From a virus (taxonomy: Duplodnaviria; Caudoviricetes), in IMG/VR virus record IMGVR_UViG_3300048670_001593, positions 14,718 through 78,717 of that record: a stretch of DNA of 64,000 nt. One strand, written 5' to 3'. The translations under genes were made by a program, and so were the position numbers. Below the pieces are notes generated by a model, which worked only from the letters and a program-made list of their open reading frames with translations, did no database searches and had not been told where the DNA came from. How positions within the stretch are numbered: position 1 is the first letter of the stretch; every line of letters starts with the position of its first letter. Shown here one piece after another: positions 1 through 64,000 of this stretch.

Positions 1-408
1 ATGACATTCGTGGCCGGCAGTGACCGATTGGGTTCGGGCGCCGGCAGTATAGAAAAACTGCTGAACAGTTGGAACAGTGGCATAGTTCGCACCGCTGATA
101 ATATATTTGGGCCTGAAGGTCGTGAACACGTGGTGCTGAATTTTGTCAGCAGTGGATCACGTGATCCTGATGCCACCGACATCAGTGGTATCAGTGGAAC
201 ACTGGCTCGCCGATTTGCTGCCGCTGGTGACGAAAAAGCCTTTGAGCGGGCAACCGGAGTAGGAAGCAATATCCAGGTGCAGGGCCAGACACTGTATCAG
301 GCCACACGTCAGGGCCAGGGGATCGCAGATCGATCTGCGGAACCACAGGTGCAGGAATCAGTTGACTGGCTACGAAAAATAACTCAGTGGTCACATAATA
401 TTAAATAG
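1..408 (+). CDS. Cytidyltransferase-like (nucleotidyltransferase) protein, C-terminal part; probably truncated by the window edge
   Basis: FVAGSDR ... VSSGSRDPDA..ISGISGT..R pattern resembles the cytidyltransferase-like proteins of T4-like aquatic phages; the N-terminal HIGH-type motif is not in the window. Confidence 0.5.
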   Translation: MTFVAGSDRLGSGAGSIEKLLNSWNSGIVRTADNIFGPEGREHVVLNFVSSGSRDPDATDISGISGTLARRFAAAGDEKAFERATGVGSNIQVQGQTLYQATRQGQGIADRSAEPQVQESVDWLRKITQWSHNIK

Positions 409-434
409 TTGAATAGTTTAAAAGTTAAAAATCA

Positions 435-1541
435 ATGAATCAAGTTCCCAGTTGCAGTGCAATCGATACCGGGTTTTTTATCACCACCAGTGGCGGAGTA
501 AAAACCTGCTGCAGTGGACAATATGACTTGGGCAGTATACGGACTCAATCAACTGTTGAAATTTTCAATAGTAAAAAATACATTGACGTTAGAAATGCAT
601 TGGTCAACAATCAGCCCACTGAATATTGTAAACAATGCGATCATCAGGAATCCATTGCTCTGGGGTCCAGCCAAAAAACAATTTTCAATCAGAGTTTGCC
701 CAGTGTCGGACAGCGAAAAATTAAACAAATTGACATCAGATGGAGCAATTTGTGCAATCTAGCTTGCAGATACTGCAATCCCTACGACAGTAGTGAATGG
801 GCCAAGTTGCAATCAATTCCCATCGAATCTCTGAATAGATCTTATATTCAGAGTGTATTCGACACAGTGTCAGAAAATTTGGATTCACTTGAAGAAGTCT
901 ACTTGTTGGGTGGCGAACCCCTGTTACAAAAACACAACGAAACACTACTTGATCTAATAAGCGGTAAACAAAAAATTTCAGTTGTGACCAATCTCAGTGT
1001 TAATCTTGAAAAAAACAACGTATACCAGAAACTTAAAAAATTTCAAAATATTTCCTGGAGCCTGAGTTTTGAAAATGTTGGTGACAAATTCGAATATGTC
1101 AGACACGGGGCCAATTGGCAAAAATTTCTCAACAATATCCAGATTCTTAAAGATGATTTTGGCACTGGTAAAATTGATTTTCACCCAGTTTACAGCGTTT
1201 GGAGTGCGGTTGCATTAGACGAATTTTATGATTTCGCACACACTATTGGCGACTTTAAAATAACCTGGCAACTATGCAATGATGAGGTCCAGTCTGGTTA
1301 TGATATTTTTACTCATAATGAAAAAATAAAATCTGAAGCCATCAGACAGATTGAAAAAACTAATGTGGGATCATCTGCAAATTTCTTTAGTAAAGTCAAA
1401 GACAAACTCCAGACTTCTGAAGGTGTACCTCAGCAGAATCAAAAATTTTTAAATTGGATTGCTGAATCAGAGACACTATTGTCTCCTAACAAAACGTTTG
1501 CCGAGCTCTGGCCCAATTTATACCGATTACTGTCGGAATAA
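435..1541 (+). CDS. Radical SAM protein with N-terminal SPASM/twitch-like Cys cluster
   Basis: CNLACRYC (CxxxCxxC), LLGGEPLL; N-terminal C...GGVKTCC...CKQC. Confidence 0.85.
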   Translation: MNQVPSCSAIDTGFFITTSGGVKTCCSGQYDLGSIRTQSTVEIFNSKKYIDVRNALVNNQPTEYCKQCDHQESIALGSSQKTIFNQSLPSVGQRKIKQIDIRWSNLCNLACRYCNPYDSSEWAKLQSIPIESLNRSYIQSVFDTVSENLDSLEEVYLLGGEPLLQKHNETLLDLISGKQKISVVTNLSVNLEKNNVYQKLKKFQNISWSLSFENVGDKFEYVRHGANWQKFLNNIQILKDDFGTGKIDFHPVYSVWSAVALDEFYDFAHTIGDFKITWQLCNDEVQSGYDIFTHNEKIKSEAIRQIEKTNVGSSANFFSKVKDKLQTSEGVPQQNQKFLNWIAESETLLSPNKTFAELWPNLYRLLSE

Positions 1542-1554
1542 GGAATTGAAAAAA

Positions 1555-3000
1555 ATGAACAAAAAGTCATGGCCCATTGCATCCGACACCAGCTGCTATT
1601 TAAAATGGTCCTGGAGCACCATCTATCTGAATCGTGGCACCACTGCCAGCTGTCACAGAACAGTGCACAATCATTTCACAGCTGAAAATTTTGACGAATT
1701 TCATAATCTTCCAAAAAAATTAGATGATCGTCGCAGAATGTTGGCTGGGGGCTGGCCCGAAGAATCAGAAACCACCAAATGGGGCATCAATGGTTGCACC
1801 TATTGCAAGCACATAGAAGATCTGGGAGGGGTCAGTGATCGTCAAGTGCAATTAAGAAATCTAAGTTCGGTTTTTCAAAATCACACCAATGTGCTGCCCC
1901 CGGAACTATTGGAAGACCCCAATGCTGTGTCAGTTACTCCCACCATTGTGGAAGTCTACTTTAACAATGTCTGTAACATGGCATGTTTGTATTGTGGGCC
2001 ACACTTTAGCACCATGTGGGAAGAAGAAAATCGCAGATTCAATGCTCAGGAAGACGGTATCCTGGCCAATCCCATGTGGCAGAGAGATAGGGAACGATAT
2101 GATGCCATGCGAGATAAACTGTTTGCTTGGTTACGCGAACATGGTCACAAAATCTGGAATTTTGGCATGCTGGGGGGAGAACCATTCTTCCAGAAAGAAT
2201 TCGACATGGTGCTGGATCACTGGGAAAACTACCCCAATCCCGATCTGACTCTGACCATTGTGACCAATCTCAAGGTGGAACATGGTAGATTTGTCAGGTA
2301 TATTGACAGATTAAAACACATGGTGGAGACTGGTAAAATCAAATCCCTGAATATCAGTGCCAGTCTGGACTGCTGGGGACCACAGGCAGAATATCTACGC
2401 TGGGGGTTAAATCTGGATGAATGGTCAAAGAATTTTGCTTATATGGTTCCCCAGGAATGGATTACCCTGAATGTCAACATTACCATTACCCCGTTGAGTA
2501 TAAAAACATTGCCGGATTTCTTGGAAAAGATCAATGCCTGGGATCAGGATCGATTAATAAACATTGTTGCAAAAAATTTAAAGTTGCCATACGAAAAGCT
2601 ATCGCAACATCGAGATCGAATTTTGCAAATGATAGACCAAAATAAAATTCCCCAGGCTGATATCGACAAACATATTTGTATAAGTTTTATGCATGTGTTG
2701 GAACCCACTCAAATGAACCCCCTGTGGTTTGGGCAAGGTGTATTTACACAAGACATGCAACAAGTAGTAGACTTGATGCCTGTATTGACTGAATATCAGA
2801 GAAATTATAAAACTTACATGCAAGGCATCGCCAATAGCATAGAAAAAACGCCTCGGGATCCTAAAAAGATATTGATGTTAGAAACATATGTAAATGAGAT
2901 GGATCGCAGAAGAGGAACCAATTGGAGAGATCTGTTTCCCTGGCTAATCGACCAGTTTGATCAGGCCAGAAATGAACTTGAGTATCAAAATGAACAATAA
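1555..3000 (+). CDS. Radical SAM protein
   Basis: CNMACLYC, MLGGEPFF; start moved to ATG 1555, which follows an AAGGA Shine-Dalgarno. Confidence 0.85.
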   Translation: MNKKSWPIASDTSCYLKWSWSTIYLNRGTTASCHRTVHNHFTAENFDEFHNLPKKLDDRRRMLAGGWPEESETTKWGINGCTYCKHIEDLGGVSDRQVQLRNLSSVFQNHTNVLPPELLEDPNAVSVTPTIVEVYFNNVCNMACLYCGPHFSTMWEEENRRFNAQEDGILANPMWQRDRERYDAMRDKLFAWLREHGHKIWNFGMLGGEPFFQKEFDMVLDHWENYPNPDLTLTIVTNLKVEHGRFVRYIDRLKHMVETGKIKSLNISASLDCWGPQAEYLRWGLNLDEWSKNFAYMVPQEWITLNVNITITPLSIKTLPDFLEKINAWDQDRLINIVAKNLKLPYEKLSQHRDRILQMIDQNKIPQADIDKHICISFMHVLEPTQMNPLWFGQGVFTQDMQQVVDLMPVLTEYQRNYKTYMQGIANSIEKTPRDPKKILMLETYVNEMDRRRGTNWRDLFPWLIDQFDQARNELEYQNEQ

Positions 3001-3020
3001 TTTATATTATCTAGATCAAC

Positions 3021-3050
3021 TTGACGCTGTAATCATTAATAGTGTAGACT
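3021..3050 (+). promoter_or_regulatory. sigma70-type promoter candidate
   Basis: TTGACG-N18-TAGACT upstream of AAGGAG and ATG 3073. Confidence 0.45.
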
Positions 3051-3072
3051 TTAATTTTCAAGGAGTATATCT

Positions 3073-3330
3073 ATGTCACAGATGTTTTCGGCCGAACAGA
3101 AGGCCAAACTCACTCAACTAGTCAATGAAGGCATTGCAGTATTAACCGAAATCGAAGACCTTACAGGTGGGTTGAATGACACCATCAAGGCCGTGGCCGA
3201 AGAACTGGAAGTTAAACCAGCTATCCTTAAAAAAGCCATCAAGATTGCACAAAAATCCAAGTTCACCGAAACCAACCAGGATCACGAAACACTGCAAGAC
3301 ATTCTGGAAACTGTGGGCAGAACCGTGTGA
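3073..3330 (+). CDS. Small dsDNA-binding protein, T4 DsbA/GapR-like
   Basis: 85 aa helical protein with IKAVAEELEVKPAILKKAIKI, similar in size and pattern to DsbA/GapR; strong SD; lies just before the DNA polymerase. Confidence 0.45.
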   Translation: MSQMFSAEQKAKLTQLVNEGIAVLTEIEDLTGGLNDTIKAVAEELEVKPAILKKAIKIAQKSKFTETNQDHETLQDILETVGRTV

Positions 3331-3617
3331 TTGACTGGCAAAAAACTTTAGAATTTCTTCAGGCAGATTGGAAAAGCAATCCGTTAAGATTGGCATTGGA
3401 AACCGTTAACTGGGCACTTAATCTTGCAATTGCTCTGATTTTTGCCATAACAATACCTGATGTCCCACTGCTGATTGTCTATCCCATTTTCTTTGCGGCA
3501 TTAAGCATCAGCATCTATTCTGCCATCAGTAGAGGAAGTTTTGGTTTATTGATCACCAGTATTACTCTTTATATAATTGACATCATTGGGTTTATCAGGC
3601 TATTATATAACAGTTGA
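3327..3617 (+). CDS. Small membrane protein
   Basis: 96 aa with about 3 hydrophobic segments; GTGA overlap with the upstream gene. Confidence 0.6.
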   Translation: MIDWQKTLEFLQADWKSNPLRLALETVNWALNLAIALIFAITIPDVPLLIVYPIFFAALSISIYSAISRGSFGLLITSITLYIIDIIGFIRLLYNS

Positions 3618-3650
3618 GTGTCGCTCACTACACGAGCATGTAGAAAGGTG

Positions 3651-3668
3651 GGCCAGCCATAAATGGTC
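3651..3668 (+). promoter_or_regulatory. Candidate translational operator hairpin of the DNA polymerase mRNA
   Basis: GGCCA-GCCATAAA-TGGTC: 5-bp stem (one G-U) with 8-nt loop directly before the AGAGGA SD; same geometry as the T4 gene 43 operator. Confidence 0.35.
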
Positions 3669-3680
3669 AGAGAGGAAATA

Positions 3681-6341
3681 ATGAGTTATGTCGACGCACT
3701 TTTTGACCGCGCCAAAGATCAAATCCACGTGGTTGAAAGAATTGATGGTCTTCGCATCTATCAGGAATACCCTGCCAATTACGTGCTCTATTACGATGAC
3801 CCACGTGGCAAACACCGGACCATCTACGATACCCCAGTCAGCAGATTCAGCACCAGGGTAGGTAAAGAGTTTCATAAAGAATTAAAAATCAACTCAGGCA
3901 AACGCATCTGGGAATCAGACATCAATCCTGTGTTCCGTTGTCTGGAAGAAAATTATCTGGGTAAAACTGCTCCCCGACTACAAACAGCATTTTTCGATAT
4001 TGAAGTGGATTTTGATCCTGTCAGGGGCTTTAGTCCACCAGAAGATCCTTTCAATCCAGTAACAGCAATTACCATTTATTTTGATTGGCTGGACAAGATT
4101 GTGACTCTGGCCACACCACCCAAAAGTCTGAGTTGGGAGACTGCAGAAGAAATTGCCAGAAAATATGACAATTGCTTCCTGTTTGATCGTGAAGAAGATC
4201 TATTGGACACCTTCCTGAATCTGATCGACGATGCAGACATATTGAGTGGCTGGAACTCCGAAGGCTTCGATATTCCCTACATGGTCATGCGTACCAAACG
4301 TGTGCTCAGCAAAGACGATTGTCGACGATTTTGTTTATGGGGACAAATGCCCAAGGAACGCACATTTGAACGATTTGGGGCCAGTCAATTGACCTTTGAT
4401 CTGATTGGGCGTGTGCACCTGGACTACATGCAACTCTATCGCAAGTACACCTATGAAGAGCGCCACAGTTATAGTCTGGACGCCATTGGTGAATATGAGC
4501 TGGAAGAGCGTAAAACTCAGTATGAAGGCACTCTGGACCAGTTGTATAATCGAGACTTTGAAAAGTTTATCGAATATAACCGCCAGGACACCATGCTGTT
4601 GGCCAAATTGGATAAAAAGCTAAGATTCCTGGACCTGGCCAATGAACTGGCACACGACAACACTGTGCTACTGCAAACCACCATGGGTGCTGTGGCAGTT
4701 ACTGAACAGGCTATTATCAACGAAGCACATCAACTAGGGCTAGTGGTGCCCAATCGAACTGGTCGAGAAGATCAGGGCGACACTCAGGCCGCCGGAGCCT
4801 ATGTGGCTTATCCCAAACAGGGCATGCATGATTATGTGGGAGCCATAGACATCAACTCACTGTACCCCAGTGCCATTCGTGCGCTGAACATGGGTCCCGA
4901 AACCATTGTGGGTCAGTTACGGCCCACCATGACTGATCATTACATCAATCAGAAAATTGCCAATGGCAGTAGTTTTGCTGATGCCTGGGAAGGCATATTT
5001 GGTAGTCTGGAATACACCGCTGTGATGAACATGGAACCCGGCACTGAGCTCACCATTGACTGGGAAAACGGCACCAGCGATGTGCTCAGTGCTGCTGACG
5101 TCTGGCGATTGGTTTTCGACAGCAATCAGCCCTGGATCCTCAGTGCCAATGGCACCATATTCAGTAACGAACGCAAGGGCATTGTGCCCGGCCTGCTGGA
5201 ACGCTGGTACGCAGAACGTAAGGAAATGCAGGCCAAGAAAAAAGAGGCAACCGAACCCGAAGACATCGCATTCTGGGACAAGCGTCAGTTGGTTAAGAAA
5301 ATTAATCTAAACTCATTATATGGCGCTATTTTGAATCCCGGATGTCGATTCTTTGACCATCGCATTGGTCAGAGCACCACACTGACCGGCAGAGTGATTG
5401 CCCGACACATGGATGCATACATCAACGAATGCATCATGGGCAGTTATGATCATACTGGCCATGCAATCATATACGGTGACACCGATTCGTGCTATTTCAG
5501 TGTCTGGCCGGCCATTCGAGACGATGTTGCTGCAGGTCGCATGGAATGGAACAAAGATCTTGCAGTGGCACTGTATGATAACATCGCCGATCAGGTCAAT
5601 GACAGTTTTCCTGCATTTTGTGAACGTGCATTCCATACTCCCCGCCGGCAAGGCGAACTGATCCGGGGAGGCCGAGAACTGGTGGCCATCAAGGGCTTGT
5701 TTATCAAGAAGAAACGCTATGCAGTGCTGATCTATGATCTGGAAGGCAAGCGTCTGGATACTCACAGCAAACCCGGCAAACTCAAAGCCATGGGCCTGGA
5801 TCTGAAACGTTCAGACACGCCCAAGGTTGTGCAGGACTTCCTGAGTGATGTTCTGCTGGATGTTCTGACTGGCGCCACCAGAGACAGTATTATTGAAAAG
5901 GTCCGTGAATTTAAACTGGCGTTCACTGAGAGACCAGCCTGGGAAAAAGGCACGCCCAAACGTGTAAATAATCTGACCAAATATACCCGAGAAGAAGAAC
6001 GACTGGGCAAAGCCAATATGCCGGGCCACGTTCGTGCAGCCATGAATTGGAATAATTTGCGCAGAATGCATGGTGATAACTACAGTATGAGCATTGTGGA
6101 TGGCATGAAGACCATTGTGTGTAAACTAAAAGACAATCCCCTGGGGTATACCAGCGTGGGTTACCCCACAGATGAAACACATATACCACAGTGGTTTAAG
6201 GATTTGCCATTTGATGACGGTGAGATGGAAACCACCATCGTGGACCAAAAGGTGGAAAACCTGTTGGGTGTGTTGGATTGGAAGATTTCGGAAAACACAC
6301 AAATCAAAACCACTTTTGATGATTTTTTTAGCTTTGAATAA
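3681..6341 (+). CDS. Family B DNA polymerase (T4 gp43-like) with 3'-5' exonuclease
   Basis: ExoI DIEVD, ExoII WNSEGFD, motif A DINSLYPS, motif B KINLNSLYG, motif C YGDTDS; start at ATG 3681 after AGAGGA. Confidence 0.97.
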   Translation: MSYVDALFDRAKDQIHVVERIDGLRIYQEYPANYVLYYDDPRGKHRTIYDTPVSRFSTRVGKEFHKELKINSGKRIWESDINPVFRCLEENYLGKTAPRLQTAFFDIEVDFDPVRGFSPPEDPFNPVTAITIYFDWLDKIVTLATPPKSLSWETAEEIARKYDNCFLFDREEDLLDTFLNLIDDADILSGWNSEGFDIPYMVMRTKRVLSKDDCRRFCLWGQMPKERTFERFGASQLTFDLIGRVHLDYMQLYRKYTYEERHSYSLDAIGEYELEERKTQYEGTLDQLYNRDFEKFIEYNRQDTMLLAKLDKKLRFLDLANELAHDNTVLLQTTMGAVAVTEQAIINEAHQLGLVVPNRTGREDQGDTQAAGAYVAYPKQGMHDYVGAIDINSLYPSAIRALNMGPETIVGQLRPTMTDHYINQKIANGSSFADAWEGIFGSLEYTAVMNMEPGTELTIDWENGTSDVLSAADVWRLVFDSNQPWILSANGTIFSNERKGIVPGLLERWYAERKEMQAKKKEATEPEDIAFWDKRQLVKKINLNSLYGAILNPGCRFFDHRIGQSTTLTGRVIARHMDAYINECIMGSYDHTGHAIIYGDTDSCYFSVWPAIRDDVAAGRMEWNKDLAVALYDNIADQVNDSFPAFCERAFHTPRRQGELIRGGRELVAIKGLFIKKKRYAVLIYDLEGKRLDTHSKPGKLKAMGLDLKRSDTPKVVQDFLSDVLLDVLTGATRDSIIEKVREFKLAFTERPAWEKGTPKRVNNLTKYTREEERLGKANMPGHVRAAMNWNNLRRMHGDNYSMSIVDGMKTIVCKLKDNPLGYTSVGYPTDETHIPQWFKDLPFDDGEMETTIVDQKVENLLGVLDWKISENTQIKTTFDDFFSFE

Positions 6342-6343
6342 CC

Positions 6344-8422
6344 ATGAAGAAAAAAATAGAACTAGTCAACGTAACTGATCTGGAATCCATGTCCAGGACC
6401 CCATTGACCACATCTGATGTGGTTTTTGATCACATGGATCGTTTTACTCGACATCGGATGACGTTTGACAAAGATCTGGGGCTCCGAGGCAAATACTGTT
6501 ATCACCCTTTTAATACAGTGACCATTGACAGCCGGGGCGACTGTTATGTATGCGTCTGCCAGGCCTGGTTGCCCATTAGTGTGGGGAACATTCTGGAATT
6601 CGACAGTCTGACAGCAATCGTGCAGAGTGCCCGAGCCAGAGAAATACAAGCCAGCATTATTGACGGCACCTACAAATACTGTGACCACAAAACCTGCCAT
6701 CTGATTACCAGCAATAATCTGGAAGGACGTATTGATCACAGACCTGACACCATAAATTGGATTGTATTTGCCATTGACGATAGTTGTAACCTGACTTGTC
6801 CCAGTTGCAGAACAGACATGATTTTCTATAATCGAGGCGAAGATTTTGATCGACGCATGCGAATCAGCGATCACCTGGTAAAACTGATTCAGGAGCACGA
6901 CCATTTCTTAAAATTTACTCTGAGCGGTGATGGAGATCCGTTTGCCAGTCACGTATACCGCAACATGTTGGAAAAACTGGATCTCAGCAAGCGTGGGACC
7001 ACTGAAATTGAAATCGTAACCAATGGCATCCTGGCCAAGGACCATTGGCACCGGATGACTGGCATTCATAAAAATGTCATGAGATTCAAGATTAGTTTTG
7101 ATGCTGGTAGCCCAGAGGTTTACTCACTAACACGCAGGGGCGGTAACTGGAACAAGTTAATTGAAAGTTCAGAACACATCATCAAGTGGAAGCAAAAAAA
7201 TTATGCAGACATGGAACTTGTGGCAAATTTTGTAGTACAAACCACAAATTTTCGTGACATGCACCGATTTGTAAAGCTGACCCAGGATCTGGGATTTGAT
7301 GAAATCTCCTTCCAGAAAGTCACTGATTGGGGCAAATGGTACGATAACGGCATCAACCGATTTGTAGAACATGCTGTATGGATGCCTGATCATGAAAATT
7401 ATCAGGAATTGGTGGAAATCATCAATGATCCCATCATGACCGATAGGAAAATTAATTTAACCAATCTTTCACATCTGAGAAAAACGGTATTGTCTTTGTC
7501 GGAATTGGTGGATTTAAAAAACTCAGTCAATACCAAACTCAATACCAATAATTTGACATCAGAAACAGACAGTTATAAAACTCAGTTTGAAGCCATTAAA
7601 AATATTTCATCTGTTTACGAAAAAAACTTGAAGGCAATGTCTGACATTGCCGACGAAATCAATGTTAACTTAAAATTTTTAGATAACGAAATAGAAAATC
7701 TCAACACTAAAATTGATCAGGAAATTGATTCCATAACCGCCAACTATCATCAGAGAGGGTATAAAGTAAATGGGCATTTTGCTACCAATCGAACCAATCC
7801 AGAAACCGAAAGAGGATCAAGAAAATTACCAATGCTGGAGGAAACTCGCCAGGAAATCATTGCCCTAATTCAAAAGTATTCAGACTGGAAATATCCGGGT
7901 CTGGAAATTGGCCCCGGCGACGGTATCTGGACCGAATACCTGGTGGCAAATGAACCATTGTATCTGGTAGACATACATAATGAGTTTTTACAGTCCACTA
8001 CATCAAAATTCAATCCGGTCTATCAGAATCGATTGAGACTATATACAACCAGCGAAACTGATCTAAGTATGCTTCCACAAAATCAATTTGGTTTTGTGTT
8101 TTCATGGAATGTGTTCAATTATCTGACCACGGATCTAATAGATCAGTATCTGAAAGAAATTTTCAGTGTTTTGAGGCCCGGCGGAGTTTGCATGTTTAGC
8201 TATAATAATGCTGAACGCGTGCACTGTGCAAAGTATGTAGAACAGGGGTACATGAGTTATATGCCCAAAAAACTGTTAACCAAATTAATACATCAACACG
8301 GGTTCGAAATAATTGGTCTGGAAGATAGGAATGAATACATCGCCTGGGTCGAAATACGTAAACCTGGCGTTCTGAACACCATCAAAGCCCACCCTGTTCT
8401 GGGTGAAGTTATCCAAAAATAA
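6344..8422 (+). CDS. Fusion: radical SAM (SPASM-first) + coiled-coil linker + class I SAM-dependent methyltransferase
   Basis: N-half CYHPF...CYVCVC, CNLTCPSC, LSGDGDPF; C-half GLEIGPGDG glycine motif and FVFSWNVFNY. Confidence 0.8.
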   Translation: MKKKIELVNVTDLESMSRTPLTTSDVVFDHMDRFTRHRMTFDKDLGLRGKYCYHPFNTVTIDSRGDCYVCVCQAWLPISVGNILEFDSLTAIVQSARAREIQASIIDGTYKYCDHKTCHLITSNNLEGRIDHRPDTINWIVFAIDDSCNLTCPSCRTDMIFYNRGEDFDRRMRISDHLVKLIQEHDHFLKFTLSGDGDPFASHVYRNMLEKLDLSKRGTTEIEIVTNGILAKDHWHRMTGIHKNVMRFKISFDAGSPEVYSLTRRGGNWNKLIESSEHIIKWKQKNYADMELVANFVVQTTNFRDMHRFVKLTQDLGFDEISFQKVTDWGKWYDNGINRFVEHAVWMPDHENYQELVEIINDPIMTDRKINLTNLSHLRKTVLSLSELVDLKNSVNTKLNTNNLTSETDSYKTQFEAIKNISSVYEKNLKAMSDIADEINVNLKFLDNEIENLNTKIDQEIDSITANYHQRGYKVNGHFATNRTNPETERGSRKLPMLEETRQEIIALIQKYSDWKYPGLEIGPGDGIWTEYLVANEPLYLVDIHNEFLQSTTSKFNPVYQNRLRLYTTSETDLSMLPQNQFGFVFSWNVFNYLTTDLIDQYLKEIFSVLRPGGVCMFSYNNAERVHCAKYVEQGYMSYMPKKLLTKLIHQHGFEIIGLEDRNEYIAWVEIRKPGVLNTIKAHPVLGEVIQK

Positions 8423-8432
8423 TTTCAATCAG

Positions 8433-8461
8433 TTGATTTTTCTAAATAAACCGTATATGCT
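8433..8461 (+). promoter_or_regulatory. sigma70-type promoter with embedded late-type CTAAATA
   Basis: TTGATT-N17-TATGCT; the spacer contains CTAAATA. Confidence 0.55.
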
Positions 8462-8481
8462 ATTACAAATAGGAGAATATT

Positions 8482-9216
8482 ATGCGTGATTATCTGTTGG
8501 ACATTGTCAAGAACACTTATGGCCTGGGCATCATTAATCTGATCAAAGTTACTGGCTCTGAATCAGAGACCAAAATCGAAGCCATTGCCGAAGACAGGTC
8601 AGTTATCCTGCAGGGCAAGATCAATAATCCTGTGCCGGAATTCATTGGCACGTTTGGTATGCCTAATCTGGGCAAGCTCAACACCATCCTTAACATTCCA
8701 GAATACAAAGAAGATGCCAAAATTACACTGAGCACACAGGTGCGAAATGATGAAATCGTGCCGGTGGGGCTGGACTTTGAAAACTCCAGCAAGGATTTTA
8801 ATAATAACTATCGCTTTATGAATCAGGAATTGATCACTGAAAAGGTCAAGAGTGTCATTAGCCGCAAAACCATCAACTGGGCAGTGGAATTTCAACCCAC
8901 TGCTGCCAACATCCAGCGTCTGAAGTTCCAGGCCAGTGCCAACTCAGAAGAGTCCACTTTCACTGCCAAGACTGAGGGCACAGATCTCAAGTTTTATTTT
9001 GGAGATCACAGTAGTCATGCCGGTAATTTTGTGTTTCAGAACAACATTAGCGGAAAACTTACCAAGACCTGGAGTTGGCCTGTGGCAGCAGTAATTTCAA
9101 TTCTGAACCTGGCTGGAGACAAGACCTTCCAATTTAGTGATGACGGGGTGGCGCAAATCACTGTGGACACCGGACTGGCAACCTACAATTACCTGCTGCC
9201 AGCACAAAGCAAGTAA
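8482..9216 (+). CDS. Probable DNA polymerase sliding clamp (gp45-like)
   Basis: 244 aa with alternating beta/alpha pattern and replication-core position; no diagnostic motif. Confidence 0.55.
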   Translation: MRDYLLDIVKNTYGLGIINLIKVTGSESETKIEAIAEDRSVILQGKINNPVPEFIGTFGMPNLGKLNTILNIPEYKEDAKITLSTQVRNDEIVPVGLDFENSSKDFNNNYRFMNQELITEKVKSVISRKTINWAVEFQPTAANIQRLKFQASANSEESTFTAKTEGTDLKFYFGDHSSHAGNFVFQNNISGKLTKTWSWPVAAVISILNLAGDKTFQFSDDGVAQITVDTGLATYNYLLPAQSK

Positions 9217-9220
9217 AATG

Positions 9221-9244
9221 ACCATACGACCTTGGTCGTATGGT
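9221..9244. repeat. Perfect inverted repeat / hairpin between the clamp gene and dpdA
   Basis: ACCATACGACC-TT-GGTCGTATGGT; no U-tract follows. Confidence 0.85.
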
Positions 9245-9271
9245 AGACATTCTAAATAAAGAGGAAATAAG

Positions 9272-10903
9272 TTGACCTTTGATCGCGATAACTTAACCGC
9301 AAAACAAAAGGATTATGCTATATTTTTGCCTGCTCTGAGCGGCTTCTATGCTACATATGTGGGCAAGCAGCGTCACGATTCCAATTTTGTACCGCAGAGC
9401 CGTATACCAGCGGATTTTGAAAATGGCATCGAAGGACTCAACTGGCTCAATCCTGACCAGGCGTATTTTCCCTATAAATGGGCACTGTATAGTGCAGGAC
9501 ACGCTGATCTGGACATCAATAGAGACAGCCCCAAAGAGGACATGATACGCAATCGAGATCGTTCCACAAGTTTTGTGGTGGGAGATTCCGGTGGATTTCA
9601 GATTGGCAAGGGGGTCTGGGAAGCCGACTGGAAGGACATCAACTGCCCGCGAGCACAACGCAAGCGAGAGCAGGTGTTGTCCTGGATGGACGCCTACATG
9701 GATCGAGGCATGGTACTGGACATTCCAGCCTGGACCTGTGATTATCCTCCAGGACGTCAGGCATCGGGAGTCAACAGTTATGCCGATGCAGTGACCAGTA
9801 CCTACATCAATAACGACTACTTCATGCGCAATCGCAATGGTAACTGCAAGTTCCTGAACGTACTGCAGGGGCAAACTCATGCACAGTCTGACGACTGGTA
9901 TGACCGCATGAAGAAGTACTGCGACCCCCGGCAATACGAAACTCCGTTTGAAGGCTGGGCCATGGGCGGTCAGAACAAATGTGACGTGCATCTGACTCTG
10001 CGCAGACTGGTGGCACTGAAATTTGACGGTCTTTTGGAGCGTGGACAACACGACTGGTTGCACGTGTTGGGTACCAGCAAGTTGGAATGGGCTTGCCTGA
10101 TGACAGACATCCAACGTGCAATTCGACAGCACCACAATGAAAACTTTACCATCAGTTTTGACTGTGCCAGTCCATTCCTGGCCACAGCCAACGGTCAGGT
10201 ATACATGAGAACTGAGGTGGAAGATCGCCGCAAGTGGGTATATCGCATGATGGCCAGCGCGGACGATAAAAAATATGCAGTGGATCAGCGCCGTTATGGA
10301 GACGCAGTGGTGGCTGATAAAATTTTTGAGACCTTTACTGAAAGCCCAGTGAGTGAACGTCTAAAAATCAGTGATGTCTGCATCTACAAGGATGGCATCA
10401 GAAAAACTGATCAGGAGTTGCAGGGAGAAAAGTTCAACTTCCAGAATCCCGATCACTATCACGTGGTCCCAGATCTCAATAAGATTGGAAAAATCGGCCG
10501 AACCAGTTGGGACAGCTTTAGTTATGCTCTGCAAATGGGTCACAATGTCTGGAGTCATATCAATGCTGTTCAGGAAGCCAATCGTCGTTACGATTCGGGC
10601 ATCGTTCCCCGAATGCTGGTCAGAGAAAAGTTCGATCGCATCACATTCCGTCAGGTAGTGGATGAGATTTTTTCCACCAGCGATCGAGTTCGTGCTGAAG
10701 CACTGGTTGACGAGCACAGTAAATTCTGGATGGACATTCCTGGTTCCAATGGCACCACCGGCAAGAAAACCATAAATTCCATAACCGCTTACCAGAGTTT
10801 GTTTGAGGAAGTGGGTGCACCTGCTGAAACCTGCGTGGACTTTCATCGTGATGACAGCGGCATCGATGAAGGTAAACTTGACGATCTGGAAATGTCCATT
10901 TGA
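9272..10903 (+). CDS. dpdA: TGT-fold guanine transglycosylase, DpdA-like (7-deazaguanine insertion into DNA)
   Basis: GDSGGFQ, MVLDIP, GWAMGG, HVLG, SFDCASP match TGT motifs; no CxCxxC Zn site; folE, queD and queE are in the window; TTG start after GAGGA. Confidence 0.8.
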   Translation: MTFDRDNLTAKQKDYAIFLPALSGFYATYVGKQRHDSNFVPQSRIPADFENGIEGLNWLNPDQAYFPYKWALYSAGHADLDINRDSPKEDMIRNRDRSTSFVVGDSGGFQIGKGVWEADWKDINCPRAQRKREQVLSWMDAYMDRGMVLDIPAWTCDYPPGRQASGVNSYADAVTSTYINNDYFMRNRNGNCKFLNVLQGQTHAQSDDWYDRMKKYCDPRQYETPFEGWAMGGQNKCDVHLTLRRLVALKFDGLLERGQHDWLHVLGTSKLEWACLMTDIQRAIRQHHNENFTISFDCASPFLATANGQVYMRTEVEDRRKWVYRMMASADDKKYAVDQRRYGDAVVADKIFETFTESPVSERLKISDVCIYKDGIRKTDQELQGEKFNFQNPDHYHVVPDLNKIGKIGRTSWDSFSYALQMGHNVWSHINAVQEANRRYDSGIVPRMLVREKFDRITFRQVVDEIFSTSDRVRAEALVDEHSKFWMDIPGSNGTTGKKTINSITAYQSLFEEVGAPAETCVDFHRDDSGIDEGKLDDLEMSI

Positions 10904-10928
10904 CATCTGGGAAAATTTCAATTATTAT
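10900..10928 (+). promoter_or_regulatory. sigma70-type promoter overlapping the dpdA stop codon
   Basis: TTGACA-N17-TATTAT. Confidence 0.7.
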
Positions 10929-10948
10929 AAAACTCAACAGGAGGAAAT

Positions 10949-11539
10949 ATGAAAACTGCGCCGCTGATAAAAATTACTAAAATCAAAGCAAATCTTGTAG
11001 GAAAACAAGTTCCCACAACTCACAATGGTGCTGCCGGTAGATATATTGAAGATTTGATGATGGAACAGGGATTTAAGATAAATCAAGGTGCTGGGCCAGA
11101 TCTAGACTTTGGACCAGGAAACCAGATTGAAATGAAAAGTCGAGATGAAGACGCAACTAGCCCACACACTGTGTGTAATGTTTCATTTCAGGAAATTCTG
11201 AATTCTTCATATGAAAATTCGCCTGTCTATAAAAAAATCCAGAAGCAATTTAGAGTTAAGATTAAAGATGAAGTGATTGTCAGCCAACAGACCTATGATC
11301 TTAGTTCAGATTGGATACAAGATTTAATCAAGGATGCCTGGACAGCCTGTCAGAAAAATGCAATTGCAGGACTAACAACTAAATGCACAATTCCAGGAAC
11401 CCAATTTGGTTATATTGAAATTATACACAATGAGCAGACCAATAGTACAATTTACAGATTCAGACTATCTAACGGCGCAATGAAAAAAATTGAAAGTATT
11501 AGTAATTCCACTGTTAATGATCTTTTTGATTTGGTGTAA
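10949..11539 (+). CDS. PD-(D/E)xK nuclease, MutH/Sau3AI/MvaI-BcnI restriction-endonuclease-like
   Basis: GAAGRYIEDL...N...GPD...IEMKS matches the GxxGxxxE...PD...ExK pattern of that family. Confidence 0.65.
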   Translation: MKTAPLIKITKIKANLVGKQVPTTHNGAAGRYIEDLMMEQGFKINQGAGPDLDFGPGNQIEMKSRDEDATSPHTVCNVSFQEILNSSYENSPVYKKIQKQFRVKIKDEVIVSQQTYDLSSDWIQDLIKDAWTACQKNAIAGLTTKCTIPGTQFGYIEIIHNEQTNSTIYRFRLSNGAMKKIESISNSTVNDLFDLV

Positions 11540-11541
11540 CA

Positions 11542-11985
11542 ATGACTCTAAACGAACGCGAAACTATTGAACGTCGAAAAGATGCTGCAGAACGTAAAAT
11601 TTTTGTGCAGTTTCAAAAAGAAGGCATACATTGTTATCCTGCAGCAGCTACCGACCCTCAACTAAACACCGGAGACACCTATGATGTATCGTTCCTTGCT
11701 AGTCCTCATCGCCACATTTTCCATTTCAGGGTGTCAATCAGTGTGTGGCACAACGACAGGGACATCGAGTTCATCCAATTCAAACGCTGGCTCGAATCGC
11801 TGTATAGTGGCCAGATTCTAGAGCTCAATTATCGTAGTTGTGAAATGATGGCAGACGATTTGTATCTACAAATTGCCTTAAAGTATCCCGATCGCGATGT
11901 TCACATCGAAGTCAGTGAAGATGGCGAGAATGGGTGTTCAATTGAGTACAATCGTACTCGTCCTTATCAATCTGTTGTAGTTTAA
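11542..11985 (+). CDS. dpdL: QueD-like T-fold protein, DpdL-like (predicted 7-carboxy-7-deazaguanine decarboxylase)
   Basis: LASPHRHIF fits LxxxHRHxF (the QueD CxxxHGH site replaced); SCEMMA and VSEDGENG match T-fold C-terminal motifs; the DpdL motif is recalled from the literature and not checked. Confidence 0.65.
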   Translation: MTLNERETIERRKDAAERKIFVQFQKEGIHCYPAAATDPQLNTGDTYDVSFLASPHRHIFHFRVSISVWHNDRDIEFIQFKRWLESLYSGQILELNYRSCEMMADDLYLQIALKYPDRDVHIEVSEDGENGCSIEYNRTRPYQSVVV

Positions 11986-11998
11986 AGGAGTTGTAACT

Positions 11999-12190
11999 GT
12001 GTCAAAGCTCAGTAAGTTTATCAAGGTTTCAGACAATTTCACCATCAATCGTTATGACAATGGCTTTATGTTGGAAGTTTACGGTTGTGACAGCAATGAT
12101 GACTGGCACACTGCCAAGATTATCTGCACAACTGAAGCAGAATTGCTGGCACTAATCCAGCAAGTTAACTCAATCAATCTTGATGCATAA
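11999..12190 (+). CDS. Hypothetical protein
   Basis: GTG start after AAGGAG, 63 aa. Confidence 0.6.
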   Translation: MSKLSKFIKVSDNFTINRYDNGFMLEVYGCDSNDDWHTAKIICTTEAELLALIQQVNSINLDA

Positions 12191-12202
12191 GGAGTTCTAA
12201 AA

Positions 12203-12424
12203 ATGTCTAATCCCGTGTGGCTCAACAAGTACCTGACCATGAAGCCCGAAGTTCGTCAAATTTTTAACGATCTGGAAGCCTGGCTCAACTATTGCCGTTT
12301 TAATCTCATCAAGTATGATCCGGCTGATCTATACAAGAGCCCAGAATATCGTGCCTGGCAAGAGAAACGCCAGCGCAAGCAACAACAGCGACAAAATCGT
12401 GAGTATCGCCCCCGCACCAACTAA
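12203..12424 (+). CDS. Hypothetical protein
   Basis: ATG after TAAGGAG, 73 aa. Confidence 0.65.
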   Translation: MSNPVWLNKYLTMKPEVRQIFNDLEAWLNYCRFNLIKYDPADLYKSPEYRAWQEKRQRKQQQRQNREYRPRTN

Positions 12425-12438
12425 CCATAGGAAAAATC

Positions 12439-13200
12439 ATGGATAGAATTGTCATCGTTACCGGAGGATTTGATCCTGTACATTCCGGTCACATTTCTTA
12501 TCTGAGTCATGCCAAACAACTGGGTGATTATCTGGTGGTGGGTCTGAATTCCGACGACTGGTTGACTCGCAAAAAAGGTCGCCCGTTCATGCCCTGGGAT
12601 GAGCGCATGGTTGTTCTGGGAAACCTGCACATGGTGGACGAAGTCATTGATTTTGACGACACTGACGGCACTGCTTGTGATGCTATTCGTCGAGTTCAAG
12701 CCAGGTATCCTGACAGCCATGTGATTTTTGCCAATGGTGGTGACCGTACTTCTAAAAATATTCCAGAAATGGTATTTGATGATGTGGAATTTGTATTTGG
12801 TGTTGGTGGTACAAACAAGGCAAATTCAAGTTCCTGGATTTTAGAAGAATGGAAAGCCCCCCGGACACCCAGGCCCTGGGGCTACTATCGTGTGCTGCAT
12901 GAAGATGGCAACCAGGTCAAACTCAAAGAACTCACTGTGGAACCAGGTCAGCGACTGAGTATGCAACGCCACCAGGATCGTGCCGAGCACTGGTTTGTGT
13001 CACAGGGCACAGCAACAGTGTATACTGTGAATCCACGCACCACAGACGTGGAACTCACTGGTGTATATCAGCAGTTTGATCATGTTCACATCCCACGCAC
13101 TGAGTGGCATCAGTTGTGCAATGAGCAAGATGCACCGCTTAAAATTATTGAAATTCAATATGGCGAGCGGTGTGTGGAAGAGGACATTGAACGCGTATGA
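12439..13200 (+). CDS. HIGH-family cytidylyl/nucleotidyltransferase fused to a mannose-6-phosphate-isomerase-type cupin
   Basis: TGGFDPVHSGH, VVGLNSD, FANGGDR; C-terminal RPWG...LSMQRHQDRAEHW. Confidence 0.85.
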   Translation: MDRIVIVTGGFDPVHSGHISYLSHAKQLGDYLVVGLNSDDWLTRKKGRPFMPWDERMVVLGNLHMVDEVIDFDDTDGTACDAIRRVQARYPDSHVIFANGGDRTSKNIPEMVFDDVEFVFGVGGTNKANSSSWILEEWKAPRTPRPWGYYRVLHEDGNQVKLKELTVEPGQRLSMQRHQDRAEHWFVSQGTATVYTVNPRTTDVELTGVYQQFDHVHIPRTEWHQLCNEQDAPLKIIEIQYGERCVEEDIERV

Positions 13201-14270
13201 AGACCATCTGGATTGTTCCCATCGAGCCCATTGATCAGCGATATACTGCACAGTGGTACACCAACATTCCTGAGATCTTGAAATCTCGTATTGATGCACT
13301 TGGGCTAGACGCCCACGAAATCAGAATCGTAGACGGAGTTCAACCCCAGTCTGGCACCACCACAGGTGCCTTTTTGGATTTTGCGGTTACTAACATCTAC
13401 AAGGCCAGCCAGGCTCAGCGTATTTCAGAAGCATTTAGTTCAGGAGCGGTCAAGTCTGGAGATGTGTTCCTGGTCACAGATGCCTGGAATTTTGTCATCA
13501 CCCCCATCAAATACATGAGCGACTTGCTGAATATTCCAGTGGAAATTCATGGTATCTGGCATGCCGGGGCATATGATCCCACAGACATTCTGGGGTATCA
13601 GATGCAGAAGCCCTGGCCCTGGCATGCTGAGCAAAGTTGGTTTCATGCCTGTGATTACAATTACTACGCCACTGAGTTCCATCGTTCAATGTTCTTGACG
13701 AATCTCAACATTGATTCCAAAGTTTACGGGCACAAGGCTATTCGCAGCGGACAGCCACATGACCCCTTGATTGCTGAAATTTCAGTGAACTTTGACAATG
13801 CTGAGCGCAACGGTGCAGTCATGTGGCCACATCGTTATAACAGCGACAAGCAACCAGACATTGCTGAAGATCTGGCTCAGCTGATGCCGGTGACCATTAC
13901 TCAGAAAATGTCACTGAACAAGAGTCAGTATTATCAGACCATGGCCCAGCACAGTGTAATTTTTAGTTGCGCTCTACATGAAAACCTGGGAATCAGTGTC
14001 ATGGAAGCGGTGCTCAGTGGGGTCATCCCAGTGTTGCCCGACAGATGTAGTTATGCTGAAATGTATTTGCCAGACTTCCTGTATCCCAGTGAATGGACTG
14101 CGAACTGGGAGAAATATCAGCAGCATCGAACTGAATTGGTGGCGTTTATTCAGGAACGAATTCAGAATCGAGAACAGTATCTGCCAGCACTGCGTGAACA
14201 ACGAGAAATTCTAGTCAGAGACTATCTCAATGCCACAGTTATGATTGATAAAATTCTAAAAAATCAATGA
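13197..14270 (+). CDS. GT-B-type glycosyltransferase
   Basis: C-terminal FSCALHENLGISVMEAVLSGVIPVLPDRCSYAE resembles the GT4 ExFGxxxxEA motif. Confidence 0.7.
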   Translation: MKTIWIVPIEPIDQRYTAQWYTNIPEILKSRIDALGLDAHEIRIVDGVQPQSGTTTGAFLDFAVTNIYKASQAQRISEAFSSGAVKSGDVFLVTDAWNFVITPIKYMSDLLNIPVEIHGIWHAGAYDPTDILGYQMQKPWPWHAEQSWFHACDYNYYATEFHRSMFLTNLNIDSKVYGHKAIRSGQPHDPLIAEISVNFDNAERNGAVMWPHRYNSDKQPDIAEDLAQLMPVTITQKMSLNKSQYYQTMAQHSVIFSCALHENLGISVMEAVLSGVIPVLPDRCSYAEMYLPDFLYPSEWTANWEKYQQHRTELVAFIQERIQNREQYLPALREQREILVRDYLNATVMIDKILKNQ

Positions 14271-15118
14271 GTTATTTTAATTTATTAGATCAAATACATA
14301 ACAATCTTTCATCTCCGAAAAGATCATGGTATTATGAATCGTTAACCAACAAAGACACTCTGTTGATCACAGCGGGAGATAGCTGGACCTGGGGTGATAG
14401 TCTTCTTGACATTGATGTCGAAGCTGGTAAGTATGACCATCCCGACAGAGTCAACAAAATATATGGTGCATTGCTGGCAAAAAAACTAGATGCTGATTTT
14501 ATTAATCTTGCCAAATGCGGTGGTGCGAATATAGAGTTCTGTGATTGGGTAAAAACTCTTTTACCAATAGTCAAGACAAAATATAAAAAAATTATTGTAG
14601 CAATTAGTCTGACTGAGAACTGCCGAGAATCATATGGGGATAGAATCTGGGTCCCTGAAGAACAACCCAGTCTTGAAGAATATTTGTGTGAATACGAAAA
14701 AAATATGTTTGAAAATCTTGCTCTGACCTGCAAGCAACATAGTTCAGTTCACTTTGTAATTTCTAGAAACTTTACCTACAGCTTTGATAGTAATATTTTG
14801 CTACTTAAAAATTACTTAACTGAAAAGATTTGGGTTGATTGTTTAGCTGAATATCAAAACAATCAAAATTATCCCACAGATGTCAGGTTCCTTTCTGACA
14901 TTGCACTAGTACCATTGCACAAACTACTCAAAGAAATTAAACTTTATAACAAGTATAAATTTCAATTTATGAGTTTATATGCCAGCAGTGAATTGGCAAT
15001 CTCATGGTTAGAAAAAAGCAAGTTAAATTACAAAAAAGCCACAAAACATCCAAACGAACTCGGGCATGAGATTTGGGCAGATTATCTGTACAATATAATT
15101 GTTGCCCGTTTACATTGA
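14267..15118 (+). CDS. SGNH/GDSL-like hydrolase or acyltransferase
   Basis: TAGDSWTWGD, INLAKCGGAN, HPNELGHEIWA. Confidence 0.7.
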   Translation: MSYFNLLDQIHNNLSSPKRSWYYESLTNKDTLLITAGDSWTWGDSLLDIDVEAGKYDHPDRVNKIYGALLAKKLDADFINLAKCGGANIEFCDWVKTLLPIVKTKYKKIIVAISLTENCRESYGDRIWVPEEQPSLEEYLCEYEKNMFENLALTCKQHSSVHFVISRNFTYSFDSNILLLKNYLTEKIWVDCLAEYQNNQNYPTDVRFLSDIALVPLHKLLKEIKLYNKYKFQFMSLYASSELAISWLEKSKLNYKKATKHPNELGHEIWADYLYNIIVARLH

Positions 15119-15143
15119 CTTAATATTATGATACTTTTATAAT
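15115..15143 (+). promoter_or_regulatory. sigma70-type promoter
   Basis: TTGACT-N17-TATAAT. Confidence 0.8.
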
Positions 15144-15220
15144 AAACTTAAAGAAAACAGCCACAAGATTAAAAATGAAGAAACCCCAGCTGACCAATCC
15201 ACCACCCAACAAATAAGGCA

Positions 15221-15808
15221 ATGAGTAATCCCTTCGATACAATTTCAGAATTTGAGCAGGCACTGGCAGAGTATACTGGTGCCCCGTATGCCATCGCAAC
15301 TGATTGTTGCACTCATGCACTGGAACTGTGTCTGCGCTATCAGAAGCCTGAATTTGTGCATTTTACTGCGTTCACCTATCTGAGTGTGCCCATGACCATG
15401 CACAAACTGGGCATTGGGTTCAGTTATCTGGATGAAACCTGGCTGGGGGAATATCAGATACACGGCACCACCGTCTGGGATAGTGCCAGACGACTGGAAT
15501 CCGGCATGTATCGACCTGGTCAGATGCAATGTCTGAGTTTTGGTCGTGACAAGCCCCTGGAAATTGGTCGTGGTGGTGCCATATTATTAGACGACCCCCT
15601 GGCTTATGAAATCATGCGCAGGCAGAGATACGATGGCAGAATGCTGGAAATCACCCCCTGGGAAAATCAGAGAATATTCCATGTTGGTTATCATTATCGA
15701 ATGAACCCCGAAGAAGCACGGATAGGTCTGGAAAAACTCCAGTCATTTGAACCCAACACCAGAATTAAAAAATATCCAGATCTGCGAAAAATTATTATTA
15801 GCAGTTAA
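15221..15808 (+). CDS. Short DegT/DnrJ/EryC1/StrS-like PLP aminotransferase
   Basis: FEQALAEYTGAPYAIATDCCTHALEL, WDSA, CLSFGRDKPLEIGRGGAIL; only 195 aa. Confidence 0.7.
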   Translation: MSNPFDTISEFEQALAEYTGAPYAIATDCCTHALELCLRYQKPEFVHFTAFTYLSVPMTMHKLGIGFSYLDETWLGEYQIHGTTVWDSARRLESGMYRPGQMQCLSFGRDKPLEIGRGGAILLDDPLAYEIMRRQRYDGRMLEITPWENQRIFHVGYHYRMNPEEARIGLEKLQSFEPNTRIKKYPDLRKIIISS

Positions 15809-15866
15809 TGAAAAAGCTAAATATGTTGAGTATTCCGACTGTAGGAAAATTCAGATTGTCAATTAA
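15783..15866 (+). pseudogene. Orphan C-terminal fragment resembling the end of the upstream DegT-like gene
   Basis: An alternate frame reads EKLLLAVNEKAKYVEYSDCRKIQIVN*, versus the gene end EKLQSFEPNTRIKKYPDLRKIIISS*. Confidence 0.35.
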
Positions 15867-16110
15867 AACGTTAGTCGGAAGAATTTTTCGCTTGAAAAAA
15901 TGCACAATTTGGTAAGTGTCTCTAATGTGATTCCCATAACATTTTTGTAACCACTGTCAAAGCATATAGATTTTGATGGAGCATTTTTAGATTTTAACTA
16001 TATTTTGGAAAACACACCTTAGAGCAACTAATTATTAGATTAGTGCTGCACAGCAAGAGTAAGTAGATAAAAGAGATAACAGATAAAGTTAAAAAAAATC
16101 TAAAATAAAA

Positions 16111-17019
16111 ATGCCAACTAATAATATAAAACCTCCTCTTGTATTTGGTGGTGCTGGTGCCATAATCGATCCCGAAATAAAACAACAAATACATGATATC
16201 ATTTGTAGTGCACCAAGTCAGGATTGGTTGGACGATTTGTCAATACATAAAATTTTTCTTGATCAGTATACCAAATGGATACTAGGTACTAGAAAAAATG
16301 TTATTCGAGGATTGGATCAGTATACGGTTAAAGCCTTTAGTCAAGGCACCACTGAATCCTTTGACAAATTTTATCTCAAACATCATCGTCGCAGATTTAG
16401 ATGTTTTCGAGGTGAATACATGTATCATACAGCCACTTGGAAAAATATTTTTTCAATGCAATGGAAACACATCGAAGACGACCCCATAGACAAAAATGAT
16501 GCGGTTGTTATTAGTTTACCATTCAGCGATACCGGAGATTGCCACAATGATATGAAGCGTGTGCTTGAGCAGTGCTGTGAGCTTGATGTCCCCGTACTAA
16601 TTGATTGTGCGTTTTTTGGAATATGTCAGAACCTAGAATTTGACTTTACTTGGCCTTGTATTACAGATATCACATTTAGTTTGAGTAAAACCTTGCCAGT
16701 TGCCCATGCCAGAATTGGCATGAGAGTGAGCCGGGTTGATGACGATGACAGTTTATTGGTTCATCAAAAAATTGGCTATATCAATAGATTGGCGTGTGGG
16801 CTAGGTATAGAACTATTGAATCGATGGGGTCCGGACTACAACTGTGAAAAATGGACAAATGTACAACATCAGTTTTGTAAACGGTTAAATATAATGCCCA
16901 GCAAGAGTGTGGTATTTGGATTGGGTGGAGATGACTTCAGTAAATACAATCGAGGCGGTGCTACCAATCGCCTGTGTTTTTCAAAGTATCTATATTCCGG
17001 AACCCTGCCCCATGATTGA
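16111..17019 (+). CDS. PLP-dependent transferase (fold-type I-like)
   Basis: VLIDCAF and FSLSKT..ARIG resemble the PLP-binding Asp and Schiff-base Lys segments. Confidence 0.55.
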   Translation: MPTNNIKPPLVFGGAGAIIDPEIKQQIHDIICSAPSQDWLDDLSIHKIFLDQYTKWILGTRKNVIRGLDQYTVKAFSQGTTESFDKFYLKHHRRRFRCFRGEYMYHTATWKNIFSMQWKHIEDDPIDKNDAVVISLPFSDTGDCHNDMKRVLEQCCELDVPVLIDCAFFGICQNLEFDFTWPCITDITFSLSKTLPVAHARIGMRVSRVDDDDSLLVHQKIGYINRLACGLGIELLNRWGPDYNCEKWTNVQHQFCKRLNIMPSKSVVFGLGGDDFSKYNRGGATNRLCFSKYLYSGTLPHD

Positions 17020-17740
17020 CATTGATTTAATAACTAGTAAGTACGATCCAAAAAACTATGCCATAGATTACAGTCACGGCACACCTGTGCCTTGGTTGAC
17101 GTTTGATGACTTCTTGCCTCAAGAACTACTACAAAGTGTACAAGAAGAAATAGAAACTGTGCCAGAACACCTTTGGAGTAAGTTTACTCGCAATGGTAGT
17201 TTCATGCGTGAATGCAATAATCTTAAATTTTCTCCACGCATAAGAGAATTGGTATTAAATCTCAACAGCAGTGAGTTTCTAAATTGGCTGGAAAATATCA
17301 CAGGACTTAAAAAAATCATAGCTGATCCACATTTGATTGGTGCTGGACTTATGCGTTGTGGATCAGGCGACAGTCTCAAGCTACACACAGACTTTAATTG
17401 GAACGAACAATTGGGCCTCAATCGATGTCTTAGCCTGATTCTTTATATTGGAAAAACATGGCAATCTGAATGGGGCGGTGGATTGGAATTTTGGGACTTC
17501 GAAAGAAAAAATCGATTACATACTATTGAACCCAAGCCCAATCGGCTGTTGGTCTGGAACTATCATGAACACCTGGTTCACGGTCATCCTACTCCATTGT
17601 CTTGTCCTAATAATGTTAGTCGAGACGGTATTAGACTGTTTTATTTTACTAGTAATGCCACTCCACTATCTCCGCCACATCGTAGTTTGTATTGGTTTGA
17701 TAATGAAGTGGGTGCGTATGATCGAAAGGAAAATCAATGA
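17012..17740 (+). CDS. 2OG-Fe(II) oxygenase (prolyl-4-hydroxylase-like)
   Basis: LHTD (HxD), WGGGLEFW, distal HGH, terminal R; start at ATG 17012. Confidence 0.85.
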   Translation: MIDIDLITSKYDPKNYAIDYSHGTPVPWLTFDDFLPQELLQSVQEEIETVPEHLWSKFTRNGSFMRECNNLKFSPRIRELVLNLNSSEFLNWLENITGLKKIIADPHLIGAGLMRCGSGDSLKLHTDFNWNEQLGLNRCLSLILYIGKTWQSEWGGGLEFWDFERKNRLHTIEPKPNRLLVWNYHEHLVHGHPTPLSCPNNVSRDGIRLFYFTSNATPLSPPHRSLYWFDNEVGAYDRKENQ

Positions 17741-18405
17741 AGCTTTGGGTATTTGGGCACAGTTTGTGCTTGCCATTTGGGTTAGATAATAATGCACAAG
17801 GGTGGGGCGATTTGCTTGCTCAAGATCTTGGTGCTGAATTAAACAATCTTGCACGACCCGGTGTAGATAATTTTTACATCTATTATAGCTATCAACAGGT
17901 TCTTAAAGATATTGACAAGGAAGACTATGTAGTAATCGGGTGGAGTCATTATAGCCGTAAATTGTTTGTGGTTGATAATGATAATCCTGACCACATGAAT
18001 GTTGTTGAAAAAAGTTTAACTTATGATACTCCACACGCTCAATTTATGCGTAACGGCAATGCAGTAACTGGCGACTCAACAAAATGGTTAACTATGCGCC
18101 CACAGAATCGCGGAGTACCGTTTTATGATATATGGTATCAAAATTATTATAGTGAACTTGAGCAAAAGGTTAATTTTCAAAGCTATTTGGATAGTGTCAA
18201 ACTTACATGTCCAGGGCAATACTTGCCATTTTATTTTAGCAACGAAACAGTGTCAGGCGTAGATATTGATACAAGGCATGCTGGATGTGTAACAGAATTT
18301 ATTATTGAAAATAACTTATCAATATCTAAAAAAGATTTTCATTTCAGTCATGACGGTCATAGAATCTGGGCAAATTATCTAAAAAATTATTTGACATTAT
18401 CCTAA
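17737..18405 (+). CDS. SGNH/GDSL-like protein
   Basis: VFGHS, NLARPGVDN, VIGWSH..R, FHFSHDGHRIWA. Confidence 0.6.
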   Translation: MKLWVFGHSLCLPFGLDNNAQGWGDLLAQDLGAELNNLARPGVDNFYIYYSYQQVLKDIDKEDYVVIGWSHYSRKLFVVDNDNPDHMNVVEKSLTYDTPHAQFMRNGNAVTGDSTKWLTMRPQNRGVPFYDIWYQNYYSELEQKVNFQSYLDSVKLTCPGQYLPFYFSNETVSGVDIDTRHAGCVTEFIIENNLSISKKDFHFSHDGHRIWANYLKNYLTLS

Positions 18406-18419
18406 ATAATTGTTATACT
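18391..18419 (+). promoter_or_regulatory. sigma70-type promoter with embedded CTAAATA, upstream of folE
   Basis: TTGACA-N17-TATACT. Confidence 0.8.
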
Positions 18420-18466
18420 AGTAGCAAGACTGGTTATCCACGACCGTAATAACTCGGAGAAATTGA

Positions 18467-19279
18467 ATGCCTAACTATGCTTCACCTGAAGAACAAAAAA
18501 TAGAAAATCTTAGATCAAACAAACTGGTACAAGAAGCACCCTATCATCCCGGCTACGAAGATGCAGTGGTTGGCGACAAAGGCTATGAAGAGGCCAATCT
18601 GGCAGATGCTATTCGCTTCCGAATGCAACGTGACCGGAAACGTTTTTGGGCTGGCGACAACATCAGCGACTATTTGCATGACGGTGATAAAGAAATCTTA
18701 ATCAACGAAGCTACAGAAGCATTTGAACGAGTATTAGACACTTTGCTGATCGATCGTGAAACAGATCCTAACTCAAGGGGCACAGCACGTCGTCTCGCTA
18801 AAATGTATTTTAATGAAATTATGGGAGGTCGATATGATCCTGCTCCATGCGCCACGGCCTTCCCCAACGACAGTCAGGAACGCTACGAGGGCATGCTGGT
18901 GGTGCGCAGTGAACTGCGTAGTATGTGCAGTCACCATCATCAGCCAGTCAGCGGTGTGGCCTACATTGGTATCATTGCCGCACAAAAGTTGATTGGTCTC
19001 AGCAAGTACACGCGGATTGCCCAGTGGTGCGCCCGTCGTGGCACTCTGCAGGAAGAACTCTGCAATGATATTGCCCGAGAGATCCAGAAAGCCACTGGCA
19101 GCGAAAACGTTGCTGTTTACATACAGGCCACACATGGCTGCTGTGAAAACAGGGGGATAATGGCACACAGCAGTCTGACACAGACCACAGTGCTCAAAGG
19201 CTCATTTTACAGTGATCCCGGCACCAAGAAAGAATTTTTTGATAACATCAAGTTGCAACAAGAGTTTGCTCCCAGGTAA
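18467..19279 (+). CDS. folE: GTP cyclohydrolase I
   Basis: SMCSHHHQP, IGLSKYTRI, RRGTLQEEL, ATHGCCENRG. Confidence 0.95.
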   Translation: MPNYASPEEQKIENLRSNKLVQEAPYHPGYEDAVVGDKGYEEANLADAIRFRMQRDRKRFWAGDNISDYLHDGDKEILINEATEAFERVLDTLLIDRETDPNSRGTARRLAKMYFNEIMGGRYDPAPCATAFPNDSQERYEGMLVVRSELRSMCSHHHQPVSGVAYIGIIAAQKLIGLSKYTRIAQWCARRGTLQEELCNDIAREIQKATGSENVAVYIQATHGCCENRGIMAHSSLTQTTVLKGSFYSDPGTKKEFFDNIKLQQEFAPR

Positions 19280-19282
19280 GCC

Positions 19283-19311
19283 TTGACAACCGGCGTAAAT
19301 AGTGTTACTAT
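19283..19311 (+). promoter_or_regulatory. sigma70-type promoter with embedded GTAAATA
   Basis: TTGACA-N17-TACTAT. Confidence 0.7.
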
Positions 19312-19341
19312 TTGACTGTCGTTAACAACTCTGGAGCAAAT

Positions 19342-21369
19342 ATGAAGTTCACTAAAATTGTAGCTGCACTGATGGCAGCTGGTGTCGTTGCCAGTGCTGC
19401 GCAGGCCGAAACGCTAAATTTAACTCCCTATAACACTGCAGAATACACTGCCAACACCATCAGTGTGGGCAAGGCCGACGATGACTTTCTCCGAGCCATT
19501 AACGCCAACGCAGCCTGGGCCCGTGGATATACTGGTCGGGGAGTGCTGGCTCTGGTCATGGACACTGGCATCAATGCCAACCACAGTGAGTTTATTGGCC
19601 GTATTGCCTACAATCGAGACTTCATCAATAGCAAGAACGGTACCAGGGACGTCTCAGGCCATGGTACCAATATTGCTGGACTGATTGCAGCCAACTGGGA
19701 CGGCGTGGGCATGGCTGGTGTGGCACCCGATGCCAAATTGGCCATTGCCAAAATCTCAGACGGAGTTGGCGTTAACATGACCCAAGCACGATATGCCATG
19801 CAGTGGGCAGACGGACTTGGTGCAGTGGTGGGCAACCTCAGCACCAACATGGCCTATGAGACGTCCTTCCTGAAGAATTTTGTCAAATTGTCGGACGGTC
19901 GATACTATAACACTGATTCCCGTTACCTGGGTCGTTACTATGGCGGCGAAGATCCTGGCATGTGGGCCAAGTATCTGGGCAAGGACATGATTCTTGTGAA
20001 TTCTGCTGGCAATAGCAACTTACCATATCCGCAACTGCCTGGCACTTTGGCCAAGGCAGTGGATGCCAAGGGCAACCTGGTGCTGGGTGGTCGAATGATT
20101 ATTGTGGGTGCCTGGAATCTGCAAACCAATGCTGTGTCTGGTTACAGCAACCGTGCTGGTGACATCTGCATGACTGTGCAGAATGGCGCATGTCAGGACA
20201 AATATCGAATCAGCGATTTTTATATCCTGGCCCCGGGCAATGACTTTGGTCCTGACAAGGCCACCAATGGCTATAAGTTGTTCACCGGTACCAGTCAGGC
20301 CGCAGGTGTGGTCACTGGCGCAGTGGCGGTCATCAGTCAGATGTGGCCCAACATGCGGGGCGAAAACATTGTTAAACTGCTGATGGTCACGGCCAATAAG
20401 GATCTACCCAACTATAATGTCAATGTCATGGGCCAGGGCCTGTTGGATCTGGAAAAAGCCACTCGACCCTATGGTGTGGTGGGAATCCCCACCACTGGGC
20501 GTACCAAATCTGCGGTTAGTGGTGTTGTCACCAGTGCAGGCTTGAGTTCCATTAACAGTAAACTCAGCAGCGTCATGGTCACTGACAGTTTTGATCGTGA
20601 CTTCTATGTGGATCTGAGCCGGACCACACAGAAACCACTGGACACCTTCAACCCAGTGGCTCGCCTGGACTTTTACCAGGACTACAATCCCTTCAATCGT
20701 CTGAATGCATTTACTTTTAGTCGTCAGGCTGTTGCTGGCAATACCACTGTCAAGTTGAGTGCCAACGATCAGTTGGGTACTGCCATGCTGAGCATGAACA
20801 ACACCTGGGTATCCCAAGCTGGATATGCTCTGGGGTTTACTGGTGGCATGCTGAACGAGCGGGGTGCCTGGGCAGGCAACAACATTGGCGGCAGTTTGGG
20901 CAATGTGGACAACAGTTACACAACATTTATTGGCGCCAATGCCAGTTACGGTCTAAATAATACCGACAGCGTGTTTGGTCATGTGTATGTGGCTGCAACT
21001 CAGGCAGCACTCAATCGTGGGCTGGTGAGTGACATCAGCACCACCTACAGTTACAGTTGGAGTTTGGGGTTGGATCACACCCAAGATCAGCACAGTGTGG
21101 GCGCAGTTGTAAGTCAACCAGTAACTGTGGTCAACGGCAGCATGGAACTGGCAATTCCCAAAGGTTATGATGCCAACGGCAACATCCGCTGGGACCGCAG
21201 CACAGTCAGTGCAGTCAGTGGCACACAAGAGTATGACCTGGGTGTATACTATAAGTTCAAGTCTGATGATGTTCGCGTGACCATGTATGCAGAACATCAG
21301 ATCAACTACTTGAATCAGGCCGGTGCCAACCGGAATGTCCTGGGGCTGGGCGTTTCGATGCAGTTTTAA
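19342..21369 (+). CDS. Secreted subtilisin-family (S8) serine protease with a beta-barrel/autotransporter-like C-terminus
   Basis: Signal peptide MKFTKIVAALMAAGVVASAAQA; triad DTG, HGT, GTSQA; oxyanion NSAGN; alternating beta-strands ending in terminal Phe. Confidence 0.85.
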   Translation: MKFTKIVAALMAAGVVASAAQAETLNLTPYNTAEYTANTISVGKADDDFLRAINANAAWARGYTGRGVLALVMDTGINANHSEFIGRIAYNRDFINSKNGTRDVSGHGTNIAGLIAANWDGVGMAGVAPDAKLAIAKISDGVGVNMTQARYAMQWADGLGAVVGNLSTNMAYETSFLKNFVKLSDGRYYNTDSRYLGRYYGGEDPGMWAKYLGKDMILVNSAGNSNLPYPQLPGTLAKAVDAKGNLVLGGRMIIVGAWNLQTNAVSGYSNRAGDICMTVQNGACQDKYRISDFYILAPGNDFGPDKATNGYKLFTGTSQAAGVVTGAVAVISQMWPNMRGENIVKLLMVTANKDLPNYNVNVMGQGLLDLEKATRPYGVVGIPTTGRTKSAVSGVVTSAGLSSINSKLSSVMVTDSFDRDFYVDLSRTTQKPLDTFNPVARLDFYQDYNPFNRLNAFTFSRQAVAGNTTVKLSANDQLGTAMLSMNNTWVSQAGYALGFTGGMLNERGAWAGNNIGGSLGNVDNSYTTFIGANASYGLNNTDSVFGHVYVAATQAALNRGLVSDISTTYSYSWSLGLDHTQDQHSVGAVVSQPVTVVNGSMELAIPKGYDANGNIRWDRSTVSAVSGTQEYDLGVYYKFKSDDVRVTMYAEHQINYLNQAGANRNVLGLGVSMQF

Positions 21370-21391
21370 AATCCTGACTTGGGAGAAGTCA

Positions 21392-21925
21392 ATGAACAAA
21401 GAATATTACAATTTTGATGACGTAAAAAAGCTGACCCAGGAAATTCTACGGCAGATCTCACTGGACGACTGGCGGCCAGATTATATCGTGGGCATTACCC
21501 GAGGCGGAGCCGTGCCTGCAGTGTTGCTGAGTCAGTATCTGAAAGTTCCCATGAACGCACTCAAGGTTAGTTTGCGGGATCATGCAGCTACAGAAAGCAA
21601 CTGTTGGATGGCTGAAGATGCATTTGGATATGAATATAACGATGCGCCGGCATCAGGTAATAGCAAAAAGAATATACTGATTGTGGATGATATCAACGAC
21701 AGTGGTGCAACGTTCAATTGGATCGTTGCAGACTGGCAAGCCAATTGTTTGCCCGATGATCCGCAATGGTCAGATGTCTGGAACAACAATGTGCGATTTG
21801 CAGTATTGGTGGACAACCTCAGCAGCAATTTCCAGGGCGTAGTTCGTTATGCTGGTGCAGAAATCAACAAGGCCGAGGCAGATGTCTGGATCAATTTTCC
21901 CTGGGAAGATTGGTGGCGCACCTAA
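21392..21925 (+). CDS. Type I purine phosphoribosyltransferase (Gpt-like)
   Basis: IVGITRGG and LIVDDINDSGAT PRPP-binding loop; FPWE terminus. Confidence 0.85.
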   Translation: MNKEYYNFDDVKKLTQEILRQISLDDWRPDYIVGITRGGAVPAVLLSQYLKVPMNALKVSLRDHAATESNCWMAEDAFGYEYNDAPASGNSKKNILIVDDINDSGATFNWIVADWQANCLPDDPQWSDVWNNNVRFAVLVDNLSSNFQGVVRYAGAEINKAEADVWINFPWEDWWRT

Positions 21926-22167
21926 TGGAATATCATATCAAAACTGACTTCAACTGGTGGCTAAAATGGTTGGCCTGTTGCGTGACATTGATTGCCGCAG
22001 GGTTGACCAGTGCTGGGTTAGACCCGTATAATGTTTATTTGCTAAACTTAGGCGCTACACTATATCTGATATGGAGTATTCGCATAAAAGAATGGAGCCT
22101 GGTGGTCATTAACGCTGGGCTAATCGCCATTTATTGTGCAGGCACATTGTACAGAATCTTGAACTAA
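21925..22167 (+). CDS. Small membrane protein
   Basis: TAATG coupling with the upstream gene; 80 aa, three hydrophobic segments. Confidence 0.6.
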   Translation: MEYHIKTDFNWWLKWLACCVTLIAAGLTSAGLDPYNVYLLNLGATLYLIWSIRIKEWSLVVINAGLIAIYCAGTLYRILN

Positions 22168-22193
22168 ATCTGAGGCGAAGCGATCGTAATCAA

Positions 22194-23042
22194 ATGAAAC
22201 TAAAAGTAAGTGAAATATTTTATAGTGCACAAGGTGAGGGGCGCTTTGTTGGCGTTCCCAGTGTGTTTTTAAGAACTTTTGGCTGTAATTTTACCTGTGG
22301 CGGATTTGGTATGCCGGCGGGTAGTTGCAGCACCGAACGCAATGATGTTCGAGTAGAACTATACGAAAGGTATGAAGATCTACCACTGGTCAATACAGGT
22401 TGCGACAGTTATGCCAGTTGGGACCCCAGGTTCAAGCATCTGAGCCCAACCCTGGATGTCGATGAAGTGGTCAATCGCATGGTTGATCTGACCCCGCAAA
22501 AACGCTGGATATGCAGCAATGGCAACGACGTCCATCTGGTGATCACAGGTGGTGAGCCCTTGCTGGGCTGGCAACGTGCCTATACTGAATTGCTGGAACA
22601 TCACAAGATGTTGGACCTTTGGAATCTGACATTTGAAACCAATGGCACACAAGAGTTGCACGACGATTTTAGAGAAACTCTCATGGCCTGGCAACGGGAA
22701 GGCCCAGAAGTGACCTTCAGTGTCAGTGCCAAACTCAGTGCCAGTGGAGAAACACGTGAAGCTGCAATCCGACCCGAAATCGTCAAGAGTTATCAGGAGG
22801 TGGGACACACTTATCTAAAATTCGTCGTGGCTACTCCTGAAGACTTTGCAGAAGTTGATGATGTGGTGGAAGAGTATCTGGATCATGGATTCCAGGGTTC
22901 CGTATACGTCATGCCCGTGGGTGGTGTAATTGAGGTGTATCATGCCAACATGACCGCGGTGGCAGATGAGGCCATGCGTCGAGGTTATTATTTTAGTCCA
23001 AGATTGCACACCACATTGTGGGGTAATGCCTGGGGCAAGTAA
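22194..23042 (+). CDS. queE: 7-carboxy-7-deazaguanine synthase (radical SAM)
   Basis: SEIFYSAQGEG, FLRTFGCNFTC...GCDS, ITGGEPL, ETNGT, SPRLH..LWGN. Confidence 0.92.
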   Translation: MKLKVSEIFYSAQGEGRFVGVPSVFLRTFGCNFTCGGFGMPAGSCSTERNDVRVELYERYEDLPLVNTGCDSYASWDPRFKHLSPTLDVDEVVNRMVDLTPQKRWICSNGNDVHLVITGGEPLLGWQRAYTELLEHHKMLDLWNLTFETNGTQELHDDFRETLMAWQREGPEVTFSVSAKLSASGETREAAIRPEIVKSYQEVGHTYLKFVVATPEDFAEVDDVVEEYLDHGFQGSVYVMPVGGVIEVYHANMTAVADEAMRRGYYFSPRLHTTLWGNAWGK

Positions 23043-23063
23043 GATTTAATATTAAAGGAAAAT

Positions 23064-24167
23064 ATGAGTTATTTGTTTACATCGGAATCAGTAAGTGAAG
23101 GGCATCCAGACAAGGTGGCAGATGCCATCAGTGACACTGTGGTGGACTATTTTATGGAACGGCAGGATAAGTCACAACGCTGCGCTTGTGAGACCATGGT
23201 CACCACCAATCGCGTGATCATTGCTGGAGAATACAAAGGCGATTTTGATGCCGGTGTAGTAGAACACAGAATTCGCGAATGTGTCAGAGGGATTGGCTAT
23301 GAACAATCGGGATTTGATTGGTCCAAGTTGGAATTTACCAACCTCATGCACGGGCAGAGCGCAGACATTGCCCTGGGCACAGACACATTTGGTGCCGGCG
23401 ATCAGGGGCTGATGTTTGGTTATGCCTGCCGAGAGACTGCAGAGTTCATGCCGGCTGCCATCTATTACAGTCACAAAATTGTAGAGAAACTGGCAGAACT
23501 GCGTAAAAGTTCTGCTGAATACGCCTGGTTGGGCCCAGATGCCAAGGCACAAGTAACCCTGGAGTATGAATCGGTGTCAGGATTGGATGTGCCACAGCAC
23601 GCCACCAAAATTGTATGTTCCACACAGCATGCCGACACCGTGGATATTCAGACAGTCCGAGCACGAGTTCAAGAGGTCATTCAACAACTCATGCCAAATC
23701 TGATTGATACCAACACTGAGTTTCTGATCAACCCCACTGGTAGATTTGTCATTGGTGGCCCCGATGGAGACTGTGGTGTCACTGGACGCAAGATCATTGT
23801 GGACACTTACGGTGGATATGCTCCACACGGTGGTGGTGCATTTAGTGGCAAGGACCCCACCAAGGTGGATCGCTCAGCAGCATACATGATGCGTTATATT
23901 GCCAAAAATATTGTGGCATCAGGTCAGGCCGACTGGGCCACTTGTCAGATTAGCTATGCCATTGGTGTGGCAGAACCCATGAGTTTTTACATTGAAAGCA
24001 ATGGAGACAGCCAAGGCCTGACGCAATGGATCCGGGCCAACGTTGACTTGACTCCAGCCGGCATTATTGATCGATTTGACTTGTTTCGACCTATCTATCA
24101 CAACACCGTAAATTACGGGCATTTTGGCAAAAAAGACTTGCCCTGGGAACAGATTAATTTATTCTGA
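23064..24167 (+). CDS. metK: S-adenosylmethionine synthetase
   Basis: FTSESVSEGHPDK, GAGDQG, GGGAFSGKD..KVDRSAAY. Confidence 0.97.
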   Translation: MSYLFTSESVSEGHPDKVADAISDTVVDYFMERQDKSQRCACETMVTTNRVIIAGEYKGDFDAGVVEHRIRECVRGIGYEQSGFDWSKLEFTNLMHGQSADIALGTDTFGAGDQGLMFGYACRETAEFMPAAIYYSHKIVEKLAELRKSSAEYAWLGPDAKAQVTLEYESVSGLDVPQHATKIVCSTQHADTVDIQTVRARVQEVIQQLMPNLIDTNTEFLINPTGRFVIGGPDGDCGVTGRKIIVDTYGGYAPHGGGAFSGKDPTKVDRSAAYMMRYIAKNIVASGQADWATCQISYAIGVAEPMSFYIESNGDSQGLTQWIRANVDLTPAGIIDRFDLFRPIYHNTVNYGHFGKKDLPWEQINLF

Positions 24168-24176
24168 GGATCTGAT

Positions 24177-24617
24177 ATGATTGACAACAGTGATGCGCCA
24201 AGAAGTATGTCGGCAGACTTGTTTAAGACTAAAAAAGTCGATGCTGATCCCAAAGCCAAATCCCCACGCCGACCCAGGGAAAAAAAATCCGAGAAACAGA
24301 CTGTCAAAAATGAAAATATTTCTGCCAAGGATCGGGCATCGGCTGCAGGAGAGCCATACATTGTTATCCTCAGTATTGATGTCGATGCCAATGATCCTGG
24401 TCAAGGTGCATTTGAGTTGGATTGGAATGACATCTTTGTGGCCAGACTGATCAAGGCCGGATATCAGGGCAAGACTGATCAGGACATTGTGGACAATTGG
24501 TTCCGCACTGTTTGTAGAAATGTCCTGATGGAGACTTACGAACAAGAGATGGCTGACCCCGAAAAGCGATCCAGCAATCGACGTAATTTGGGCAACGGCA
24601 GGACTGAGATTTCATGA
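24177..24617 (+). CDS. Conserved phage hypothetical protein
   Basis: 146 aa; GAFELDWND.FV..L..AGY.G; operon-like spacing. Confidence 0.65.
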   Translation: MIDNSDAPRSMSADLFKTKKVDADPKAKSPRRPREKKSEKQTVKNENISAKDRASAAGEPYIVILSIDVDANDPGQGAFELDWNDIFVARLIKAGYQGKTDQDIVDNWFRTVCRNVLMETYEQEMADPEKRSSNRRNLGNGRTEIS

Positions 24618-25279
24618 TACTGTATGTCAATGGCGACAGTCATTCCTACGGCACAGATGCCGGAGGCCCTGATTTTTGTTACGGAAAAATATTGGCCCAT
24701 CGATTGGGTGCAACATTCCATTTAGATGCAACTCCTGCGGCAAGTAATACCAAAATCATACGAACCACCAGGGAATATCTGAAAACACATCGACCCGACG
24801 CAATGATTATTGGCTGGAGCACCTGGGAAAGAACCGAGTATTTGTATGACAATGAGTATTATCAATTCACCGGCGGAAATGGTAATCGACCACACTGGCC
24901 CGACGAAGTCAAAGAACAATATAAAAAATTTGTTATTAATGCATCCAACGATTTCCATAACAATGAGTATCTGGCACATGAAGAAATATGGAATTTCTAT
25001 AATGAAATAAAAAATTATAATATTCCCTTTGTCTTTTTCAATTGCTATGCAAATTTTAAACATGTAGTTGCATATGGAAAACCCCAATTTGAATGGGGCA
25101 GTGAATATATCAATCCATATGATGAAAATTTCACCTACTATTTTTGGTTGAAAAATCAGGGGTATCAGCCCAGTAATCCCAAATTTGACCACTATGGTGC
25201 CGATGGTCAGGCATCCTGGGCAGATTTTTTGTTTCCATATTTGACAGCACAGATAGAATCCAGTAAAATTAACAAATGA
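24614..25279 (+). CDS. SGNH/GDSL-like protein
   Basis: YVNGDSHSYG, ASNTKIIRTT, IIGWSTWER, DHYGADGQASWA. Confidence 0.7.
   Translation: MILYVNGDSHSYGTDAGGPDFCYGKILAHRLGATFHLDATPAASNTKIIRTTREYLKTHRPDAMIIGWSTWERTEYLYDNEYYQFTGGNGNRPHWPDEVKEQYKKFVINASNDFHNNEYLAHEEIWNFYNEIKNYNIPFVFFNCYANFKHVVAYGKPQFEWGSEYINPYDENFTYYFWLKNQGYQPSNPKFDHYGADGQASWADFLFPYLTAQIESSKINK
25241..25269 (+). promoter_or_regulatory. sigma70-type promoter for the RNase H gene
   Basis: TTGACA-N17-TAAAAT. Confidence 0.65.
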
Positions 25280-26286
25280 GATACCTACTTGTAGACACTG
25301 CCAACACTTTCTTCCGTGCCCGACATTCAGCACATCGCCAGAGTGACACCTGGGATAAGCTGGGGTTCGCTGTGCATATGACTCTGGCCAGCATCAATAA
25401 AAGCTGGAGAGACCAGCGAGCCGATCATGTGGTGTTCTGTCTGGAGGGACGTAGTTGGCGCAAGGACTATTACGAACCCTACAAGAAGAATCGAGCAGTG
25501 GCCAGAGCCGCCCTGACTGAGTCCGAGGCCGAGGAGGATCGACTGTTCTGGGAGACATTTGATGCACTTAAGACTTTTATCCAGGAAAAAACGAATTGCA
25601 CTGTACTACAGCATCCGTCGCTGGAAGCAGATGATCTCATTGCTGGCTTCATCGCCAGTCATCCAGCAGATCATCATACTATTATCAGTAGCGATACTGA
25701 CTACTATCAGTTACTGGCGGAAAATGTAAATCAGTACAACGGCATCACTGATGAACTGCATACCCTGGAAGGCATCTTTGATAAGCGTGGCCGTCTGGTG
25801 ATTGACAAAAAGACCAATGAACCCAAAAAAATCCCCGATCCCAAATTTATTTTGTTTGAAAAGTGCATGCGGGGTGATGCCACCGACAACATCTTTAGTG
25901 CATACCCCGGGGTCAGAACCCGTGGCACCAAGAACAAGGTGGGGTTGGAAGAAGCCTATGCCGACCGAGACCGTCAGGGCTATGCCTGGAACAACCTGAT
26001 GTTGCAACGCTGGACTGACCACAATGGACAGGAACACCGTGTGCTGGATGATTACGAACGCAATCGTACCCTGGTGGATTTGACTGCGCAGCCCGATCAT
26101 GTCAAAGTTATGATTGCAGAAACCATTGCCCAGGCCAGTCTGACCAAGAATACACCCATGGTGGGGGCACAGTTTTTGAAATTTTGTGGTCGTTACGATC
26201 TGGTTAAACTCAGTGAAAATGCCAGCAGTTTTGCAGAATGGCTGGGCGCAAGTTATCCAGATTCGGCAATCAAACAGTCAGCATAA
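25276..26286 (+). CDS. T4 RNase H-like 5'-3' exonuclease (PIN/FEN fold)
   Basis: LLVDTAN, WRKDYY..YK.NR, EADDLI, SSDTDYYQL, RGDATDNI. Confidence 0.9.
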   Translation: MRYLLVDTANTFFRARHSAHRQSDTWDKLGFAVHMTLASINKSWRDQRADHVVFCLEGRSWRKDYYEPYKKNRAVARAALTESEAEEDRLFWETFDALKTFIQEKTNCTVLQHPSLEADDLIAGFIASHPADHHTIISSDTDYYQLLAENVNQYNGITDELHTLEGIFDKRGRLVIDKKTNEPKKIPDPKFILFEKCMRGDATDNIFSAYPGVRTRGTKNKVGLEEAYADRDRQGYAWNNLMLQRWTDHNGQEHRVLDDYERNRTLVDLTAQPDHVKVMIAETIAQASLTKNTPMVGAQFLKFCGRYDLVKLSENASSFAEWLGASYPDSAIKQSA

Positions 26287-26296
26287 AGGAAAAGTC

Positions 26297-26782
26297 ATGG
26301 CAAAATTCTACTCAACAAAAACTTACGGAAACGACCGTGGTTTATCATGCTGTTTTAGACAATGGCGCGCCACCCATAGCCACTGCTCAACACTACATGG
26401 ATACTCAATCGGTATTAAGCTGATATTTGAATGTGACACGCTAGACGACAAAAACTGGTGTATGGACTTTGGCGGTCTTAAAGAATTCAAAGCCTGGGCA
26501 GATCATATGTTTGATCACACTCTAGTAATTGCAGAAGACGATCCCTATCTGGATACATTCCAAAAGCTGAACGCTATTACTGGCGGGTTCGAAGACAGCG
26601 GACTGTGCAATCTACGCATTGTACCAGGAGTAGGCTGTGAAATGTTTGCTAAGATGTGCTACGATAAAATGGCTGAACTATTGTCATCTGGAGGCATGCG
26701 TTATCCCATCAACCCCACAGTAAGAGTCAAATCAGTTGAAGTATTTGAACACGGTGCCAACTCGGCCACTTACGAAGGATAA
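26297..26782 (+). CDS. queD: 6-carboxy-5,6,7,8-tetrahydropterin synthase
   Basis: HCSTLHGY, MDFGGLK, FDHT, GCEMFA, VFEHGANSA; start at ATG 26297 after AAGGA. Confidence 0.85.
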   Translation: MAKFYSTKTYGNDRGLSCCFRQWRATHSHCSTLHGYSIGIKLIFECDTLDDKNWCMDFGGLKEFKAWADHMFDHTLVIAEDDPYLDTFQKLNAITGGFEDSGLCNLRIVPGVGCEMFAKMCYDKMAELLSSGGMRYPINPTVRVKSVEVFEHGANSATYEG

Positions 26783-26785
26783 TCA

Positions 26786-27274
26786 ATGACTCTGCTAGCC
26801 AAACCTGTGGTCAAAAACAAATGCTGGGTGGTTGAAAAAGACGGTGAAAAATACGGGTCAATTCTGGCCAACGACTACGAGGTTGTGCTGGTGCATGGCA
26901 ACCAGCGGGAGCGTTTTTCCAACCTAAAAATGCTGAAAGATCGGTACAATATCGTCCTGGATTCTGCCTCCCCTGCCAAAATCAATAACACAACCACTTC
27001 AGATGTATACGGATACCCTTGTCAGGGTCGGGCACGAAACATACTCTGGGAAGTTCAAAAAAAGTTGCCGCTCTACACCAAAGATACAAAATCAAAAAGT
27101 TTCTTCTGTGCTGGATACTATATAGTGAAACTAAACAACATCTGGGAAGGGGCATTCTGTCCCAAACTGATTACTCTAAATCGCTATCCTTTTCAGGGTC
27201 CATTTAAGACTACAGAACAGATGCAGGCAGCACTGGCACAACAACACGAGGCAGATCATGGAATCTCAGTTTAG
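26786..27274 (+). CDS. Conserved phage hypothetical protein
   Basis: 162 aa in operon; FCAGYY, CPKLITL.RYP..GPFKT. Confidence 0.65.
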   Translation: MTLLAKPVVKNKCWVVEKDGEKYGSILANDYEVVLVHGNQRERFSNLKMLKDRYNIVLDSASPAKINNTTTSDVYGYPCQGRARNILWEVQKKLPLYTKDTKSKSFFCAGYYIVKLNNIWEGAFCPKLITLNRYPFQGPFKTTEQMQAALAQQHEADHGISV

Positions 27275-27479
27275 TTTACACATCAAGGCATTCAACAATC
27301 GCATCAAGGTCATGAATCAGACCAATGCCAGAGATCTGACCCTGACCAAACTTGAAGCTCAAAATTTGCAAGCAGATATTTTTGAACTTCTGACACAGAT
27401 TGCTGAGCTTACTAAAATTCAGGAACAGAAACAAGACGAAGCCACGGTGAATGTGGACTTCGATGGTGGGGAATTTTAA
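27258..27479 (+). CDS. Hypothetical protein
   Basis: 73 aa, ends DGGEF; overlaps the upstream gene. Confidence 0.6.
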   Translation: MESQFSLHIKAFNNRIKVMNQTNARDLTLTKLEAQNLQADIFELLTQIAELTKIQEQKQDEATVNVDFDGGEF

Positions 27480-27504
27480 TACGCGTAGTTAATTGGTTCT
27501 CAAG

Positions 27505-27512
27505 CATAAATA
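27505..27512 (+). promoter_or_regulatory. T4-type late promoter candidate
   Basis: CATAAATA in the intergenic gap upstream of ATG 27544. Confidence 0.5.
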
Positions 27513-27543
27513 ATGTGTAACAATAAGAAAGAAATTACACATT

Positions 27544-27831
27544 ATGTCCAGACCCAAGCCCACGGTATTGATTGAGCACGTAAACAAAACCAACTACAAG
27601 AGCGATCAGATTCTGAGTAGTGAAGGCATCTGGGCCGTATTCTACGACAATCAACCCATCAATCTCAAAACACAGAATATTCTGGTTTCCTATCCAGGCC
27701 CCAAGTACAAGAAAACCAGTTTCAGTAATCCTGGCCACGCCATCAACCTTGCCAAGAAGCTCAACACATTGTTTAAAACTGACAAGTTTACTGTGGTGCT
27801 GCTCCGACAAGGCGATCAAATTTTCCCCTGA
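27544..27831 (+). CDS. Conserved phage hypothetical protein
   Basis: MSRPKPTVL...GPKYKKTSFSNPGHA.NLAKKLN. Confidence 0.7.
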   Translation: MSRPKPTVLIEHVNKTNYKSDQILSSEGIWAVFYDNQPINLKTQNILVSYPGPKYKKTSFSNPGHAINLAKKLNTLFKTDKFTVVLLRQGDQIFP

Positions 27832-27833
27832 CC

Positions 27834-28226
27834 ATGTCACGTGATGCCAGTTGTCCTCAGAACATTTGGCAGGCACGATTTCAGGAATATCATCTGAATC
27901 CTTTCATATCTGACCAAAAAACTCTTTCGTATCAGCGACTGGACCGACCCGAAAACTGGTGGTATAATCCACTAAACCCCCAGAGCCTCAGACTCACTGC
28001 TGTGGCATACAATGTCATAAGAAAATCTCCAGATATAAAATCTTATAAATTCAAATTGGATCAGATGATATTACCAAAAACTCTGCTACAATTGGAACGA
28101 CATTTTACAGGACCGTATTTTATTATTTCGCCCCTTGCCATAGTGTTGTTTGGCGAAACCGAAGTCATGATGCTGGCTCTACACGGCAACAATCTACAGC
28201 AGTATCTGGATAATTTAAGCAGTTAA
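27834..28226 (+). CDS. Hypothetical protein
   Basis: 130 aa in operon; start uncertain. Confidence 0.55.
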   Translation: MSRDASCPQNIWQARFQEYHLNPFISDQKTLSYQRLDRPENWWYNPLNPQSLRLTAVAYNVIRKSPDIKSYKFKLDQMILPKTLLQLERHFTGPYFIISPLAIVLFGETEVMMLALHGNNLQQYLDNLSS

Positions 28227-28244
28227 CCGATCAAGGAGAATCAG

Positions 28245-28355
28245 ATGTTTATTGAATACGTACTCTGTTATGCAGAAAGTTTTACTCTGGGAGCAGCATT
28301 TGGTGGAGCAGTGGTCTGGTATCTGCACCATCTGAAATCTCAGGGAAAAATCTAG
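28245..28355 (+). CDS. Small hydrophobic peptide (36 aa), absent from the ORF track
   Basis: AAGGAG SD, then MFIEYVLCYAESFTLGAAFGGAVVWYLHHLKSQGKI*. Confidence 0.55.
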   Translation: MFIEYVLCYAESFTLGAAFGGAVVWYLHHLKSQGKI

Positions 28356-28384
28356 TTGACACATCTAAACAATGATTTTATAAT
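28356..28384 (+). promoter_or_regulatory. sigma70 early promoter
   Basis: TTGACA-N17-TATAAT (consensus). Confidence 0.9.
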
Positions 28385-28460
28385 TACAGAATATTAGCGC
28401 AACTAAAAAATTCAGCAAATCCATCCGCCATTGACTCTGCAACAATCAAGGAGCACTTCC

Positions 28461-29000
28461 ATGACAAAAGCAACAAAACCGGATTATTTGAAAACTACCC
28501 GATATGGTGTCAATCCAATGATACCCCACAAGGATGCCCGCCCCAGATGCGGTGTTTCTGGTTGCAATAGGCCTCGGGCAATCCAGCAAACCTGTGTGGA
28601 TGGTCGACCAAGGTATCGCCACGTTTGCGATGCTCACCACAGCCAACGAACTGCATCCAAATACGGTTACGAAAGAATTTCTCAAATCACTGCTAGCCGT
28701 CTGGGCATTAGTGAAACCCAATACAGAAATAGGAGTCATCCTAGTCGCAAATATCGAAAGCCCTATTGCGAAAACGTAGATGGTCGGTTGGGGTTCGTCT
28801 GTACCACAACTATACCCAAAACTCTGCCCAATGGCAAGGTTTTTGATGGATGGTTGGATGTGGACCACATTGATGGAAACCCAAACAATAACAATGTAGA
28901 AAATTTTCAAACTCTATGCAGTTGTTGCCATGCTTACAAAACTCTGGTTAATGGTGACAGCAAAACTCCCGGCCGTAAATTTTATCGTATTACCAGATAA
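28461..29000 (+). CDS. HNH endonuclease
   Basis: DVDHIDGNPNNNNVENFQTLCSCCH; N-terminal Cys/His Zn-like segment; ATG 28461 after AAGGAG. Confidence 0.85.
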   Translation: MTKATKPDYLKTTRYGVNPMIPHKDARPRCGVSGCNRPRAIQQTCVDGRPRYRHVCDAHHSQRTASKYGYERISQITASRLGISETQYRNRSHPSRKYRKPYCENVDGRLGFVCTTTIPKTLPNGKVFDGWLDVDHIDGNPNNNNVENFQTLCSCCHAYKTLVNGDSKTPGRKFYRITR

Positions 29001-29061
29001 TTTTGGTTGGCGGCAATAATCGAAGATCATAGAACAGCGTCTGACAATACTAAAACAACAC

Positions 29062-29253
29062 ATGAGAACACTGGCCAAATTGAATGACCGATTGGTGGAA
29101 ATCCTGGCGGTGAGAGATCGCGTGGAGTTTTCTGACGAGTCAGGTTGGATCCTGATCACCACCGACATTGGTCAGGACCCCCGACGGCAGATGAACTTCC
29201 GGTGGGTTCCTGCCAGCACTCGATTTGAGTGGGTGCGAGAGTCGGCATTCTGA
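29062..29253 (+). CDS. Hypothetical protein
   Basis: 63 aa ORF. Confidence 0.5.
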   Translation: MRTLAKLNDRLVEILAVRDRVEFSDESGWILITTDIGQDPRRQMNFRWVPASTRFEWVRESAF

Positions 29254-29255
29254 GC

Positions 29256-29284
29256 TTGACAACAGGGAAGTTTGATGCTAGACT
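29256..29284 (+). promoter_or_regulatory. sigma70 early promoter with no protein gene directly downstream
   Basis: TTGACA-N17-TAGACT. Confidence 0.75.
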
Positions 29285-29291
29285 ACAGACT

Positions 29292-29394
29292 TAGTTAGAC
29301 ACATCGCTGACGCCCCAGAGAAGGATTCCGGAGTCCTGTATCGACCAATAACTAAGCCAGCAGATGGGTTCGCTGGATGCGATGTGTCTAACTA
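29292..29394 (+). ncRNA. Candidate structured small RNA (alternatively a MITE-like element)
   Basis: Perfect 16-bp terminal inverted repeat TAGTTAGACACATCGC / GCGATGTGTCTAACTA enclosing two internal hairpins; starts 8 nt after a -10 box. Confidence 0.5.
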
Positions 29395-29445
29395 TTCCAT
29401 CTACGCTGCTGGAACTGTGCGCAACCTACTGCTGAGCTAGCGAGG

Positions 29446-29474
29446 TTGACAGGACTGGATCAGGCTGCTATACT
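29446..29474 (+). promoter_or_regulatory. sigma70 early promoter
   Basis: TTGACA-N17-TATACT. Confidence 0.85.
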
Positions 29475-29503
29475 AGCACGACACTAACAGCAAGGAGCAC
29501 TCC

Positions 29504-29593
29504 GTGAACAACATCGCTTTCTTTGTAGTCTGTGCTGTGGTTGGTTATACTCTGCACGATATGTATATTGTCCTGGGCAAGTTTTTTCACTAA
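29504..29593 (+). CDS. Small hydrophobic peptide (29 aa), absent from the ORF track
   Basis: AAGGAG SD, GTG start, MNNIAFFVVCAVVGYTLHDMYIVLGKFFH*. Confidence 0.55.
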   Translation: MNNIAFFVVCAVVGYTLHDMYIVLGKFFH

Positions 29594-29603
29594 GGAGACC
29601 ACC

Positions 29604-29804
29604 GTGGCCTACACTGTTTTCCAACACAATCCCCAATACGGCCCGCGTCAGGGTCTGGAAGGTCCCTTCAATTACCCCAATGGTCGAGTTCTTTACTACG
29701 ATGCTCAAGCTGGAGAATACTGGGACCCCCGCACTGACTTCTATGTGTCTCAGGAAGAAGTCAGCTGGTTGAAACAAAGCATCTTTGATGTGGTTCGGGC
29801 TTGA
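29604..29804 (+). CDS. Hypothetical early protein (66 aa)
   Basis: GTG 29604 after TAAGGAG is the likely start; GLEGPF...GRVLYYD...GEYWDP.TDFY. Confidence 0.65.
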   Translation: MAYTVFQHNPQYGPRQGLEGPFNYPNGRVLYYDAQAGEYWDPRTDFYVSQEEVSWLKQSIFDVVRA

Positions 29805-29829
29805 CATTCCTGCCTAAAGATCGTATAAT
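29801..29829 (+). promoter_or_regulatory. sigma70 early promoter
   Basis: TTGACA-N17-TATAAT (consensus). Confidence 0.9.
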
Positions 29830-29861
29830 GGCCATACAGTGAACGTAACGAGGAGCACACA

Positions 29862-30095
29862 ATGACTGAATGGGAAAAGAACTGTTACGGTATGTCCGAA
29901 GCAGATATCCGCAAAGAATACATGAACAGCATCACTGCCAAGTTCTCCGGACTTGAAATGGTTGCAATGGGTGTGCTGAGTGATGCACAAGAACTGCTGG
30001 AAATGGATAGCAAAGAAGCCGCCCGCAAGCAGATGAACATTGCCAAGTTCATCCTGAGCGAAATGATGGAAGCTCGTCAACCATCAGCAGCCTGA
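29862..30095 (+). CDS. Hypothetical early protein
   Basis: GAGGAG SD, 77 aa. Confidence 0.7.
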   Translation: MTEWEKNCYGMSEADIRKEYMNSITAKFSGLEMVAMGVLSDAQELLEMDSKEAARKQMNIAKFILSEMMEARQPSAA

Positions 30096-30102
30096 TCGGG
30101 CA

Positions 30103-30131
30103 TTGACAATCACCATTGGTTACTGTATACT
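30103..30131 (+). promoter_or_regulatory. sigma70 early promoter
   Basis: TTGACA-N17-TATACT. Confidence 0.85.
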
Positions 30132-30179
30132 TGTATCTGTAGTAGTTAATTACACCCAACTTGTGCAAGGAGCCACACC

Positions 30180-31277
30180 ATGAGCCTGACTGAAACCCGT
30201 ACCGTTACTAGTGAAGAAGCCCGAGAAAGCGTGATGCAGTGTTTTAAGCGTCAGCGTCCGGTGTTCCTGTGGGGCCCCCCGGGCATTGGCAAGAGCGAGC
30301 TGGTGGCTGGCATTGCTGAAGAGATGGGCGGCCTGATGATTGACCTGCGACTGGGTCAGATGGATCCCACTGACCTGCGAGGCATTCCTTTTTATAACAA
30401 AGACAAAGGTGTCATGGACTGGGCACCGCCCATTGACCTACCGGACGAAGAACTGGCCAGTCAGTATCCCATTGTGGTGCTGTTCCTGGACGAAATGAAC
30501 TCGGCTCCGCCCAGTGTTCAGGCTGCTGCATACCAGTTGGTGCTGAACCGTCGCATTGGCCGTTATGTCATGCCCAAGAACGTAGTGATTGTGGCTGCTG
30601 GCAACCGTGAAGGCGACCGTGGTGTTACTTATCGCCAGCCGGCCCCCCTGGCCAATCGCTTTGTGCATCTGGAGATGCGCGTGGACTTTGACTCCTGGCA
30701 GCGTTGGGCAGTCCGGAACAACATTCACAAGGATGTGGTGGGCTACATCAGCTTTGCCAAGCAGGACCTGTTTGACCACGACCCCAAGAGTGCCAGCCGC
30801 AGTTTTGCTACTCCGCGCAGCTGGACCTTTGTCAGCGACCTGCTGGCAGACAACCTGCCCAGTAACATCGAGACCGACCTGGTGGCAGGCACTGTGGGCG
30901 ATGGCCTGGCTGTGAAGTTCATGGCACACCGCAAGGTGTCGGCACAGATGCCCAACCCCACTGACATCCTGAACGGCAAGGTCCGAGAACTCAAGGTCAA
31001 GGAAGTCAGTGCCATGTATAGTCTGGTCACCAGTATGTGCTACGAGCTCAAGGACATCCATGCCAAGAACAAGGAAGTGGGCAAAACCGACGACTGGCAC
31101 GCCAAGGTCGACAACTTCTTCCAGTTCATGATGGATAACTTCACCACTGAGCTGACGGTCATGGGCGCTCGTACTGCACTGACGGTGTACAACCTGCCGT
31201 TTGTTCCGGGCAAGCTCAAGACGTTTGATGAATTCCACAAGCGTTATGGCAAGTATATTGTGGCGGCTGTTTCTTGA
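30180..31277 (+). CDS. MoxR-like AAA+ ATPase
   Basis: Walker A GPPGIGKS, Walker B LFLDE, AAGN, PLANRF, TPRSW. Confidence 0.9.
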   Translation: MSLTETRTVTSEEARESVMQCFKRQRPVFLWGPPGIGKSELVAGIAEEMGGLMIDLRLGQMDPTDLRGIPFYNKDKGVMDWAPPIDLPDEELASQYPIVVLFLDEMNSAPPSVQAAAYQLVLNRRIGRYVMPKNVVIVAAGNREGDRGVTYRQPAPLANRFVHLEMRVDFDSWQRWAVRNNIHKDVVGYISFAKQDLFDHDPKSASRSFATPRSWTFVSDLLADNLPSNIETDLVAGTVGDGLAVKFMAHRKVSAQMPNPTDILNGKVRELKVKEVSAMYSLVTSMCYELKDIHAKNKEVGKTDDWHAKVDNFFQFMMDNFTTELTVMGARTALTVYNLPFVPGKLKTFDEFHKRYGKYIVAAVS

Positions 31278-31305
31278 TCAATCGCATCTGTCAGGTGCGG
31301 AAATT

Positions 31306-31340
31306 GGATAGGCGGTTTTCCGCCTATCCTTGTTTTCCTT
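31306..31340 (+). terminator. Rho-independent terminator after the ATPase
   Basis: GGATAGGCGG-TTTT-CCGCCTATCC followed by TTGTTTTCCTT. Confidence 0.75.
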
Positions 31341-31342
31341 AT

Positions 31343-31606
31343 ATGTTGGAATTCAAGCTGGATCTGCGCCTTTCTCCCCATCCTCGTAGCTCAGTGTCCA
31401 AGGACAGTTTCCTCAGCATCCGAGAGTACCTGTGGGAAAATTACGGAGCCAGTAAAGAAATCCGATTCTGGTTGGAAGATCACCGCAAATCTGTGACAGA
31501 CCGCCAGTGCCACAGCCCAGACTGGTGCTGGGACACCGAGCACCACCAATGCAGAATTTATCTGAGCGAGGTGGCGCTGAGTTATTGCAGTCTCAGGTGG
31601 GCTTGA
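31343..31606 (+). CDS. Hypothetical protein
   Basis: Start moved to ATG 31343, downstream of the hairpin; Trp-rich and ends LRW like neighbouring small ORFs. Confidence 0.5.
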   Translation: MLEFKLDLRLSPHPRSSVSKDSFLSIREYLWENYGASKEIRFWLEDHRKSVTDRQCHSPDWCWDTEHHQCRIYLSEVALSYCSLRWA

Positions 31607-31632
31607 CAGAACACCCAACCCATAAATATAAT
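31603..31632 (+). promoter_or_regulatory. sigma70-type promoter with embedded CATAAATA
   Basis: TTGACA-N18-TATAAT. Confidence 0.7.
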
Positions 31633-31765
31633 GCCACTGTGCGCTAAATTTACAGTAAGTATCTGATGATACAAAAACACATACTTTTGATCGATGTTAG
31701 ACTAGGTAAGGAGGGAATGTGAAGAGAATGGTTGTGTTTTCTAATTAAACGGACAAATAAAAACT

Positions 31766-32764
31766 ATGAAATTATTTATTTTTGGGGAGACAATAACTAG
31801 TAGGTTGAGTGATTCGATTATTAAGGATTACCCGGATGCAATGTTAATAACAGAAGATAACTATGAAACTAAATTTAACATAGGGTATTCAGGGATAGAG
31901 GAATTCTATGACAAGACAAAATTTTTAAAATTGCTATTCTCAGTCAAAGAAATTTTTTATATTTCTGACAACAATGCAACTGGAGATTTCGATTATCGTA
32001 ACCCAACAATGAATATGCGAGGTCTGACAGAATATTTTCTACTAATAGTTAAAGAAGAAGGAATAAAAATTAATAATTTTATTCCACTTGGTACACAGAA
32101 TGTCATAGAAGATCTTAATGTAATGTTGAGCTTAATTGATTATCGAAAACCAGACAATGGCCCACAACTTTGGTGTGTTGGATGTAGTGTAACAGTAGGA
32201 TATGGTGTTGACCAAACTCAAAGATATAGTAATTTAATTTCTAAAAAACTTAATTTGCCGTTAAACTTATTGGCCCACCACGGTTCTAGTATACCTTGGG
32301 CATCAGATCAGATTCTACGTAGTGATATCAGAAATAATGATCTGGTTATTTGGGGGATTACTACTAAAAATAGAATAAATTATTTCCATAATGGAGAAAT
32401 AATCCATTTACATCCTCTAACGATAAATCATCCAAGCAGAAGAAGTTTGTCAGATGTATCAAAGCATTTGTTAACTGATGAAGATTTTCTGTCTTACACA
32501 AATCTAACCAGTATTGATCGTGTAGTAAAGTTTTGTAAGAAAATAGGTGCTAAACTATTGCTGGTGGGAATAATGCCTACAGATTCCGATTTTCTTTTTT
32601 TAAGAAAATTCCAGGAATACTATCATTACCCTTACCCAACACAGAAATTTAAAGATCTTGGCTATGATGGTGGCCACCCAGGACCATTACAACATCAAGA
32701 ATATGCCGAAAAGATATTAAGTTTGCTAGAAAAAAGAAAATTTATAACCCAACCCAAATTGTAA
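31766..32764 (+). CDS. SGNH/GDSL-like protein with an N-terminal extension
   Basis: CVGCSVTVGYG, NLLAHHGSSI, VIWGIT..NR, DLGYDGGHPGPLQH; AT-rich by eye. Confidence 0.65.
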   Translation: MKLFIFGETITSRLSDSIIKDYPDAMLITEDNYETKFNIGYSGIEEFYDKTKFLKLLFSVKEIFYISDNNATGDFDYRNPTMNMRGLTEYFLLIVKEEGIKINNFIPLGTQNVIEDLNVMLSLIDYRKPDNGPQLWCVGCSVTVGYGVDQTQRYSNLISKKLNLPLNLLAHHGSSIPWASDQILRSDIRNNDLVIWGITTKNRINYFHNGEIIHLHPLTINHPSRRSLSDVSKHLLTDEDFLSYTNLTSIDRVVKFCKKIGAKLLLVGIMPTDSDFLFLRKFQEYYHYPYPTQKFKDLGYDGGHPGPLQHQEYAEKILSLLEKRKFITQPKL

Positions 32765-32850
32765 TTGTTTTAGCCCGCCTGTTGTTTTTTTAAAACGAAA
32801 CAACTAGTATCTTTTAAATTAATGGTCAAAAAATTAGTTAAGAGTTGATA

Positions 32851-32879
32851 TTGACTTTTGGTCAGTGTTATGGTATAAT
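32851..32879 (+). promoter_or_regulatory. sigma70 early promoter
   Basis: TTGACT-N17-TATAAT. Confidence 0.85.
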
Positions 32880-32905
32880 ACCCAAACTAACACTAAGGAG
32901 TTGTT

Positions 32906-34174
32906 ATGAGTACTGCTACTACCACCCAGAACCAAGAACACAAGAGTCTGGTGGGTATCAAAACTGATCCCCGAATTGATGCACAATCCCGAGAAAAATT
33001 GATCAGCGCACGGATTGCACTGTTGCTCAAGGCACCGTTTTTCGGTAATCTGGCCACTCGCCTAAAATTAATTAACGCTGACGAGTGGTGTGGCACTGCT
33101 GCCACCGACGGTCGAAATTTTTACTACAACAGTGAATTTATCGGTGGCCTGCCGCAGCGGCAGATTGAATTCCTGTTTGGTCACGAAGTCCTGCATGTGG
33201 TCTACGATCACATGGCACGACGCGAAGATCGTGATCCCATGCTCAGCAACGTGGCTGCTGACTATTGTGTCAACGCCGACTTGCTGGAACAGAAGATTGG
33301 CGAAAAGATTCCCGTGGGACTATACAATACCAAGTATGTGGGCTGGAGTTACGAACAGGTCTACGACGATCTCTACGAAAATGCTGAAAAGATTGATCTG
33401 GGTGAGCTGGGCAAGATGATCCTGGACATGCATCTGGACGGTGAAGATGGCGAGGGTGATGGCGACAGTCAGGGAGAGGGTCAGGGTTCCGGACGTCCCA
33501 GATTGTCTGACGAAGAACGCAAGCAGATCCGTGACGAAATCAAAGAAGCCATGATCAGTGCTGCGCAGACCGCAGGTGCTGGCAATGTTCCTGCTGGTGT
33601 GCGCCGCATGATCAAGAATCTGACCAGTCCGCAACTCAGTTGGCGTGAGCTGCTGCCGCAGCAGGTTCAGAGTGTCATCAAGTATGACTACACCTGGAAT
33701 CGTTCCAGCCGAAAAGGCTGGCACACTGAAGCAGTGATGCCTGGCAGCAACTACGATCAGGACATCGATATTTGTGTCAGTATCGATGCGTCTGGCAGCA
33801 TGACTGACGAAATGCTCAAAGACATTGTCAGCGAAATCAAGGGCATCATGGACAGTTTTCAGAACTTCCGTCTGCATCTCTGGAGCTTTGACACTCAGGT
33901 CTACAATGCTCAGGTGTTTACTCCGGACAATCTGGAAGACATTCTGGAATACGATCTGCAGGGTGGTGGTGGCACCACATTTGAATGCAATTGGGAATAC
34001 ATGCTGGAGCATGACATTCAGCCCAAGTTCTTTGTGATGTTCACTGACGGGTATCCCAATAGCAGCTGGGGTGATGAGAACTACTGCGACACCATGTTTG
34101 TGATTCATGGCAGCACCAGTATTCAGGCACCGTTTGGCATCACCACCTATTATGAACTGGGCAAGAAGCAGTAA
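32906..34174 (+). CDS. Metallopeptidase-like (HExxH) + vWA domain protein (DUF2201-like), MoxR partner
   Basis: GHEVLHVVYDH; MIDAS DASGS; GGGGTTF; MFTDGY. Confidence 0.85.
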   Translation: MSTATTTQNQEHKSLVGIKTDPRIDAQSREKLISARIALLLKAPFFGNLATRLKLINADEWCGTAATDGRNFYYNSEFIGGLPQRQIEFLFGHEVLHVVYDHMARREDRDPMLSNVAADYCVNADLLEQKIGEKIPVGLYNTKYVGWSYEQVYDDLYENAEKIDLGELGKMILDMHLDGEDGEGDGDSQGEGQGSGRPRLSDEERKQIRDEIKEAMISAAQTAGAGNVPAGVRRMIKNLTSPQLSWRELLPQQVQSVIKYDYTWNRSSRKGWHTEAVMPGSNYDQDIDICVSIDASGSMTDEMLKDIVSEIKGIMDSFQNFRLHLWSFDTQVYNAQVFTPDNLEDILEYDLQGGGGTTFECNWEYMLEHDIQPKFFVMFTDGYPNSSWGDENYCDTMFVIHGSTSIQAPFGITTYYELGKKQ

Positions 34175-34188
34175 ACGGAGGCATTAAA

Positions 34189-34464
34189 ATGATCAATCTA
34201 AAATGTAATCTTCGCAATCCCTGGTGGAAAGATGAATTTCTTCCCCAAGTATCCCATTGGGGTGTCGCACCCTGGCCCAACATGTGCTGGGAACTGGAAG
34301 TCCACAAAACTTCTGACATTATTGATCTGGATCTGGCAATCACCTGGCGACAAAGTCACGCCGGAGTTTATCTTAGTCTGGGCCTGCTGGGACATGCAGT
34401 GAGTTTTTCTGTGTATGATTGCAGACACTGGGACTCAGATCTGGGAACCTGGCAGGAGTTCTGA
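34189..34464 (+). CDS. Hypothetical protein
   Basis: GGAG SD, 91 aa. Confidence 0.6.
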   Translation: MINLKCNLRNPWWKDEFLPQVSHWGVAPWPNMCWELEVHKTSDIIDLDLAITWRQSHAGVYLSLGLLGHAVSFSVYDCRHWDSDLGTWQEF

Positions 34465-34467
34465 ACG

Positions 34468-34698
34468 ATGAACGAACGATTGGCTCAACTTAAAACCGCT
34501 GCCGAAAATGTCACTGTTCGTAGCCCCGAACAGTTTGCTGAAGTATTTGGCAGGCTCATGCTGAATGATCTGGTTAAGACTCTGGAAGATATTGAGAACA
34601 ACGAATTTGGTGAAGTTAAATGGAACATGGACACTCATCTGGGCTGGCAAATAGCTCTGACAGAAGTCAAAACCAAATTGCAGAAATACTTCAAATAA
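34468..34698 (+). CDS. Hypothetical protein
   Basis: MNERLAQL... 76 aa. Confidence 0.6.
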   Translation: MNERLAQLKTAAENVTVRSPEQFAEVFGRLMLNDLVKTLEDIENNEFGEVKWNMDTHLGWQIALTEVKTKLQKYFK

Positions 34699-34705
34699 CT
34701 TCACG

Positions 34706-34918
34706 ATGAGCACTGCCGAACAGACCAAATATCCCTATTCCGTACCCACTGCATATTCATTATCAGTAGACGCCTATGTCTGGCTCAAGAACAATGGTAT
34801 CGAACACCGGATTGAATATCAGATTGACCCCGCCACCGAAGTAGATGAAGTTCTGCATTCAGTTGTGCATTTCGCCAGACAGCAGGATGCCACCTGGTTT
34901 GCGTTGAAATGGTCATGA
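34706..34918 (+). CDS. Hypothetical protein
   Basis: 70 aa ending DATWFALKWS. Confidence 0.55.
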   Translation: MSTAEQTKYPYSVPTAYSLSVDAYVWLKNNGIEHRIEYQIDPATEVDEVLHSVVHFARQQDATWFALKWS

Positions 34919-35142
34919 ACACCGACATACTGGCCGATTGGAAAAACTCCAGATTTGTGTTGGCGGACCCTGCATTGGGCGACGCTGAATTTACCATGGT
35001 TCTGACTGACCTGGAATTCTGGATTGGCAACTATGAAGAGTTAACCAACTGGTGTCTGGCACATGGCGGCGACGTTCATGGCATGACCGTGGACTTTGCT
35101 GACGAAAAAACTTTGAGTTTGTTTGTATTGAGGTGGTCATGA
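34909..35142 (+). CDS. Hypothetical protein
   Basis: 77 aa ending LFVLRWS. Confidence 0.55.
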   Translation: MVMNTDILADWKNSRFVLADPALGDAEFTMVLTDLEFWIGNYEELTNWCLAHGGDVHGMTVDFADEKTLSLFVLRWS

Positions 35143-35268
35143 ATTTTTTTCACGAAGAACGTCTGGGCAAATTGTTGATTAGTGCCACAATTCTGTTGCT
35201 GTCTGGTCACGTGATCTGGGCGCTGGTCAGATACCTGATTGAGTGTGAGTGCTGAGAGTAAATAACAA

Positions 35269-35559
35269 ATGTTAAAAAACGGCCAACCCAATCCCCTAAA
35301 TGTGCACAATCTCAGACAGTTGGATTGGTGCCCACCACATTTTACCAGCGTGATCATTGACAACACCATTCCACAAAAAACCCTGAGTGACTGGTTATAC
35401 GAAAATTTATCTGGCAGATTCTATCTGGGCCCCATTGATGTAGATGCCACTGGAGAAAATGCAAAAAAATTTGCTGTCCGAAAAACTCAGATTGCATTTG
35501 AAATTCCCAACGAGGCCAGTTATTTCGGTCTGTTTTTGCCCAATCTATTAAAAAACTGA
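35269..35559 (+). CDS. Conserved phage hypothetical protein
   Basis: NPLNVH.LR...CPPHF...WLYENLSGRFY...AFE...EASYF. Confidence 0.65.
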   Translation: MLKNGQPNPLNVHNLRQLDWCPPHFTSVIIDNTIPQKTLSDWLYENLSGRFYLGPIDVDATGENAKKFAVRKTQIAFEIPNEASYFGLFLPNLLKN

Positions 35560-35638
35560 CATTTAATTAAAAATTTTTCAACCATTATAATAGTTGTTAA
35601 ATAAATTTATACGTCACAATTTATCAAGGAGACTTACG

Positions 35639-35965
35639 ATGACTATCGAATCTAATGAAGTTGGCAACAGCCCAGAAGTTCAAACAACCGATACCCCACC
35701 ACAAAATCTGAATCAGGCATTGACTCTGAATGACCTGATCCTGATGGGCAACATTATTCAAGTGACCACCCAACGCGGTGCATTCAAGGCTGAAGAAATG
35801 GCCACCATTGGTGAACTATACAACAAGCTGGTCAAATTCCTGGAAGGCGCTGGCGCTGTGACCAGAACAGAAGCTGCACCAGAACCAGAGACCGAAGCAA
35901 CTGCTGAACAAGCACCAGCCGAAGAAGTGGTCGCTGAAGCAGCACCCACCGACACCGAGAACTAA
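35639..35965 (+). CDS. Hypothetical protein with acidic tail
   Basis: ATG 35639 after AAGGAG. Confidence 0.65.
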   Translation: MTIESNEVGNSPEVQTTDTPPQNLNQALTLNDLILMGNIIQVTTQRGAFKAEEMATIGELYNKLVKFLEGAGAVTRTEAAPEPETEATAEQAPAEEVVAEAAPTDTEN

Positions 35966-35966
35966 A

Positions 35967-36683
35967 ATGATCAAACATATCGGAAGGCACGGTGAAAGAA
36001 AGATCGTGGTGGTCTTCAACACAGTGCCCAGTGAAGATCACATGGCATTGGTGGCCTATAGTGATAGTCTGCCATCCATGATGCACGACGAAGTCATGAA
36101 GGTCCTGGAAAGCCCTGCTGGTCAGACTGCCAAGGACCTGGCCGAAGCTCTGCACAGAAACATCATGCCAGACGGCACCAATACTCTGACTGGCCTGCAC
36201 ACTGGTGGGTATCTGAAAAAGGTGCAGACCAAGCAGATCATCCTGACTCCCAATGCCAAGACCACGGTGAGACTGGATGAATTAAATAAGATTCTGGCTG
36301 AGATGGCACAGGGTCAAGAGGCGGTCAAACGCATGGCTGATATTGACGCCGGGCGCGGGTTTGCTGATCCCTCCAAGAACTCTGCCAGTACCACCAGCAG
36401 AGACGTGGGCGATCCTGTGATCGCTGAGAAGCCTGCTGCAGCAACCACATCTGGAGTATTGACAGACGCTGACTTGGCTAAAATCAATCTGGATCAGGCC
36501 CGGCAACTGGAAGCACAAGCCAAATCATTGCGAGCTGAAGCTCAGAGACTCAGAGCAGAAGCCCAGCAATTTATGCCAGCCAAACCAGCACCCGCAGTTA
36601 AGAAAACTGTGACTAAGAAGGCACCGGCAGCAGCCACAAAGAAAGTGTCCAATGTCAGAGCAACCAAAAAAACCACGGCGTAA
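35967..36683 (+). CDS. Conserved phage hypothetical protein, Lys/Ala-rich C-terminus
   Basis: MIKHIGRH...; coiled-coil and KKAPAA low-complexity tail. Confidence 0.7.
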   Translation: MIKHIGRHGERKIVVVFNTVPSEDHMALVAYSDSLPSMMHDEVMKVLESPAGQTAKDLAEALHRNIMPDGTNTLTGLHTGGYLKKVQTKQIILTPNAKTTVRLDELNKILAEMAQGQEAVKRMADIDAGRGFADPSKNSASTTSRDVGDPVIAEKPAAATTSGVLTDADLAKINLDQARQLEAQAKSLRAEAQRLRAEAQQFMPAKPAPAVKKTVTKKAPAAATKKVSNVRATKKTTA

Positions 36684-36993
36684 AAAGGCAAAAAAACTCG
36701 TCTTAAACAAAAGAAAGAGTTGGCAAGAAATTGTTAATAGCGTTGAAAAGAATGAAATTCCCGTCAGCATACTTCAACAGATTTCAGTTGAATTAGTTGA
36801 CGGGACTGAAGTTACCATCAATGTCAAAGAACTTATCCTGGAAGGTTACGATCCTCACGATATCCAAAATTTGCTGGATGAAAAATTTACTCAACTGGAC
36901 GAATACATTCAGAATGTGGATTTTTTCGTGGATATCGATGCTGTGGTGGACACCGTTCAACCCGAGACTGACCGAGTATTAAAGAATCTATGA
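36652..36993 (+). CDS. Hypothetical protein
   Basis: 113 aa overlapping both neighbours. Confidence 0.6.
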   Translation: MSEQPKKPRRKKAKKLVLNKRKSWQEIVNSVEKNEIPVSILQQISVELVDGTEVTINVKELILEGYDPHDIQNLLDEKFTQLDEYIQNVDFFVDIDAVVDTVQPETDRVLKNL

Positions 36994-37505
36994 TCGCAGC
37001 AATTTTAGCAGCCACACCCACAGGTGGTATTGGTTTCAATGGTACCTTGCCCTGGCCCAAAAACTCTGAAGATCTGAAATGGTTCAAACACCACACTGAA
37101 AATCAGATTGTCATCATGGGCCGCAATACCTGGGAAGATCCTGCAATGCCAAAACCCTTGCCCAACAGAATCAATTATTTGGTCAGTTCTGTCCTGCCAG
37201 AGACCAAATATCGTGGGTTAATCAAATGGATTCCTGGAAATCCTGTGGAAAATATTCTGAAAATAAGTCAGGAGCATCCTGACAAAACAGTGTTCATAAT
37301 TGGTGGCCAACAATTGTTTGAGTCATGTGAGCCCATCATTGAACGAATCTATTTTACCAGAATCAAAAACAACTATCGAACTGACGTCAGGCTTAATTTA
37401 TCTAATTGGATGTCTGAATTTCAATGCAGATCAGTCCGACCTGCCACTGATTGCACCTACGAAGTCTGGGAAAGAATCAAGCCCAACTCCCAGACATCAG
37501 ACTGA
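36990..37505 (+). CDS. folA: Dihydrofolate reductase
   Basis: GIGFNGTLPW...DLKWFK, VIMGRNTW, IIGG. Confidence 0.93.
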   Translation: MIAAILAATPTGGIGFNGTLPWPKNSEDLKWFKHHTENQIVIMGRNTWEDPAMPKPLPNRINYLVSSVLPETKYRGLIKWIPGNPVENILKISQEHPDKTVFIIGGQQLFESCEPIIERIYFTRIKNNYRTDVRLNLSNWMSEFQCRSVRPATDCTYEVWERIKPNSQTSD

Positions 37506-37525
37506 AAATCCTGTATAATTATTAA

Positions 37526-38356
37526 ATGAAAACTTATCTGGACGCGCTCCAACATGTGCTAACACACGGGGAAGCACGAGATGACCGCACTGGTGTTGGC
37601 ACCATTGGTACATTTGGTCTACAAATGCGTTACGACCTCCGACAGGGGTTTCCAGCAGTAACTACCAAAAAATTGGCTTTCCGAAGCTGTGCGGCTGAGT
37701 TGCTGTGGTTTCTGGAAGGCAGCAATGATGAGCGTCGACTGGCAGAGATCACCCACGGCACCAGAGAAGGTGTCGCCACCATCTGGACTCCCAACTCCCT
37801 GGCGCCTTACTGGCGACCCCGAGCCAAATTCACCGGAGACGTGGGACGCATCTACGGTGTGCAGTGGAGAGATTTTGGTGGTGTGGATCAAATTGCAGAA
37901 TTGATTCAGGGCATCAAACAGGATCCTCTGAGCCGCAGGCACATATTGACAGCCTGGAATCCCCCCGAGATTGACGACATGGCCCTGCCTCCCTGCCATG
38001 TCATGGCCCAGTTCTATGTCACTCGAGACTGGAGACTCAGTTGTCAATTATATCAGCGCAGTTCTGACATGTTCTTGGGCGCTCCATTTAATATTGCCAG
38101 TTACAGTCTGTTGACTCATATGATTGCACAGGTGTGTGATCTGGGAGTGGGAGAGTTCATACACTGCATAGGCGATGCGCACATTTATACCAACCACCTG
38201 AATCAGGTTCAGGAGCAACTGTCCAGATCTCCCCTACCACTACCCAAATTGTATCTGAACCCTGGCATCAATGACATATTCCAATTTACACTAGAAGACA
38301 TCAGTCTGGAGAACTATGAACACCATGGACCAATTGTCGCAGCAATGGCAGTCTAA
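37526..38356 (+). CDS. thyA: Thymidylate synthase
   Basis: DRTGVGT, PPCH, YQRSSD, PFNIASY. Confidence 0.96.
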   Translation: MKTYLDALQHVLTHGEARDDRTGVGTIGTFGLQMRYDLRQGFPAVTTKKLAFRSCAAELLWFLEGSNDERRLAEITHGTREGVATIWTPNSLAPYWRPRAKFTGDVGRIYGVQWRDFGGVDQIAELIQGIKQDPLSRRHILTAWNPPEIDDMALPPCHVMAQFYVTRDWRLSCQLYQRSSDMFLGAPFNIASYSLLTHMIAQVCDLGVGEFIHCIGDAHIYTNHLNQVQEQLSRSPLPLPKLYLNPGINDIFQFTLEDISLENYEHHGPIVAAMAV

Positions 38357-38618
38357 CGAAACCCATCACAGACGTCGTGTGATATTCTACACTGCCAAAC
38401 TGCATTTTGAAGAAACCCTGAAGATGAACACCAATCAATTATTCTGGGAAGCAGCTAGACATTTTAAAGACACCAGAGAATATGCCTGGGTGGAAGACAA
38501 TGCGGTGGCCTTGCAATGGGCCGAAGACAGCAATGTGCTGGCCTGGCACAAGCAGGTGGTGTTTTACGGTGATCTTACAGAAAGACAATACATTGACTAT
38601 GCTCTGAGATTTCTGTAA
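38316..38618 (+). CDS. Hypothetical protein (start uncertain)
   Basis: ORF filling the gap after thyA. Confidence 0.5.
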   Translation: MNTMDQLSQQWQSNETHHRRRVIFYTAKLHFEETLKMNTNQLFWEAARHFKDTREYAWVEDNAVALQWAEDSNVLAWHKQVVFYGDLTERQYIDYALRFL

Positions 38619-38629
38619 TATATACTATT

Positions 38630-38791
38630 ATGAAAAAATATACTGTGGAACTCATTGAAGATGGCGAAGATCTGGTGTTGCCATTACCAGAAGAAATTAT
38701 GACAGAACTGGGTTGGAACATGGATGATGTTCTTATCTGGACTGACAATAAAAATGGCACCTGGTCGCTGACTAAAAAGGCAGAAGAATGA
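38630..38791 (+). CDS. Small AbrB/SpoVT-like protein (53 aa), absent from the ORF track
   Basis: MKKYTVELIEDGEDLVLPLPEEIMTELGWNMDDVLIWTDNKNGTWSLTKKAEE*; ATGA overlap with the next gene. Confidence 0.6.
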   Translation: MKKYTVELIEDGEDLVLPLPEEIMTELGWNMDDVLIWTDNKNGTWSLTKKAEE

Positions 38792-39447
38792 AAGTTTACT
38801 TGAGCAAATATCGCGATCACTGGATTAGCCCCTACACCATCTGTGAACATGTTTGCTGGTGGCGTGAAATCGACTATGATGAGCCCTGGGTAAAAACTGC
38901 AAACAGAATTCTGGAGCCTGTGTGTGAAGTTCTACGAAAGATTCTGGACTGGGCACACCCTGAGATTCGCTATGTAAAAATTGATCGCTGGGACACCTGG
39001 AACATGGACAGCGCACTGACTCCCATTATCCTGCCCATGCTCAAGCAACTGCAATCAACCAAGCAGGGATCACCCTGGGTGGCAGATGAAGACGTGCCAG
39101 AACATCTGCGTTCAAGTGCAGCACCTCCCAAAGCCGACGAATGGGACACTGACGAACTGTGGCATGATCGCTGGACCTGGGTGCTGGAGCAGATGATCTG
39201 GAGTTTTGAACAACTCAACTCAGATTGGGAAGCACAGTTTCATTCTGGTGAACACGACTTCTATTGGGAAAAGACTGGAGAAACTTCATTTAATTCCATT
39301 ACCAATAAAATGGAAGGCATTAGTGAAATGAAACATGGTCCCAATCATACTGCCCGATTTGATGCAGAAGGTTATCGCACCCACAGTGATCGAATTGATC
39401 TGGGCCTGCGTTTATTCGGTAAATATTTCCGAGCATTGTGGAACTAA
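38788..39447 (+). CDS. Conserved phage hypothetical protein
   Basis: 219 aa, Trp-rich; ends GLRLFGKYFRALWN. Confidence 0.7.
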   Translation: MKVYLSKYRDHWISPYTICEHVCWWREIDYDEPWVKTANRILEPVCEVLRKILDWAHPEIRYVKIDRWDTWNMDSALTPIILPMLKQLQSTKQGSPWVADEDVPEHLRSSAAPPKADEWDTDELWHDRWTWVLEQMIWSFEQLNSDWEAQFHSGEHDFYWEKTGETSFNSITNKMEGISEMKHGPNHTARFDAEGYRTHSDRIDLGLRLFGKYFRALWN

Positions 39448-39710
39448 TGAAAATTCTTGTGCATACTGTTAACATAGGTGATGTTGAAGATCCTGAAATT
39501 TACGCTGCGGAACCCCTGTATAACTGGGAACACACAGAGCAAGGACAATGGTTGCAGGCAAACAGTTATCAAGAGATGTGTTATACAATAAAAGATGATC
39601 CCAGAATCTGGGGGCATCGGGTCTATGTCTGGGCGTGGTTAAAAAATCAAGAATTGACTTATTATACATTACGATGGGGCGATACCCTATCGCATAATAC
39701 AACAGGGTAA
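39447..39710 (+). CDS. Hypothetical protein
   Basis: TAATG coupling; GDVEDPEIYAAEPL. Confidence 0.6.
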   Translation: MKILVHTVNIGDVEDPEIYAAEPLYNWEHTEQGQWLQANSYQEMCYTIKDDPRIWGHRVYVWAWLKNQELTYYTLRWGDTLSHNTTG

Positions 39711-39715
39711 AGACC

Positions 39716-39874
39716 ATGAGTAAACTTACAGATTTAATGAAGTCAGCATTGGATAAAAAACAATCAAGTGATCACGGCACAACTAAGGTAAACAAAAACA
39801 CCAAGGGAAAGGTCTCCGGCAGCCAGGTCAGCATCAACAAACCAGCAAAGAAATCTGCAGGTCGAGGTCGATGA
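39716..39874 (+). CDS. Small basic protein (52 aa), absent from the ORF track
   Basis: MSKLTDLMKSALDKKQ...KSAGRGR*; ATGA overlap with the epimerase. Confidence 0.55.
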   Translation: MSKLTDLMKSALDKKQSSDHGTTKVNKNTKGKVSGSQVSINKPAKKSAGRGR

Positions 39875-40833
39875 AGTTTCTGGTGACCGGTGGAGCCGGT
39901 TTCATTGGTCACAATGTTGTCCGGATACTGGAATCTCAACAACACCAATGCGTGATTGTTGACAATCAGACCGACTACGGCATATTAAATGCTCGGGAAT
40001 TGGCATACTTGTCTGAACATCGACTGAGCCAGGTCGCTGCCAGACACTGTAATGTAGATATCCGAGACTGTGTGGCTATTCAGCATCTGATGGCAGATTT
40101 TAAACCAGATGTTGTCATACACCTGGCCAGTTTTCCCAGACAGAAAGCTGCAGAAAAAAATCCTCGAATAGCCAGTGAGGTCATGATCGCTGGGCTAACC
40201 AATCTGTTGGAAAGTGCCCGACACCACAACGTAAAAAAGTTTGTGTATATCAGTAGTTCCATGGTCTACGGTGACTTTGCTTCAGGAACCCATGAACTGG
40301 CGCTTTGTCAGCCTCAGGGCAGTTACGGTATATTGAAACTCGCAGGCGAGTGGCTGGTACAGGATTACCATCGCCTGGGTTTTTTCGACCACACCATTGT
40401 CAGACCCAGTGCAGTTTATGGAGAATGGGACGTGGAAGATCGAGTCATAAGTAAGTTTATAACTCGTGCGCTGCGTGGTGAGCCCATCACAGTTCACGGG
40501 GCCAGTGAAGTCCTGGATTTTACTCATGTGTCTGACACCGCACAGGGCATAACACTGGCAGCCACCAGTGATCGGAGTAGTGGTAAAATCTATAACATCA
40601 CCAGATCAGCTGATCAGGAATCCACATTGCTTGATGCAGCAAAATTGATTGTAGACATCGCAGGTCAGGGTGAAATTGTAGTGGCAGATCGTGATGCCAG
40701 GTTCCCACGTCGAGGACATCTGGATATCACCCAGGCCCGAGCTGATCTAGGGTACGATCCCAAAGTTGATATTACAGAAGGTTTTACCAGATATTATGAG
40801 TGGTATAAAGAAAATCCCCTTCTTTGGTCTTGA
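39871..40833 (+). CDS. NAD-dependent nucleotide-sugar epimerase/dehydratase
   Basis: TGGAGFIG, SSSMVYG, YGILK (YxxxK), RPSAVYG, DFTHVSD. Confidence 0.92.
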   Translation: MKFLVTGGAGFIGHNVVRILESQQHQCVIVDNQTDYGILNARELAYLSEHRLSQVAARHCNVDIRDCVAIQHLMADFKPDVVIHLASFPRQKAAEKNPRIASEVMIAGLTNLLESARHHNVKKFVYISSSMVYGDFASGTHELALCQPQGSYGILKLAGEWLVQDYHRLGFFDHTIVRPSAVYGEWDVEDRVISKFITRALRGEPITVHGASEVLDFTHVSDTAQGITLAATSDRSSGKIYNITRSADQESTLLDAAKLIVDIAGQGEIVVADRDARFPRRGHLDITQARADLGYDPKVDITEGFTRYYEWYKENPLLWS

Positions 40834-41920
40834 CAGACAATACGCACTGCTGCGTGACGAAATATTAGCCGTCACCGATGAAGTCTATCGAACCGGACAA
40901 GTTCTGGATGGTGAATACACACGAAAATTTGAACAAGCCATGGCCATCAGAACCCAGCGACAGTTTGCAGTGGCTGTCAATAGTTGCACGCAGGCACTGA
41001 TATTTGCTCTGAGATCAGTGGATCAAATCAGATCTGACCGCATACTGATCCCCACACAGAGTTTTGTAGCCACACTGAATTCAGTCATGGAAGCAGGACT
41101 AGAGCCGGTGTTCTGCGACGTCAACCCCATAACTGGGTTGATTGACCTCAGTCGAATCATGGTCAACTATAATGAAATCAATGCCATCATGTATGTGAAC
41201 TTGTTTGGCAACATTGTGGACTACGATAAACTCCGGACCTATCAGGAGATTTTTGCTGACAACGGTGTTCATATAATTGAAGATGCCGCACAGAGTTTGG
41301 GTGCCAGTTATTCGGGAATACCCAGTGGTAAACTGGGCGATGTCAGTTGTCTGAGTTTTGATCCCACAAAAAATTTGCCAGCCTATGGCAGTGGTGGCAT
41401 GGTACTGACTGACGATGTTGGCGTATTTGAAAACTGCCTGAGTCTCCGAGACAATGGCAAATATCATGATCACACTGTGTCAGGTACCAACAGTAAAATC
41501 AGCGAGGCCGACGCCGCTCAGCTGCTGGTTAAATTGCAATATTTTGATGGCTGGCAGGCCCGACGCAGGGAAATTGCTGAGTATTATTCAGATCAACTCA
41601 CAGGATATGTGACTGTGCCGCCCATAGATGCCAGAGTTGAGCCAGCCTGGCACAAATTTGTCATACATTCCGCACATCGTACCAGAATCAGAAAGTCTCT
41701 GGAAAATGCTGGTATCGAGACCAGGGTTCACTACAGTCGACCACTCAATCTCAACAGTATTGGATTTGCCTATGATCGGGGACTGTTGGCCACAGAAGGT
41801 GCTGAAGAATTTGGACGCACCTGTCTGAGCCTGCCCATCTACCCTGAGCTCACTGATGTGGAAGTGGAGACAGTGGTGGATCAGGTCAGACTGAGTGTTG
41901 ACTCAGCCAGAAATTCCTGA
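40796..41920 (+). CDS. DegT/DnrJ/EryC1/StrS sugar aminotransferase (full length)
   Basis: AVNSCTQAL, IEDAAQSLGA, SFDPTKNLPAYGSGGM, SLPIYPEL. Confidence 0.9.
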   Translation: MSGIKKIPFFGLDRQYALLRDEILAVTDEVYRTGQVLDGEYTRKFEQAMAIRTQRQFAVAVNSCTQALIFALRSVDQIRSDRILIPTQSFVATLNSVMEAGLEPVFCDVNPITGLIDLSRIMVNYNEINAIMYVNLFGNIVDYDKLRTYQEIFADNGVHIIEDAAQSLGASYSGIPSGKLGDVSCLSFDPTKNLPAYGSGGMVLTDDVGVFENCLSLRDNGKYHDHTVSGTNSKISEADAAQLLVKLQYFDGWQARRREIAEYYSDQLTGYVTVPPIDARVEPAWHKFVIHSAHRTRIRKSLENAGIETRVHYSRPLNLNSIGFAYDRGLLATEGAEEFGRTCLSLPIYPELTDVEVETVVDQVRLSVDSARNS

Positions 41921-44711
41921 GCCAGGCCCACTCAAAAGTCTTGAGTAGTTGCTGGTAGTCGCCGGCCACGGTGTCATAATACTTGACCGCATCTGCTGCA
42001 CCCTGCAAGCTCCATTCAGCGTGCTGGCCCTGGGCTTCTGACAACCAGAGGTTCAGTCTATAGCGACTTTCGATGCTGTCGGTTTTCTCCACGTGATCCC
42101 GGAGTTTAACAACTTCTCTGAATGCAGTGCGCCAGGTCAGCTCGGGAGTGGTGTTGTAATGTGCCACTGCACTCAACACCGGCACCACTGCATGAGGTTT
42201 ACTCAGAGTAAAGTCCAGGCCCGGTGCATCTGTCTCCAACACCAGTTGTCGATTGTAGGCAATGATGCCCATGTGACCGTATTCCAGACCATTGACTGGG
42301 TTGCGACTGTGGAAGATATAGTGCTTGGCTTCCTGTAACCGGTCGGGTTGCCAACTCCAGTCAAAGTCATCGACCACTTCTAATTTGGCAAACACTGTGA
42401 AGAACCAGGCAGTGTCGCTGAGTTCAGCTGCGGCTCGATAGGCATTGGCACGCCCATCGACGTTCTGAACACGTTTGATGGGTCTACCCGCAGTGTTACA
42501 CAAATGCTCATACCAGCGTTCTGCGTCGGGTTCACCATTGCTGATGTAGATGATATCCAGATCGGGTTCTTTTATGGTCCGTTGCTTGTCGATATAGGGA
42601 TAATCATAGGCTTGTGTATTAATATGAATTTTCACGTCTCTGGGAGCCAAAATCACGCTGTTTCCACGCGAAAAAGTGTGAATTTTACGGTCTTTGGCAT
42701 ACCAAATTGCAGGTTCGTATACTAGTGCATGATCTTGAACGAACTCATGATTGGGCACGAACCAGGTGTAGGGATGTTCAAAATTATGCAGTTTGAGCAC
42801 ATCAACTGCTGAGTCAGTGGTATAGCGAACCACCGGTATGGGTAATCTGGGAACTGTCTGTTCTGAACAGTAGTTCACCGTGTCAAACCAGTCCAGCAAC
42901 TCCAGTTGTTCCATTTGTTTGCGAAAACTCGGCACGTGTATATAAAATGTGTCTCCACGAATTTGTTTACCACTGGGGAATACGTGCATCATTTCACGTT
43001 GCCAGGGTTCAGGTTGCCAACTGAAATCAAATCTGGTATAGTCGCACAGGCTGCTGATGACCCAGACATACTCAGTGGTCACAGTGGCCATGATACGACG
43101 CAGAGTTTCCAGATAACTGTCAACAAATCTGGTGCTCCGGATGTCGGGGTATTTCTGACTGAGTTGTTGATACTGATCAGTGGCGTTGCCGTGACTGACC
43201 CAATAGATGTCATGCAGGTCATCGGGTATCATGACTGGCTGATCTCGGACAAAATTCAGATTGGGAAATTGTTCAATGCTTTGAGCCCACTGAGTATGTC
43301 GTTCGAATTCGTAGCGATTGATTAAGAAAGTGTCTGACCATTTCTGCCATTGTGACCCAAACACATGAGTCATATAACTTTGCCAGGGCTGGGCATGCCA
43401 GGTGAAATCGAAATCGTCGTAGACGTTTTCGCTGCTGATGACCCAGAATTTACTGGTTTCGCTCCTGGTCAGACAACGTCGAATAGTGTCCATGATGCTG
43501 TTGGCATATCTGACCCTGTGTATGCCAGGATAACGCTCTTGTAGGCGCTCATAGCGCGTCTTGGAACTGGCATTGTTTTTATCAATAAAAAATATATCCA
43601 AAACTTCCAACACTGGCTTATCGTGTTGTTGGGGCGTGGGAACGGGACCTGCAAATTTAATTTCAGTTGCACCCGGCACTGTGTAGGTGAGCCCAACAGT
43701 CTGCTGGAATTCAGTACCAAAGTGATAGATGTAGGGAGGGTCTTGAGGATGGGGGACCCAACTGAAATCTACCTGATTGGCATTGACTTCTTCTGGTACT
43801 GACCAATGCGTTGGATCTGGTAATGTTTTGGCCACCAAAACATCCAGATATTTTTCCTGTGTTGCGCCGGGTGTGTGATATTCGGGGCCACCCACTGCAT
43901 TCCATACAGTGGGAAATTTATAAACGTAGGGCTCTTCTGCAGGATGTGGTGCCCAGCTGAAATCAAAACTGGTTCGATCAACATTTGCTGGCACCACCCA
44001 GTTATCCATGCTGCTCAGTGTTTTAGCCTGAAAGTCTTCCAGAAACTTAATATCAGTGGCACCAGGCACACGATATTCGGGACCACCAATTCGGTCCCAT
44101 CCCCATTTGACTGGAAATTGATAGATCAATGGTGGATCTGTGGGATCGGGACACCAGGAGTAATCAATGCTGTCAGGGTCAATATTATCAGGAATGTACC
44201 AATAATCTTTATTGCCCTGTGTCTCTGCAATTATGATATCAATATATTTGTGTTCAGTCGCGCCCGGCACTCGAAATTCCACACCACCGACATTTTGCCA
44301 ACCCCATTTTACTGGAAAATGATAGACATATGGTGGATCCAAGGGATTGGGATGCCAAGAACAAGCCACGCTGGCACTATCGATATGGTCAGGCATGTAC
44401 CAGTTTTCTAATGATTCCTGTCTTGATACAATTGCATCATCTCTGAAATGCCAATTCCGGGTTTTTACCGTGTGTTTATTGGCAAGATAGGTGCCACCAC
44501 ATGTCTGCCACTGACTGGGCCAGACGTGAACAAACTCACTTTGCCAGGGTACCGGGCGTTGATCAAAATCAAATTCACCGTAATCGTTGTTGCCATCAAT
44601 AAACCAAAAGAATTTGGTCCGACTGAGCGCAGCAGCAGCGTCTAAATCTCGAGCCGGTTGCTCAAATGGAAAAAGTCCGGGTTTGGGTCCTTGATAAAAT
44701 ACATCAAACAT
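41886..44711 (-). CDS. 941-aa multidomain glycosyltransferase-like protein with internal repeats
   Basis: Four related D-x-F/Y...DFxWQP domains plus four ~65-aa tandem repeats; the last domain resembles 59248..60144. Confidence 0.6.
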   Translation of the reverse strand: MFDVFYQGPKPGLFPFEQPARDLDAAAALSRTKFFWFIDGNNDYGEFDFDQRPVPWQSEFVHVWPSQWQTCGGTYLANKHTVKTRNWHFRDDAIVSRQESLENWYMPDHIDSASVACSWHPNPLDPPYVYHFPVKWGWQNVGGVEFRVPGATEHKYIDIIIAETQGNKDYWYIPDNIDPDSIDYSWCPDPTDPPLIYQFPVKWGWDRIGGPEYRVPGATDIKFLEDFQAKTLSSMDNWVVPANVDRTSFDFSWAPHPAEEPYVYKFPTVWNAVGGPEYHTPGATQEKYLDVLVAKTLPDPTHWSVPEEVNANQVDFSWVPHPQDPPYIYHFGTEFQQTVGLTYTVPGATEIKFAGPVPTPQQHDKPVLEVLDIFFIDKNNASSKTRYERLQERYPGIHRVRYANSIMDTIRRCLTRSETSKFWVISSENVYDDFDFTWHAQPWQSYMTHVFGSQWQKWSDTFLINRYEFERHTQWAQSIEQFPNLNFVRDQPVMIPDDLHDIYWVSHGNATDQYQQLSQKYPDIRSTRFVDSYLETLRRIMATVTTEYVWVISSLCDYTRFDFSWQPEPWQREMMHVFPSGKQIRGDTFYIHVPSFRKQMEQLELLDWFDTVNYCSEQTVPRLPIPVVRYTTDSAVDVLKLHNFEHPYTWFVPNHEFVQDHALVYEPAIWYAKDRKIHTFSRGNSVILAPRDVKIHINTQAYDYPYIDKQRTIKEPDLDIIYISNGEPDAERWYEHLCNTAGRPIKRVQNVDGRANAYRAAAELSDTAWFFTVFAKLEVVDDFDWSWQPDRLQEAKHYIFHSRNPVNGLEYGHMGIIAYNRQLVLETDAPGLDFTLSKPHAVVPVLSAVAHYNTTPELTWRTAFREVVKLRDHVEKTDSIESRYRLNLWLSEAQGQHAEWSLQGAADAVKYYDTVAGDYQQLLKTFEWAWLRNFWLSQHSV
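43650..44425 (-). repeat. Four tandem ~65-aa protein repeats (approximate bounds)
   Basis: W.vP..iD..s.DfSW.PhP.dpPyiY.F...w...gG.ey.vPGAte.K repeated four times. Confidence 0.8.
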
Positions 44712-45213
44712 GGATTTTTTCTACTTTAATCCCGCAGCGTTTTAGAAATTCAATGCCAGACGAGCATCGATAATCCACTGTATAGTAGACTGCAACGACG
44801 CCACTCTGATAAATTAATTTGGCACAGTCAATACAGGGACTATGAGTGATAAACATGCTGGCGCCAGCACCGCTTTCGCTGGAACGAGCTAATTTTGAAA
44901 CTGCATTTGATTCAGCGTGGAGTACTTCGGGTCTGGTTTTTAACCGCCTGAGATAACTGCCACCATCCTCGTCTTCGTGCCACTCCCAACCCTCTTCTAG
45001 AAATTTGTAAACCTGACTTGGGTCGTCCCATTCTATTTTTTTCTCCCAGAATTCGCAATTGTTGTCCCAACCGGCCGGCATGCCATTGTAGCCGATGCTG
45101 ATAATTCTGTCATCTTTGACTACTAATGCGCCAACTTTAAGCCTTCTGGCTGTACTACATTCAGCATAGATATGCGCAGCTCGCATATGTGCCTGTATGT
45201 GTTTATTCTTCAT
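44704..45213 (-). CDS. dCMP deaminase
   Basis: VGALVV, SIGYNG, HAE.NA, SPCIDC; start moved to ATG 45213. Confidence 0.92.
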   Translation of the reverse strand: MKNKHIQAHMRAAHIYAECSTARRLKVGALVVKDDRIISIGYNGMPAGWDNNCEFWEKKIEWDDPSQVYKFLEEGWEWHEDEDGGSYLRRLKTRPEVLHAESNAVSKLARSSESGAGASMFITHSPCIDCAKLIYQSGVVAVYYTVDYRCSSGIEFLKRCGIKVEKIHV

Positions 45214-45679
45214 CCGTGACTTCCATCCAGGTATAATCACCCAACCATTTGATCTGACAGATATAGTTGTATTCCTCTGGGGCACCGCAACTCCAGCCGG
45301 TGGGCCCCTGGTGACACAATCTAGTATACTGTTTTTTTGTATCATACACAAGCCAGTATTTCTGCCCGTGGTAGGTCCGAAATTCATAATGAGCCTGATG
45401 AACCATGTCGGTGATATCCAGACGACGTTTAAGATCAGCTGCTTGTTTTTGTAACACTGATACCAAATCCATGATGCGGTTGTACTCCTGCATGCCATGC
45501 ATTCTGGCAGCATTGACCATGACATCTTTCTGTTTGGTCACAGGAACTAAATCAAATGCAGGCCCGCCCACATCGGTAGGGTATGGTGTAATATTTCTGT
45601 TGAAAAATTCCACCAGAGAGTTACCTACGTTGGCATCATAACTTTCTCTGCCCTTGGCACGATTGGATTTTTTAGACAT
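45203..45679 (-). CDS. Conserved hypothetical protein
   Basis: 158 aa; PYPTDVGGPAF. Confidence 0.65.
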   Translation of the reverse strand: MSKKSNRAKGRESYDANVGNSLVEFFNRNITPYPTDVGGPAFDLVPVTKQKDVMVNAARMHGMQEYNRIMDLVSVLQKQAADLKRRLDITDMVHQAHYEFRTYHGQKYWLVYDTKKQYTRLCHQGPTGWSCGAPEEYNYICQIKWLGDYTWMEVTDEE

Positions 45680-46107
45680 TAGGAACCGTCAGCGGAAATA
45701 AGCTGTTCTGCAATATATTCGGCCCAAAATTCTGAATTTTGCACAGATACCTGAATATTAAACTGACTGGGAGACTCAAACAGCTGATTGGTATCAGCAA
45801 ATCTACTCTCTGTTATAGTATCCATCCAGATCACATAGTCAGCCGCAAATTCATCACGCAACTGCTGTGTGGGTGCTACAAAATCACATATAACGAATTC
45901 TGATTCAGAAGTATCAGCCAGACTTTTCATGCGGGCTGCCTGCCTGAGACGACCAGCGTCAGTAAAGTCCCAATCGTCTGCCTGCTGTCTGATCTGATCA
46001 GCATTATACCAGTCTGCAGTTCGACCCAATTCAACAAATTTATTTTGTAATGCTTGTGCCAGGGTAGTCTTGCCACTGCCCGGCAATCCCATGATCAATA
46101 TTTTCAT
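45679..46107 (-). CDS. cysC: Adenylylsulfate (APS) kinase-like P-loop protein
   Basis: GLPGSGKTT, NADQIR..A.DWDF...GR.RQA, CDFVAP, FESP; 142 aa. Confidence 0.75.
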   Translation of the reverse strand: MKILIMGLPGSGKTTLAQALQNKFVELGRTADWYNADQIRQQADDWDFTDAGRLRQAARMKSLADTSESEFVICDFVAPTQQLRDEFAADYVIWMDTITESRFADTNQLFESPSQFNIQVSVQNSEFWAEYIAEQLISADGS

Positions 46108-47576
46108 GACATAACCTTTACATTATACAACTGCTCAAACCTGTCGGCATCTGCACGGTCATCCACCATGGGCTCACCTCGTATGTTCAGACTGGTATTC
46201 AATAACATGGGACAACCAGTCTGCGCATACCAGGATTCCAACAGTTGTCTGATGCCGCTGCCACAATTTTCAGACACTGTCTGCACTCGACTGGTACCAT
46301 CCACATGTATTATAGCAGGAAATTGCTCAGGATGCCGACATTTGGCTATTACCTGCATGTATGGGCTAGTGGCAAAACCCATTGGCATTTCAAAATAGTC
46401 GTTGGCGTGCTCTTGTAAAATCACCGGGGCAAATGGTCTGAACTTCTGCCGACGTTTGATTTCGTTAACTCTGTCTTTGATTTCAGAACCACGCGGGTCT
46501 GCCAACAGACTTCGATTACCCAGAGCTCTGGGCCCAAATTCTGCTCGACCACTAGCCACGCCCACAATCTGACGGGTCAATAGCTCATTTATCAGACCAT
46601 CAACAGGGTATGGACCAGGAATTTCTGTGCCCAGATAGGGATGTTGCCAGTTGATTCGTCCGCCGTACGCCAATGCTGCTGCACCCAGACTGCTGCCGCA
46701 ATCACCAGGGTTGGGCATGATCCAGATGTTGTCGAAATATTGACCTAACCCTGCGTTTGCTGAACAGTTCAGAGCAACCCCGCCCATGTAAACCAGATTT
46801 GTGCTCCATTTGAAGTCCCTGGCTCGAGACATCACACTGGCCAGACAAGTTTCCAGAGTCTGCTGGGCACTGGCTGCAATATCAAAGTCACTCATGTCTG
46901 GTCGATAATCATCAGCACCAGTATGAAGATTCCGTCGAAATTCCAACGTGTCCGAATTCTGAACGAAATCCGCTAGCATGCTGGGATCAGCAGTTCCATA
47001 GGCCGCCATGCCCATGAGAATGTATTCTTCGTCCAATGGCTTTAATCCTGCACGTTGAGTCATGGCCGAATAGAACAGCCCCAGACTGTGTGGATATTTC
47101 TGACCCCAGAGTTTGTTATATCGGGCTTGACCATCGACGTATTCTGCAGCCCAGATGGTTATGGTATCCCATTCACCAATGGCATCAATCACCACCACTG
47201 TGGCCCGATCGAATGGGCTGGTCTGAAATCCCGCAGCAGCGTGACTCAAATGATGCTGATAAGTCCTGACAGGGACTGAGATTTTGAATCCCAACTGGTC
47301 TGTTATGATTTTTTTGGTACTTAGTTTGCCCCATTCGATGCCTTGCCCGCTGTATAGTTGTCGCAGTTGTTTCAGCCAGGGATTTTCATAGTAGGCAATT
47401 GTGCCTATGGGCCCATGTGCCAACGCAGCCTCTGCTATGTCCTGACAGAGGTCGGCATCGTTTTTTTGTTTGCTGTATCTTTCACTGTGTGCTGCAAATA
47501 GTATGTCACCGGTGCTGCCATCAACTACTGCAGCACCTGCATCATGAAATCCAGCCGAGATTCCTAATATGTTCAT
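46104..47576 (-). CDS. Carbamoyltransferase (NodU/CmcH/TobZ family)
   Basis: GISAGFHD, HHLSHAA, DAIGE, MGMAAYG, GGVALNC, GDCG, EFGPRALGNRS, RQKFRPFAP, LLNTSLN. Confidence 0.93.
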   Translation of the reverse strand: MNILGISAGFHDAGAAVVDGSTGDILFAAHSERYSKQKNDADLCQDIAEAALAHGPIGTIAYYENPWLKQLRQLYSGQGIEWGKLSTKKIITDQLGFKISVPVRTYQHHLSHAAAGFQTSPFDRATVVVIDAIGEWDTITIWAAEYVDGQARYNKLWGQKYPHSLGLFYSAMTQRAGLKPLDEEYILMGMAAYGTADPSMLADFVQNSDTLEFRRNLHTGADDYRPDMSDFDIAASAQQTLETCLASVMSRARDFKWSTNLVYMGGVALNCSANAGLGQYFDNIWIMPNPGDCGSSLGAAALAYGGRINWQHPYLGTEIPGPYPVDGLINELLTRQIVGVASGRAEFGPRALGNRSLLADPRGSEIKDRVNEIKRRQKFRPFAPVILQEHANDYFEMPMGFATSPYMQVIAKCRHPEQFPAIIHVDGTSRVQTVSENCGSGIRQLLESWYAQTGCPMLLNTSLNIRGEPMVDDRADADRFEQLYNVKVMS

Positions 47577-48207
47577 ATACCTTATCAGCCACTAACTCAT
47601 GGCCCTTGTCTAAGAAATGCCCATTTGGCCCTTTGGGACACTTGGCAGCATCAGTCCATTCCACCATGCCACTGTGATCAAACCCAATAAAACAGTCTTT
47701 ATCAATTTCTTCAAAATATTTTTGCCAGAAAAACGTTGGACGTCGTCGATAATATTCATTTTCCAGCACATTCATCATAATGTATTTTATGTTTTTGTAT
47801 TTTAAAAAATTCTGCAGCAGAATAACCTGCTCCAGATATCTGACATGATAATACTGTCGGTTGTGATACTGATTAAAATATTTCACCAGGCCCTGGCGCC
47901 AGACTGATCCGTCCTGTTGAAATAAATTTCCGCTGTACCCGGGCCAGACACTATAATGTCCAACGTCATCCGCAAACTCCTGTCGACCCAACATGCTCCA
48001 GCCAATGACTACCAAGTCAATTTGATCAGACCGAGTTAGGAGGTATTCCAGAAGCCTACGAATTATGCTATCATTGCTGCTGGCCGGTTCACCAAGATTT
48101 ATTACTGCATAGCCGAGCTTTTCGCCCAGTCGATTGGGCCAGGACTTATTTAAATCAGGTAGTTCTTCCCCGTAGGTAAAACTATCACCAATGGCCAATA
48201 ATTTCAT
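47542..48207 (-). CDS. SGNH/GDSL-like protein
   Basis: AIGDSFTYG, SSNDSIIR, VIGWS...R, GHFLDKGH. Confidence 0.75.
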   Translation of the reverse strand: MKLLAIGDSFTYGEELPDLNKSWPNRLGEKLGYAVINLGEPASSNDSIIRRLLEYLLTRSDQIDLVVIGWSMLGRQEFADDVGHYSVWPGYSGNLFQQDGSVWRQGLVKYFNQYHNRQYYHVRYLEQVILLQNFLKYKNIKYIMMNVLENEYYRRRPTFFWQKYFEEIDKDCFIGFDHSGMVEWTDAAKCPKGPNGHFLDKGHELVADKVYEHIRNLGWIS

Positions 48208-48305
48208 TTGTAAATAAATGGATCTCGTTTACGAAGTTCTTTTAGTCTTTTTCTGTAACGAATTTCCAACATAACACGATCATAAATTTTTCGTAACCAA
48301 TTCAT
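48204..48305 (-). CDS. 33-aa basic peptide, absent from the ORF track
   Basis: MNWLRKIYDRVMLEIRYRKRLKELRKRDPFIYK*; fills the gap and its stop overlaps the next ATG (ATGA). Confidence 0.65.
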   Translation of the reverse strand: MNWLRKIYDRVMLEIRYRKRLKELRKRDPFIYK

Positions 48306-49101
48306 TGAATTTCTCCTGGATTAATTTGACGGCATCTGCATGTGCTGCCTCAAGCGGGTGTGTGGTGCCCATGGGGTATTTATTTTCTGTCGCCCAGTGG
48401 AAAAATCCTTTGGGTTCCTGAGTCAGACTAACCGACGTTGCTGGAAAGAAAAACCAACGATCCCAGTCAATCAGTTGATATAAATCAGATAGCCAGGAAT
48501 CCTGAGTCCTAATATAATTTTCATGTTGATAAAATGTATTACCGGCTGTCAGGAAAATGTAGGGAATCCCATTCAGTTTTAGATAGTCCTGCATGAAAAT
48601 AAATTCCCTAAAACTGGAATACATTTCATAATATTCACTGTCGCCCACATGCTTGTAAAATACTGATGCGAAATCCGCAACCCCAGTGCTTCTGGCAGTT
48701 AATATATTTTCCAACTGCTGATATTCGATACCTGAATTGGGAGTAAAATAACTATCAGAAATTTTCTTTAAGTCTGATTCAATGGTCCAGGGGTTTATGC
48801 TATACCAGGGACTATTTCGTTGACGTGTCTGATAATTAAATCTAAATTCGTATCTGGAAACAAAACTCCACATTATTAATACAGCGAATTTCTTTCCCTG
48901 CTGTTGTAGTTCCTGACATTTCCTCAGAGTCATTCTGGAAATGGCCGAATTGGCATTGCCTGGAAAGGCAGTTGATACATAATCCAGCCCAGCCAGTCTG
49001 GCCAGTTGGGCAGGGAACGTCTGCCCACTGGGAGATTGATCGTTTTGATCAGATAACTCTGACCCAAAGATCAGACTATCACCCCCGGCTACTAAAATCA
49101 T
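48280..49101 (-). CDS. SGNH/GDSL-like protein
   Basis: AGGDSLIFG, GNANSAISR, IMWSFVSR, THPLEAAH. Confidence 0.75.
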   Translation of the reverse strand: MILVAGGDSLIFGSELSDQNDQSPSGQTFPAQLARLAGLDYVSTAFPGNANSAISRMTLRKCQELQQQGKKFAVLIMWSFVSRYEFRFNYQTRQRNSPWYSINPWTIESDLKKISDSYFTPNSGIEYQQLENILTARSTGVADFASVFYKHVGDSEYYEMYSSFREFIFMQDYLKLNGIPYIFLTAGNTFYQHENYIRTQDSWLSDLYQLIDWDRWFFFPATSVSLTQEPKGFFHWATENKYPMGTTHPLEAAHADAVKLIQEKFNELVTKNL

Positions 49102-50233
49102 ATCCTGCCTTCATTGAATCAATCTGTTGCTGTTGATAATCATCATCTGACCAGCAATAGTCAAATTTACCATATGTTCCAATGACTTCTATTTGATAGA
49201 TATCCAGATATTTTCCCAATATTTTTCTAATTTCTATTGGATTGTCGGTACCAAAGCTTCTGATCAAATCAACCCGCCCAATGGGCAAATACCCCAGACT
49301 TAAATTAACGTCCGCAGGATCTCGATTATTATCCCTCAGCCATTGGCGGAACTGATCCTGTTCCTGATCATGCCATTTAAGACCTTGCCCATAGATGACA
49401 TCATTGCCCCATTCAACATCAAACTCGCCACTATAGTATTTGAGCTCAGTGATGGCCTCACAAATTGTGTCAGTCAGACTGGGGGCATGCTCGTCACGAA
49501 AGACTTCAAACAGAGTTTTTCCAATCTGTGTCCAATGCATATACACTCTGCCAAATTCTCGATCATATCCATTGGTCAAAAATAACTGTCTATGCTCGGA
49601 TTTCAGATCGTATCGTTGAGCTTGCAAAAATGTAGTGATTTGACTGGGCCGAACCCATTCTGGCAACATTACAGCTTTTCTCTGACTTAGAATTAAAGTC
49701 TCTAATTCATGACAAAGATTATTGAGCTGACGTATGGCATACTTGGTATTATAGTCAGCCAACTTATAATACTCACTAAGATTCCAAACTGTTCCTTGTA
49801 ATGTCTCAAAATGATTGTGTAATTGATTCATTACACCATGTTTGACTCTTAACCCTAGCGCACGCCATTGGCCATCACCAATGGGATATTCATTCCCAAA
49901 TCTTACCACATCTGGGCAAAACCATTCCTCAATTACATAGGACTCCAATCCGGCTGCTTGCCAGATTCCTGTCGCATTAAAATTGTTGATTTGAATAATG
50001 GTCTTGTTGAGTTCTTTGCAAAGATATTCTAAATTTCTGGCAGTGTTGGGAAATCCCATGAAGCAAAAATTTTTTTCCAATGGTCTACCAGACCGCAATA
50101 ATTCTTTAAGTGCAACGACCCAATCCCGAGCCAGTTGGTGATTGTCTGGTGTAATCCAGTAATCCCAGGTTTGTGACTTGTTGACGGGATTTCTTAAAGT
50201 GACTTTAACTGTCAATGGATTCGTACCACTCAT
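49079..50233 (-). CDS. Hypothetical protein embedded in the radical SAM operon
   Basis: 384 aa; LNQLHNHFE and LNNLCHELE His-containing helices; overlaps both neighbours. Confidence 0.7.
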   Translation of the reverse strand: MSGTNPLTVKVTLRNPVNKSQTWDYWITPDNHQLARDWVVALKELLRSGRPLEKNFCFMGFPNTARNLEYLCKELNKTIIQINNFNATGIWQAAGLESYVIEEWFCPDVVRFGNEYPIGDGQWRALGLRVKHGVMNQLHNHFETLQGTVWNLSEYYKLADYNTKYAIRQLNNLCHELETLILSQRKAVMLPEWVRPSQITTFLQAQRYDLKSEHRQLFLTNGYDREFGRVYMHWTQIGKTLFEVFRDEHAPSLTDTICEAITELKYYSGEFDVEWGNDVIYGQGLKWHDQEQDQFRQWLRDNNRDPADVNLSLGYLPIGRVDLIRSFGTDNPIEIRKILGKYLDIYQIEVIGTYGKFDYCWSDDDYQQQQIDSMKAGYDFSSRG

Positions 50234-51509
50234 GAATTTCGGGCCTTGTACTCAAAATGTCTGCTAATGTATATGTATCCTTGCGAATGGTTTCCAATTT
50301 TAAAATTCTAGCCTTGCCTTTACGTAGACCCGCCTCAAACTCATTGGGCCATTGCTCGGCAAATGTGGGTCGAGTTTTGAGTTGAATTAGTACATCCCGT
50401 AATGCTCCCTGGGTCTCGAGCAGTAATTCATCTATCCAAGTATGCAAGATATCTCGAGGCAGAGACAGAGGTGAAAGCAGGATATCTGGACCAAAGCTAA
50501 ACACCACTTTGGCCAGGATATCCACACCCAGTTCATCAGCCAACTTTTGAATATTCGCTATTTCAAACATACCCGGCAGGGTAAGTGTGAAATCAATTCT
50601 CATCTGACGACGATGCGTAGCGACTCGAACACCAGCCTTAAAGTTTTCAAGCCACGTTGCATAATCGAGACCTGTTCGTATATACTCTCCAACTCGGCCC
50701 GTACCATCGATGCTTGCACATATTTGCCAGTCGCGTAGCCCAGCCAAAATATCATTATAGAGATTGATGCCGCGATAATTGATGCGACTAAGGTTTGTGT
50801 TGTATCTAGCGTAAACATTTTTACCATCTCCCAGTTCAACAATGCGCCGCATATAGCGCCAGTGCTGTTCGTACATCAGAGGCTCACCGCCTACCCAATA
50901 TACCTCCTCAACTTGATGGTTCTCAACTGCTTGAGCGAACTCTTGTTCAATCTGTGTTTCTTGAAACTGTTCGATTTGCTTTTTTATTTCTGGTCGTTGC
51001 CAATTGTTTTTTGGATCTAACCAGTTGACCATGTCATGCTGCCGTTGTTCGGTTTCCCAGGCACTGCTCAACATGTCGCCGCACGTACGGCATTTGAAGT
51101 TGCAGAGATTACTGAAACGATAATCCCAGCTGACAGGTTGCATGGTGGTATACCCCGATTCATCTGTGGTTTCCCATATGCTATTGTACTTATGTCCGAA
51201 CAACTGATTAAAATAGCTGCGGTATACGTCGGTATTTAGTAGCTTATTATTGCAGACTTCACACTCAGGCAATGTTTCTCCGGCCATCATGCGACGTCGG
51301 ACCGATCTCATATGCTCTGAATTCCAGTGTTGTTCCAGAGTCAAGGGAATATACTGACCAGTGCCGGCTTGGGTATCAATATACTGTTGAAAATTTTGTG
51401 CTGGTTCACGTGACGCGCAGCACATGCGCCGTTCTGTCTGCGGACTCAGATAGGTGTGCGTCCAGGGGGCCATGCATAGAGTTTCGGGTTTATCTTTGGG
51501 AATTGTCAT
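50205..51509 (-). CDS. Radical SAM/SPASM protein
   Basis: CMAPW...CC...CEVC; CNFKCRTC; VGGEPL. Confidence 0.88.
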   Translation of the reverse strand: MTIPKDKPETLCMAPWTHTYLSPQTERRMCCASREPAQNFQQYIDTQAGTGQYIPLTLEQHWNSEHMRSVRRRMMAGETLPECEVCNNKLLNTDVYRSYFNQLFGHKYNSIWETTDESGYTTMQPVSWDYRFSNLCNFKCRTCGDMLSSAWETEQRQHDMVNWLDPKNNWQRPEIKKQIEQFQETQIEQEFAQAVENHQVEEVYWVGGEPLMYEQHWRYMRRIVELGDGKNVYARYNTNLSRINYRGINLYNDILAGLRDWQICASIDGTGRVGEYIRTGLDYATWLENFKAGVRVATHRRQMRIDFTLTLPGMFEIANIQKLADELGVDILAKVVFSFGPDILLSPLSLPRDILHTWIDELLLETQGALRDVLIQLKTRPTFAEQWPNEFEAGLRKGKARILKLETIRKDTYTLADILSTRPEIHEWYESIDS

Positions 51510-51516
51510 TTTTACT

Positions 51517-52587
51517 TCAAAAGTCCACGTGCGGCCAATTTGGAAAGACCTGATGGAATGTCAATTTACTTGCTGAATCTTCTAATTTCATTGCCTCCAA
51601 AAACTTCTGAGACAAAATGTTATCTGTATTGCTTGTCGCAATCATGGTTTCGATTTCTTTCCTCAACGGATGGTCAACTGCATGTTGTTCCCAATGAGTT
51701 TTCTGTGATTGGGTCAAAGTATCTAGTGAAAGATAGGGAATATTTCTTACTGGGGAGAATATAAATCTTATGTCTTTATCTTCAGGCAATTCTTTTATCC
51801 ATTCAATAAACTCATTGAAACCCCATACACTAACGCATGAGACCACATAGTTAATTACAATATATCTACTAATAGTGATCCATTTTTTTGAAATGTCGGA
51901 CACTTGTTTCCATTGTAGTGGCCTTCTCTGATATTCAAACCATTTTCCTGCTCCATCGATGCTCAAAGTAACCATTATCTGTTTAAATTGTTGCATTATA
52001 TCAATTAACTCATCATCCAGAATGCTGGCATTGGTGTTAAGCCCAATAGTAATTTCACCAGATCTGCCAGATTCAATTAATTGACGCAATATCTTCTTCG
52101 TTAATGGCGAATGTGTAGGTTCACCACCTATCAATTTTAACATTCGAAGATTTGGATATTTAGAAAAATCCACTTCATGTTGAAAATGTTCTTGCATGTT
52201 TTCAACATAAAAAAATTTATTATACTTTTTTGCCCACATATTTCTACTGCTAGAAGCATATTTGCACATTATACATTGTGCATTGCACGTAGTACCTAAT
52301 TGTATGTCAATAGATTCAATACTGTCAACCGGTAATCCAACATCGAAAAATTTAGATTCGCTCACAAGATCTAAAAAATCATTTCTGGGACTGTGTAAAT
52401 TATTTTTTTCTAAATTAAAACAGGTCGAACAGGCCTTTGGTTGTGTGTTCTGCAAGAAATCTGCTTTTACTGTATCAAGACTGTCCTGATGCCCGTAATT
52501 AATGAAACAGCATGGAGTTACCTTTCCTGATACCTGATGAAATTCACTGACCCAAGGCGCGGGACATAAGTTGTATAAATTTTCCAT
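51517..52587 (-). CDS. Radical SAM/SPASM protein
   Basis: CPAPW...PCC...CSTC; CNAQCIMC; IGGEP. Confidence 0.85.
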   Translation of the reverse strand: MENLYNLCPAPWVSEFHQVSGKVTPCCFINYGHQDSLDTVKADFLQNTQPKACSTCFNLEKNNLHSPRNDFLDLVSESKFFDVGLPVDSIESIDIQLGTTCNAQCIMCKYASSSRNMWAKKYNKFFYVENMQEHFQHEVDFSKYPNLRMLKLIGGEPTHSPLTKKILRQLIESGRSGEITIGLNTNASILDDELIDIMQQFKQIMVTLSIDGAGKWFEYQRRPLQWKQVSDISKKWITISRYIVINYVVSCVSVWGFNEFIEWIKELPEDKDIRFIFSPVRNIPYLSLDTLTQSQKTHWEQHAVDHPLRKEIETMIATSNTDNILSQKFLEAMKLEDSASKLTFHQVFPNWPHVDF

Positions 52588-53783
52588 TAATACCCCATGG
52601 CTCTGGCAATTTCTGGGTGTGTTTCAGCGAAGCTTTGCTCTCTATACTGATCAGCTAATTGCATACGGTTAACAAATTCCCGACCGTCACTGCCCTGACC
52701 ATTGCGAATGAACTGAACAATGCGCTCAATTTCGGCACGATATCGGGTGTGAAACTTGTGATTGGTCAATCGTTCAATCACCAACTGTTGTGTTGCGGGT
52801 GTCATGCGACCAATATTCATATGCCAGGGGTCGTGCAGCATATTAAAATATACATGGTCAAATGTTTGTGTATCAGTCCAGTCACAAATTTCTGGCAGAT
52901 AATAAACATTCTGCACATTCATAGTAGTACAGAGTTGTGTGGTAATTTTCTTGCTGCGCATGGCCGAAAACTTATCTAAATTTTCCTGCACTTCTGACCA
53001 ATCAGCACCATAACGTTCCAGCTCGAATCTCTCGCCAACGTTGTCTATGCTGAAAGCAATTTCCACACGATTGAACTTGTTCCATAACTCAGCAGCGTCA
53101 GGAAACACAGTGCCATTGGTGTTGTAATGAATATCAATGTGCTGACTGTGCCCGTGTTTGGCAGCATATTCCAACAAATCAAAATGCTGTTGTATCAGGA
53201 AAGGCTCTCCACCAGTGAACTCAAAATATCTGATGTTGGGCAACAGACTTTTTAAATTTTCCCAGAAATCAGGACTTTCTCTGGGCCAAGCGCCCTGCTG
53301 CAAAAACTTATAAGCCAGATGATCTTTTCTGTTCACAAGACCTGGCACATAATCAATCTCTTCCTGAACCCATTTGCTGCTGCTCCAACTGCCGCAAATT
53401 CGGCATTTGAGATTGCAAATATTGCCCAATTTAAGATCAATAAACCACAGTTGATCAGGTCTGGTGTTGGACCAATCCACCTGATCGTAATACTCTTTGA
53501 GTCTGACACGGCTGTTCATTCGCTTGCTGGTGCGGCCGGCTGCTTCCTCTTCCCAGCAACGACTACAAGTTTTGGGTCTTTGCCCCAGCAAAAATTCTTG
53601 TCTGAGATTTTGCATGTACTCGCTCTGATAAATCTCTTCCAGATTATTCTGTTTGAGCAAATACTTTTCACCATTGGGTTTGGTTATTTCATCTTTGGCC
53701 AAACAGCAGGGACGAACTGTTCCAACAGGACTAGTTTCAATACTAATCCAGGGCAATATACAAATACTATCAGGTAATGTCAT
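52587..53783 (-). CDS. Radical SAM/SPASM protein
   Basis: CILPW...PCC...CSRC; CNLKCRIC; TGGEPF. Confidence 0.88.
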   Translation of the reverse strand: MTLPDSICILPWISIETSPVGTVRPCCLAKDEITKPNGEKYLLKQNNLEEIYQSEYMQNLRQEFLLGQRPKTCSRCWEEEAAGRTSKRMNSRVRLKEYYDQVDWSNTRPDQLWFIDLKLGNICNLKCRICGSWSSSKWVQEEIDYVPGLVNRKDHLAYKFLQQGAWPRESPDFWENLKSLLPNIRYFEFTGGEPFLIQQHFDLLEYAAKHGHSQHIDIHYNTNGTVFPDAAELWNKFNRVEIAFSIDNVGERFELERYGADWSEVQENLDKFSAMRSKKITTQLCTTMNVQNVYYLPEICDWTDTQTFDHVYFNMLHDPWHMNIGRMTPATQQLVIERLTNHKFHTRYRAEIERIVQFIRNGQGSDGREFVNRMQLADQYREQSFAETHPEIARAMGY

Positions 53784-55116
53784 GTGGCAATACACTCAGT
53801 TCAGTAAATACTTGCCAGAAATTTTCCTTTCTGACTTGATCCAATTTGGCAGTCTCTGCAACAAATTTATCCCAGTGTTGGCTGTTGTCCTTGGCCATCA
53901 TAAAGTTGATGGCGCTGGCAAATCCGTTGGTGGCGCGCTCCAGTTTATCCTGTGGGCGCAACCATTCCAGATGTTTGCGATACGCTGGTTCAACAACTTC
54001 TCGTTTGAACTGTTCTGGCAATATGTCAATTCTGTACCATTCAGGCCCCTGACAGATGTTGACATTAAAATCCTTGGCCTGGATGAACCCCAACTCAGTC
54101 CATTCACGGTGGAAGTCCAGGACATGTAATACATTGGCTGTGCTAACTGTAGCACTGATATAAAAATCCACGTGAGGAACTTCCGTTAACATGCGTTCAC
54201 GGTTTTCCACCGTTTGCTGCCAATTAGTACCCTTGCGTAGGATTTCTGAACGACTTCCACTAGCATCCAGACTGGCACCAACATTGACAGTCTTGAAATG
54301 CTTCCAGTACTCAAACACGTGTTTATTTTTATATCTAAGCTCACTAAAATTGGTATTGTACATGAGCCTGACATCGGTCTTACCCAACTCGATCAATTTT
54401 TCCAGTAACAGGTAATGCTCTTTCATAATCAGAGGCTCACCACCAGCAAAATAAACTTGTTCCAAATGCGGAATGTGTGGTTGCATTTGCTCCCAGATGT
54501 CCATCTCATGACGACCAGCATACTCTACTGTGGTCATTTCTCTGCCCAACACATCCGGATTTCTATCATAAAGTTTAATGTGATCACTATACCAGTTACT
54601 ACTGAATATTGGTCCGCAGGTCCTGCAACGGAAATTACAAAGGTTACTGAATCTGACATCCCAGTACCTGATATTGAATTCTGGATGCTCACCATCTTCA
54701 CGAGTTTGATCTACTTCTGCAATATGATGTCCATAGTTTCTGTTGGCATCATAGCGCATGCTAAAAAATCCACTTTCTTCTTGCTCATAGCATTTATTGC
54801 ACTGCTTGCTGGGGTGATCATTTAGCATGTTTTTACGCAACTGTTTATAGGCAGACTGGTTCCAAACAGTCACCATGTCGTCTTTGCGTAGATCCCCCAG
54901 GGGGTGCCAGTAATCAGCCAGACAGCAGGGGTAAACACGGCCATCAGGATAGGCATGCATGTGAACCCAAGGTAGCATACAGAATGATTTACTTTCTAAT
55001 AGTAATTCTTTCTGTCGATCAGACAAGGTGTCTAGATCAGAAAAGTATGGTGCTCTGGCCGTGTAACTGTAACCTTTGTTATAAAAGGTTTCGATATCAT
55101 TTTTTTCAGTGCTCAT
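53770..55116 (-). CDS. Radical SAM/SPASM protein
   Basis: CMLPW...PCC...CNKC; CNFRCRTC; AGGEPL. Confidence 0.88.
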   Translation of the reverse strand: MSTEKNDIETFYNKGYSYTARAPYFSDLDTLSDRQKELLLESKSFCMLPWVHMHAYPDGRVYPCCLADYWHPLGDLRKDDMVTVWNQSAYKQLRKNMLNDHPSKQCNKCYEQEESGFFSMRYDANRNYGHHIAEVDQTREDGEHPEFNIRYWDVRFSNLCNFRCRTCGPIFSSNWYSDHIKLYDRNPDVLGREMTTVEYAGRHEMDIWEQMQPHIPHLEQVYFAGGEPLIMKEHYLLLEKLIELGKTDVRLMYNTNFSELRYKNKHVFEYWKHFKTVNVGASLDASGSRSEILRKGTNWQQTVENRERMLTEVPHVDFYISATVSTANVLHVLDFHREWTELGFIQAKDFNVNICQGPEWYRIDILPEQFKREVVEPAYRKHLEWLRPQDKLERATNGFASAINFMMAKDNSQHWDKFVAETAKLDQVRKENFWQVFTELSVLPHDIT

Positions 55117-56531
55117 AGATTATTGTACCAGTCAGATAAATTTGGGAATGTCGTAGTAAAATCTTTGTCACGTCTTTGATCAAATTGAGTGAAAAAACTT
55201 TTGAAATCAGCCTGTAACTTTTGCTGTTCTATCAGATCAGTTTGGTTATCATAAGTTGAGTTATCAAAAGAAACTGAATTTAAATTTTCCTTACCTGCAG
55301 TCAACTCTTTGTGTGGATCTTTAATATTTTCCAAGTATTTATGAAATCTACGAACTTGATCCACACCATAATCATTGAAAAATTCTTCAATATCTGGTTG
55401 GGCCAAAAAAGATTCTATCTCATCCATGTATTTTTTTCTCAACTCATAAGGCAATACCACAATGCTCTGAAATGTTGGAAATCTTACTGGATTAATTGTA
55501 ACACATAATCGTTCAGGTGGCAACTTTTTCTTTTTTTCCAGCACCCAATGTAGAAATTCACCAAACCCATCAATTGCGGGCACACTGGGGGTAGTACAAA
55601 TCCCAACTCGACTGATCGATGGGTGAGCCAGTACTCTATCAAAATTTTCTTCCCATTGCTGCCAGGACAGGCCATCACGAACATATTCTGCTTTGCTGCC
55701 TATGGATTCAGTACTGGTCCAGACCTCAATGTGCAGGTTGATCTGGTCACACAAGTCAAGAAATCTGGTCAAAGTGTCAGTGTCATAGGCCAGATTTGTG
55801 GTCATATGTATACTACAAGAACTCTTGTTGGGGTTGTCACGAAGCCATTCCAACAGTTTCCAGGTATGCCCACTCATCATGGGTTCCCCGCCAGTAATTC
55901 TCAAAATTTTCAACGATTTGTGTAAGTCGGTTTCCCACCACTTAAAAAATGCATCGGCATAGGGATTTTCATCACCAAACTTGTAGACTGATACTTCATC
56001 TGAAGTCCCCACGTAATGATTCCTAAGATCACTGGGTAAATTCACGTATGGTCCATTTCTACGAACATCACGTGCCCAGGTGCTACTAATGGCTGGACAA
56101 CAGTAAGCACATGCCAGCTGACAAGTTCTATCAAAAGCCACCTCCAGATAATCCAGATCATAATCTGCATCTGGGTCGCCAGCGAATGCAGCGTCCAATC
56201 GCTCAACACTGGACATCTGGCTGAAGATCACTCGATCAGATGTATTATCGGGAGCTGCTTCCTCCATGGCCCAACAAAATTGACAATTCAAGGGCTTCTG
56301 TCCCTGCTGCATCATTCTTCGTTGTTGTTTTTTTATCTGGGTATTATGTATTGCACTGGGATTGACTTTGATTTCTTCCAAGTCAATGGCATGCGGAGGA
56401 TTATGATGGCAACTGGTGGTCCAACCAGCATGAAAATACATTGAAGAATTATACCATTTGGCGCCACAAAAACTGGGACTTTTTGTATCCAATATCTTTA
56501 ATTTAAAAGTTTTAGGATCCAGATCGCTCAT
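55113..56531 (-). CDS. Radical SAM protein (CxAKW subfamily)
   Basis: CGAKW...SCHH...CQFCW; CQLACAYC; TGGEPM. Confidence 0.88.
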   Translation of the reverse strand: MSDLDPKTFKLKILDTKSPSFCGAKWYNSSMYFHAGWTTSCHHNPPHAIDLEEIKVNPSAIHNTQIKKQQRRMMQQGQKPLNCQFCWAMEEAAPDNTSDRVIFSQMSSVERLDAAFAGDPDADYDLDYLEVAFDRTCQLACAYCCPAISSTWARDVRRNGPYVNLPSDLRNHYVGTSDEVSVYKFGDENPYADAFFKWWETDLHKSLKILRITGGEPMMSGHTWKLLEWLRDNPNKSSCSIHMTTNLAYDTDTLTRFLDLCDQINLHIEVWTSTESIGSKAEYVRDGLSWQQWEENFDRVLAHPSISRVGICTTPSVPAIDGFGEFLHWVLEKKKKLPPERLCVTINPVRFPTFQSIVVLPYELRKKYMDEIESFLAQPDIEEFFNDYGVDQVRRFHKYLENIKDPHKELTAGKENLNSVSFDNSTYDNQTDLIEQQKLQADFKSFFTQFDQRRDKDFTTTFPNLSDWYNNL

Positions 56532-57880
56532 AGTGTTGTGTACCAGTCAGCCAGTTGTGGAAATGTTGTTTTAAAATTCTTGTCACGACGCTGATCATAT
56601 TGTTGATGAAACTGTTTGAAATCGTTATGTAATGCTGGCAAGTCAAACGCATCACTGTGTGGAGTTTTAACAATATCCAAATAATCAATCAGGCGTTGCA
56701 CATGATTTTTTTCATGCTCATGAAGCATGACATGATCATTAAATCTATTTAACCAATCCACTAGTCTCTGTCGATGTTTCATACGAATGTCGTCAGGCAG
56801 CACCAATGGACTCTGAAAACTGGGAAAACGCAGAATGTTTAATGTAAAGTTGGGATTATTTCGACCCCATTGACTTTTCCACTCCATCAACATGGTTAGA
56901 AATTCTGGCAAACTTTCCAGACACAGTGCATTAATTGTACACATGACATGCAGGCCGCGCAGACGGCCGCTGCGCATCAGGAACCACATGTTATCTGTCC
57001 ACTGCTGCCAAGCCAGCCCATCGCGAATGTATTCTGCATGAGCACCCAGACTTTCATTGCTGGTGTACAGATCAAGTTCAATGCCCTGAGTACTATCCAA
57101 TAATTCTTCCAGGACCGATTGATCAAAACACAGATTACTGTTGATGGCCAGACGGGTCTTGCTGGCGCCGCGATTATTTTTGTACCATTCCAATAGTCGT
57201 TTGGTGTACCCGCTCATGAGTGGCTCACCGCCGGTGATTCTGAGCTCAGTCAGTGTCTGGTGGAGGTCAGTTTCCCACCATTTGAAGAATGCTTCCACAT
57301 ACGGATTAGTTTCACCGAGTTTATAAAGTTGAGCACTATTATGCTCATGAGTGAAATGGTTACGACCATCGCTGACCAGATTGACGTATGCTCCATTTCG
57401 GTGAACATCACGTACCCAGCTAGTGCTGAAAGCAGGATTACAATAGCTGCAGGCCAACTGGCAAGTTCTATCAAATGCGATTTCCAAAGTTTTAAGATTA
57501 ATATCCGAATTCCAATCAGTATTGTATGCAAGATCCAGGTCCTCGTCTTTGTATATGACTGTTTTATATACTCTATCGCTTATGGCATCCACACCCATGT
57601 CTTCAATTTTCCAGCAATATTCGCAACCTGCAGGTCGGTCTCCCTGTTGCATCTGATGACGCTCTTGCTTTTTGCGCAGAGTGTTATGCAGAGCTCTGGG
57701 GTTGGCCTCTACCTCTTGGACTGAAACTTTGTGTGGTAATGGGTGATGGCAACTAGTGGTCATACCCGACCCCAGCCAGATAGTAGCATTATACCACTTG
57801 GCTGCACAAAAACTTTCAGACTTGATGTCGATTACTCGGCGTTTATATTCTAAATCGGTTTCGTTATGTATTTTCGGCAT
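56528..57880 (-). CDS. Radical SAM protein (CxAKW subfamily)
   Basis: CAAKW...SCHH...CEYCW; CQLACSYC; TGGEPL. Confidence 0.88.
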   Translation of the reverse strand: MPKIHNETDLEYKRRVIDIKSESFCAAKWYNATIWLGSGMTTSCHHPLPHKVSVQEVEANPRALHNTLRKKQERHQMQQGDRPAGCEYCWKIEDMGVDAISDRVYKTVIYKDEDLDLAYNTDWNSDINLKTLEIAFDRTCQLACSYCNPAFSTSWVRDVHRNGAYVNLVSDGRNHFTHEHNSAQLYKLGETNPYVEAFFKWWETDLHQTLTELRITGGEPLMSGYTKRLLEWYKNNRGASKTRLAINSNLCFDQSVLEELLDSTQGIELDLYTSNESLGAHAEYIRDGLAWQQWTDNMWFLMRSGRLRGLHVMCTINALCLESLPEFLTMLMEWKSQWGRNNPNFTLNILRFPSFQSPLVLPDDIRMKHRQRLVDWLNRFNDHVMLHEHEKNHVQRLIDYLDIVKTPHSDAFDLPALHNDFKQFHQQYDQRRDKNFKTTFPQLADWYTTL

Positions 57881-59255
57881 AATATCGGCACTCTTGCCAG
57901 AATTCTTTCATTGTGGGGAAGCTGCTAATAAAACTAAATCCTCGACGCTTGTCGTATTCATTAAAAAATCTATAAAAATCTGCACGTTGTTGCTTTATAT
58001 ATTCAGGATCTAGATCCCGCCCATTTTTCATCCAGGCAATGTTTCTGCGCATGCGCTGAACTTCATAATCTTTGAATCCATCAAATCTATCAACACCTTC
58101 GGGCAGTTGATGGGATTCCATCCAATCAGCAACATCTTCTAATATTCTAACATAACTAGCTGGCAAAATTTGCAGACTCTGCCAGGCAGGCTGTCTGAGC
58201 AGGGGTGTATCAAACCAGACTCGCTGATAAGTCAGACTGTGTTTTTTACGTTGTTCCAGAATGATTTCCAGTAACTTTCGCAGACCCAGAATATTGAGGT
58301 TACTCATGGTAATGATGTAGGTCAGACTGTTGCGATATGGAACTCTGGTTAAAAATTCTTCGGTATTATGCAGACATTTGTCCAGATTGAGACCACCGCG
58401 TATGTACTCGCTCTGCTCTTTGATACCCGAATCCAAACTTACATACTGCATAAAGTGTTCAATTTTTGTTCCCTGACACAGTTGCTCAACCTTGTGCATG
58501 TATTTTTCAAACAATGCATCATCCACGCTAAAATTGCTGGTGACATCAACATGCAGATCACTCTTGGGTAATGCCAAGATATAATCGAACACTCGGTGGG
58601 TGTTTTTGTCCATGAGTGGTTCGCCACCAGTCATGCGAAAATGCTTGAGGTGGGGATACAGTTCTGGCCACCAGCGCCAGAAGGCTTCCACATATGGGTT
58701 TTCTTCACGAACCGGAATGGGTTTACGTCGCCCCTGAAAATGTATGGGATCATTGTGTGGTGTGGTGGTGGGATATGCTCCCCAGCGATCAATTTCTTTG
58801 CCCCATTCGGTGCTGAATTGTGGGCTGCAGTAACTACATGCCAGATTGCATCCGTGACTGAAATTGACCTCTACATAACTGGGAATAGCATCCTGATCCC
58901 AGGAACCATGGGCTATTTCTTCATAGTGTTCTGCTGCCCAGGGCTCACCGCTGCGATAGTGTCTGTCGCTAAGTTGGCCGTTGTCCTCGGCTGACCAACA
59001 ATAGGCACACTCCGGCGGACGTTGCTGCTCCAGCATCAACTTACGCTGTGCTTTCTTGTGCGCAGTGTTATGCAATGCACCGGGATTGAACGTTAGTGGC
59101 GCAGCATCAATTTCATGCAAGGGAGGATGATAGCAACTATTGGTTAACCCAGTGGGCAAATGCAAACTGACCTGCTGCCATTTGGCCAGGCACAGTGCGT
59201 GACCCAATTTCTCACGCATCTCCTCGGCAGTGCTCATAAACTTGCTTTTACTCAC
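57864..59255 (-). CDS. Radical SAM protein (CxAKW subfamily)
   Basis: CLAKW...SCYH...CAYCW; CNLACSYC; TGGEPL. Confidence 0.88.
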   Translation of the reverse strand: MSKSKFMSTAEEMREKLGHALCLAKWQQVSLHLPTGLTNSCYHPPLHEIDAAPLTFNPGALHNTAHKKAQRKLMLEQQRPPECAYCWSAEDNGQLSDRHYRSGEPWAAEHYEEIAHGSWDQDAIPSYVEVNFSHGCNLACSYCSPQFSTEWGKEIDRWGAYPTTTPHNDPIHFQGRRKPIPVREENPYVEAFWRWWPELYPHLKHFRMTGGEPLMDKNTHRVFDYILALPKSDLHVDVTSNFSVDDALFEKYMHKVEQLCQGTKIEHFMQYVSLDSGIKEQSEYIRGGLNLDKCLHNTEEFLTRVPYRNSLTYIITMSNLNILGLRKLLEIILEQRKKHSLTYQRVWFDTPLLRQPAWQSLQILPASYVRILEDVADWMESHQLPEGVDRFDGFKDYEVQRMRRNIAWMKNGRDLDPEYIKQQRADFYRFFNEYDKRRGFSFISSFPTMKEFWQECRYYAENT

Positions 59256-60144
59256 GAATCATGGGGCCTTTGTTCTGAAAATTGCTCCGGTAATGATGCT
59301 TGAAAAATGCACTGGCGTCGGGATCCATGTCGACAATTTTCAACCCCAATCTCTGACGTAGTTCATCGCCCACAGCAGTGCAATGATCAGGCTCGTGATC
59401 TTTGTAATTTTGCCACAGTTCAGACAATGCATCAAACCACTGTACCTGCCGGTAATCCCAGTCCTGTAGCATGGTCAGTTGTGTGCCCAGTCTGGCACCA
59501 TAGATGGCCCAGAAGCCATTTTCCACATCTGCACCCACTGTCTGCCAGATGCAAAGATTATCATAATTTCTACTGACAATACGGTCTTTGAATTGTTCAA
59601 TATTGGGCCGGGTGCCACGATCCAGACACATTTTGACACCCTCGCGGAATCCAGCGCGCCAGGCCTGGAAAGGGGTGGCATTGGGATAGGTCGTACTGTA
59701 ACAATCGTTCATGGCCCAGTAGTTGGGGTAAAAGCAAAACTCCACATCATTGGCCGCTGACCCATCGCTGGCTTCGTGAGTCTTCATATTGTGTACAAAG
59801 TCTTTGGTCCAGCAGCTCATGCCACCATTACCATATTGCAGTCCATTAATAATGTTTCTGGCCTTCCAGCGAAACACACAATCCCGATTGGTTGTATCTA
59901 GCTTCAACTGCAGATTAAAAAATTCTGGATCTGGTAAATTGTCACCGTCAATCAGCACAAAGCGATCGGTATCGCTGGCATCAGCAGCGGCTTTGTGTGC
60001 TGCATCTGACCCTTTGACCCCATCCACACGCTTGGCCCAGGGCACCATGTTCTGAATTTTAATCCAGAACTCTTCCTTCTTGGGTTCATCGTATGTGAGA
60101 AAAATACAATCTAAATCTGCAACATCAACGATTTCTACGCTCAT
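59248..60144 (-). CDS. GT-A-like glycosyltransferase
   Basis: DCIFLTYDEP, FVLIDGDN (DxD), YGNGG, AWRAGFRE.VK. Confidence 0.6.
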   Translation of the reverse strand: MSVEIVDVADLDCIFLTYDEPKKEEFWIKIQNMVPWAKRVDGVKGSDAAHKAAADASDTDRFVLIDGDNLPDPEFFNLQLKLDTTNRDCVFRWKARNIINGLQYGNGGMSCWTKDFVHNMKTHEASDGSAANDVEFCFYPNYWAMNDCYSTTYPNATPFQAWRAGFREGVKMCLDRGTRPNIEQFKDRIVSRNYDNLCIWQTVGADVENGFWAIYGARLGTQLTMLQDWDYRQVQWFDALSELWQNYKDHEPDHCTAVGDELRQRLGLKIVDMDPDASAFFKHHYRSNFQNKGPMIRE

Positions 60145-60484
60145 AATATTCCGTCTCTAAATAGCTATCTTCTACAACAATTCCAGCATGATCTTTTACT
60201 ACTTTAACACCCTTGTTGCTGCGAGTCAAAGCAAAATGATGAAAATATACAGGTTCGACTCGACAAATTTTTCCATCAACTACTCGCATGCAACTCCAAT
60301 CATGTGTCACATACATCTCTCTGCTGATGTTTATCCAATTATCAGTGTCAGGAAATCCACTGCCCGAAAATCCTGTGACCCAGCCATCTGTATCATAATA
60401 CGCACGGTATTCTTCAACCGCCGGTATCGCTGATATAGCCGACAATGCCTGCAAAAATTCAGACTCACCGGGTAGCATGAACAA
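60125..60484 (-). CDS. Hypothetical protein
   Basis: 119 aa overlapping both neighbours. Confidence 0.55.
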   Translation of the reverse strand: MFMLPGESEFLQALSAISAIPAVEEYRAYYDTDGWVTGFSGSGFPDTDNWINISREMYVTHDWSCMRVVDGKICRVEPVYFHHFALTRSNKGVKVVKDHAGIVVEDSYLETEYYERRNR

Positions 60485-61283
60485 ACCCCTTCTCGTAATA
60501 ATGTACTGGGTAATACTGATTGCGATTGTTGATTCTTACTATGTTGGCCTGCCACTCAACATTTGCATGATCAGTCACTGCCTGGGTTTCATTCCAGCCC
60601 TGAATTTGTGGTTTCAGATGAACAAAATTAAAAAAATCCAGGGTGGGGATGGTACACGTGTTGATCCCGACAATCTTTGTTGCTACTGCAAATGCAAGGT
60701 CTGTGGTGGGTGGTTCATTGATCAGCGCCAGATGATTTTTTACTGTATCCCAACCAGCATAAACATCACGCACCGTTCTAAAAAAGTCTGCACTCGTCTG
60801 ACTATATCTAAAATAATACATGCCAGTGTATACGTCTGGCAAATCATTTTCTTTAAAAATCTTTCTGTAGGGACTCGATGTAATAGTCTCTGACTGGAGA
60901 TTTTTGCAATGCAAACTAAAGCAGATGTCTCTGAATCTGAGCCCATCTAACCAGTGCGTGATATCCCGAGTGAATAGCAAATCACTTTCAAGTTTAATGG
61001 TTTCCTTAAAGGGAGTCAGATAGAATGCTTGCCACTCATTGCTCATCTTCCAGTGTTCATTTTTGGCATAATCAGTGGGAAATTCAATGATATAATCAAA
61101 AATCTCACGATGCTGATCAGTGATGAATTTGGCAGTGTTGGCATCTACCAGTATGGCATACTGATTTTGTTTTTGTGTTGCCTTGACGTTCAGTGCTTGC
61201 TGATAAGCCAACTCCAGATAATCAGTGATGTCATTATTTTGTGCAATGGTCAAGAACCCAAATTGACTTTTAAATTCACGCAT
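60465..61283 (-). CDS. GT-A-like (nucleotide-diphospho-sugar transferase) protein
   Basis: GFLTIA, ETIKLESD (DxD-like), VYTGMYYF; paralogous to 61276..62052. Confidence 0.55.
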   Translation of the reverse strand: MREFKSQFGFLTIAQNNDITDYLELAYQQALNVKATQKQNQYAILVDANTAKFITDQHREIFDYIIEFPTDYAKNEHWKMSNEWQAFYLTPFKETIKLESDLLFTRDITHWLDGLRFRDICFSLHCKNLQSETITSSPYRKIFKENDLPDVYTGMYYFRYSQTSADFFRTVRDVYAGWDTVKNHLALINEPPTTDLAFAVATKIVGINTCTIPTLDFFNFVHLKPQIQGWNETQAVTDHANVEWQANIVRINNRNQYYPVHYYEKGFVHATR

Positions 61284-62052
61284 GGGTCGCTGCCTCGATT
61301 AATTGTTCACAGGAATCAGACAGTAACCAGGCTTTACTCATTAAATGAATACTTTGCTTTGGTAATACCAGGGCCTGTCCTGAGGTTTTCAGGTAAAACT
61401 TGGAATCTTTTAATTCCAGACTATCAATGGGACCAGGCACGCTGACAATGGGCCAGGGCAAATAATTTTCCTGATTGGGACTATACCCATTTATGATATT
61501 GTCAGCAATGGTAAATGCATAATCATTTCTGAAATTTCTGGCTTCAATATTGTAGAGATCTCTGTAATATTGATAATTGCGCTCAATTACACCCACCAGA
61601 TCAAATAACATTTGAGTCTTGGGAGTTTTATTAAACACAATCACAGTTGCCCAGAGTGTGTCCAGGCTATATTGTCCCATCTGATTGCTGTGTTGACTGC
61701 AGACATAATTATTTGTTTTTGTGATCTGATAATCTGACACCACATCTAAAATTTTCAGTAGATTGTCATCAAAAACAAAGTAATCGCTGTCTATCAGAAT
61801 AGTCTGATCGTAGGGGCTCAACTCATAGGCCAGATATCTGCCACCATTGTGCCACGCTTCAAAATTCCCTGAATCAATGTTATATCTTTTATTGGCAAAA
61901 TCCTGACCCGTGACAATGGTCACTGGCAGTTTAAGATAATGTTCTGCAAGAGTCGTCGCTCTGGCGGCAATTGTGGCGTAATCTATATAACCAGTGTTGT
62001 TGGCAAAGATCAATACGCCTTTAGATTTTTCTAACACGTCGCAGTTCTTCAT
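61276..62052 (-). CDS. GT-A-like (nucleotide-diphospho-sugar transferase) protein
   Basis: GVLIFA, SPYDQTILIDSDY (DxD), WATVIVF, RNDYAFTIA. Confidence 0.65.
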   Translation of the reverse strand: MKNCDVLEKSKGVLIFANNTGYIDYATIAARATTLAEHYLKLPVTIVTGQDFANKRYNIDSGNFEAWHNGGRYLAYELSPYDQTILIDSDYFVFDDNLLKILDVVSDYQITKTNNYVCSQHSNQMGQYSLDTLWATVIVFNKTPKTQMLFDLVGVIERNYQYYRDLYNIEARNFRNDYAFTIADNIINGYSPNQENYLPWPIVSVPGPIDSLELKDSKFYLKTSGQALVLPKQSIHLMSKAWLLSDSCEQLIEAATHA

Positions 62053-62338
62053 GTTGAATATGCCAGGAATTCATTGCAGTCTGATAACACTCTCGGGCCT
62101 GAGCCAAAAGTTCAGATCGGTCACAACAGATGGGATTGCCATAGACATCCTCAATAAACAATTCATCTGTGGGCCAGGTGGCTAGGAAAGCCAGCAAAGT
62201 TTGATCAACTAAAAATAGCCCACCATTGTGGGCCAGGTGCAGGTCAATTTTAATTCGTTCCTGCAATGCACGTTTATTAATTTGAAAGTCGGTGGCTTGT
62301 TTAACCTGACGGATAATATTTTCAGTGGTGGTGGTCAT
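62021..62338 (-). CDS. Hypothetical protein
   Basis: 105 aa, first gene after the terminator. Confidence 0.6.
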   Translation of the reverse strand: MTTTTENIIRQVKQATDFQINKRALQERIKIDLHLAHNGGLFLVDQTLLAFLATWPTDELFIEDVYGNPICCDRSELLAQARECYQTAMNSWHIQHEELRRVRKI

Positions 62339-62370
62339 ACTTGTAATTATCTACGAAAGTGTGGTGTCAA

Positions 62371-62403
62371 AATAAAAGCACTGACTTAGTCAGTGCTTTT
62401 ATT
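62371..62403. terminator. Rho-independent terminator (symmetric, possibly bidirectional)
   Basis: AATAAAAGCACTGAC-TTA-GTCAGTGCTTTTATT, a perfect 15-bp inverted repeat. Confidence 0.85.
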
Positions 62404-62430
62404 ATACAAACTCGAACGATTAAAATCAAA

Positions 62431-63372
62431 TTAGTTTAGTGTTGAAGCTGCTGTCACTGAGCCCCAGGTGTTGGTAAGATTGGTGGTTTCTGGTGGAGTA
62501 ACAACCACGTTGGCGTTGATGGTCATGTTGATGGCATCGTTAAAGGTGTCTGTGGCACCATCATTGTAGTTGATGGTGAATGTGATGACGTTACCCAGGC
62601 CGCCGTTACTACCTGCAGTGCCTGAAATTTTAGCCAGCACTTCCACATAGTTTGAAGTGTATGCTGCGGTGGTATCTGTCAGTCGAATCAGTGTCTGATC
62701 TGATGTTGTCAGATCCCAGAAACCAATGGCACCACCATTAGTGGTCAGTGTGCCGCCAGTGCCAGTACGGCTGCTGGTGGTGAAATCAAAGTTCAGCGTT
62801 GCCAAACTAGTGCCCAACAATGCGGTCCAGGCGGTTTCTTTGGCATTGTCTGCACCGTTGGTCACACTGAAACTCAGTGCAATTCTGCCACCGGCATTGA
62901 AGAAATATCTGGCCTGATCACTGCTGGCAAATGTCACTGTGCGAACTTGTTGGAATGTTGTTGGGCTTGCAACGTTCCAGGTTCCAGCCAAACTGGTGGT
63001 TGTTGGCGTACCACGTGTACTGTTAAAGTTTGCGCGGTTGTTGAATGCGTTGGTAACGTTGGTTTGAAGTGTACTCAAAGCAGTGATTATACTACCAGCA
63101 GTTGGGTTGGTGATACCTGAACCCGACCCTGCCTGGTGTGTCAGGACGCTGTTTAATCTTGCCAACAATGTTGACCACTGTGTGGCAGTCACAGTATCAC
63201 CTGTGGCCACTGCTGACAATGTGGTACTCTGACCATATCCCTTGTCACCTGAGCCCACGCCCCATACTGTGTTAATGTTTGCTACTGCATGGTTGGCAGT
63301 GCCATCGGCATTGCCTGTTGCAAATGTATTGTAGTGATCACGTAGGATCAAGTCACCGGTCTGATAAGCCAT
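62431..63372 (-). CDS. Thr/Asn/Gly-rich virion (baseplate or tail-fibre-type) protein
   Basis: MAYQTGDLI..., WGVG.G..GYGQ, TATQW..L, ARYFFNAGG.I; composition typical of structural proteins. Confidence 0.6.
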   Translation of the reverse strand: MAYQTGDLILRDHYNTFATGNADGTANHAVANINTVWGVGSGDKGYGQSTTLSAVATGDTVTATQWSTLLARLNSVLTHQAGSGSGITNPTAGSIITALSTLQTNVTNAFNNRANFNSTRGTPTTTSLAGTWNVASPTTFQQVRTVTFASSDQARYFFNAGGRIALSFSVTNGADNAKETAWTALLGTSLATLNFDFTTSSRTGTGGTLTTNGGAIGFWDLTTSDQTLIRLTDTTAAYTSNYVEVLAKISGTAGSNGGLGNVITFTINYNDGATDTFNDAINMTINANVVVTPPETTNLTNTWGSVTAASTLN

Positions 63373-63385
63373 TTTTTAGTTCCTT

Positions 63386-64000
63386 TTAACTATTTAGTTT
63401 GACGATGGCTTCTACTACGCCTTCGCCGTCTTTTTCTTTATTTTCGAGAGATCTGCCAATGACATTGAACGCGGTCATCTCGTCCCGTCTGGCAGATCTT
63501 GCAAGCCCACGGCCCGCTGCAACCAACCGGTCGCCTTTTTTAACTCGGCCAATGACTCTGACCGGAACTCTACCACTGACCGCAACTGCAGGGTGGGTAA
63601 CATCATCCCCGGCCCCACCATTCATTAAGAATGCTGCAGACTTACTAATTACACCAAAAACATCTTCGCTTAGATCATCGGCCACTGCGGTAATTTCCTT
63701 GGCTCCGCCCAGTGCAACCACTGTGCCAGGAGTATACGCCTGGTCGGCAGCAAAGCGTTCTGCCAAGTCGGCGTAATTGGCAGTGATGGCAGTGCCTGAA
63801 AAATAGGTTGCATAAACGTTGCCAAATCTGTTGTCCACTTGTCCGATGTTACCCACACCATCTGTGCCTGTTTTGGTCAGACTTGGTACTGATGCAGGAT
63901 TACTACTGGTGATGTTACCCACAAAGTTGTTGGCATAGATGTTATTGAATCGGTTATTTGCTTGACCAATATCTCCCGAACCATCTGTGCCTGTTTTGGT
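63386..64000 (-). CDS. Tail-fibre-like protein, C-terminal part (runs off the window)
   Basis: Frame is open to the window end; 41-aa repeat TKTGTDG.G.IGQ..NRF.N.YA; terminal YADLAERF...PGTVV..GG...GRVPV domain. Confidence 0.65.
   Translation of the reverse strand, partial: TKTGTDGSGDIGQANNRFNNIYANNFVGNITSSNPASVPSLTKTGTDGVGNIGQVDNRFGNVYATYFSGTAITANYADLAERFAADQAYTPGTVVALGGAKEITAVADDLSEDVFGVISKSAAFLMNGGAGDDVTHPAVAVSGRVPVRVIGRVKKGDRLVAAGRGLARSARRDEMTAFNVIGRSLENKEKDGEGVVEAIVKLNS

Follow-up and report, generated by a model that had tools for sequence, protein, structure and literature searches.

The window, as we call the whole stretch of viral DNA analyzed here (64,000 nucleotides; Duplodnaviria, Caudoviricetes), contains a small gene between a dpdA-like gene and dpdL (Table 1). 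An initial annotation of this DNA had proposed a 196-aa restriction-endonuclease-like protein at this place on account of the motif pattern GxxGxxxE...PD...ExK, and the ORF found there does encode G27-A-A-G30-R-Y-I-E34, P50-D51, and E61-M-K63. The gene had also been described as AT-richer than its neighbors, which holds: its GC content is 35.9%, against 49.1% in the DpdA-like gene, 43.0% in dpdL, and 44.5% in the window as a whole.

Table 1. Features of the putative nuclease locus and genes related to 7-deazaguanine modification in the window
Feature	Position	Strand	Basis or remark
DpdA-like DNA-guanine transglycosylase candidate, 543 aa	9272..10903	+	TGT fold (predicted); DSGGFQ and FDCAS motifs
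Sigma-70-type promoter-like site	10900..10928	+	TTGACA 10900-10905, 17-nt spacer, TATTAT 10923-10928
Shine-Dalgarno sequence AGGAGG	10939..10944	+	4 nt upstream of nuclease ATG; sequence reading
MutH-like PD-(D/E)xK nuclease gene (putative)	10949..11539	+	196-aa ORF, ATG start
Predicted catalytic residues	E34 11048-11050; D51 11099-11101; E61 11129-11131; K63 11135-11137	+	Profile alignment
DpdL, proposed 7-carboxy-7-deazaguanine decarboxylase, QueD-like T-fold	11542..11985	+	Signature and homology
Glycosyltransferase-like gene, 357 aa	13197..14270	+	Homologs adjoin dpdL in PA5oct, ACP17, and Phosso
FolE (GTP cyclohydrolase I), first step of 7-deazaguanine synthesis	18467..19279	+	PF01227, E 4e-38
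QueD-like PTPS (6-pyruvoyl tetrahydropterin synthase family)	26186..26782	+	PF01242, E 2e-16

The annotated promoter was recovered as a promoter-like site with 11 of 12 consensus matches, the joint best in a 10.5-kb scan, and, as had been noticed, it overlaps the end of the upstream gene, whose TGA stop codon (10901-10903) falls within the -35 hexamer. Sites with at least 11 of 12 matches number 14 in the whole window, compared with 1.9 +/- 1.2 in shuffled sequences; 12 of them are on the plus strand, and for most of the sites an ORF starts no more than 165 nt downstream. This excess indicates that the site upstream of the nuclease gene is not a lone chance match, and the phage plausibly uses sigma-70-type promoters of the TTGACA/TATTAT kind. 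Since dpdL starts 3 nt past the nuclease stop codon, with no terminator in between, the promoter would drive the nuclease gene and dpdL as well as the genes that follow. The claim that the nuclease gene has its own early promoter is therefore upheld with regard to the site, but not with regard to its exclusive use. In most relatives, the nuclease gene already begins within the end of the gene before it, and no promoter-like site precedes it; judging from these sequences, the promoter is specific to the lineage of the window phage.

Both neighbors named in the initial annotation, dpdA and dpdL, were recovered, the former in a more cautious wording. The AlphaFold2 (AF2) model of the upstream gene product had a pLDDT of 69, and its top 50 Foldseek matches were all tRNA-guanine transglycosylases (E ~1e-6). 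The DSGGFQ and FDCAS motifs are invariant across the alignment of this protein, which shares 37% identity with a hypothetical protein of PA5oct. Comparison of its profile with E. coli Tgt by hhalign gave a weak match (E 0.0018) over the FDC region, a PDB profile search was empty, and the protein matched no Pfam family, PF01702 included. The assignment thus rests on the fold search, by which the upstream neighbor is predicted to be a TGT-fold, DpdA-like gene. In tblastn searches, this protein matched PA5oct-like phages, Phosso, and one Vibrio phage, while neither phiST nor Campylobacter DpdA3 was matched; as no BLAST-level match to the named DpdA1-4 subfamilies was obtained, we call it DpdA-like, without a subfamily. 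DpdL is defined by LxxxHRHxF replacing CxxxHGH in a QueD-like T-fold protein (PMC10516641), and the downstream neighbor carries this signature as LASPHRHIF (residues 52-60; L52-x3-H56-R57-H58-x-F60). It is 55% identical to DpdL of ACP17 and 34% identical to that of phiST, and it also matches phrog_17812. The dpdL gene of PA5oct is EST35_0318, and dpdA/dpdL have been reported to show no activity in E. coli (PMC10516641).

PA5oct contains experimentally demonstrated modified G, and its DNA is resistant to several restriction enzymes with G in their sites (PMC12191111). Likewise, DpdA3 phages with full replacement of G are resistant to enzymes having G in the recognition site (PMC10516641). Together with FolE, QueD, and DpdL in the window, these resistances make it plausible that 7-deazaguanine modification is present and protective in the window phage.

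The AF2 model of the 196-aa protein has a pLDDT of 95.9. Structure comparison by VIA aligned 174 residues to the MutH-DNA complex 2aor_B with a Z score of 14.0 and an rmsd of 3.4, followed by Sau3AI (Z 11.3) and MvaI (Z 8.7), with the next folds at about 7. Foldseek likewise returned MutH, Sau3AI, and MvaI (E 3e-5 to 9e-4), and a shape search of the ESM Atlas returned clusters of the Sau3AI family (TM 0.72) and of the MvaI/BcnI family (TM 0.66). By hhalign, the family profile matched E. coli MutH with an E value of 4.8e-4, pairing E34, D51, E61, K63, and K96 with E56, D70, E77, K79, and K116 of MutH. Among 63 sequences of the family, D51 and K63 are invariant and E34 and E61 are conserved in at least 90%; K96, Q124, E157, and R172 are polar residues outside the active site that are invariant down to 30% identity. 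By predicted fold and catalytic residues, the protein thus belongs to the MutH/Sau3AI/MvaI-BcnI branch of PD-(D/E)xK enzymes, in agreement with what the motifs alone had suggested. The Pfam MutH model (PF02976) was weakly matched by 12 of the 63 sequences (best E 1.3e-5) and not by the window protein, which also missed the threshold of TIGR02248 (E 0.08; 12 bits versus a cut-off of 230). These weak or absent matches point to a separate, distant family within the MutH fold branch. PADLOC reported a weak match to REase_II (E 0.005), and sequence searches of the PDB gave no match with the single protein and none above noise with the family profile.

The family was assembled by an exhaustive protein search, since a word-index search matched only the protein itself; it comprises about 234 clusters, all from phages. 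The window protein had no match in PHROGs or, by tblastn, in 50,697 GenBank phage records, and megablast with the gene region was negative as well. No close bacterial or archaeal relative was detected in a scan of 185,579 species genomes with one peptide pattern, a method of limited reach, and scans of viral contigs seeded with the distant family members P0107, P0120, and P0098 found nothing. The dN/dS ratio of 0.06 to 0.24 is comparable to that of DpdL and DpdA and indicates, on sequence evidence, that the family is under purifying selection. We had also considered the window copy as a decaying pseudogene, which is ruled out by its intact ORF and the selection acting on the family.

In 39 of 42 viral contigs that carry a related nuclease, in a sample seeded with the nuclease itself, the gene adjoins a DpdA-like gene, dpdL, or both, so the proposed co-occurrence with dpdA was found. 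It extends to family members at 31-33% identity. The slot directly upstream of dpdL is retained while the left neighbor varies, and in most loci the nuclease gene is translationally coupled to both neighboring genes. In one family member, the overlap is with the stop codon of a gene encoding a probable DNA amino-methyltransferase (PF02384, 30.4 bits versus a cut-off of 20.4; NPAF and GNG motifs), a second pairing with a gene for DNA modification that is independent of the first. Some members have no modification gene in view and are flanked instead by genes for an S21/Rv2179c-like exonuclease, DNA ligase, HNH/PRT, or radical SAM proteins. Homologs unlinked to dpdA had been named beforehand as evidence against a functional pair; they make up a minority of distant members, located on short or fragmentary contigs, as illustrated by the L036 and L042 records, 5-10% fragments on which no DpdA or DpdL was found. 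Two points bear on the weight of the linkage: most of it may stem from one single origin of the position next to dpdL, and the gene was chosen for study because of its position, which introduces a selection bias.

Seen from dpdL, the gene is in the minority. In a dpdL-seeded sample, it was present in 5 of the 74 nearest dpdL loci (~7%) and absent from the other 69, and the closest relative of the window (97% amino acid identity in DpdL; 91% in the nucleotide block) lacks it. Accordingly, the reading as a conserved core gene of the cluster was dropped. Presence and absence changed at least 13 times, with good support, on a DpdA tree of 97 rows. In two pairs of loci (L037/L130 and L004/L142), the indel is exactly the nuclease ORF, about 555 bp, in flanking DNA that has diverged to 79-88%, and nucleotide homology between the window and locus L070 restarts with the final base of the stop codon of the nuclease gene. 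A profile search of the complete genomes of PA5oct, ACP17, phiST, and Phosso found no nuclease (positive control, 8e-74). Given its absence from these four DpdL genomes and from most dpdL loci, the nuclease does not belong to the chemistry of the modification. Rather, it is an optional, exchangeable cassette in a slot upstream of dpdL among related giant phages; this optional status and the dpdL-adjacent linkage are new here. With the gene missing from the closest relative, the wedged-in, AT-rich, and promoter-bearing look of the window copy agrees with a recent exchange of the cassette. Neither in dpdL nor in the 120 nt after it, the region covered by our scan, does any position track the presence of the nuclease (best split, 2/27 against 41/32); a target spanning the empty junction is possible.

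The reading we favor, with a rough probability of 0.45, is that the protein is a restriction-like nuclease that spares deazaguanine DNA. We predict a compact enzyme of the MutH/Sau3AI/MvaI branch that consists of a single domain, requires metal, and is active as a DNA endonuclease or nickase. In DNA lacking the guanine modification of the phage, it would cleave or nick at short sites containing G. Its targets might be host DNA or the unmodified DNA of a co-infecting phage, and the deazaguanine DNA of the phage itself would resist it; in the window phage, the host-type promoter might provide for early expression together with dpdL. Within this model, we infer what the substrate is, whether modification blocks the enzyme, whether it nicks or cuts, and when it is expressed. 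The window shows no avoidance of GATC (observed/expected, 1.07) or CCWGG (1.04), which is in keeping with modification, and not a scarcity of sites, as the means of protection; avoidance of CCSGG was not found either, and the counts of the three sites give no clue to specificity. Several observations count against the model. DpdA-type modification has been proposed to be post-replicative (PMC10516641), so that nascent phage DNA would be transiently unmodified on one strand and open to nicking, unless hemi-modified sites are refractory. Moreover, a selfish element would account just as well for the patchy distribution and the clean indels, and some members have no modification gene in view.

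A selfish element is indeed the main rival, and it has gained weight since the initial annotation mentioned it as the alternative, given the frequency of ~7% among nearest dpdL loci, the repeated changes on the tree, and the clean indels. On this view, a free-standing homing-type endonuclease would attack alleles without the nuclease gene in co-infecting relatives, cleaving at the junction upstream of dpdL or close to it. Recombinational repair would then copy the gene in, and its place in the dpd cluster would be historical, not functional. Absence from the closest relative, the ORF-sized indel with homology resuming at the stop codon, the AT-rich composition with a promoter of its own in the window, and the constancy of the dpdL-adjacent slot despite a varying left neighbor are all in line with such mobility, and relatives carry further homing-type genes in this neighborhood, namely NUMOD3, HNH, and, within polB of PA5oct, a Hef-like gene. 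However, residues 7-189, that is, the whole protein, align with MutH, which leaves no additional DNA-binding module for a long target, and no homing enzyme is known to us from the branch of MutH, Sau3AI, and MvaI. The purifying selection on the gene matches that on its neighbors in strength, and K96, Q124, E157, and R172 stay invariant while the flanking DNA diverges. Translational coupling to both neighbors in most loci, the member paired with a methyltransferase, and the failure of any scanned position to track the gene are further arguments against homing, which we regard as less likely than the restriction-like reading.

Less probable still is a MutH-like, strand-discriminating nickase that reads 7-deazaguanine in place of adenine methylation. 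Such an enzyme would nick the still-unmodified daughter strand at hemi-modified sites after replication and before DpdA acts, and the nick would direct mismatch repair or start recombination-dependent replication. The nearest structural relative is MutH, including its complex with hemimethylated DNA, the gene is predicted from its spacing to be co-transcribed with dpdL, and post-replicative modification (PMC10516641) would give a hemi-modified state resembling hemimethylated GATC. Against this speak the occurrence of family members outside dpd clusters and the fact that most relatives, as well as the four cultured DpdL phages, do without the gene; furthermore, no MutS or MutL homolog was noticed within the annotated parts of the window. 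The idea that the modification pathway needs the nuclease as an obligatory helper, for instance, to open DNA for the transglycosylase, is suggested solely by adjacency to dpdA and dpdL and is close to refuted, as the gene is missing from most dpdL loci and from complete DpdL-carrying genomes, including that of PA5oct with its experimentally modified G.

To our knowledge, 7-deazaguanine in phage DNA has so far been understood solely as a shield against host restriction. If ordinary DNA is cut by the nuclease and deazaguanine DNA is spared, the modification would serve as one half of a weapon in addition to being a shield, and the two together would be a portable, phage-borne restriction-modification pair that uses base exchange and not a methyl group. 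A compact 196-aa enzyme telling G from 7-deaza-G would also be useful for mapping modifications. If it is a homing enzyme instead, we know of no earlier example from the MutH branch, and the gene would serve to trace gene flow between giant phages that are uncultured. In either case, a phage-only family gains a fold, a predicted active site, and a testable function.

With E. coli MutH (PDB 2aor, 2aoq, and 2azo), the protein shares the predicted fold over nearly its whole length, a similar size, a single-domain architecture, and the GxxGxxxE...D...ExK active site with its downstream lysine; however, the identity is about 13%, and the window protein is phage-encoded and falls below the Pfam and TIGRFAM MutH models. 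The type II enzymes Sau3AI and MvaI/BcnI belong to the same fold branch and cut short G-containing sites in a modification-sensitive manner, MvaI and BcnI being monomers that nick each strand in turn. The window nuclease is much shorter than Sau3AI, whose second, effector domain it lacks, and it has neither a methyltransferase partner in the window nor a detected close bacterial homolog. The free-standing homing endonucleases of T4-like phages (Seg and Mob) are likewise sporadic and precisely inserted between conserved genes, and the AT-rich nuclease gene, perhaps with its own promoter, resembles them in this respect. It differs from them in fold family, in having no extra DNA-binding domain, in strong purifying selection, and in that no immunity polymorphism was found in dpdL and the following 120 nt. 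T4 offers the same logic as the one proposed here without homology: EndoII (denA), a GIY-YIG enzyme, and EndoIV (denB) are non-essential phage nucleases that attack unmodified DNA and spare the hydroxymethylcytosine DNA of the phage. In T4, the modification is made at the nucleotide level and nascent DNA is never bare, in contrast to the post-replicative modification expected here. The bacterial Dpd system combines modification by dpdA-C, with the transglycosylase DpdA as the modifier, and restriction by dpdD-K. Its transglycosylase, bDpdA, has been described (PMC10516641). The restriction-modification logic based on 7-deazaguanine would be the same in both cases, but the restriction part of bacterial Dpd is a multi-gene machine unrelated to MutH, whereas the phage would achieve it with one 196-aa nuclease.

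The 196-aa product encoded between the DpdA-like gene and dpdL gave nothing significant in single-protein searches of Pfam, PHROGs, NCBIfam, and PDB sequences, the sole hint being TIGR02248 MutH (E value, 0.08). When 1.84 billion cluster representatives were searched exhaustively with HMMER, 234 relatives emerged (E ≤1e-3), nearly all of 180 to 200 aa. In a 63-sequence alignment, D51, K63, K96, Q124, E157, and R172 are invariant, and conservation is 90% or higher at G18, G30, E34, G41, E61, R65, and S71; 12 members match Pfam MutH and 2 match MvaI_BcnI. An AlphaFold2 model built with the family alignment (pLDDT 95.9) retrieved MutH, MvaI, and Sau3AI as top Foldseek matches (E values, 3e-5 to 9e-4). 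VIA-align superimposed it on the MutH-hemimethylated DNA complex with a Z score of 14.0 (174 residues; rmsd, 3.4), followed by Sau3AI (11.3), MvaI (8.7), and HincII, PvuII, and others (about 7 or lower). In an ESM Atlas shape search, viral hypothetical clusters ranked first (TM ~0.8) and bacterial clusters of the Sau3AI (TM 0.72) and MvaI/BcnI (TM 0.66) families next. Profile alignment to E. coli MutH (E value, 4.8e-4) placed E34, D51, E61, K63, and K96 on MutH E56, D70, E77, K79, and K116. Since fold matches and profile alignment agree, the initial annotation was correct in reading MutH/Sau3AI/MvaI-BcnI motifs here. The protein is thus predicted to be a MutH-like PD-(D/E)xK nuclease, compact and single-domain, whose putative active site is intact, and with its relatives it forms a distant, separate family below the curated Pfam and TIGRFAM thresholds. 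The gene shows no decay, with dN/dS values (0.06 to 0.24) similar to those of DpdL (0.03 to 0.22) and DpdA (0.04 to 0.15). Among carriers, its divergence follows that of its neighbors (r = 0.87 with a 244-aa upstream gene and 0.73 with DpdA).

The 147-aa protein encoded 3' of the nuclease contains LASPHRHIF and shares 55% and 34% identity with DpdL of phages ACP17 and phiST, respectively. LxxxHRHxF is the defining signature of DpdL (PMC10516641), and by sequence we assign this protein to DpdL. The 543-aa upstream protein has no Pfam match but retains DSGGFQ and FDCAS motifs and shares 37% identity with a PA5oct protein; the top structural matches of its model (pLDDT 69) are solely tRNA-guanine transglycosylases (E value, ~1e-6). 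Because it lacks BLAST-level similarity to named DpdA3 proteins, the name DpdA-like is used here with no subfamily label. Genes for FolE and a QueD-like PTPS also lie within the window. The nearest cultured phage with the same DpdA-like/DpdL pair is PA5oct, whose DNA reportedly resists several restriction enzymes in a pattern pointing to modified G (PMC12191111). A 357-aa glycosyltransferase-like protein has homologs encoded directly beside dpdL in PA5oct (EST35_0317, 34% identity), ACP17 (30%), and Phosso (42%, annotated as glycosyltransferase). It has the look of a conserved DpdL partner, suggesting that the final base could be glycosylated. The B-family DNA polymerase gene is flanked by three radical SAM genes, of which two encode SPASM domains and one is a fusion with a class I methyltransferase; related radical SAM genes adjoin the nuclease in loci L019, L022, and L065.

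Features of the nuclease region and of the wider window
Feature	Window position	Strand	Remarks
Nuclease ORF	10949..11539	+	196 aa, real ORF
AGGAGG	4 nt 5' of nuclease ATG
TTGACA-N17-TATTAT	10900-10928		11/12 matches
Near-consensus sigma-70 sites	3577, 15115, 18391, 22003, 25241, 28356	+	11-12 of 12
Near-consensus sigma-70 sites, further	29446, 29801, 30103, 31603, 32851	+	11-12 of 12
DpdA-like gene	9272-10903	+	543 aa
Glycosyltransferase-like gene	13197-14270		357 aa
Radical SAM genes (three)	435-3000 and 6344-8422

All that had initially been observed, namely the ORF, its motifs and neighbors, its AT-richness (35.9% GC versus 49.1% upstream, 43.0% downstream, and 44.5% in the window), and the promoter overlapping a stop codon, was confirmed in every detail; the -35 hexamer contains the TGA of the preceding gene. 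The promoter is present, but it would not be the nuclease's alone: only 3 nt separate the nuclease stop from the dpdL start and no terminator was found between them, and therefore the predicted promoter would also serve dpdL and genes beyond. Sites with at least 11/12 matches number 14 in the window versus 1.9 expected; 12 of them lie on the + strand, mostly just 5' of genes such as polB and folE. The phage thus plausibly uses host-type promoters, the nuclease site being one of a set. It is probably a giant phage, as the 78.7-kb IMG/VR source record is estimated to be only 22% complete.

An IMG/VR scan seeded with the nuclease yielded 42 loci, 39 of which carry a DpdA-like gene and/or DpdL beside it (DpdA-like upstream in 35, DpdL directly downstream in 36); the other three show a DNA ligase context on 5 to 10% complete fragments. 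Members of only 31 to 33% identity keep this position. Most loci contain a conserved gene of 168 aa, p168, between the DpdA-like gene and the nuclease; its stop codon overlaps the nuclease ATG, and nothing promoter-like was found before the nuclease in these loci. The p168 product (MNREGH..FFxGxEVEHTPA..TLFVVG..FGANxSF) has no match in Pfam, PADLOC, or Atlas. Its gene lies between the DpdA-like gene and dpdL at L008:5489-5995 and in L005, L016, L019, L061, and L069, adjoins the cluster in ACP17 (L053:2330-2728), and is absent from the window and the whole 78.7-kb record.

Other contexts exist. One member (33% identity; L066:841-2731, a 2.8-kb metagenome contig) shares 8 nt with the 3' end of a gene for a 435-aa probable DNA amino-methyltransferase (PF02384, 30.4 bits; N-terminal NPAF and a later GNG motif, CGNGQF), a classical restriction-modification layout. 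In a distant sub-branch of 28% identity (L057:6945-8350, L058 to L060, and L050), the nuclease gene is invariably flanked by a phage gene for ribosomal protein S21 and one for an Rv2179c-like 3'-5' exonuclease, with no dpd genes in view. Further members lie 3' of an HNH gene with a PRT-like gene nearby, alongside radical SAM genes (91-kb contig), and 3' of the glycosyltransferase gene that follows dpdL.

As the nuclease had served as seed for the first sample, a second scan was seeded with DpdL. Relatives of DpdL occur on at least 582 viral contigs; among the nearest 80, 74 had enough flank to be judged, and only 5 of these carry the nuclease. The closest relative of the window, L070 (DpdL, 97% aa identity), lacks it and has two other ORFs and p168 between its DpdA-like gene and dpdL; homology at the nucleotide level (91%) begins again at window position 11539, where the nuclease stop codon ends. 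A DpdA tree of 97 loci, 30 of them carrying the nuclease, shows at least 13 switches between presence and absence on well-supported branches (18 by parsimony). The pairs L037/L130 and L004/L142 differ by a clean indel of ~555 bp corresponding to the nuclease ORF, and a profile search (positive control, 8e-74) found no family member in the four complete genomes of DpdL phages (PA5oct, ACP17, phiST, and Phosso). Thus, the nuclease gene is an accessory cassette that the modification chemistry can do without.

Window positions 8084-15806 are strongly mosaic relative to L070, with blocks of 91 to 92% (dpdL with two small ORFs; a DegT-like gene) and ~74% nucleotide identity (clamp-like and DpdA-like genes) alternating, and with non-homologous cassettes at 10807-11538, 12410-15221, and apparently 16111-18405. 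That the DpdA-like gene recombined separately is suggested by the 84% identity of its product to that of L033:3754-5298, where flanking genes share 63 to 66% and the nucleases 38%.

The best-supported reading, to which we give a probability of roughly 45%, is that of a restriction-like accessory nuclease sparing modified phage DNA. Its cutting or nicking would be directed at short sites in DNA lacking the phage's guanine modification, and the phage's own modified DNA would be refractory. To our knowledge, the characterized enzymes of the MutH/Sau3AI/MvaI branch are all site-specific and modification-sensitive. The family's two independent pairings with DNA-modifying genes and the predicted co-transcription with dpdL support this reading, as does, by analogy, the dispensability of the nuclease; T4 denA and denB are likewise dispensable. 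That the window shows no avoidance of GATC or CCWGG was also counted in its favor. DNA containing 7-deazaguanine reportedly resists enzymes whose sites contain G (PMC10516641). A weak point is that modification is post-replicative, so that nascent phage DNA would be briefly bare on one strand. The modification-plus-nuclease pair of the initial annotation is plausible but unproven.

Its alternative, a selfish endonuclease, has become stronger than could be known at first, given the patchy presence and precise indels, and ranks below the restriction-like reading. A homing-type element, the main rival, would also fit the AT-rich gene, the lineage-specific promoter, and the fixed position beside dpdL. 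We nevertheless consider it rather unlikely: the nuclease has no extra DNA-binding module and is under strong constraint, its invariant polar residues persist across deep divergence, and no dpdL position covaries with nuclease presence. A MutH-like strand-discriminating nickase using the hemi-modified state is attractive by analogy but fits poorly with dispensability and is improbable. An obligatory role in the modification pathway is very hard to credit for an optional gene.

Our literature search turned up no report of a MutH-like nuclease associated with the 7-deazaguanine clusters of phages. The restriction-like reading itself follows a logic already known from T4 and the bacterial Dpd system, in which a nuclease is likewise combined with a protective modification; what would be new here is the carrier, a phage-only nuclease family within a known fold.

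Follow-up and report, generated by a model that had tools for sequence, protein, structure and literature searches.

A GT4-type glycosyltransferase (GT) of GT-B fold, encoded in a genome fragment of a giant phage, is rather likely to serve as a tailoring enzyme in a 7-deazaguanine DNA-modification module of the DpdL type. The pairing of this GT with DpdL recurs in many phages and in some bacteria, and from it one would expect DNA to contain a purine bearing a sugar, a base that we did not find described; a literature search on glycosylated deazaguanine, PA5oct and Wroclawvirus returned no report of glycosylated deazaguanine in DNA. The stretch analysed here (the window) comprises 64,000 nt of the IMG/VR record IMGVR_UViG_3300048670_001593 (Duplodnaviria; Caudoviricetes), positions 14,718 to 78,717, and the record itself amounts to approximately 22% of one phage genome.

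Organization of the dpdL–glycosyltransferase locus

The plus-strand run at 11542–14270 holds dpdL, two small conserved genes, a cytidylyltransferase–cupin fusion and the GT. The preliminary description had read this run as five tightly packed genes (dpdL, two tiny open reading frames [ORFs], a nucleotidyltransferase–cupin gene and a GT4-like GT), and the ORFs, all on the plus strand, and their packing were as it claimed; its placement of dpdL directly after dpdA (9272..10903, plus strand) had to be corrected, since a 196-amino acid (aa) gene (10949..11539, plus strand) intervenes. The 147-aa DpdL (11542..11985), a QueD paralogue and proposed 7-carboxy-7-deazaguanine decarboxylase, is followed by a small acidic ORF of 63 aa with a GTG start (t63, 11999..12190) and a small basic ORF of 73 aa with a pI of 9.9 (t73, 12203..12424), each preceded by an AAGGAG ribosome-binding site, and then by the 253-aa fusion (12439..13200) and the 357-aa GT (13197..14270). 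ATGA overlaps link the fusion gene to the GT and the GT to a 283-aa gene (14267..15118, plus strand), a translationally coupled, window-specific accessory with weak GDSL/SGNH-like and DUF6071 signals (Pfam DUF6071, 0.0012; Lipase_GDSL_2, 0.019) and homologs confined to 2 of 68 loci. Promoter-like sites scoring 11/12 were found only at 10900 and 15115, the former (10900–10928) just before the 196-aa gene, and no convincing terminator was seen between the two.

The small genes are conserved to different degrees among the IMG/VR loci that we selected by the GT (68 loci) or by DpdL (80 viral loci). Homologs of t63 were present in 8 and 4 of these loci, respectively, and those of t73 in 10 and 25, where t73 often sits between dpdL and the GT, as it also does in four loci from MAG assemblies. 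The 196-aa gene is optional, with homologs in only 2 of the 68 and 5 of the 80. Neither dpdA, the 196-aa gene nor the two small ORFs matched Pfam, PHROG or NCBIfam, and a megablast search of 9000–16000 against phage records gave no match.

Further genes of the precursor pathway lie on the same strand: FolE (GTP cyclohydrolase I, the first pathway step; 18467..19279; Pfam 3.8e-38), a QueE-like radical SAM enzyme (22134..23042) with a weak Pfam match and homology to the annotated QueE of PA5oct, BUDD and phiST, and QueD of the PTPS family (26186..26782; PF01242, 1.9e-16). A phosphoribosyltransferase (21323..21925, plus strand; PF00156, 1.8e-13) travels with the module and is present in 41 of the 68 GT loci. 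QueC was not found among the ORFs scanned in this record, which is a genome fragment. The GT is placed within the replication gene block, and no tRNA genes were found in the window. A dehydratase/aminotransferase pair is also encoded at a distance, at 39871–41920.

DpdL and the DpdA-like transglycosylase

To judge from its sequence, the product of 11542..11985 is a DpdL, an assignment on which its motif, its His/Glu metal site, its phiST homology and its pathway co-occurrence agree. The DpdL signature LxxxHRHxF, which stands in place of the CxxxHGH of QueD, is present as LASPHRHIF, and the protein matches phrog_17812 at 3e-34. Similarity to phiST was detected by tblastn (9e-8) and by the DpdL profile (2.5e-38), and in an alignment with phiST CGPG_00067 and the ACP17 DpdL, residues H30, H56, H58, H70, E76 and S99-C100-E101 were invariant. 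Decarboxylation of 7-carboxy-7-deazaguanine by DpdL is a published proposal, and its heterologous reconstitution failed (Cui et al. 2023, PMC10516641); in phiST, which carries the DpdL system, dG in the DNA is fully replaced and dDG was measured (PMC10516641). The phiST DpdL/DpdA3 system shares with the window FolE, QueD, QueE, the LxxxHRHxF motif, the lack of a detected QueC and a transglycosylase that inserts the base into DNA. However, phiST has no GT-family gene anywhere, whereas the window has a GT and sugar-supply genes built in, and the phiST DpdA3 is short (259 aa) and is missed by the profile of the window's DpdA family. Bakedbeans gp176, considered as a DpdA3–DpdL fusion, was rejected as it showed no similarity to phiST DpdA3.

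The 543-aa product of 9272..10903 is predicted by its AF2 model (pLDDT 85.9) to adopt the TGT TIM-barrel fold, complete with catalytic aspartates. The top 50 Foldseek matches in the PDB were all tRNA-guanine transglycosylases (E ~1e-6), and the catalytic motifs DSGGFQ (D105), D150 and D297 (FDCASP) were invariant in 25 homologs. Pfam TGT (PF01702) matched neither this protein, nor any other in the record, nor the homologs from PA5oct, ACP17 and BUDD, and a sequence-profile search against the PDB was unsuccessful. We also considered the GT as a marker of one exclusive DpdA clade and rejected this, as the same DpdA profile matches KVP40 and pf16, both of which lack DpdL and GT.

Linkage of the glycosyltransferase to DpdL and DpdA

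Phylogenetic profiling of the GT against dpdA and dpdL, set beforehand as the possible refutation of its role in the pathway, revealed that the GT is clearly not distributed independently but accompanies DpdL and DpdA, both in phages and in islands of bacterial genomes. Within 8 kb of the GT, 64 of the 68 GT-selected loci had FolE and 58 had DpdL; in nine of the ten that lacked DpdL the sequence breaks off within 2.5 kb upstream, leaving DpdL in 58 of 59 informative loci. Among the 80 DpdL-selected loci, a GT-family gene was detected by HMM in 73, that is, in all informative ones, the remaining 7 ending less than 1.5 kb past dpdL; the 17 of 80 seen by tblastn reflect a sensitivity artefact, since the divergent subtype B needs HMM and hhalign. 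The GT and DpdL occur in at least 45 gene orders across loci, and GT relatives at 26–30% identity likewise adjoin a DpdL with the motif. Part of this synteny is inherited rather than independently selected, as many loci come from related jumbo phages; the only genes common to distant GT-bearing loci are FolE, QueD, QueE, DpdL, DpdA and GT.

Cultured phages of seven kinds show the pairing (PA5oct-like, ACP17, BUDD/X1, BCSR5, Phosso, BUCT-ZZ01), with the orders DpdA-GT-DpdL (PA5oct), DpdA-GT-DpdL-QueE (ACP17), GT-DpdA-DpdL-QueE (BUDD), DpdL-GT-FolE (Phosso) and DpdA-DpdL-GT (BUCT-ZZ01). When bacterial contigs were scanned with a GT profile built from a 12-sequence alignment, 45 loci with a GT were recovered, 32 with DpdL and 29 with DpdA. 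Some of these islands carry the GT with DpdL and DpdA yet no FolE, QueD or QueE nearby, and in one of the islands a Vut_1/YhhQ-like precursor transporter lies directly upstream of the GT. A Magnetospirillum island combines HEPN, a CoiA-like nuclease, GT, DpdL, DpdA and QueD, resembling the bacterial Dpd system (DpdA/B/C with DpdD-K restriction) in placing a DpdA-based DNA mark in an island beside nucleases, although here the mark-making set is DpdL and GT. No GT was found anywhere in the complete genomes of four DpdL phages (phiST, RHph_I1_18, Bakedbeans and Ahp1). The GT thus implies DpdL but not the reverse, which fits a downstream tailoring step on the DpdL branch. The earlier suggestion that the GT modifies deazaguanine is thereby supported in part, through the linkage and its asymmetry, while the cell-surface or virion role offered beside it gained no support. 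A remote GT relative occurs in Xanthomonas phage PhiXhv-15 beside GlmS and a deacetylase, in a genome without DpdL.

Fold and active site of the glycosyltransferase

The AF2 model of the GT (pLDDT 95.7, pTM 0.93) is a complete GT-B fold of two Rossmann-like domains with an inter-domain cleft. VIA matched it at Z 26.3–21 over 275–328 residues to SPS, BshA, MshA, LmbT and BGluT, the best rows being 6kih (Z 26.3), 6n1x (25.5) and 3c4q (24.7) over 302–316 residues. BshA, MshA and SPS match over the full chain length (Z 26.3 to 24.6, rmsd ~3 Å, 294–316 residues) and share the EX7E motif and the basic phosphate-binding pair, but differ in sequence (8–12% identity) and entirely in genomic context. 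These closest folds, together with LmbT, use small non-nucleobase acceptors, which we count against deazaguanine as the acceptor. The T4 AGT and BGT were absent among the 50 best VIA rows. Since the fold resembles both small-molecule GT4 enzymes and a phage DNA-pathway GT (9iqz, Foldseek rank 46), it is by itself compatible with either a free base or DNA as the acceptor.

The EX7E motif of this retaining enzyme reads E262-NLGISVM-E270; E270 is invariant in 55 family sequences, and E262, R213 and K218, the last two forming the basic pair for the donor diphosphate, are at least 90% conserved. With the EX7E motif and R213/K218 in place, the enzyme reads as intact. The window GT, which belongs to subtype A of a mainly viral family, scored 15.9 bits against Pfam Glycos_transf_1 (gathering cut-off 26.4), while 39 of the 55 members matched this model at E <= 0.1 (best 5.5e-9) and 3 matched Glyco_transf_4; its profile found only a weak C-domain match in the PDB, to 8xsg (Actinobacillus glucoside glucosyltransferase). 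Conservation of the acceptor-side N-domain equals that of the donor side (19 and 16 near-invariant positions, respectively), even as the sugar genes beside the GT are exchanged, and the N-terminal glycine-rich loop usual in GT4 is replaced by a family-specific E10-x4-R15-Y16-x3-W20 block. No fused forms above 625 aa were found, and relatives of 380–447 aa merely have a longer loop near residues 35–60. Overall charge was uninformative as a sign of DNA binding, as DpdA and the polymerase are acidic like the GT (pI 5.4).

Sugar-supply genes

Directly upstream of the GT, the fusion combines a HIGH-motif cytidylyl/adenylyltransferase (residues 1–115; CTP_transf_like PF01467, 2.4e-14) with a type II PMI-like cupin (residues 140–253; MannoseP_isomer PF01050, 3e-24, 85.9 bits against a cut-off of 23.6) that holds the metal motif QRHxxRAEHW. 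Bifunctional GMP/PMI enzymes of the ManC type also end in a type II PMI cupin, but their N-terminal domain is an NTP_transferase (GT-A-like) instead of a HIGH-motif CTP_transf_like domain. PDB matches were to ethanolamine-P, glycerol-3-P and RfaE-like cytidylyltransferases; the match to NCBIfam rfaE_dom_II (TIGR02199; 9e-23) reached 80.6 bits, below the cut-off of 181.5 for an HldE/RfaE domain II (ADP-heptose synthase) equivalog. A full-length fusion homolog adjoins the GT in 27 of the 68 loci as well as in 9 loci of type B, and in other relatives the nucleotidyltransferase and cupin halves are separate genes. The sugar genes beside the GT behave as swappable, mutually exclusive cassettes, either nucleotidyltransferase–cupin or a dehydratase with a short DegT. 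The fusion probably makes the sugar donor for the GT.

The T4 alpha- and beta-glucosyltransferases act on hydroxymethylcytosine. Phages also glycosylate DNA bases with GT-B enzymes that have their own sugar-activation genes, as in the arabinosyl-5-hydroxycytosine of RB69, DLP3 and HY126 (PMC13326640). These systems share with the window a GT-B enzyme and phage sugar isomerase and nucleotidyltransferase genes beside base-modification genes, with sugars that vary between relatives. Their acceptors, however, are hydroxylated pyrimidines, whereas the only base pathway linked to the GT in the window leads to a purine analogue without a hydroxyl.

Proposed pathway

The folds and motifs, the asymmetric gene linkage and the swappable sugar cassettes are observations; the acceptor, its atom, the sugar and the biological role are inferred. 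FolE, QueD and QueE, going by what is known of their families, would produce 7-carboxy-7-deazaguanine, which DpdL would convert to 7-deazaguanine, as in the published proposal. The TGT-fold DpdA would exchange the base into phage DNA, and the GT would transfer a sugar to the deazaguanine moiety from an NDP-sugar, probably supplied by the upstream fusion. We lean slightly towards the free base being glycosylated ahead of its insertion, rather than glycosylation in DNA. In either order of steps, the end product would be virion DNA protected from restriction by a 7-deazaguanine that bears a sugar.

As 7-deazaguanine has no obvious O-nucleophile, the sugar would be attached through an N- or C-glycosidic bond or, on the carboxy form, as an ester; no retaining GT4 enzyme is known to us to form any of these linkages on DNA. 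A fuller version, which we put forward tentatively, is that decarboxylation by DpdL exposes an electron-rich pyrrole carbon, allowing a sugar to be attached in C-glycosidic, or alternatively N-glycosidic, linkage, that the GT acts on the free base, and that only the classical-type DpdA inserts the product, giving virion DNA with the first sugar-bearing purine. This scheme would account for a GT found only where DpdL meets a classical-type DpdA and never with DpdA3. HuiG, a GT4-type enzyme of the huimycin pathway, transfers from UDP-GlcNAc onto a free 7-deazapurine base (bioRxiv 10.64898/2026.04.15.718813). Likened by description only, HuiG shares with the proposed role its GT4 class and a 7-deazapurine acceptor from the same FolE/QueD/QueE pathway, but it makes an actinomycete secondary metabolite, and huimycin-type clusters are without dpdA. 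The complete genomes of ACP17 and BUDD, both GT-bearing, contain no thymidylate-synthase-family gene (PF00303), so these phages would be unable to make hydroxymethyl-pyrimidine acceptors by that route. The window's own PF00303 gene, at 344 bits, resembles an ordinary thymidylate synthase; since the record covers only part of the genome, other acceptor pathways are possible for this phage.

Alternative explanations

A soluble target that never enters DNA is unlikely but has precedent: the GT could glycosylate a pterin intermediate, free 7-deazaguanine or its carboxy form, to yield a storage form, an inhibitor or a by-product made harmless, and cyanobacterial tetrahydrobiopterin glucoside and huimycin are such soluble glycosides. 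The top fold matches are indeed small-molecule GT4 enzymes, including tetrahydrobiopterin glucosyltransferases (9v0l, Z 21.7; 5zes, Foldseek E 3e-8), yet these pterin enzymes are no closer than a dozen unrelated GT4 enzymes. Likewise, the FolE and PTPS-family genes that flank the GT, and HuiG as a precedent for a sugar on a free 7-deazapurine (bioRxiv 10.64898/2026.04.15.718813), suit a soluble product, but the GT follows both DpdL and DpdA, even in the bacterial islands without precursor genes nearby, and it lies in the replication block. We also see no rationale for a soluble product needed only when DpdL meets this type of DpdA.

We consider it quite improbable that the linkage is positional only and that the GT acts on some unrelated target: a glycan of the virion or host surface, a protein, or a different DNA base such as a hydroxylated pyrimidine. 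GTs and sugar pathways with these roles do occur in phages, and the distant dehydratase/aminotransferase pair of the window would suit them; against this, the adjacency outlasts at least 45 rearrangements and divergence to 26% identity, spans several phage families and has survived transfer to bacteria, there are no lipid-carrier or export genes near the GT, and ACP17 and BUDD lack a ThyA-family hydroxymethylase. The PhiXhv-15 relative, with its GlmS and deacetylase and no DpdL, speaks for an unrelated target, but its match spans only profile positions 77–293. Highly improbable, in our view, is an action of the TGT-fold enzyme and the GT on tRNA, yielding a queuosine-like wobble base with a sugar, in the manner of QTMAN in animals. 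Glycosylated queuosine does occur in tRNA, and the solved relatives of the DpdA-like protein are only tRNA-guanine transglycosylases. However, none of the 55 GT family members matched QTMAN_N (PF12038) at E <= 0.1, the window is without tRNA genes, and the bacterial islands couple GT, DpdL and DpdA to nucleases and HEPN, like restriction-modification systems. DNA is further indicated by the complete dG replacement under the phiST DpdL system (PMC10516641) and by PA5oct, whose DNA resists cleavage at G-containing restriction sites and carries a modified G of undetermined identity in that paper (PMC12191111).

Implications

To our knowledge, including the literature searched, all sugar-bearing DNA bases described are pyrimidine derivatives. 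If the GT does tailor deazaguanine, a glycosylated purine analogue would be a new chemical class of DNA hypermodification and would open type IV restriction, END nucleases and anti-phage DNA glycosylases to study with new substrates. The prediction is testable at once, since the GT occurs in at least seven kinds of cultured phage and a further four have DpdL but no GT. It might explain the unidentified modified G of PA5oct, and it bears on phage therapy, for which PA5oct-like phages are Pseudomonas candidates. It might also explain the failed reconstitution with ACP17 DpdA and DpdL, since in ACP17 the two cloned genes are separated by the GT gene.

Gene layout and identity of the core proteins

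The window was taken from a 78.7-kb viral record of IMG/VR; as this is estimated to cover about 22% of a genome, the source is a jumbo phage. Its plus strand carries a replication block comprising a family B DNA polymerase (3663-6341), a radical-SAM/methyltransferase fusion (6344-8422), a clamp-like protein (8482-9216), a 543-aa protein of the DpdA/TGT superfamily (9272-10903), a 196-aa gene (10949-11539), dpdL (11542-11985), two small ORFs each preceded by AAGGAG (11999-12190 and 12203-12424, the latter encoding 73 aa with a pI of 9.9), a cytidylyltransferase-cupin fusion (12439-13200), the glycosyltransferase (GT, 13197-14270) and a 283-aa gene (14267-15118). FolE is encoded downstream of this block (18467-19279), followed by a phosphoribosyltransferase (21323-21925), a QueE-like enzyme (22134-23042), a SAM synthetase and QueD (26186-26782). 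ATGA overlaps join the fusion gene to the GT and the GT to the 283-aa gene. Promoter-like sites scoring 11 of 12 in this stretch are limited to positions 10900 and 15115, and nothing between these two makes a convincing terminator. Together with the AAGGAG sites, these features make it plausible that all genes from the 196-aa to the 283-aa one are transcribed as a single unit.

The window's DpdL, a QueD paralogue, carries the published signature LxxxHRHxF as LASPHRHIF and aligns with the family-defining phiST and ACP17 proteins. The 543-aa protein had no match to Pfam TGT; its model (pLDDT 85.9) retrieved only tRNA-guanine transglycosylases among the best 50 PDB matches, and its family shows no variation at DSGGFQ, D150 or the aspartate of FDCASP. 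It is a member of the DpdA/TGT superfamily. The GT model (pLDDT 95.7) describes a complete GT-B enzyme, which retains the EX7E glutamate motif and the basic pair R213/K218 and best matches sucrose-phosphate synthase, BshA, MshA, GlgM and LmbT (Z 26-23, approximately 300 residues). A QTMAN_N domain was sought in 55 sequences of the GT family and not seen at E <= 0.1.

Several further features of these proteins were observed. A Ser-Cys-Glu block (residues 99-101 of the window's DpdL) is invariant in the DpdL alignment, a conserved cysteine remains despite the loss of that in QueD's CxxxHGH, and PA5oct DpdL has HFH in place of HRH. Vibrio phage Bakedbeans gp176 (L076:6212-7363), annotated as 383 aa, has DpdL as its last ~115 residues; its N-terminal 260 residues matched nothing among the sequences compared, and either the gene is a fusion or its start was mis-called. 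The 73-aa protein, which is basic and has a tail rich in Arg, Gln and Lys, is found repeatedly between dpdL and the GT, both in viral loci and in four loci of MAG assemblies, and could be a nucleic acid binder or module partner. Weak DUF6071 signals were seen in two window genes (14267-15118 and 24614-25279), the former being also weakly GDSL-like, translationally coupled to the GT and rare among relatives.

The GT family accompanies deazaguanine genes

The preliminary description had suggested that the GT may decorate a deazaguanine base with sugar; the distribution of GT homologs independent of dpdA and dpdL that would speak against this idea was not seen. IMG/VR, cultured-phage and bacterial and archaeal loci all tie the GT to deazaguanine genes. 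The GT retrieved 68 loci from IMG/VR, in which FolE (64), DpdL (58), DpdA (48) and a phosphoribosyltransferase (41) were counted within 8 kb, in at least 45 distinct gene orders; nine of the ten loci lacking DpdL are truncated at most 2.5 kb upstream. Among 80 loci gathered by a DpdL profile search, tblastn detected the GT in only 17, an apparent refutation that was overturned by an HMM positive for a GT-family gene in 73. In the remaining seven, the sequence ends less than 1.5 kb past dpdL. One neighbouring 401-aa protein is a divergent family member (hhalign probability 99.5%, E 1e-22) that keeps the N-terminal EPxxxRYTxQ block, and a motif-bearing DpdL adjoins even remote GT representatives of 26-30% identity.

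The pairing is present again in several families of cultured phage: PA5oct and ACP17 have the GT flanked by dpdA and dpdL, in BUDD it adjoins both, in BUCT-ZZ01 it is immediately 3' of dpdL, and in Phosso it follows dpdL and precedes folE. Bacterial and archaeal assemblies yielded 45 GT loci (DpdL in 32, DpdA in 29), including isolates of Methylobacterium, Magnetospirillum, Aurantimonas, Sulfitobacter and Shimia; for three of five genomes apparently lacking DpdL, it sits 8-10 kb from the GT. Two islands resemble self-marking restriction systems. That of Magnetospirillum aberrantis (L189:2250-12829) encodes HEPN, a MASE1 kinase, a CoiA-like nuclease, GT, DpdL, DpdA and QueD; that of Shimia ponticola (L201:7498-12324) has a Vut_1/YhhQ-like transporter directly adjoining the GT, DpdA, an uncharacterised 585-aa protein and another GT.

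A second subtype of the GT family, B (L088:9098-10303 and 55 other DpdL-selected loci, L087-L165), is approximately 400 aa long with ~23% identity, has Asp for the first Glu of EX7E and is invisible to tblastn at 1e-5; it is commoner than the window's subtype A in this phage clade (56/73 loci). A metagenomic phage cluster (L080) carries two GT-family paralogues (6001-7032 and 9582-10679), which may reflect two sugars or two steps; one of the two adjoins DpdL and one DpdA. The BUCT-ZZ01 phosphoribosyltransferase is annotated as a xanthine-guanine PRT, and the module's enzyme could recycle DpdA-released guanine or make a deazaguanine nucleotide.

Dependence on DpdA type and proposed mechanism

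The linkage holds in one direction only: four complete phage genomes (phiST, RHph_I1_18, Bakedbeans and Ahp1) have DpdL without any GT-family gene, and a profile of the window's DpdA family detected no DpdA in them; KVP40 and pf16 have the window-type DpdA and lack both DpdL and GT. Thus, in a still small sample, the GT occurs exactly where DpdL meets a classical-type DpdA. Xanthomonas phage PhiXhv-15, whose genome lacks DpdL, has a remote and partial match to the GT next to GlmS and a deacetylase; this match is read as an outgroup GT4 enzyme. In phiST, which combines DpdL with a short DpdA3, the DNA contains plain 2'-deoxy-7-deazaguanosine (dDG) (PMC10516641). ACP17 dpdA and dpdL expressed in E. 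coli gave no dDG, in a study that does not mention a glycosyltransferase (Cui et al. 2023; PMC10516641), and PA5oct DNA bears a modified G of unknown identity (END-nuclease preprint; PMC12191111). Our literature search found no report of glycosylated deazaguanine in DNA.

We consider it reasonably probable that the GT serves the DpdL branch as a tailoring enzyme and that the pathway ends in a sugar-bearing deazaguanine in DNA. The GT would glycosylate the free base, which would then be inserted into DNA; this order is slightly favoured because GT presence depends on DpdA type, because the nearest folds are small-molecule enzymes, and because HuiG, a GT4-type enzyme that glycosylates a free 7-deazapurine base (bioRxiv 10.64898/2026.04.15.718813), provides a precedent. 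Alternatively, the GT could act on DNA itself, as its fold also matches 9iqz, a phage GT of a DNA-glycosylation pathway; its overall charge is uninformative on this choice. On the base, the nucleophile would be N or C only, or the carboxylate of a carboxy form. The genes common to distant GT-bearing loci are FolE, QueD, QueE, DpdL, DpdA and GT only, with no conserved hydroxylase among them to provide a sugar handle.

Putative sugar-supply genes

The fusion protein combines a HIGH-motif nucleotidyltransferase, closest to ethanolamine-P and glycerol-3-P cytidylyltransferases and RfaE domain II, with a type II phosphomannose-isomerase cupin whose metal motif is present, and fitted no characterised equivalog. 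Among the 68 GT-selected loci, 27 have the full-length fusion next to the GT, and in 9 loci it adjoins subtype B; other relatives have the cupin or the transferase alone, and the window gene is thus a fusion of two recurrent partners. Beside subtype B, 12 loci carry the fusion and 28 others a dehydratase paired with a short DegT, the two options being mutually exclusive, while the GT N-domain, on the acceptor side, is conserved to the same degree as the donor side. Swappable donors with a constant acceptor are the pattern of the glycosylated pyrimidines of T-even-like phages (PMC13326640).

A half-length DegT-like protein (195 aa, 15221-15808), with homologs of conserved length in 41/80 loci and usually encoded 3' of a 4,6-dehydratase-like gene, is probably a working short form and not a fragment. 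The window also encodes, 25 kb away from the GT, an NAD-dependent dehydratase/epimerase and a DegT aminotransferase, both full-length (39871-41920); they make up a second sugar-modifying pair that may supply either this GT or a different transferase.

Follow-up and report, generated by a model that had tools for sequence, protein, structure and literature searches.

A packed array of seven N-twitch radical SAM genes in a giant phage, linked to glycosyltransferase-like genes and possibly to sugar editing

Introduction

What might a phage achieve with seven consecutive radical SAM genes, and on what molecule would their products act? In the window, as we call the whole 64,000-nucleotide stretch of DNA analysed here, a giant uncultured phage encodes such an array, translationally packed, on the minus strand at positions 50205-59255. 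A preliminary description saw in it a multi-step assembly line that modifies a glycan, virion proteins or DNA. We propose that the array on balance probably encodes soluble radical enzymes which edit the sugars that the phage's own transferases build, with a virion fibre as a possible acceptor.

Results

The genes of the array are listed with their scores against the protein family NF033640 (N_Twi_rSAM).

A1, 57864-59255, minus strand: N_Twi radical SAM, subtype I (CxAKW..SCYH), core; 286 bits
A2, 56528-57880, minus strand: N_Twi radical SAM, subtype I, core; 285 bits
A3, 55113-56531, minus strand: accessory paralogue from the A2 lineage; 270 bits
A4, 53770-55116, minus strand: N_Twi radical SAM, subtype II (CxxPW..CC), core; 400 bits
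A5, 52587-53795, minus strand: N_Twi radical SAM, subtype II, core; 348 bits
A6, 51517-52587, minus strand: rare accessory cassette, A5-related and shorter (356 aa); 187-191 bits
A7, 50205-51509, minus strand: N_Twi radical SAM, subtype II, core; 291 bits

With coordinates and overlaps taken from longest-ORF starts, the A1-A7 junctions comprise overlaps of 17, 4, 4, 26 and 1 nt and one 7-nt gap. Because the junctions overlap, apart from that single gap, the array leaves no internal room for a peptide gene, in agreement with the earlier remark that no intergenic space could hold precursor peptides. Each protein has one CxxxCxxC motif, one GGEP motif and four N-terminal cysteines before the core, so that seven consecutive, mostly overlapping genes with both motifs are confirmed, as is their division into two subfamilies: A1-A3 (subtype I, CxAKW...SC(H/Y)H) and A4-A7 (subtype II, CxxPW...CC).

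All seven proteins exceed the curated NF033640 cut-off (170 bits, whole-protein score), at 187-400 bits over model positions ~1-398, the best match among them being A4, which has more than 6,700 homologues. To our knowledge this catalogued NCBIfam family, characterized by an N-terminal twitch domain, has no function in its entry and no tested member. The family is a large one, matched at E<=1e-30 by 7,620 clusters (50% identity), and of its 150 best representatives ~45 contain 2-3 units. Four aligned invariant cysteines lie N-terminal to the core in the array proteins, Pfam SPASM matches the N-terminus of A4 (residues 46-110), A5 and A7, and N-terminal profile positions weakly match the C-terminal twitch domain of BtrN (E 0.0045). 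The four auxiliary and three core cysteines are invariant among 57-67 orthologues in each of five core orthogroups, the CxxxCxxC and GGEP motifs are invariant in orthologues, and no conserved C-terminal cysteine clusters were found in array proteins or orthologues.

Four further genes bear on the radical SAM complement of the window.

B1, 435-1541: radical SAM, above the NF033640 cut-off
B2, 1459-3000: radical SAM, above the NF033640 cut-off
B3, 6344-8422: fusion of twitch, radical SAM and methyltransferase domains
QueE-like ORF, 22134-23042: N-terminal match only, to QueE structures (E 1.4e-7); no Pfam match

Together with A1-A7, these genes roughly uphold the original total of 11.

Seven paralogues in tandem could in principle be redundant or decaying duplicates without distinct roles, and their tandem arrangement is the sole support for that view, which the conservation data contradict. 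Pairwise identity among A1-A7 is just 18-44%, and they are old paralogues rather than recent duplicates. The order A1-A2-A4-A5-A7 is preserved in 62 related viral loci with 5 to 8 copies, and relatives bearing this core include complete genomes of 320-364 kb with 7-9 family members each. In the tree, the five core orthogroups form separate, well-supported clades with phage and bacterial members; A2 shares 45-49% identity with its bacterial orthologues, and one bacterial orthologue of A7 is 48% identical. Values of dN/dS of 0.03-0.10 relative to the closest relative, L001 (0.037 for A1, 0.028 for A2 and 0.095 for A7), indicate strong purifying selection on the core. All seven cluster cysteines, and additionally C456, are invariant in 65 distinct A1 orthologues; A5 has an extra invariant Cys289, and such extra cysteines differ from one core orthogroup to another. 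A1, A2, A4, A5 and A7 are thus an ancient core of fixed order, and A3 and A6 are accessory cassettes: A3, 44% identical to A2 and sister to the A2 clade, occurs in only ~7/80 loci, while homologues of A6 number only 16 at E<=1e-10 (the nearest at 90% and 80% identity), and this gene recurs in its slot in L088 and L090 and is missing from L001. With each paralogue in its own conserved orthogroup and all cluster ligands intact, redundancy or decay is scarcely credible, and degeneracy, which would have counted against the assembly line first proposed, is absent.

Natural fusions point the same way. Array-type enzymes are joined to one another in other genomes as A1+A2, A4+A5 (L088, P0138, P0142) and A5+A7 (P0141), and they are also joined to glycosyltransferases: P0174 combines an A2-type enzyme with a GT2 domain, and in P0189 a domain of the u298 family, which in the window lies directly upstream of A1, is fused to an A1-type enzyme with its DxD motif retained. 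A metagenome contig (L118) interleaves nine radical SAM genes with four GT2 genes. NF033640 members are present in 26% of the Bdellovibrionota genomes sampled, where the clusters examined are likewise interleaved with GT2 genes and hold GT2 x3, a u298 homologue adjoining the N_Twi genes, UDP-glucose dehydrogenase, AsnB-like, GT4, DegT, SGNH and APH kinase genes. Some bacterial N_Twi clusters adjoin ABC transporters or menaquinone genes, not sugar genes.

The genes flanking the array in the window are as follows.

u258, 61276-62052, minus strand: paralogue of u272 (hhalign probability 99.2%, E 2e-19)
u272, 60465-61283, minus strand: GT8-like (glycogenin-like), a weak assignment from an orthologue profile search
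u298, 59248-60144, minus strand: protein of putative GT-A/nucleotidyltransferase fold by AF2 model and structure matches, directly upstream of A1
d384, 49079-50233, minus strand: cyclophilin-like beta-barrel with an inserted helical bundle, directly downstream of A7
Micro-ORF, 48204-48305, minus strand: 33 aa, ending RKRDPFIYK, part of an optional carbamoyltransferase/SGNH cassette
Carbamoyltransferase, 46104-47576, minus strand: NodU/CmcH-type (Pfam Carbam_trans_N E 1e-39, Carbam_trans_C E 1e-51), optional cassette
big941, 41886-44711, minus strand: large soluble protein at the end of the block, with a u298-related C-terminal domain that lacks the ancestral DxD motif
NAD-dependent sugar epimerase/dehydratase and DegT-type aminotransferase, 39871-41920, plus strand: Pfam E 7e-49 and 8e-82, convergent with the block

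The flanking genes had been described as GT-A genes on one side and carbamoyltransferase, SGNH and APS kinase genes on the other. Pfam supports the latter group (as carbamoyltransferase, SGNH/DUF6071 and an APS-kinase-like P-loop protein), whereas the upstream genes u298, u272 and u258 have no Pfam or PHROG match, nor u298 a PDB sequence match, and their assignment comes from a fold model and profile searches. For u298 (AF2 model pLDDT 81), the top-50 VIA matches are all GT-A/nucleotidyltransferase folds, at Z scores of only 5.0-6.6 (rmsd 3.4-6 over 113-222 residues), and Foldseek matches, PBCV-1 A64R among them, are weak (E 0.2); D66-G-D68-N is invariant in a family with 71% mean column identity. 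The u272 orthologue profile matched 18 glycogenin sequences, weakly (best E 1e-3), over profile positions 4-113, the DxD-bearing half, and D88-x-D90 of u258 is invariant. Residues 713-907 of big941, which has no Pfam match, align with the u298 family (hhalign probability 97%, E 1.8e-11), and the epimerase/dehydratase and DegT pair stays beside big941 even in loci lacking the carbamoyltransferase.

The micro-ORF, 1.9 kb downstream of the array, was overlooked in the first reading. Its amino acids are conserved amid many synonymous codon changes, and it occurs in 37/37 loci with the carbamoyltransferase and in none of the eight array-bearing loci without it; the micro-protein tracks the carbamoyltransferase, not the array. 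An hmmscan of the 33-aa peptide at E<=10 returned no DUF5989 (DUF5989/SxtK-type) row, short queries being easily lost to filters.

The gene content of this block also invites a reading in terms of DNA or nucleotide hypermodification, with the enzymes acting on nucleotides or DNA-bound sugars alongside the deazaguanine, dCMP deaminase and thymidylate synthase genes of the window. A dCMP deaminase, the P-loop kinase and the carbamoyltransferase do lie within the same block, ThyA and QueE-like genes occur elsewhere in the window, and there is weak similarity to viperin-type nucleotide radical SAM enzymes. However, the full array is kept in eight loci that lack the deaminase, the kinase and the carbamoyltransferase, all three being optional; the array proteins reach 15-33 bits against the viperin-type model NF038283, whose cut-off is 180; and the bacterial clusters examined contain no DNA-modification genes. 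We therefore consider a role in DNA or nucleotide modification very improbable.

A stronger case can be made for protein maturation, in which the enzymes would modify a polypeptide directly (by cross-links, epimerisation or oxidation) in the manner of anSME or RiPP maturases, with the fibre-like u313, the tail fibre or the small u105 and u119 as targets and the glycosyltransferases decorating the same protein. Among solved structures, the core is nearest in sequence to peptide/protein SPASM enzymes (8VPO cyclopropyl synthase at 1e-10, anSME at 1.6e-6), one A1-type enzyme carries a fused partial subtilisin-like domain, and fibre genes immediately precede the array. Furthermore, d384, found in nearly all loci, has a cyclophilin-like fold (AF2 model pLDDT 85; VIA Z 7-8.7 to cyclophilins; atlas rows Pro_isomerase and Cyclophil_like2) that is possibly peptide-binding. 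Yet the interior of the array lacks a peptide gene, the sole conserved micro-protein nearby follows the carbamoyltransferase, and in u105 just four residues are invariant and no cysteine is conserved. At their N-terminus the array proteins moreover have a twitch domain and no RiPP recognition element, and the bacterial clusters examined and the fusions lead to glycosyltransferases, not precursor peptides. Protein maturation is, in our judgement, a rather unlikely alternative.

Discussion

The array is an enlarged version of a five-enzyme set which, across hundreds of phages and also in predatory bacteria, is coupled to sugar-transferring enzymes, and for this reason its enzymes most likely edit sugars. 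Of the targets first suggested, a glycan is favoured because of the radical SAM-glycosyltransferase fusions, the GT2-interleaved bacterial clusters and the conserved linkage to GT-A-like and NDP-sugar genes, while virion protein and DNA are possible but weaker candidates; the proposal of a multi-enzyme set itself holds, given deep paralogues in orthogroups of their own, purifying selection and fusions between neighbours. From gene context and fusions only, we infer a sugar substrate, and the reaction type and acceptor given below are likewise proposals.

A1-A7 would be functional N-twitch radical SAM enzymes that act with phage GT-A-type glycosyltransferases on carbohydrate, the add-on cassettes A3 and A6 extending this chemistry in the present phage. 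SAM would be reductively cleaved at the CxxxCxxC cluster of each enzyme, and the 5'-deoxyadenosyl radical would abstract hydrogen from one particular carbon of the sugar, whereupon the auxiliary cluster of the N-terminal twitch domain, ligated entirely by Cys, would accept or donate an electron in the manner of BtrN and anSME. The products might be keto, epimerised, deoxygenated or C-C/C-X linked sugars. The adjacent dehydratase/epimerase and DegT aminotransferase may supply the sugars, u258, u272, u298 and big941 may transfer them, and the optional cassette may further carbamoylate or acylate them in the present phage. As all module proteins are soluble, with no transmembrane segments predicted in any, this chemistry would be cytoplasmic. 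The acceptor might be the neighbouring Thr/Asn-rich fibre proteins, which is the weakest step of the proposal. Several observations count against sugar editing as a whole, namely the peptide/protein enzymes among the nearest solved relatives, the subtilisin-like fusion, the cyclophilin-like d384, the weak glycosyltransferase assignments and the non-sugar bacterial neighbourhoods.

The same sugar chemistry might serve another destination than virion decoration, such as a diffusible amino-sugar or aminoglycoside-like molecule, or remodelling of the host envelope (e.g. to block superinfection). Aminoglycoside gene clusters contain DegT, dehydratase, TobZ/NodU-type carbamoyltransferase, kinase and twitch-type radical SAM enzymes such as BtrN, a repertoire which the present genes resemble. 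Published interpretations also lend support: phage GT8 and LPS genes in a host-recognition cluster were read by their authors as modifying the host surface (PMC7029224), and a cyanophage radical SAM/aminotransferase trio as synthesizing an antibiotic (PMC12801897). The module has, however, no exporter, flippase, polymerase, lipid-carrier transferase or any membrane protein, and the position of the array behind fibre genes is conserved across ~60 loci. We regard such a destination as quite improbable.

Sugar editing for the phage's own transferases could have a broader implication, which we offer as speculation and think improbable: pairs of N-twitch radical SAM and GT-A enzymes may constitute an unrecognised route of glycan building, in which each sugar, once transferred, is remodelled by radical chemistry where it sits or is attached through C-C or ether bonds instead of glycosidic ones, yielding an enzyme-resistant coat on the fibres of hundreds of giant phages, and occurring also in predatory Bdellovibrionota. 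Whatever its chemistry, NF033640 is a large family whose members occur together as multi-enzyme sets, both in giant phages that are abundant and uncultured and in one in four of the sampled Bdellovibrionota genomes, and no reaction is known for any of them. The fusions of u298 with A1, of A2-type enzymes with GT2, and of A1+A2, A4+A5 and A5+A7 provide testable enzyme pairings and a first substrate class, so that what had been a vague report of phages rich in radical SAM genes becomes a question open to enzyme assays. Should the product be attached to virion fibres, it would matter for host recognition and for how well phages withstand degradation in aquatic systems.

Comparison with known systems

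The preliminary description knew of no characterised equivalent, which is correct as regards function; the family, however, is already catalogued, and such cassettes are mentioned in two papers. Pelagimyophages carry radical SAM cassettes in a host-recognition cluster (PMC7029224), and a T4-like environmental genome has 12 radical SAM genes (PMC5332604). By description these phages resemble ours, being large, T4-like and aquatic, and carrying GT8 and LPS-type sugar genes along with variable cassettes of radical SAM genes close to those for tail fibres, but the genes are merely mentioned there, and family assignment, core set and function are not given. NF033640 itself accommodates A1-A7, B1 and B2 at full model length, with the N-terminal four-Cys twitch-like domain, CxxxCxxC and GGEP, whereas its definition does not include a fixed five-member set, accessory cassettes or glycosyltransferase fusions.

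The anSME and RS-SPASM maturases (e.g. PDB 8VPO) use auxiliary Fe-S clusters, as predicted for the array proteins, and are the closest solved relatives of their cores. They differ in having a C-terminal SPASM domain with ~7 cysteines and two auxiliary clusters, where the array proteins have an N-terminal domain with four cysteines, and in acting on a peptide or protein encoded nearby, where the array has no co-travelling precursor gene. Virus-encoded GT-A enzymes glycosylate virions in chlorovirus PBCV-1 (A64R) and in mycobacteriophages; these are soluble, cytoplasmic transferases of GT-A fold, as proposed here, but we know of no radical SAM enzymes in either system, and of no glycosylated virions in the present phage group. 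BtrN, the 2-deoxy-scyllo-inosamine dehydrogenase of the butirosin pathway, combines a radical SAM core with one auxiliary four-Cys twitch cluster, as predicted for the array proteins from sequence, and works in an amino-sugar context with a DegT-type aminotransferase, a likeness that extends to aminoglycoside radical SAM tailoring enzymes. Its twitch domain is C-terminal, whereas that of the array proteins is N-terminal, the cores are not detectably close, and BtrN is a single enzyme, where array loci deploy 5-8 paralogues.

Composition and Family Membership of the Array

The preliminary description of this phage DNA had reported a seven-gene tandem array of radical SAM genes falling into two subtypes, and both the array and the subtypes are borne out by the open reading frame (ORF) layout, the motif and cysteine content, and the family scores. 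Seven ORFs run head-to-tail on the minus strand at 50205-59255, and their junctions, reckoned from longest-ORF starts, comprise overlaps of 17, 4, 4, 26, and 1 nt and a single 7-nt gap. Every product contains a single CxxxCxxC and a GGEP motif, with four cysteines ahead of the core, and all seven score above the 170-bit cut-off (187-400 bits) of NF033640, the "twitch domain-containing radical SAM protein" (N_Twi_rSAM) family. A1-A7 are seven functional-looking members of a catalogued family. The radical SAM genes of the window discussed here are as follows.

57864-59255, minus strand: A1, subtype I
56528-57880, minus strand: A2, subtype I
55113-56531, minus strand: A3, subtype I
53770-55116, minus strand: A4, subtype II
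52587-53795, minus strand: A5, subtype II
51517-52587, minus strand: A6, subtype II
50205-51509, minus strand: A7, subtype II
435-1541 and 1459-3000, plus strand: further NF033640 members, a tandem pair with one gene per subtype, far from the array and upstream of the DNA polymerase gene
6344-8422, plus strand: 692-aa fusion that couples a radical SAM core to a class I SAM methyltransferase and an N-terminal SPASM/twitch-like domain, adjoining the family B DNA polymerase gene

Units related to the 692-aa fusion occur as inserted cassettes in some arrays. The ORF at 22134-23042 (plus strand), described as queE, matches solved QueE proteins only over residues 19-59 of its product (E 1.4e-7) and lacks a Pfam match at E<=0.001; it is a highly divergent queE or resembles QueE only in part.

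Conservation Across Related Phages

Searching viral contigs with A3 yielded 516 relatives, and 80 loci were kept for comparison of gene order. Synteny extends to these related phages, with the order maintained across the 80 loci at 45-78% amino-acid identity. With optional members in parentheses, it runs upstream (u) as a tail-fibre chaperone domain, u313, u105, u258, u272, (u119), and u298; through the radical SAM genes as A1, A2, (A3), A4, A5, (A6), and A7; and downstream (d) as d384, (SGNH), (carbamoyltransferase), (kinase), (dCMP deaminase), and big941. Because the array keeps its position behind fibre genes, virion proteins are a reasonable guess as the acceptor of its chemistry. Modification of DNA by the array enzymes is a weak reading, because the genes that are candidate partners for it are optional among loci.

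Among the 62 loci with both boundaries, five radical SAM genes are present in 34, six in 21, seven in 5 and eight in 2, and the order A1-A2-A4-A5-A7 is invariably retained. A3 is a paralogue derived from A2 and limited to a small subclade, while A6 is a rarely found cassette for which no more than 16 homologues could be detected; it occupies the same slot in two other phages and is missing from L001, the nearest relative. The array is thus an ancient five-member core plus two cassettes. Its members share 18-44% identity pairwise, and a quick maximum-likelihood tree (70 sequences) places A1, A2 (with A3), A4, A5 (with A6), and A7 in well-supported clades of their own, each holding both phage and bacterial sequences; they are not recent duplicates. 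The four auxiliary and three core cysteines are invariant in all five core orthogroups (57-67 distinct orthologues each). Further invariant cysteines are group-specific (C456 in A1, C289 in A5, and C264 in A7; A2 and A4 have no such residue), and dN/dS against L001 is 0.03-0.10 for the five core genes.

CheckV places the completeness of the 78.7-kb IMG/VR contig, whose bases 14718-78717 make up the window, at 22%, and the genome would therefore be ~350 kb. Five complete or near-complete relatives, 320-364 kb long and in one case bearing terminal repeats, each encode 7-9 members of the family. The DNA polymerase of the window has its nearest counterparts in the jumbo myoviruses Phosso, Atu_ph07, and GAP32 (42-51% identity). 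No cultured phage carries the array: megablast against cultured phages gave no match, and tblastn only matches of 23-25% identity (Vibrio phages K566/K567, Ralstonia phage RsoM2USA, and a marine virus).

Genes Flanking the Array

Neighbours with Pfam support include a NodU-type carbamoyltransferase, two SGNH/DUF6071 proteins, an APS-kinase-like P-loop protein and a dCMP deaminase, together with a convergent pair encoding a sugar epimerase/dehydratase and a DegT aminotransferase. The conserved upstream genes match neither Pfam nor PHROGs, and PHROGs returned nothing for any module gene outside the radical SAM set. The best-conserved gene of the block is u298 (mean column identity 71%, with an invariant D-G-D-N), and the 50 best structural matches to its predicted model (pLDDT 81) are all GT-A or nucleotidyltransferase folds, at middling scores (Z 5.0-6.6; Foldseek E 0.2). 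The u272 profile matches glycogenin (GT8; E 1e-3) and u258 is a paralogue of u272 (probability 99.2%). Profiles of u298, d384, and u258 yielded only chance-level matches against PDB sequences. Other features of the flanks are listed below.

41886-44711, minus strand: big941, a soluble 941-aa protein with no Pfam match, whose C-terminal domain is of the u298 family with DxD replaced
48204-48305, minus strand: 33-aa micro-ORF (MNWLRK...RKRDPFIYK), overlapping two successive SGNH genes, the first at its end and the second at its start
49079-50233, minus strand: d384, conserved directly after A7, modelled as a beta-barrel that resembles cyclophilins and is interrupted by a four-helix insertion (Z 7-8.7)
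62339-62430: 92-nt gap between u313 and u105, the sole sizeable intergenic gap of the block, with a minus-strand promoter-like TTGATT-17-TATAAT site (a sequence match, of a kind not enriched over shuffled sequence) upstream of u105

The last domain of big941 may be a non-catalytic or altered copy of the u298 fold. For d384, no sequence family was detectable and Foldseek gave no clear match. Promoter- and terminator-like sites across 44.1-64 kb are no commoner than in shuffled sequence, and among them the site ahead of u105 alone is notable. No module protein has a predicted membrane segment, and the chemistry would therefore be cytoplasmic, and not on a lipid carrier.

The micro-ORF was considered as a radical SAM substrate and rejected on co-occurrence. 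Its C-terminal 17 residues are nearly invariant in 44 distinct sequences, despite many synonymous codon changes, and a match to DUF5989 was not recovered. It is present in all 37 loci with the carbamoyltransferase, and in none of the eight with a full radical SAM array but without the carbamoyltransferase, and so forms part of the optional cassette of that enzyme rather than serving as an obligatory radical SAM substrate.

Natural Fusions and Bacterial Relatives

At E<=1e-30, a profile built from the nine window paralogues detected 7,620 representatives of clusters at 50% identity, and fusions were classified against the window proteins. Two or three radical SAM units occur in about 45 of the best 150 of these representatives. 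A1 is fused to A2 in P0137, A5 to A7 in P0141, and A4 to A5 in P0138, P0142, and the phage locus L088; fused pairs are always array neighbours and keep the array order. Neighbouring members are thus physically and genetically coupled. Fusions also reach beyond the radical SAM set: in P0189 an A1-type enzyme is linked to a domain of the u298 family whose DxD is intact (probability 98.5%, E 1.5e-15), and P0174 combines an A2-type enzyme with a GT2 domain, which Pfam records and which matches PDB glycosyltransferases (E 2.6e-6), on a contig where nine radical SAM genes are interleaved with four GT2 genes.

Bacterial relatives extend this association. A single scan of genomes detected the family in three Bdellovibrionota metagenome-assembled genomes, and in a phylum-wide search 79 of 301 sampled Bdellovibrionota genomes had members above the cut-off, often multicopy and clustered. 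One chromosome (G032) holds A7-, A5-, A2- (two copies), A1-, and A4-type genes inside ~25 kb. In the cluster of G257, a u298 homologue of full length (34% identity, E 7e-44) occurs with three Pfam-recognized GT2 genes and an FAD amine-oxidase-like gene; another cluster has UDP-glucose dehydrogenase, GT2, and AsnB-like amidotransferase neighbours, and further clusters include GT4 in one, DegT in another, and an APH kinase with an SGNH-TPR protein in another. Some lie instead beside ABC transporters or menaquinone genes. Radical SAM enzymes are repeatedly coupled to GT-A-type transferases in phages and bacteria.

The A2-type genes of Bdellovibrionota (L113 of G032, and L081; 45-49% identical to A2) nest within the phage A2 clade in the quick tree, which hints at gene transfer, in either direction, between these phages and predatory bacteria. 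In G008, a 1,611-aa protein (L084:6116-10951) that adjoins a GT4 gene begins with an A1-type N_Twi unit, and its C-terminal ~1,100 residues have no module-protein similarity, Pfam domain or atlas match.

Proposed Function and Comparison With Known Systems

We infer that the array would carry out radical editing of sugars, either as nucleotide-sugars or after transfer. The main rival is that its enzymes modify protein directly: their closest solved sequence relatives are peptide and protein SPASM enzymes, d384 is cyclophilin-like, and, as a counter-example to the transferase fusions, in P0202 an A1-type enzyme carries a partial subtilisin-like domain.

The array is a real feature, and represents in enlarged form a family that is already known but has no assigned function. 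NF033640 is listed in NCBIfam without a function, and our literature search found neither a paper naming it nor a characterized N-terminal-twitch enzyme. Related arrangements have been mentioned in passing, namely pelagimyophages whose host-recognition cluster holds radical SAM cassettes alongside GT8 and LPS genes (PMC7029224), and 12 radical SAM genes in a T4-like environmental genome (PMC5332604). What is new here is the fusion evidence, the expansion in Bdellovibrionota with GT2-interleaved clusters, and the co-occurrence test which parts the micro-protein from the array, whose main interest is as a well-posed enzymology target. For sugar editing by these enzymes, the four-cysteine auxiliary cluster might serve as an electron relay, consistent with the way the N-terminal domain weakly matches the twitch domain of BtrN. 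The auxiliary clusters of BtrN and anSME, which act as such relays, provide the model for this role.
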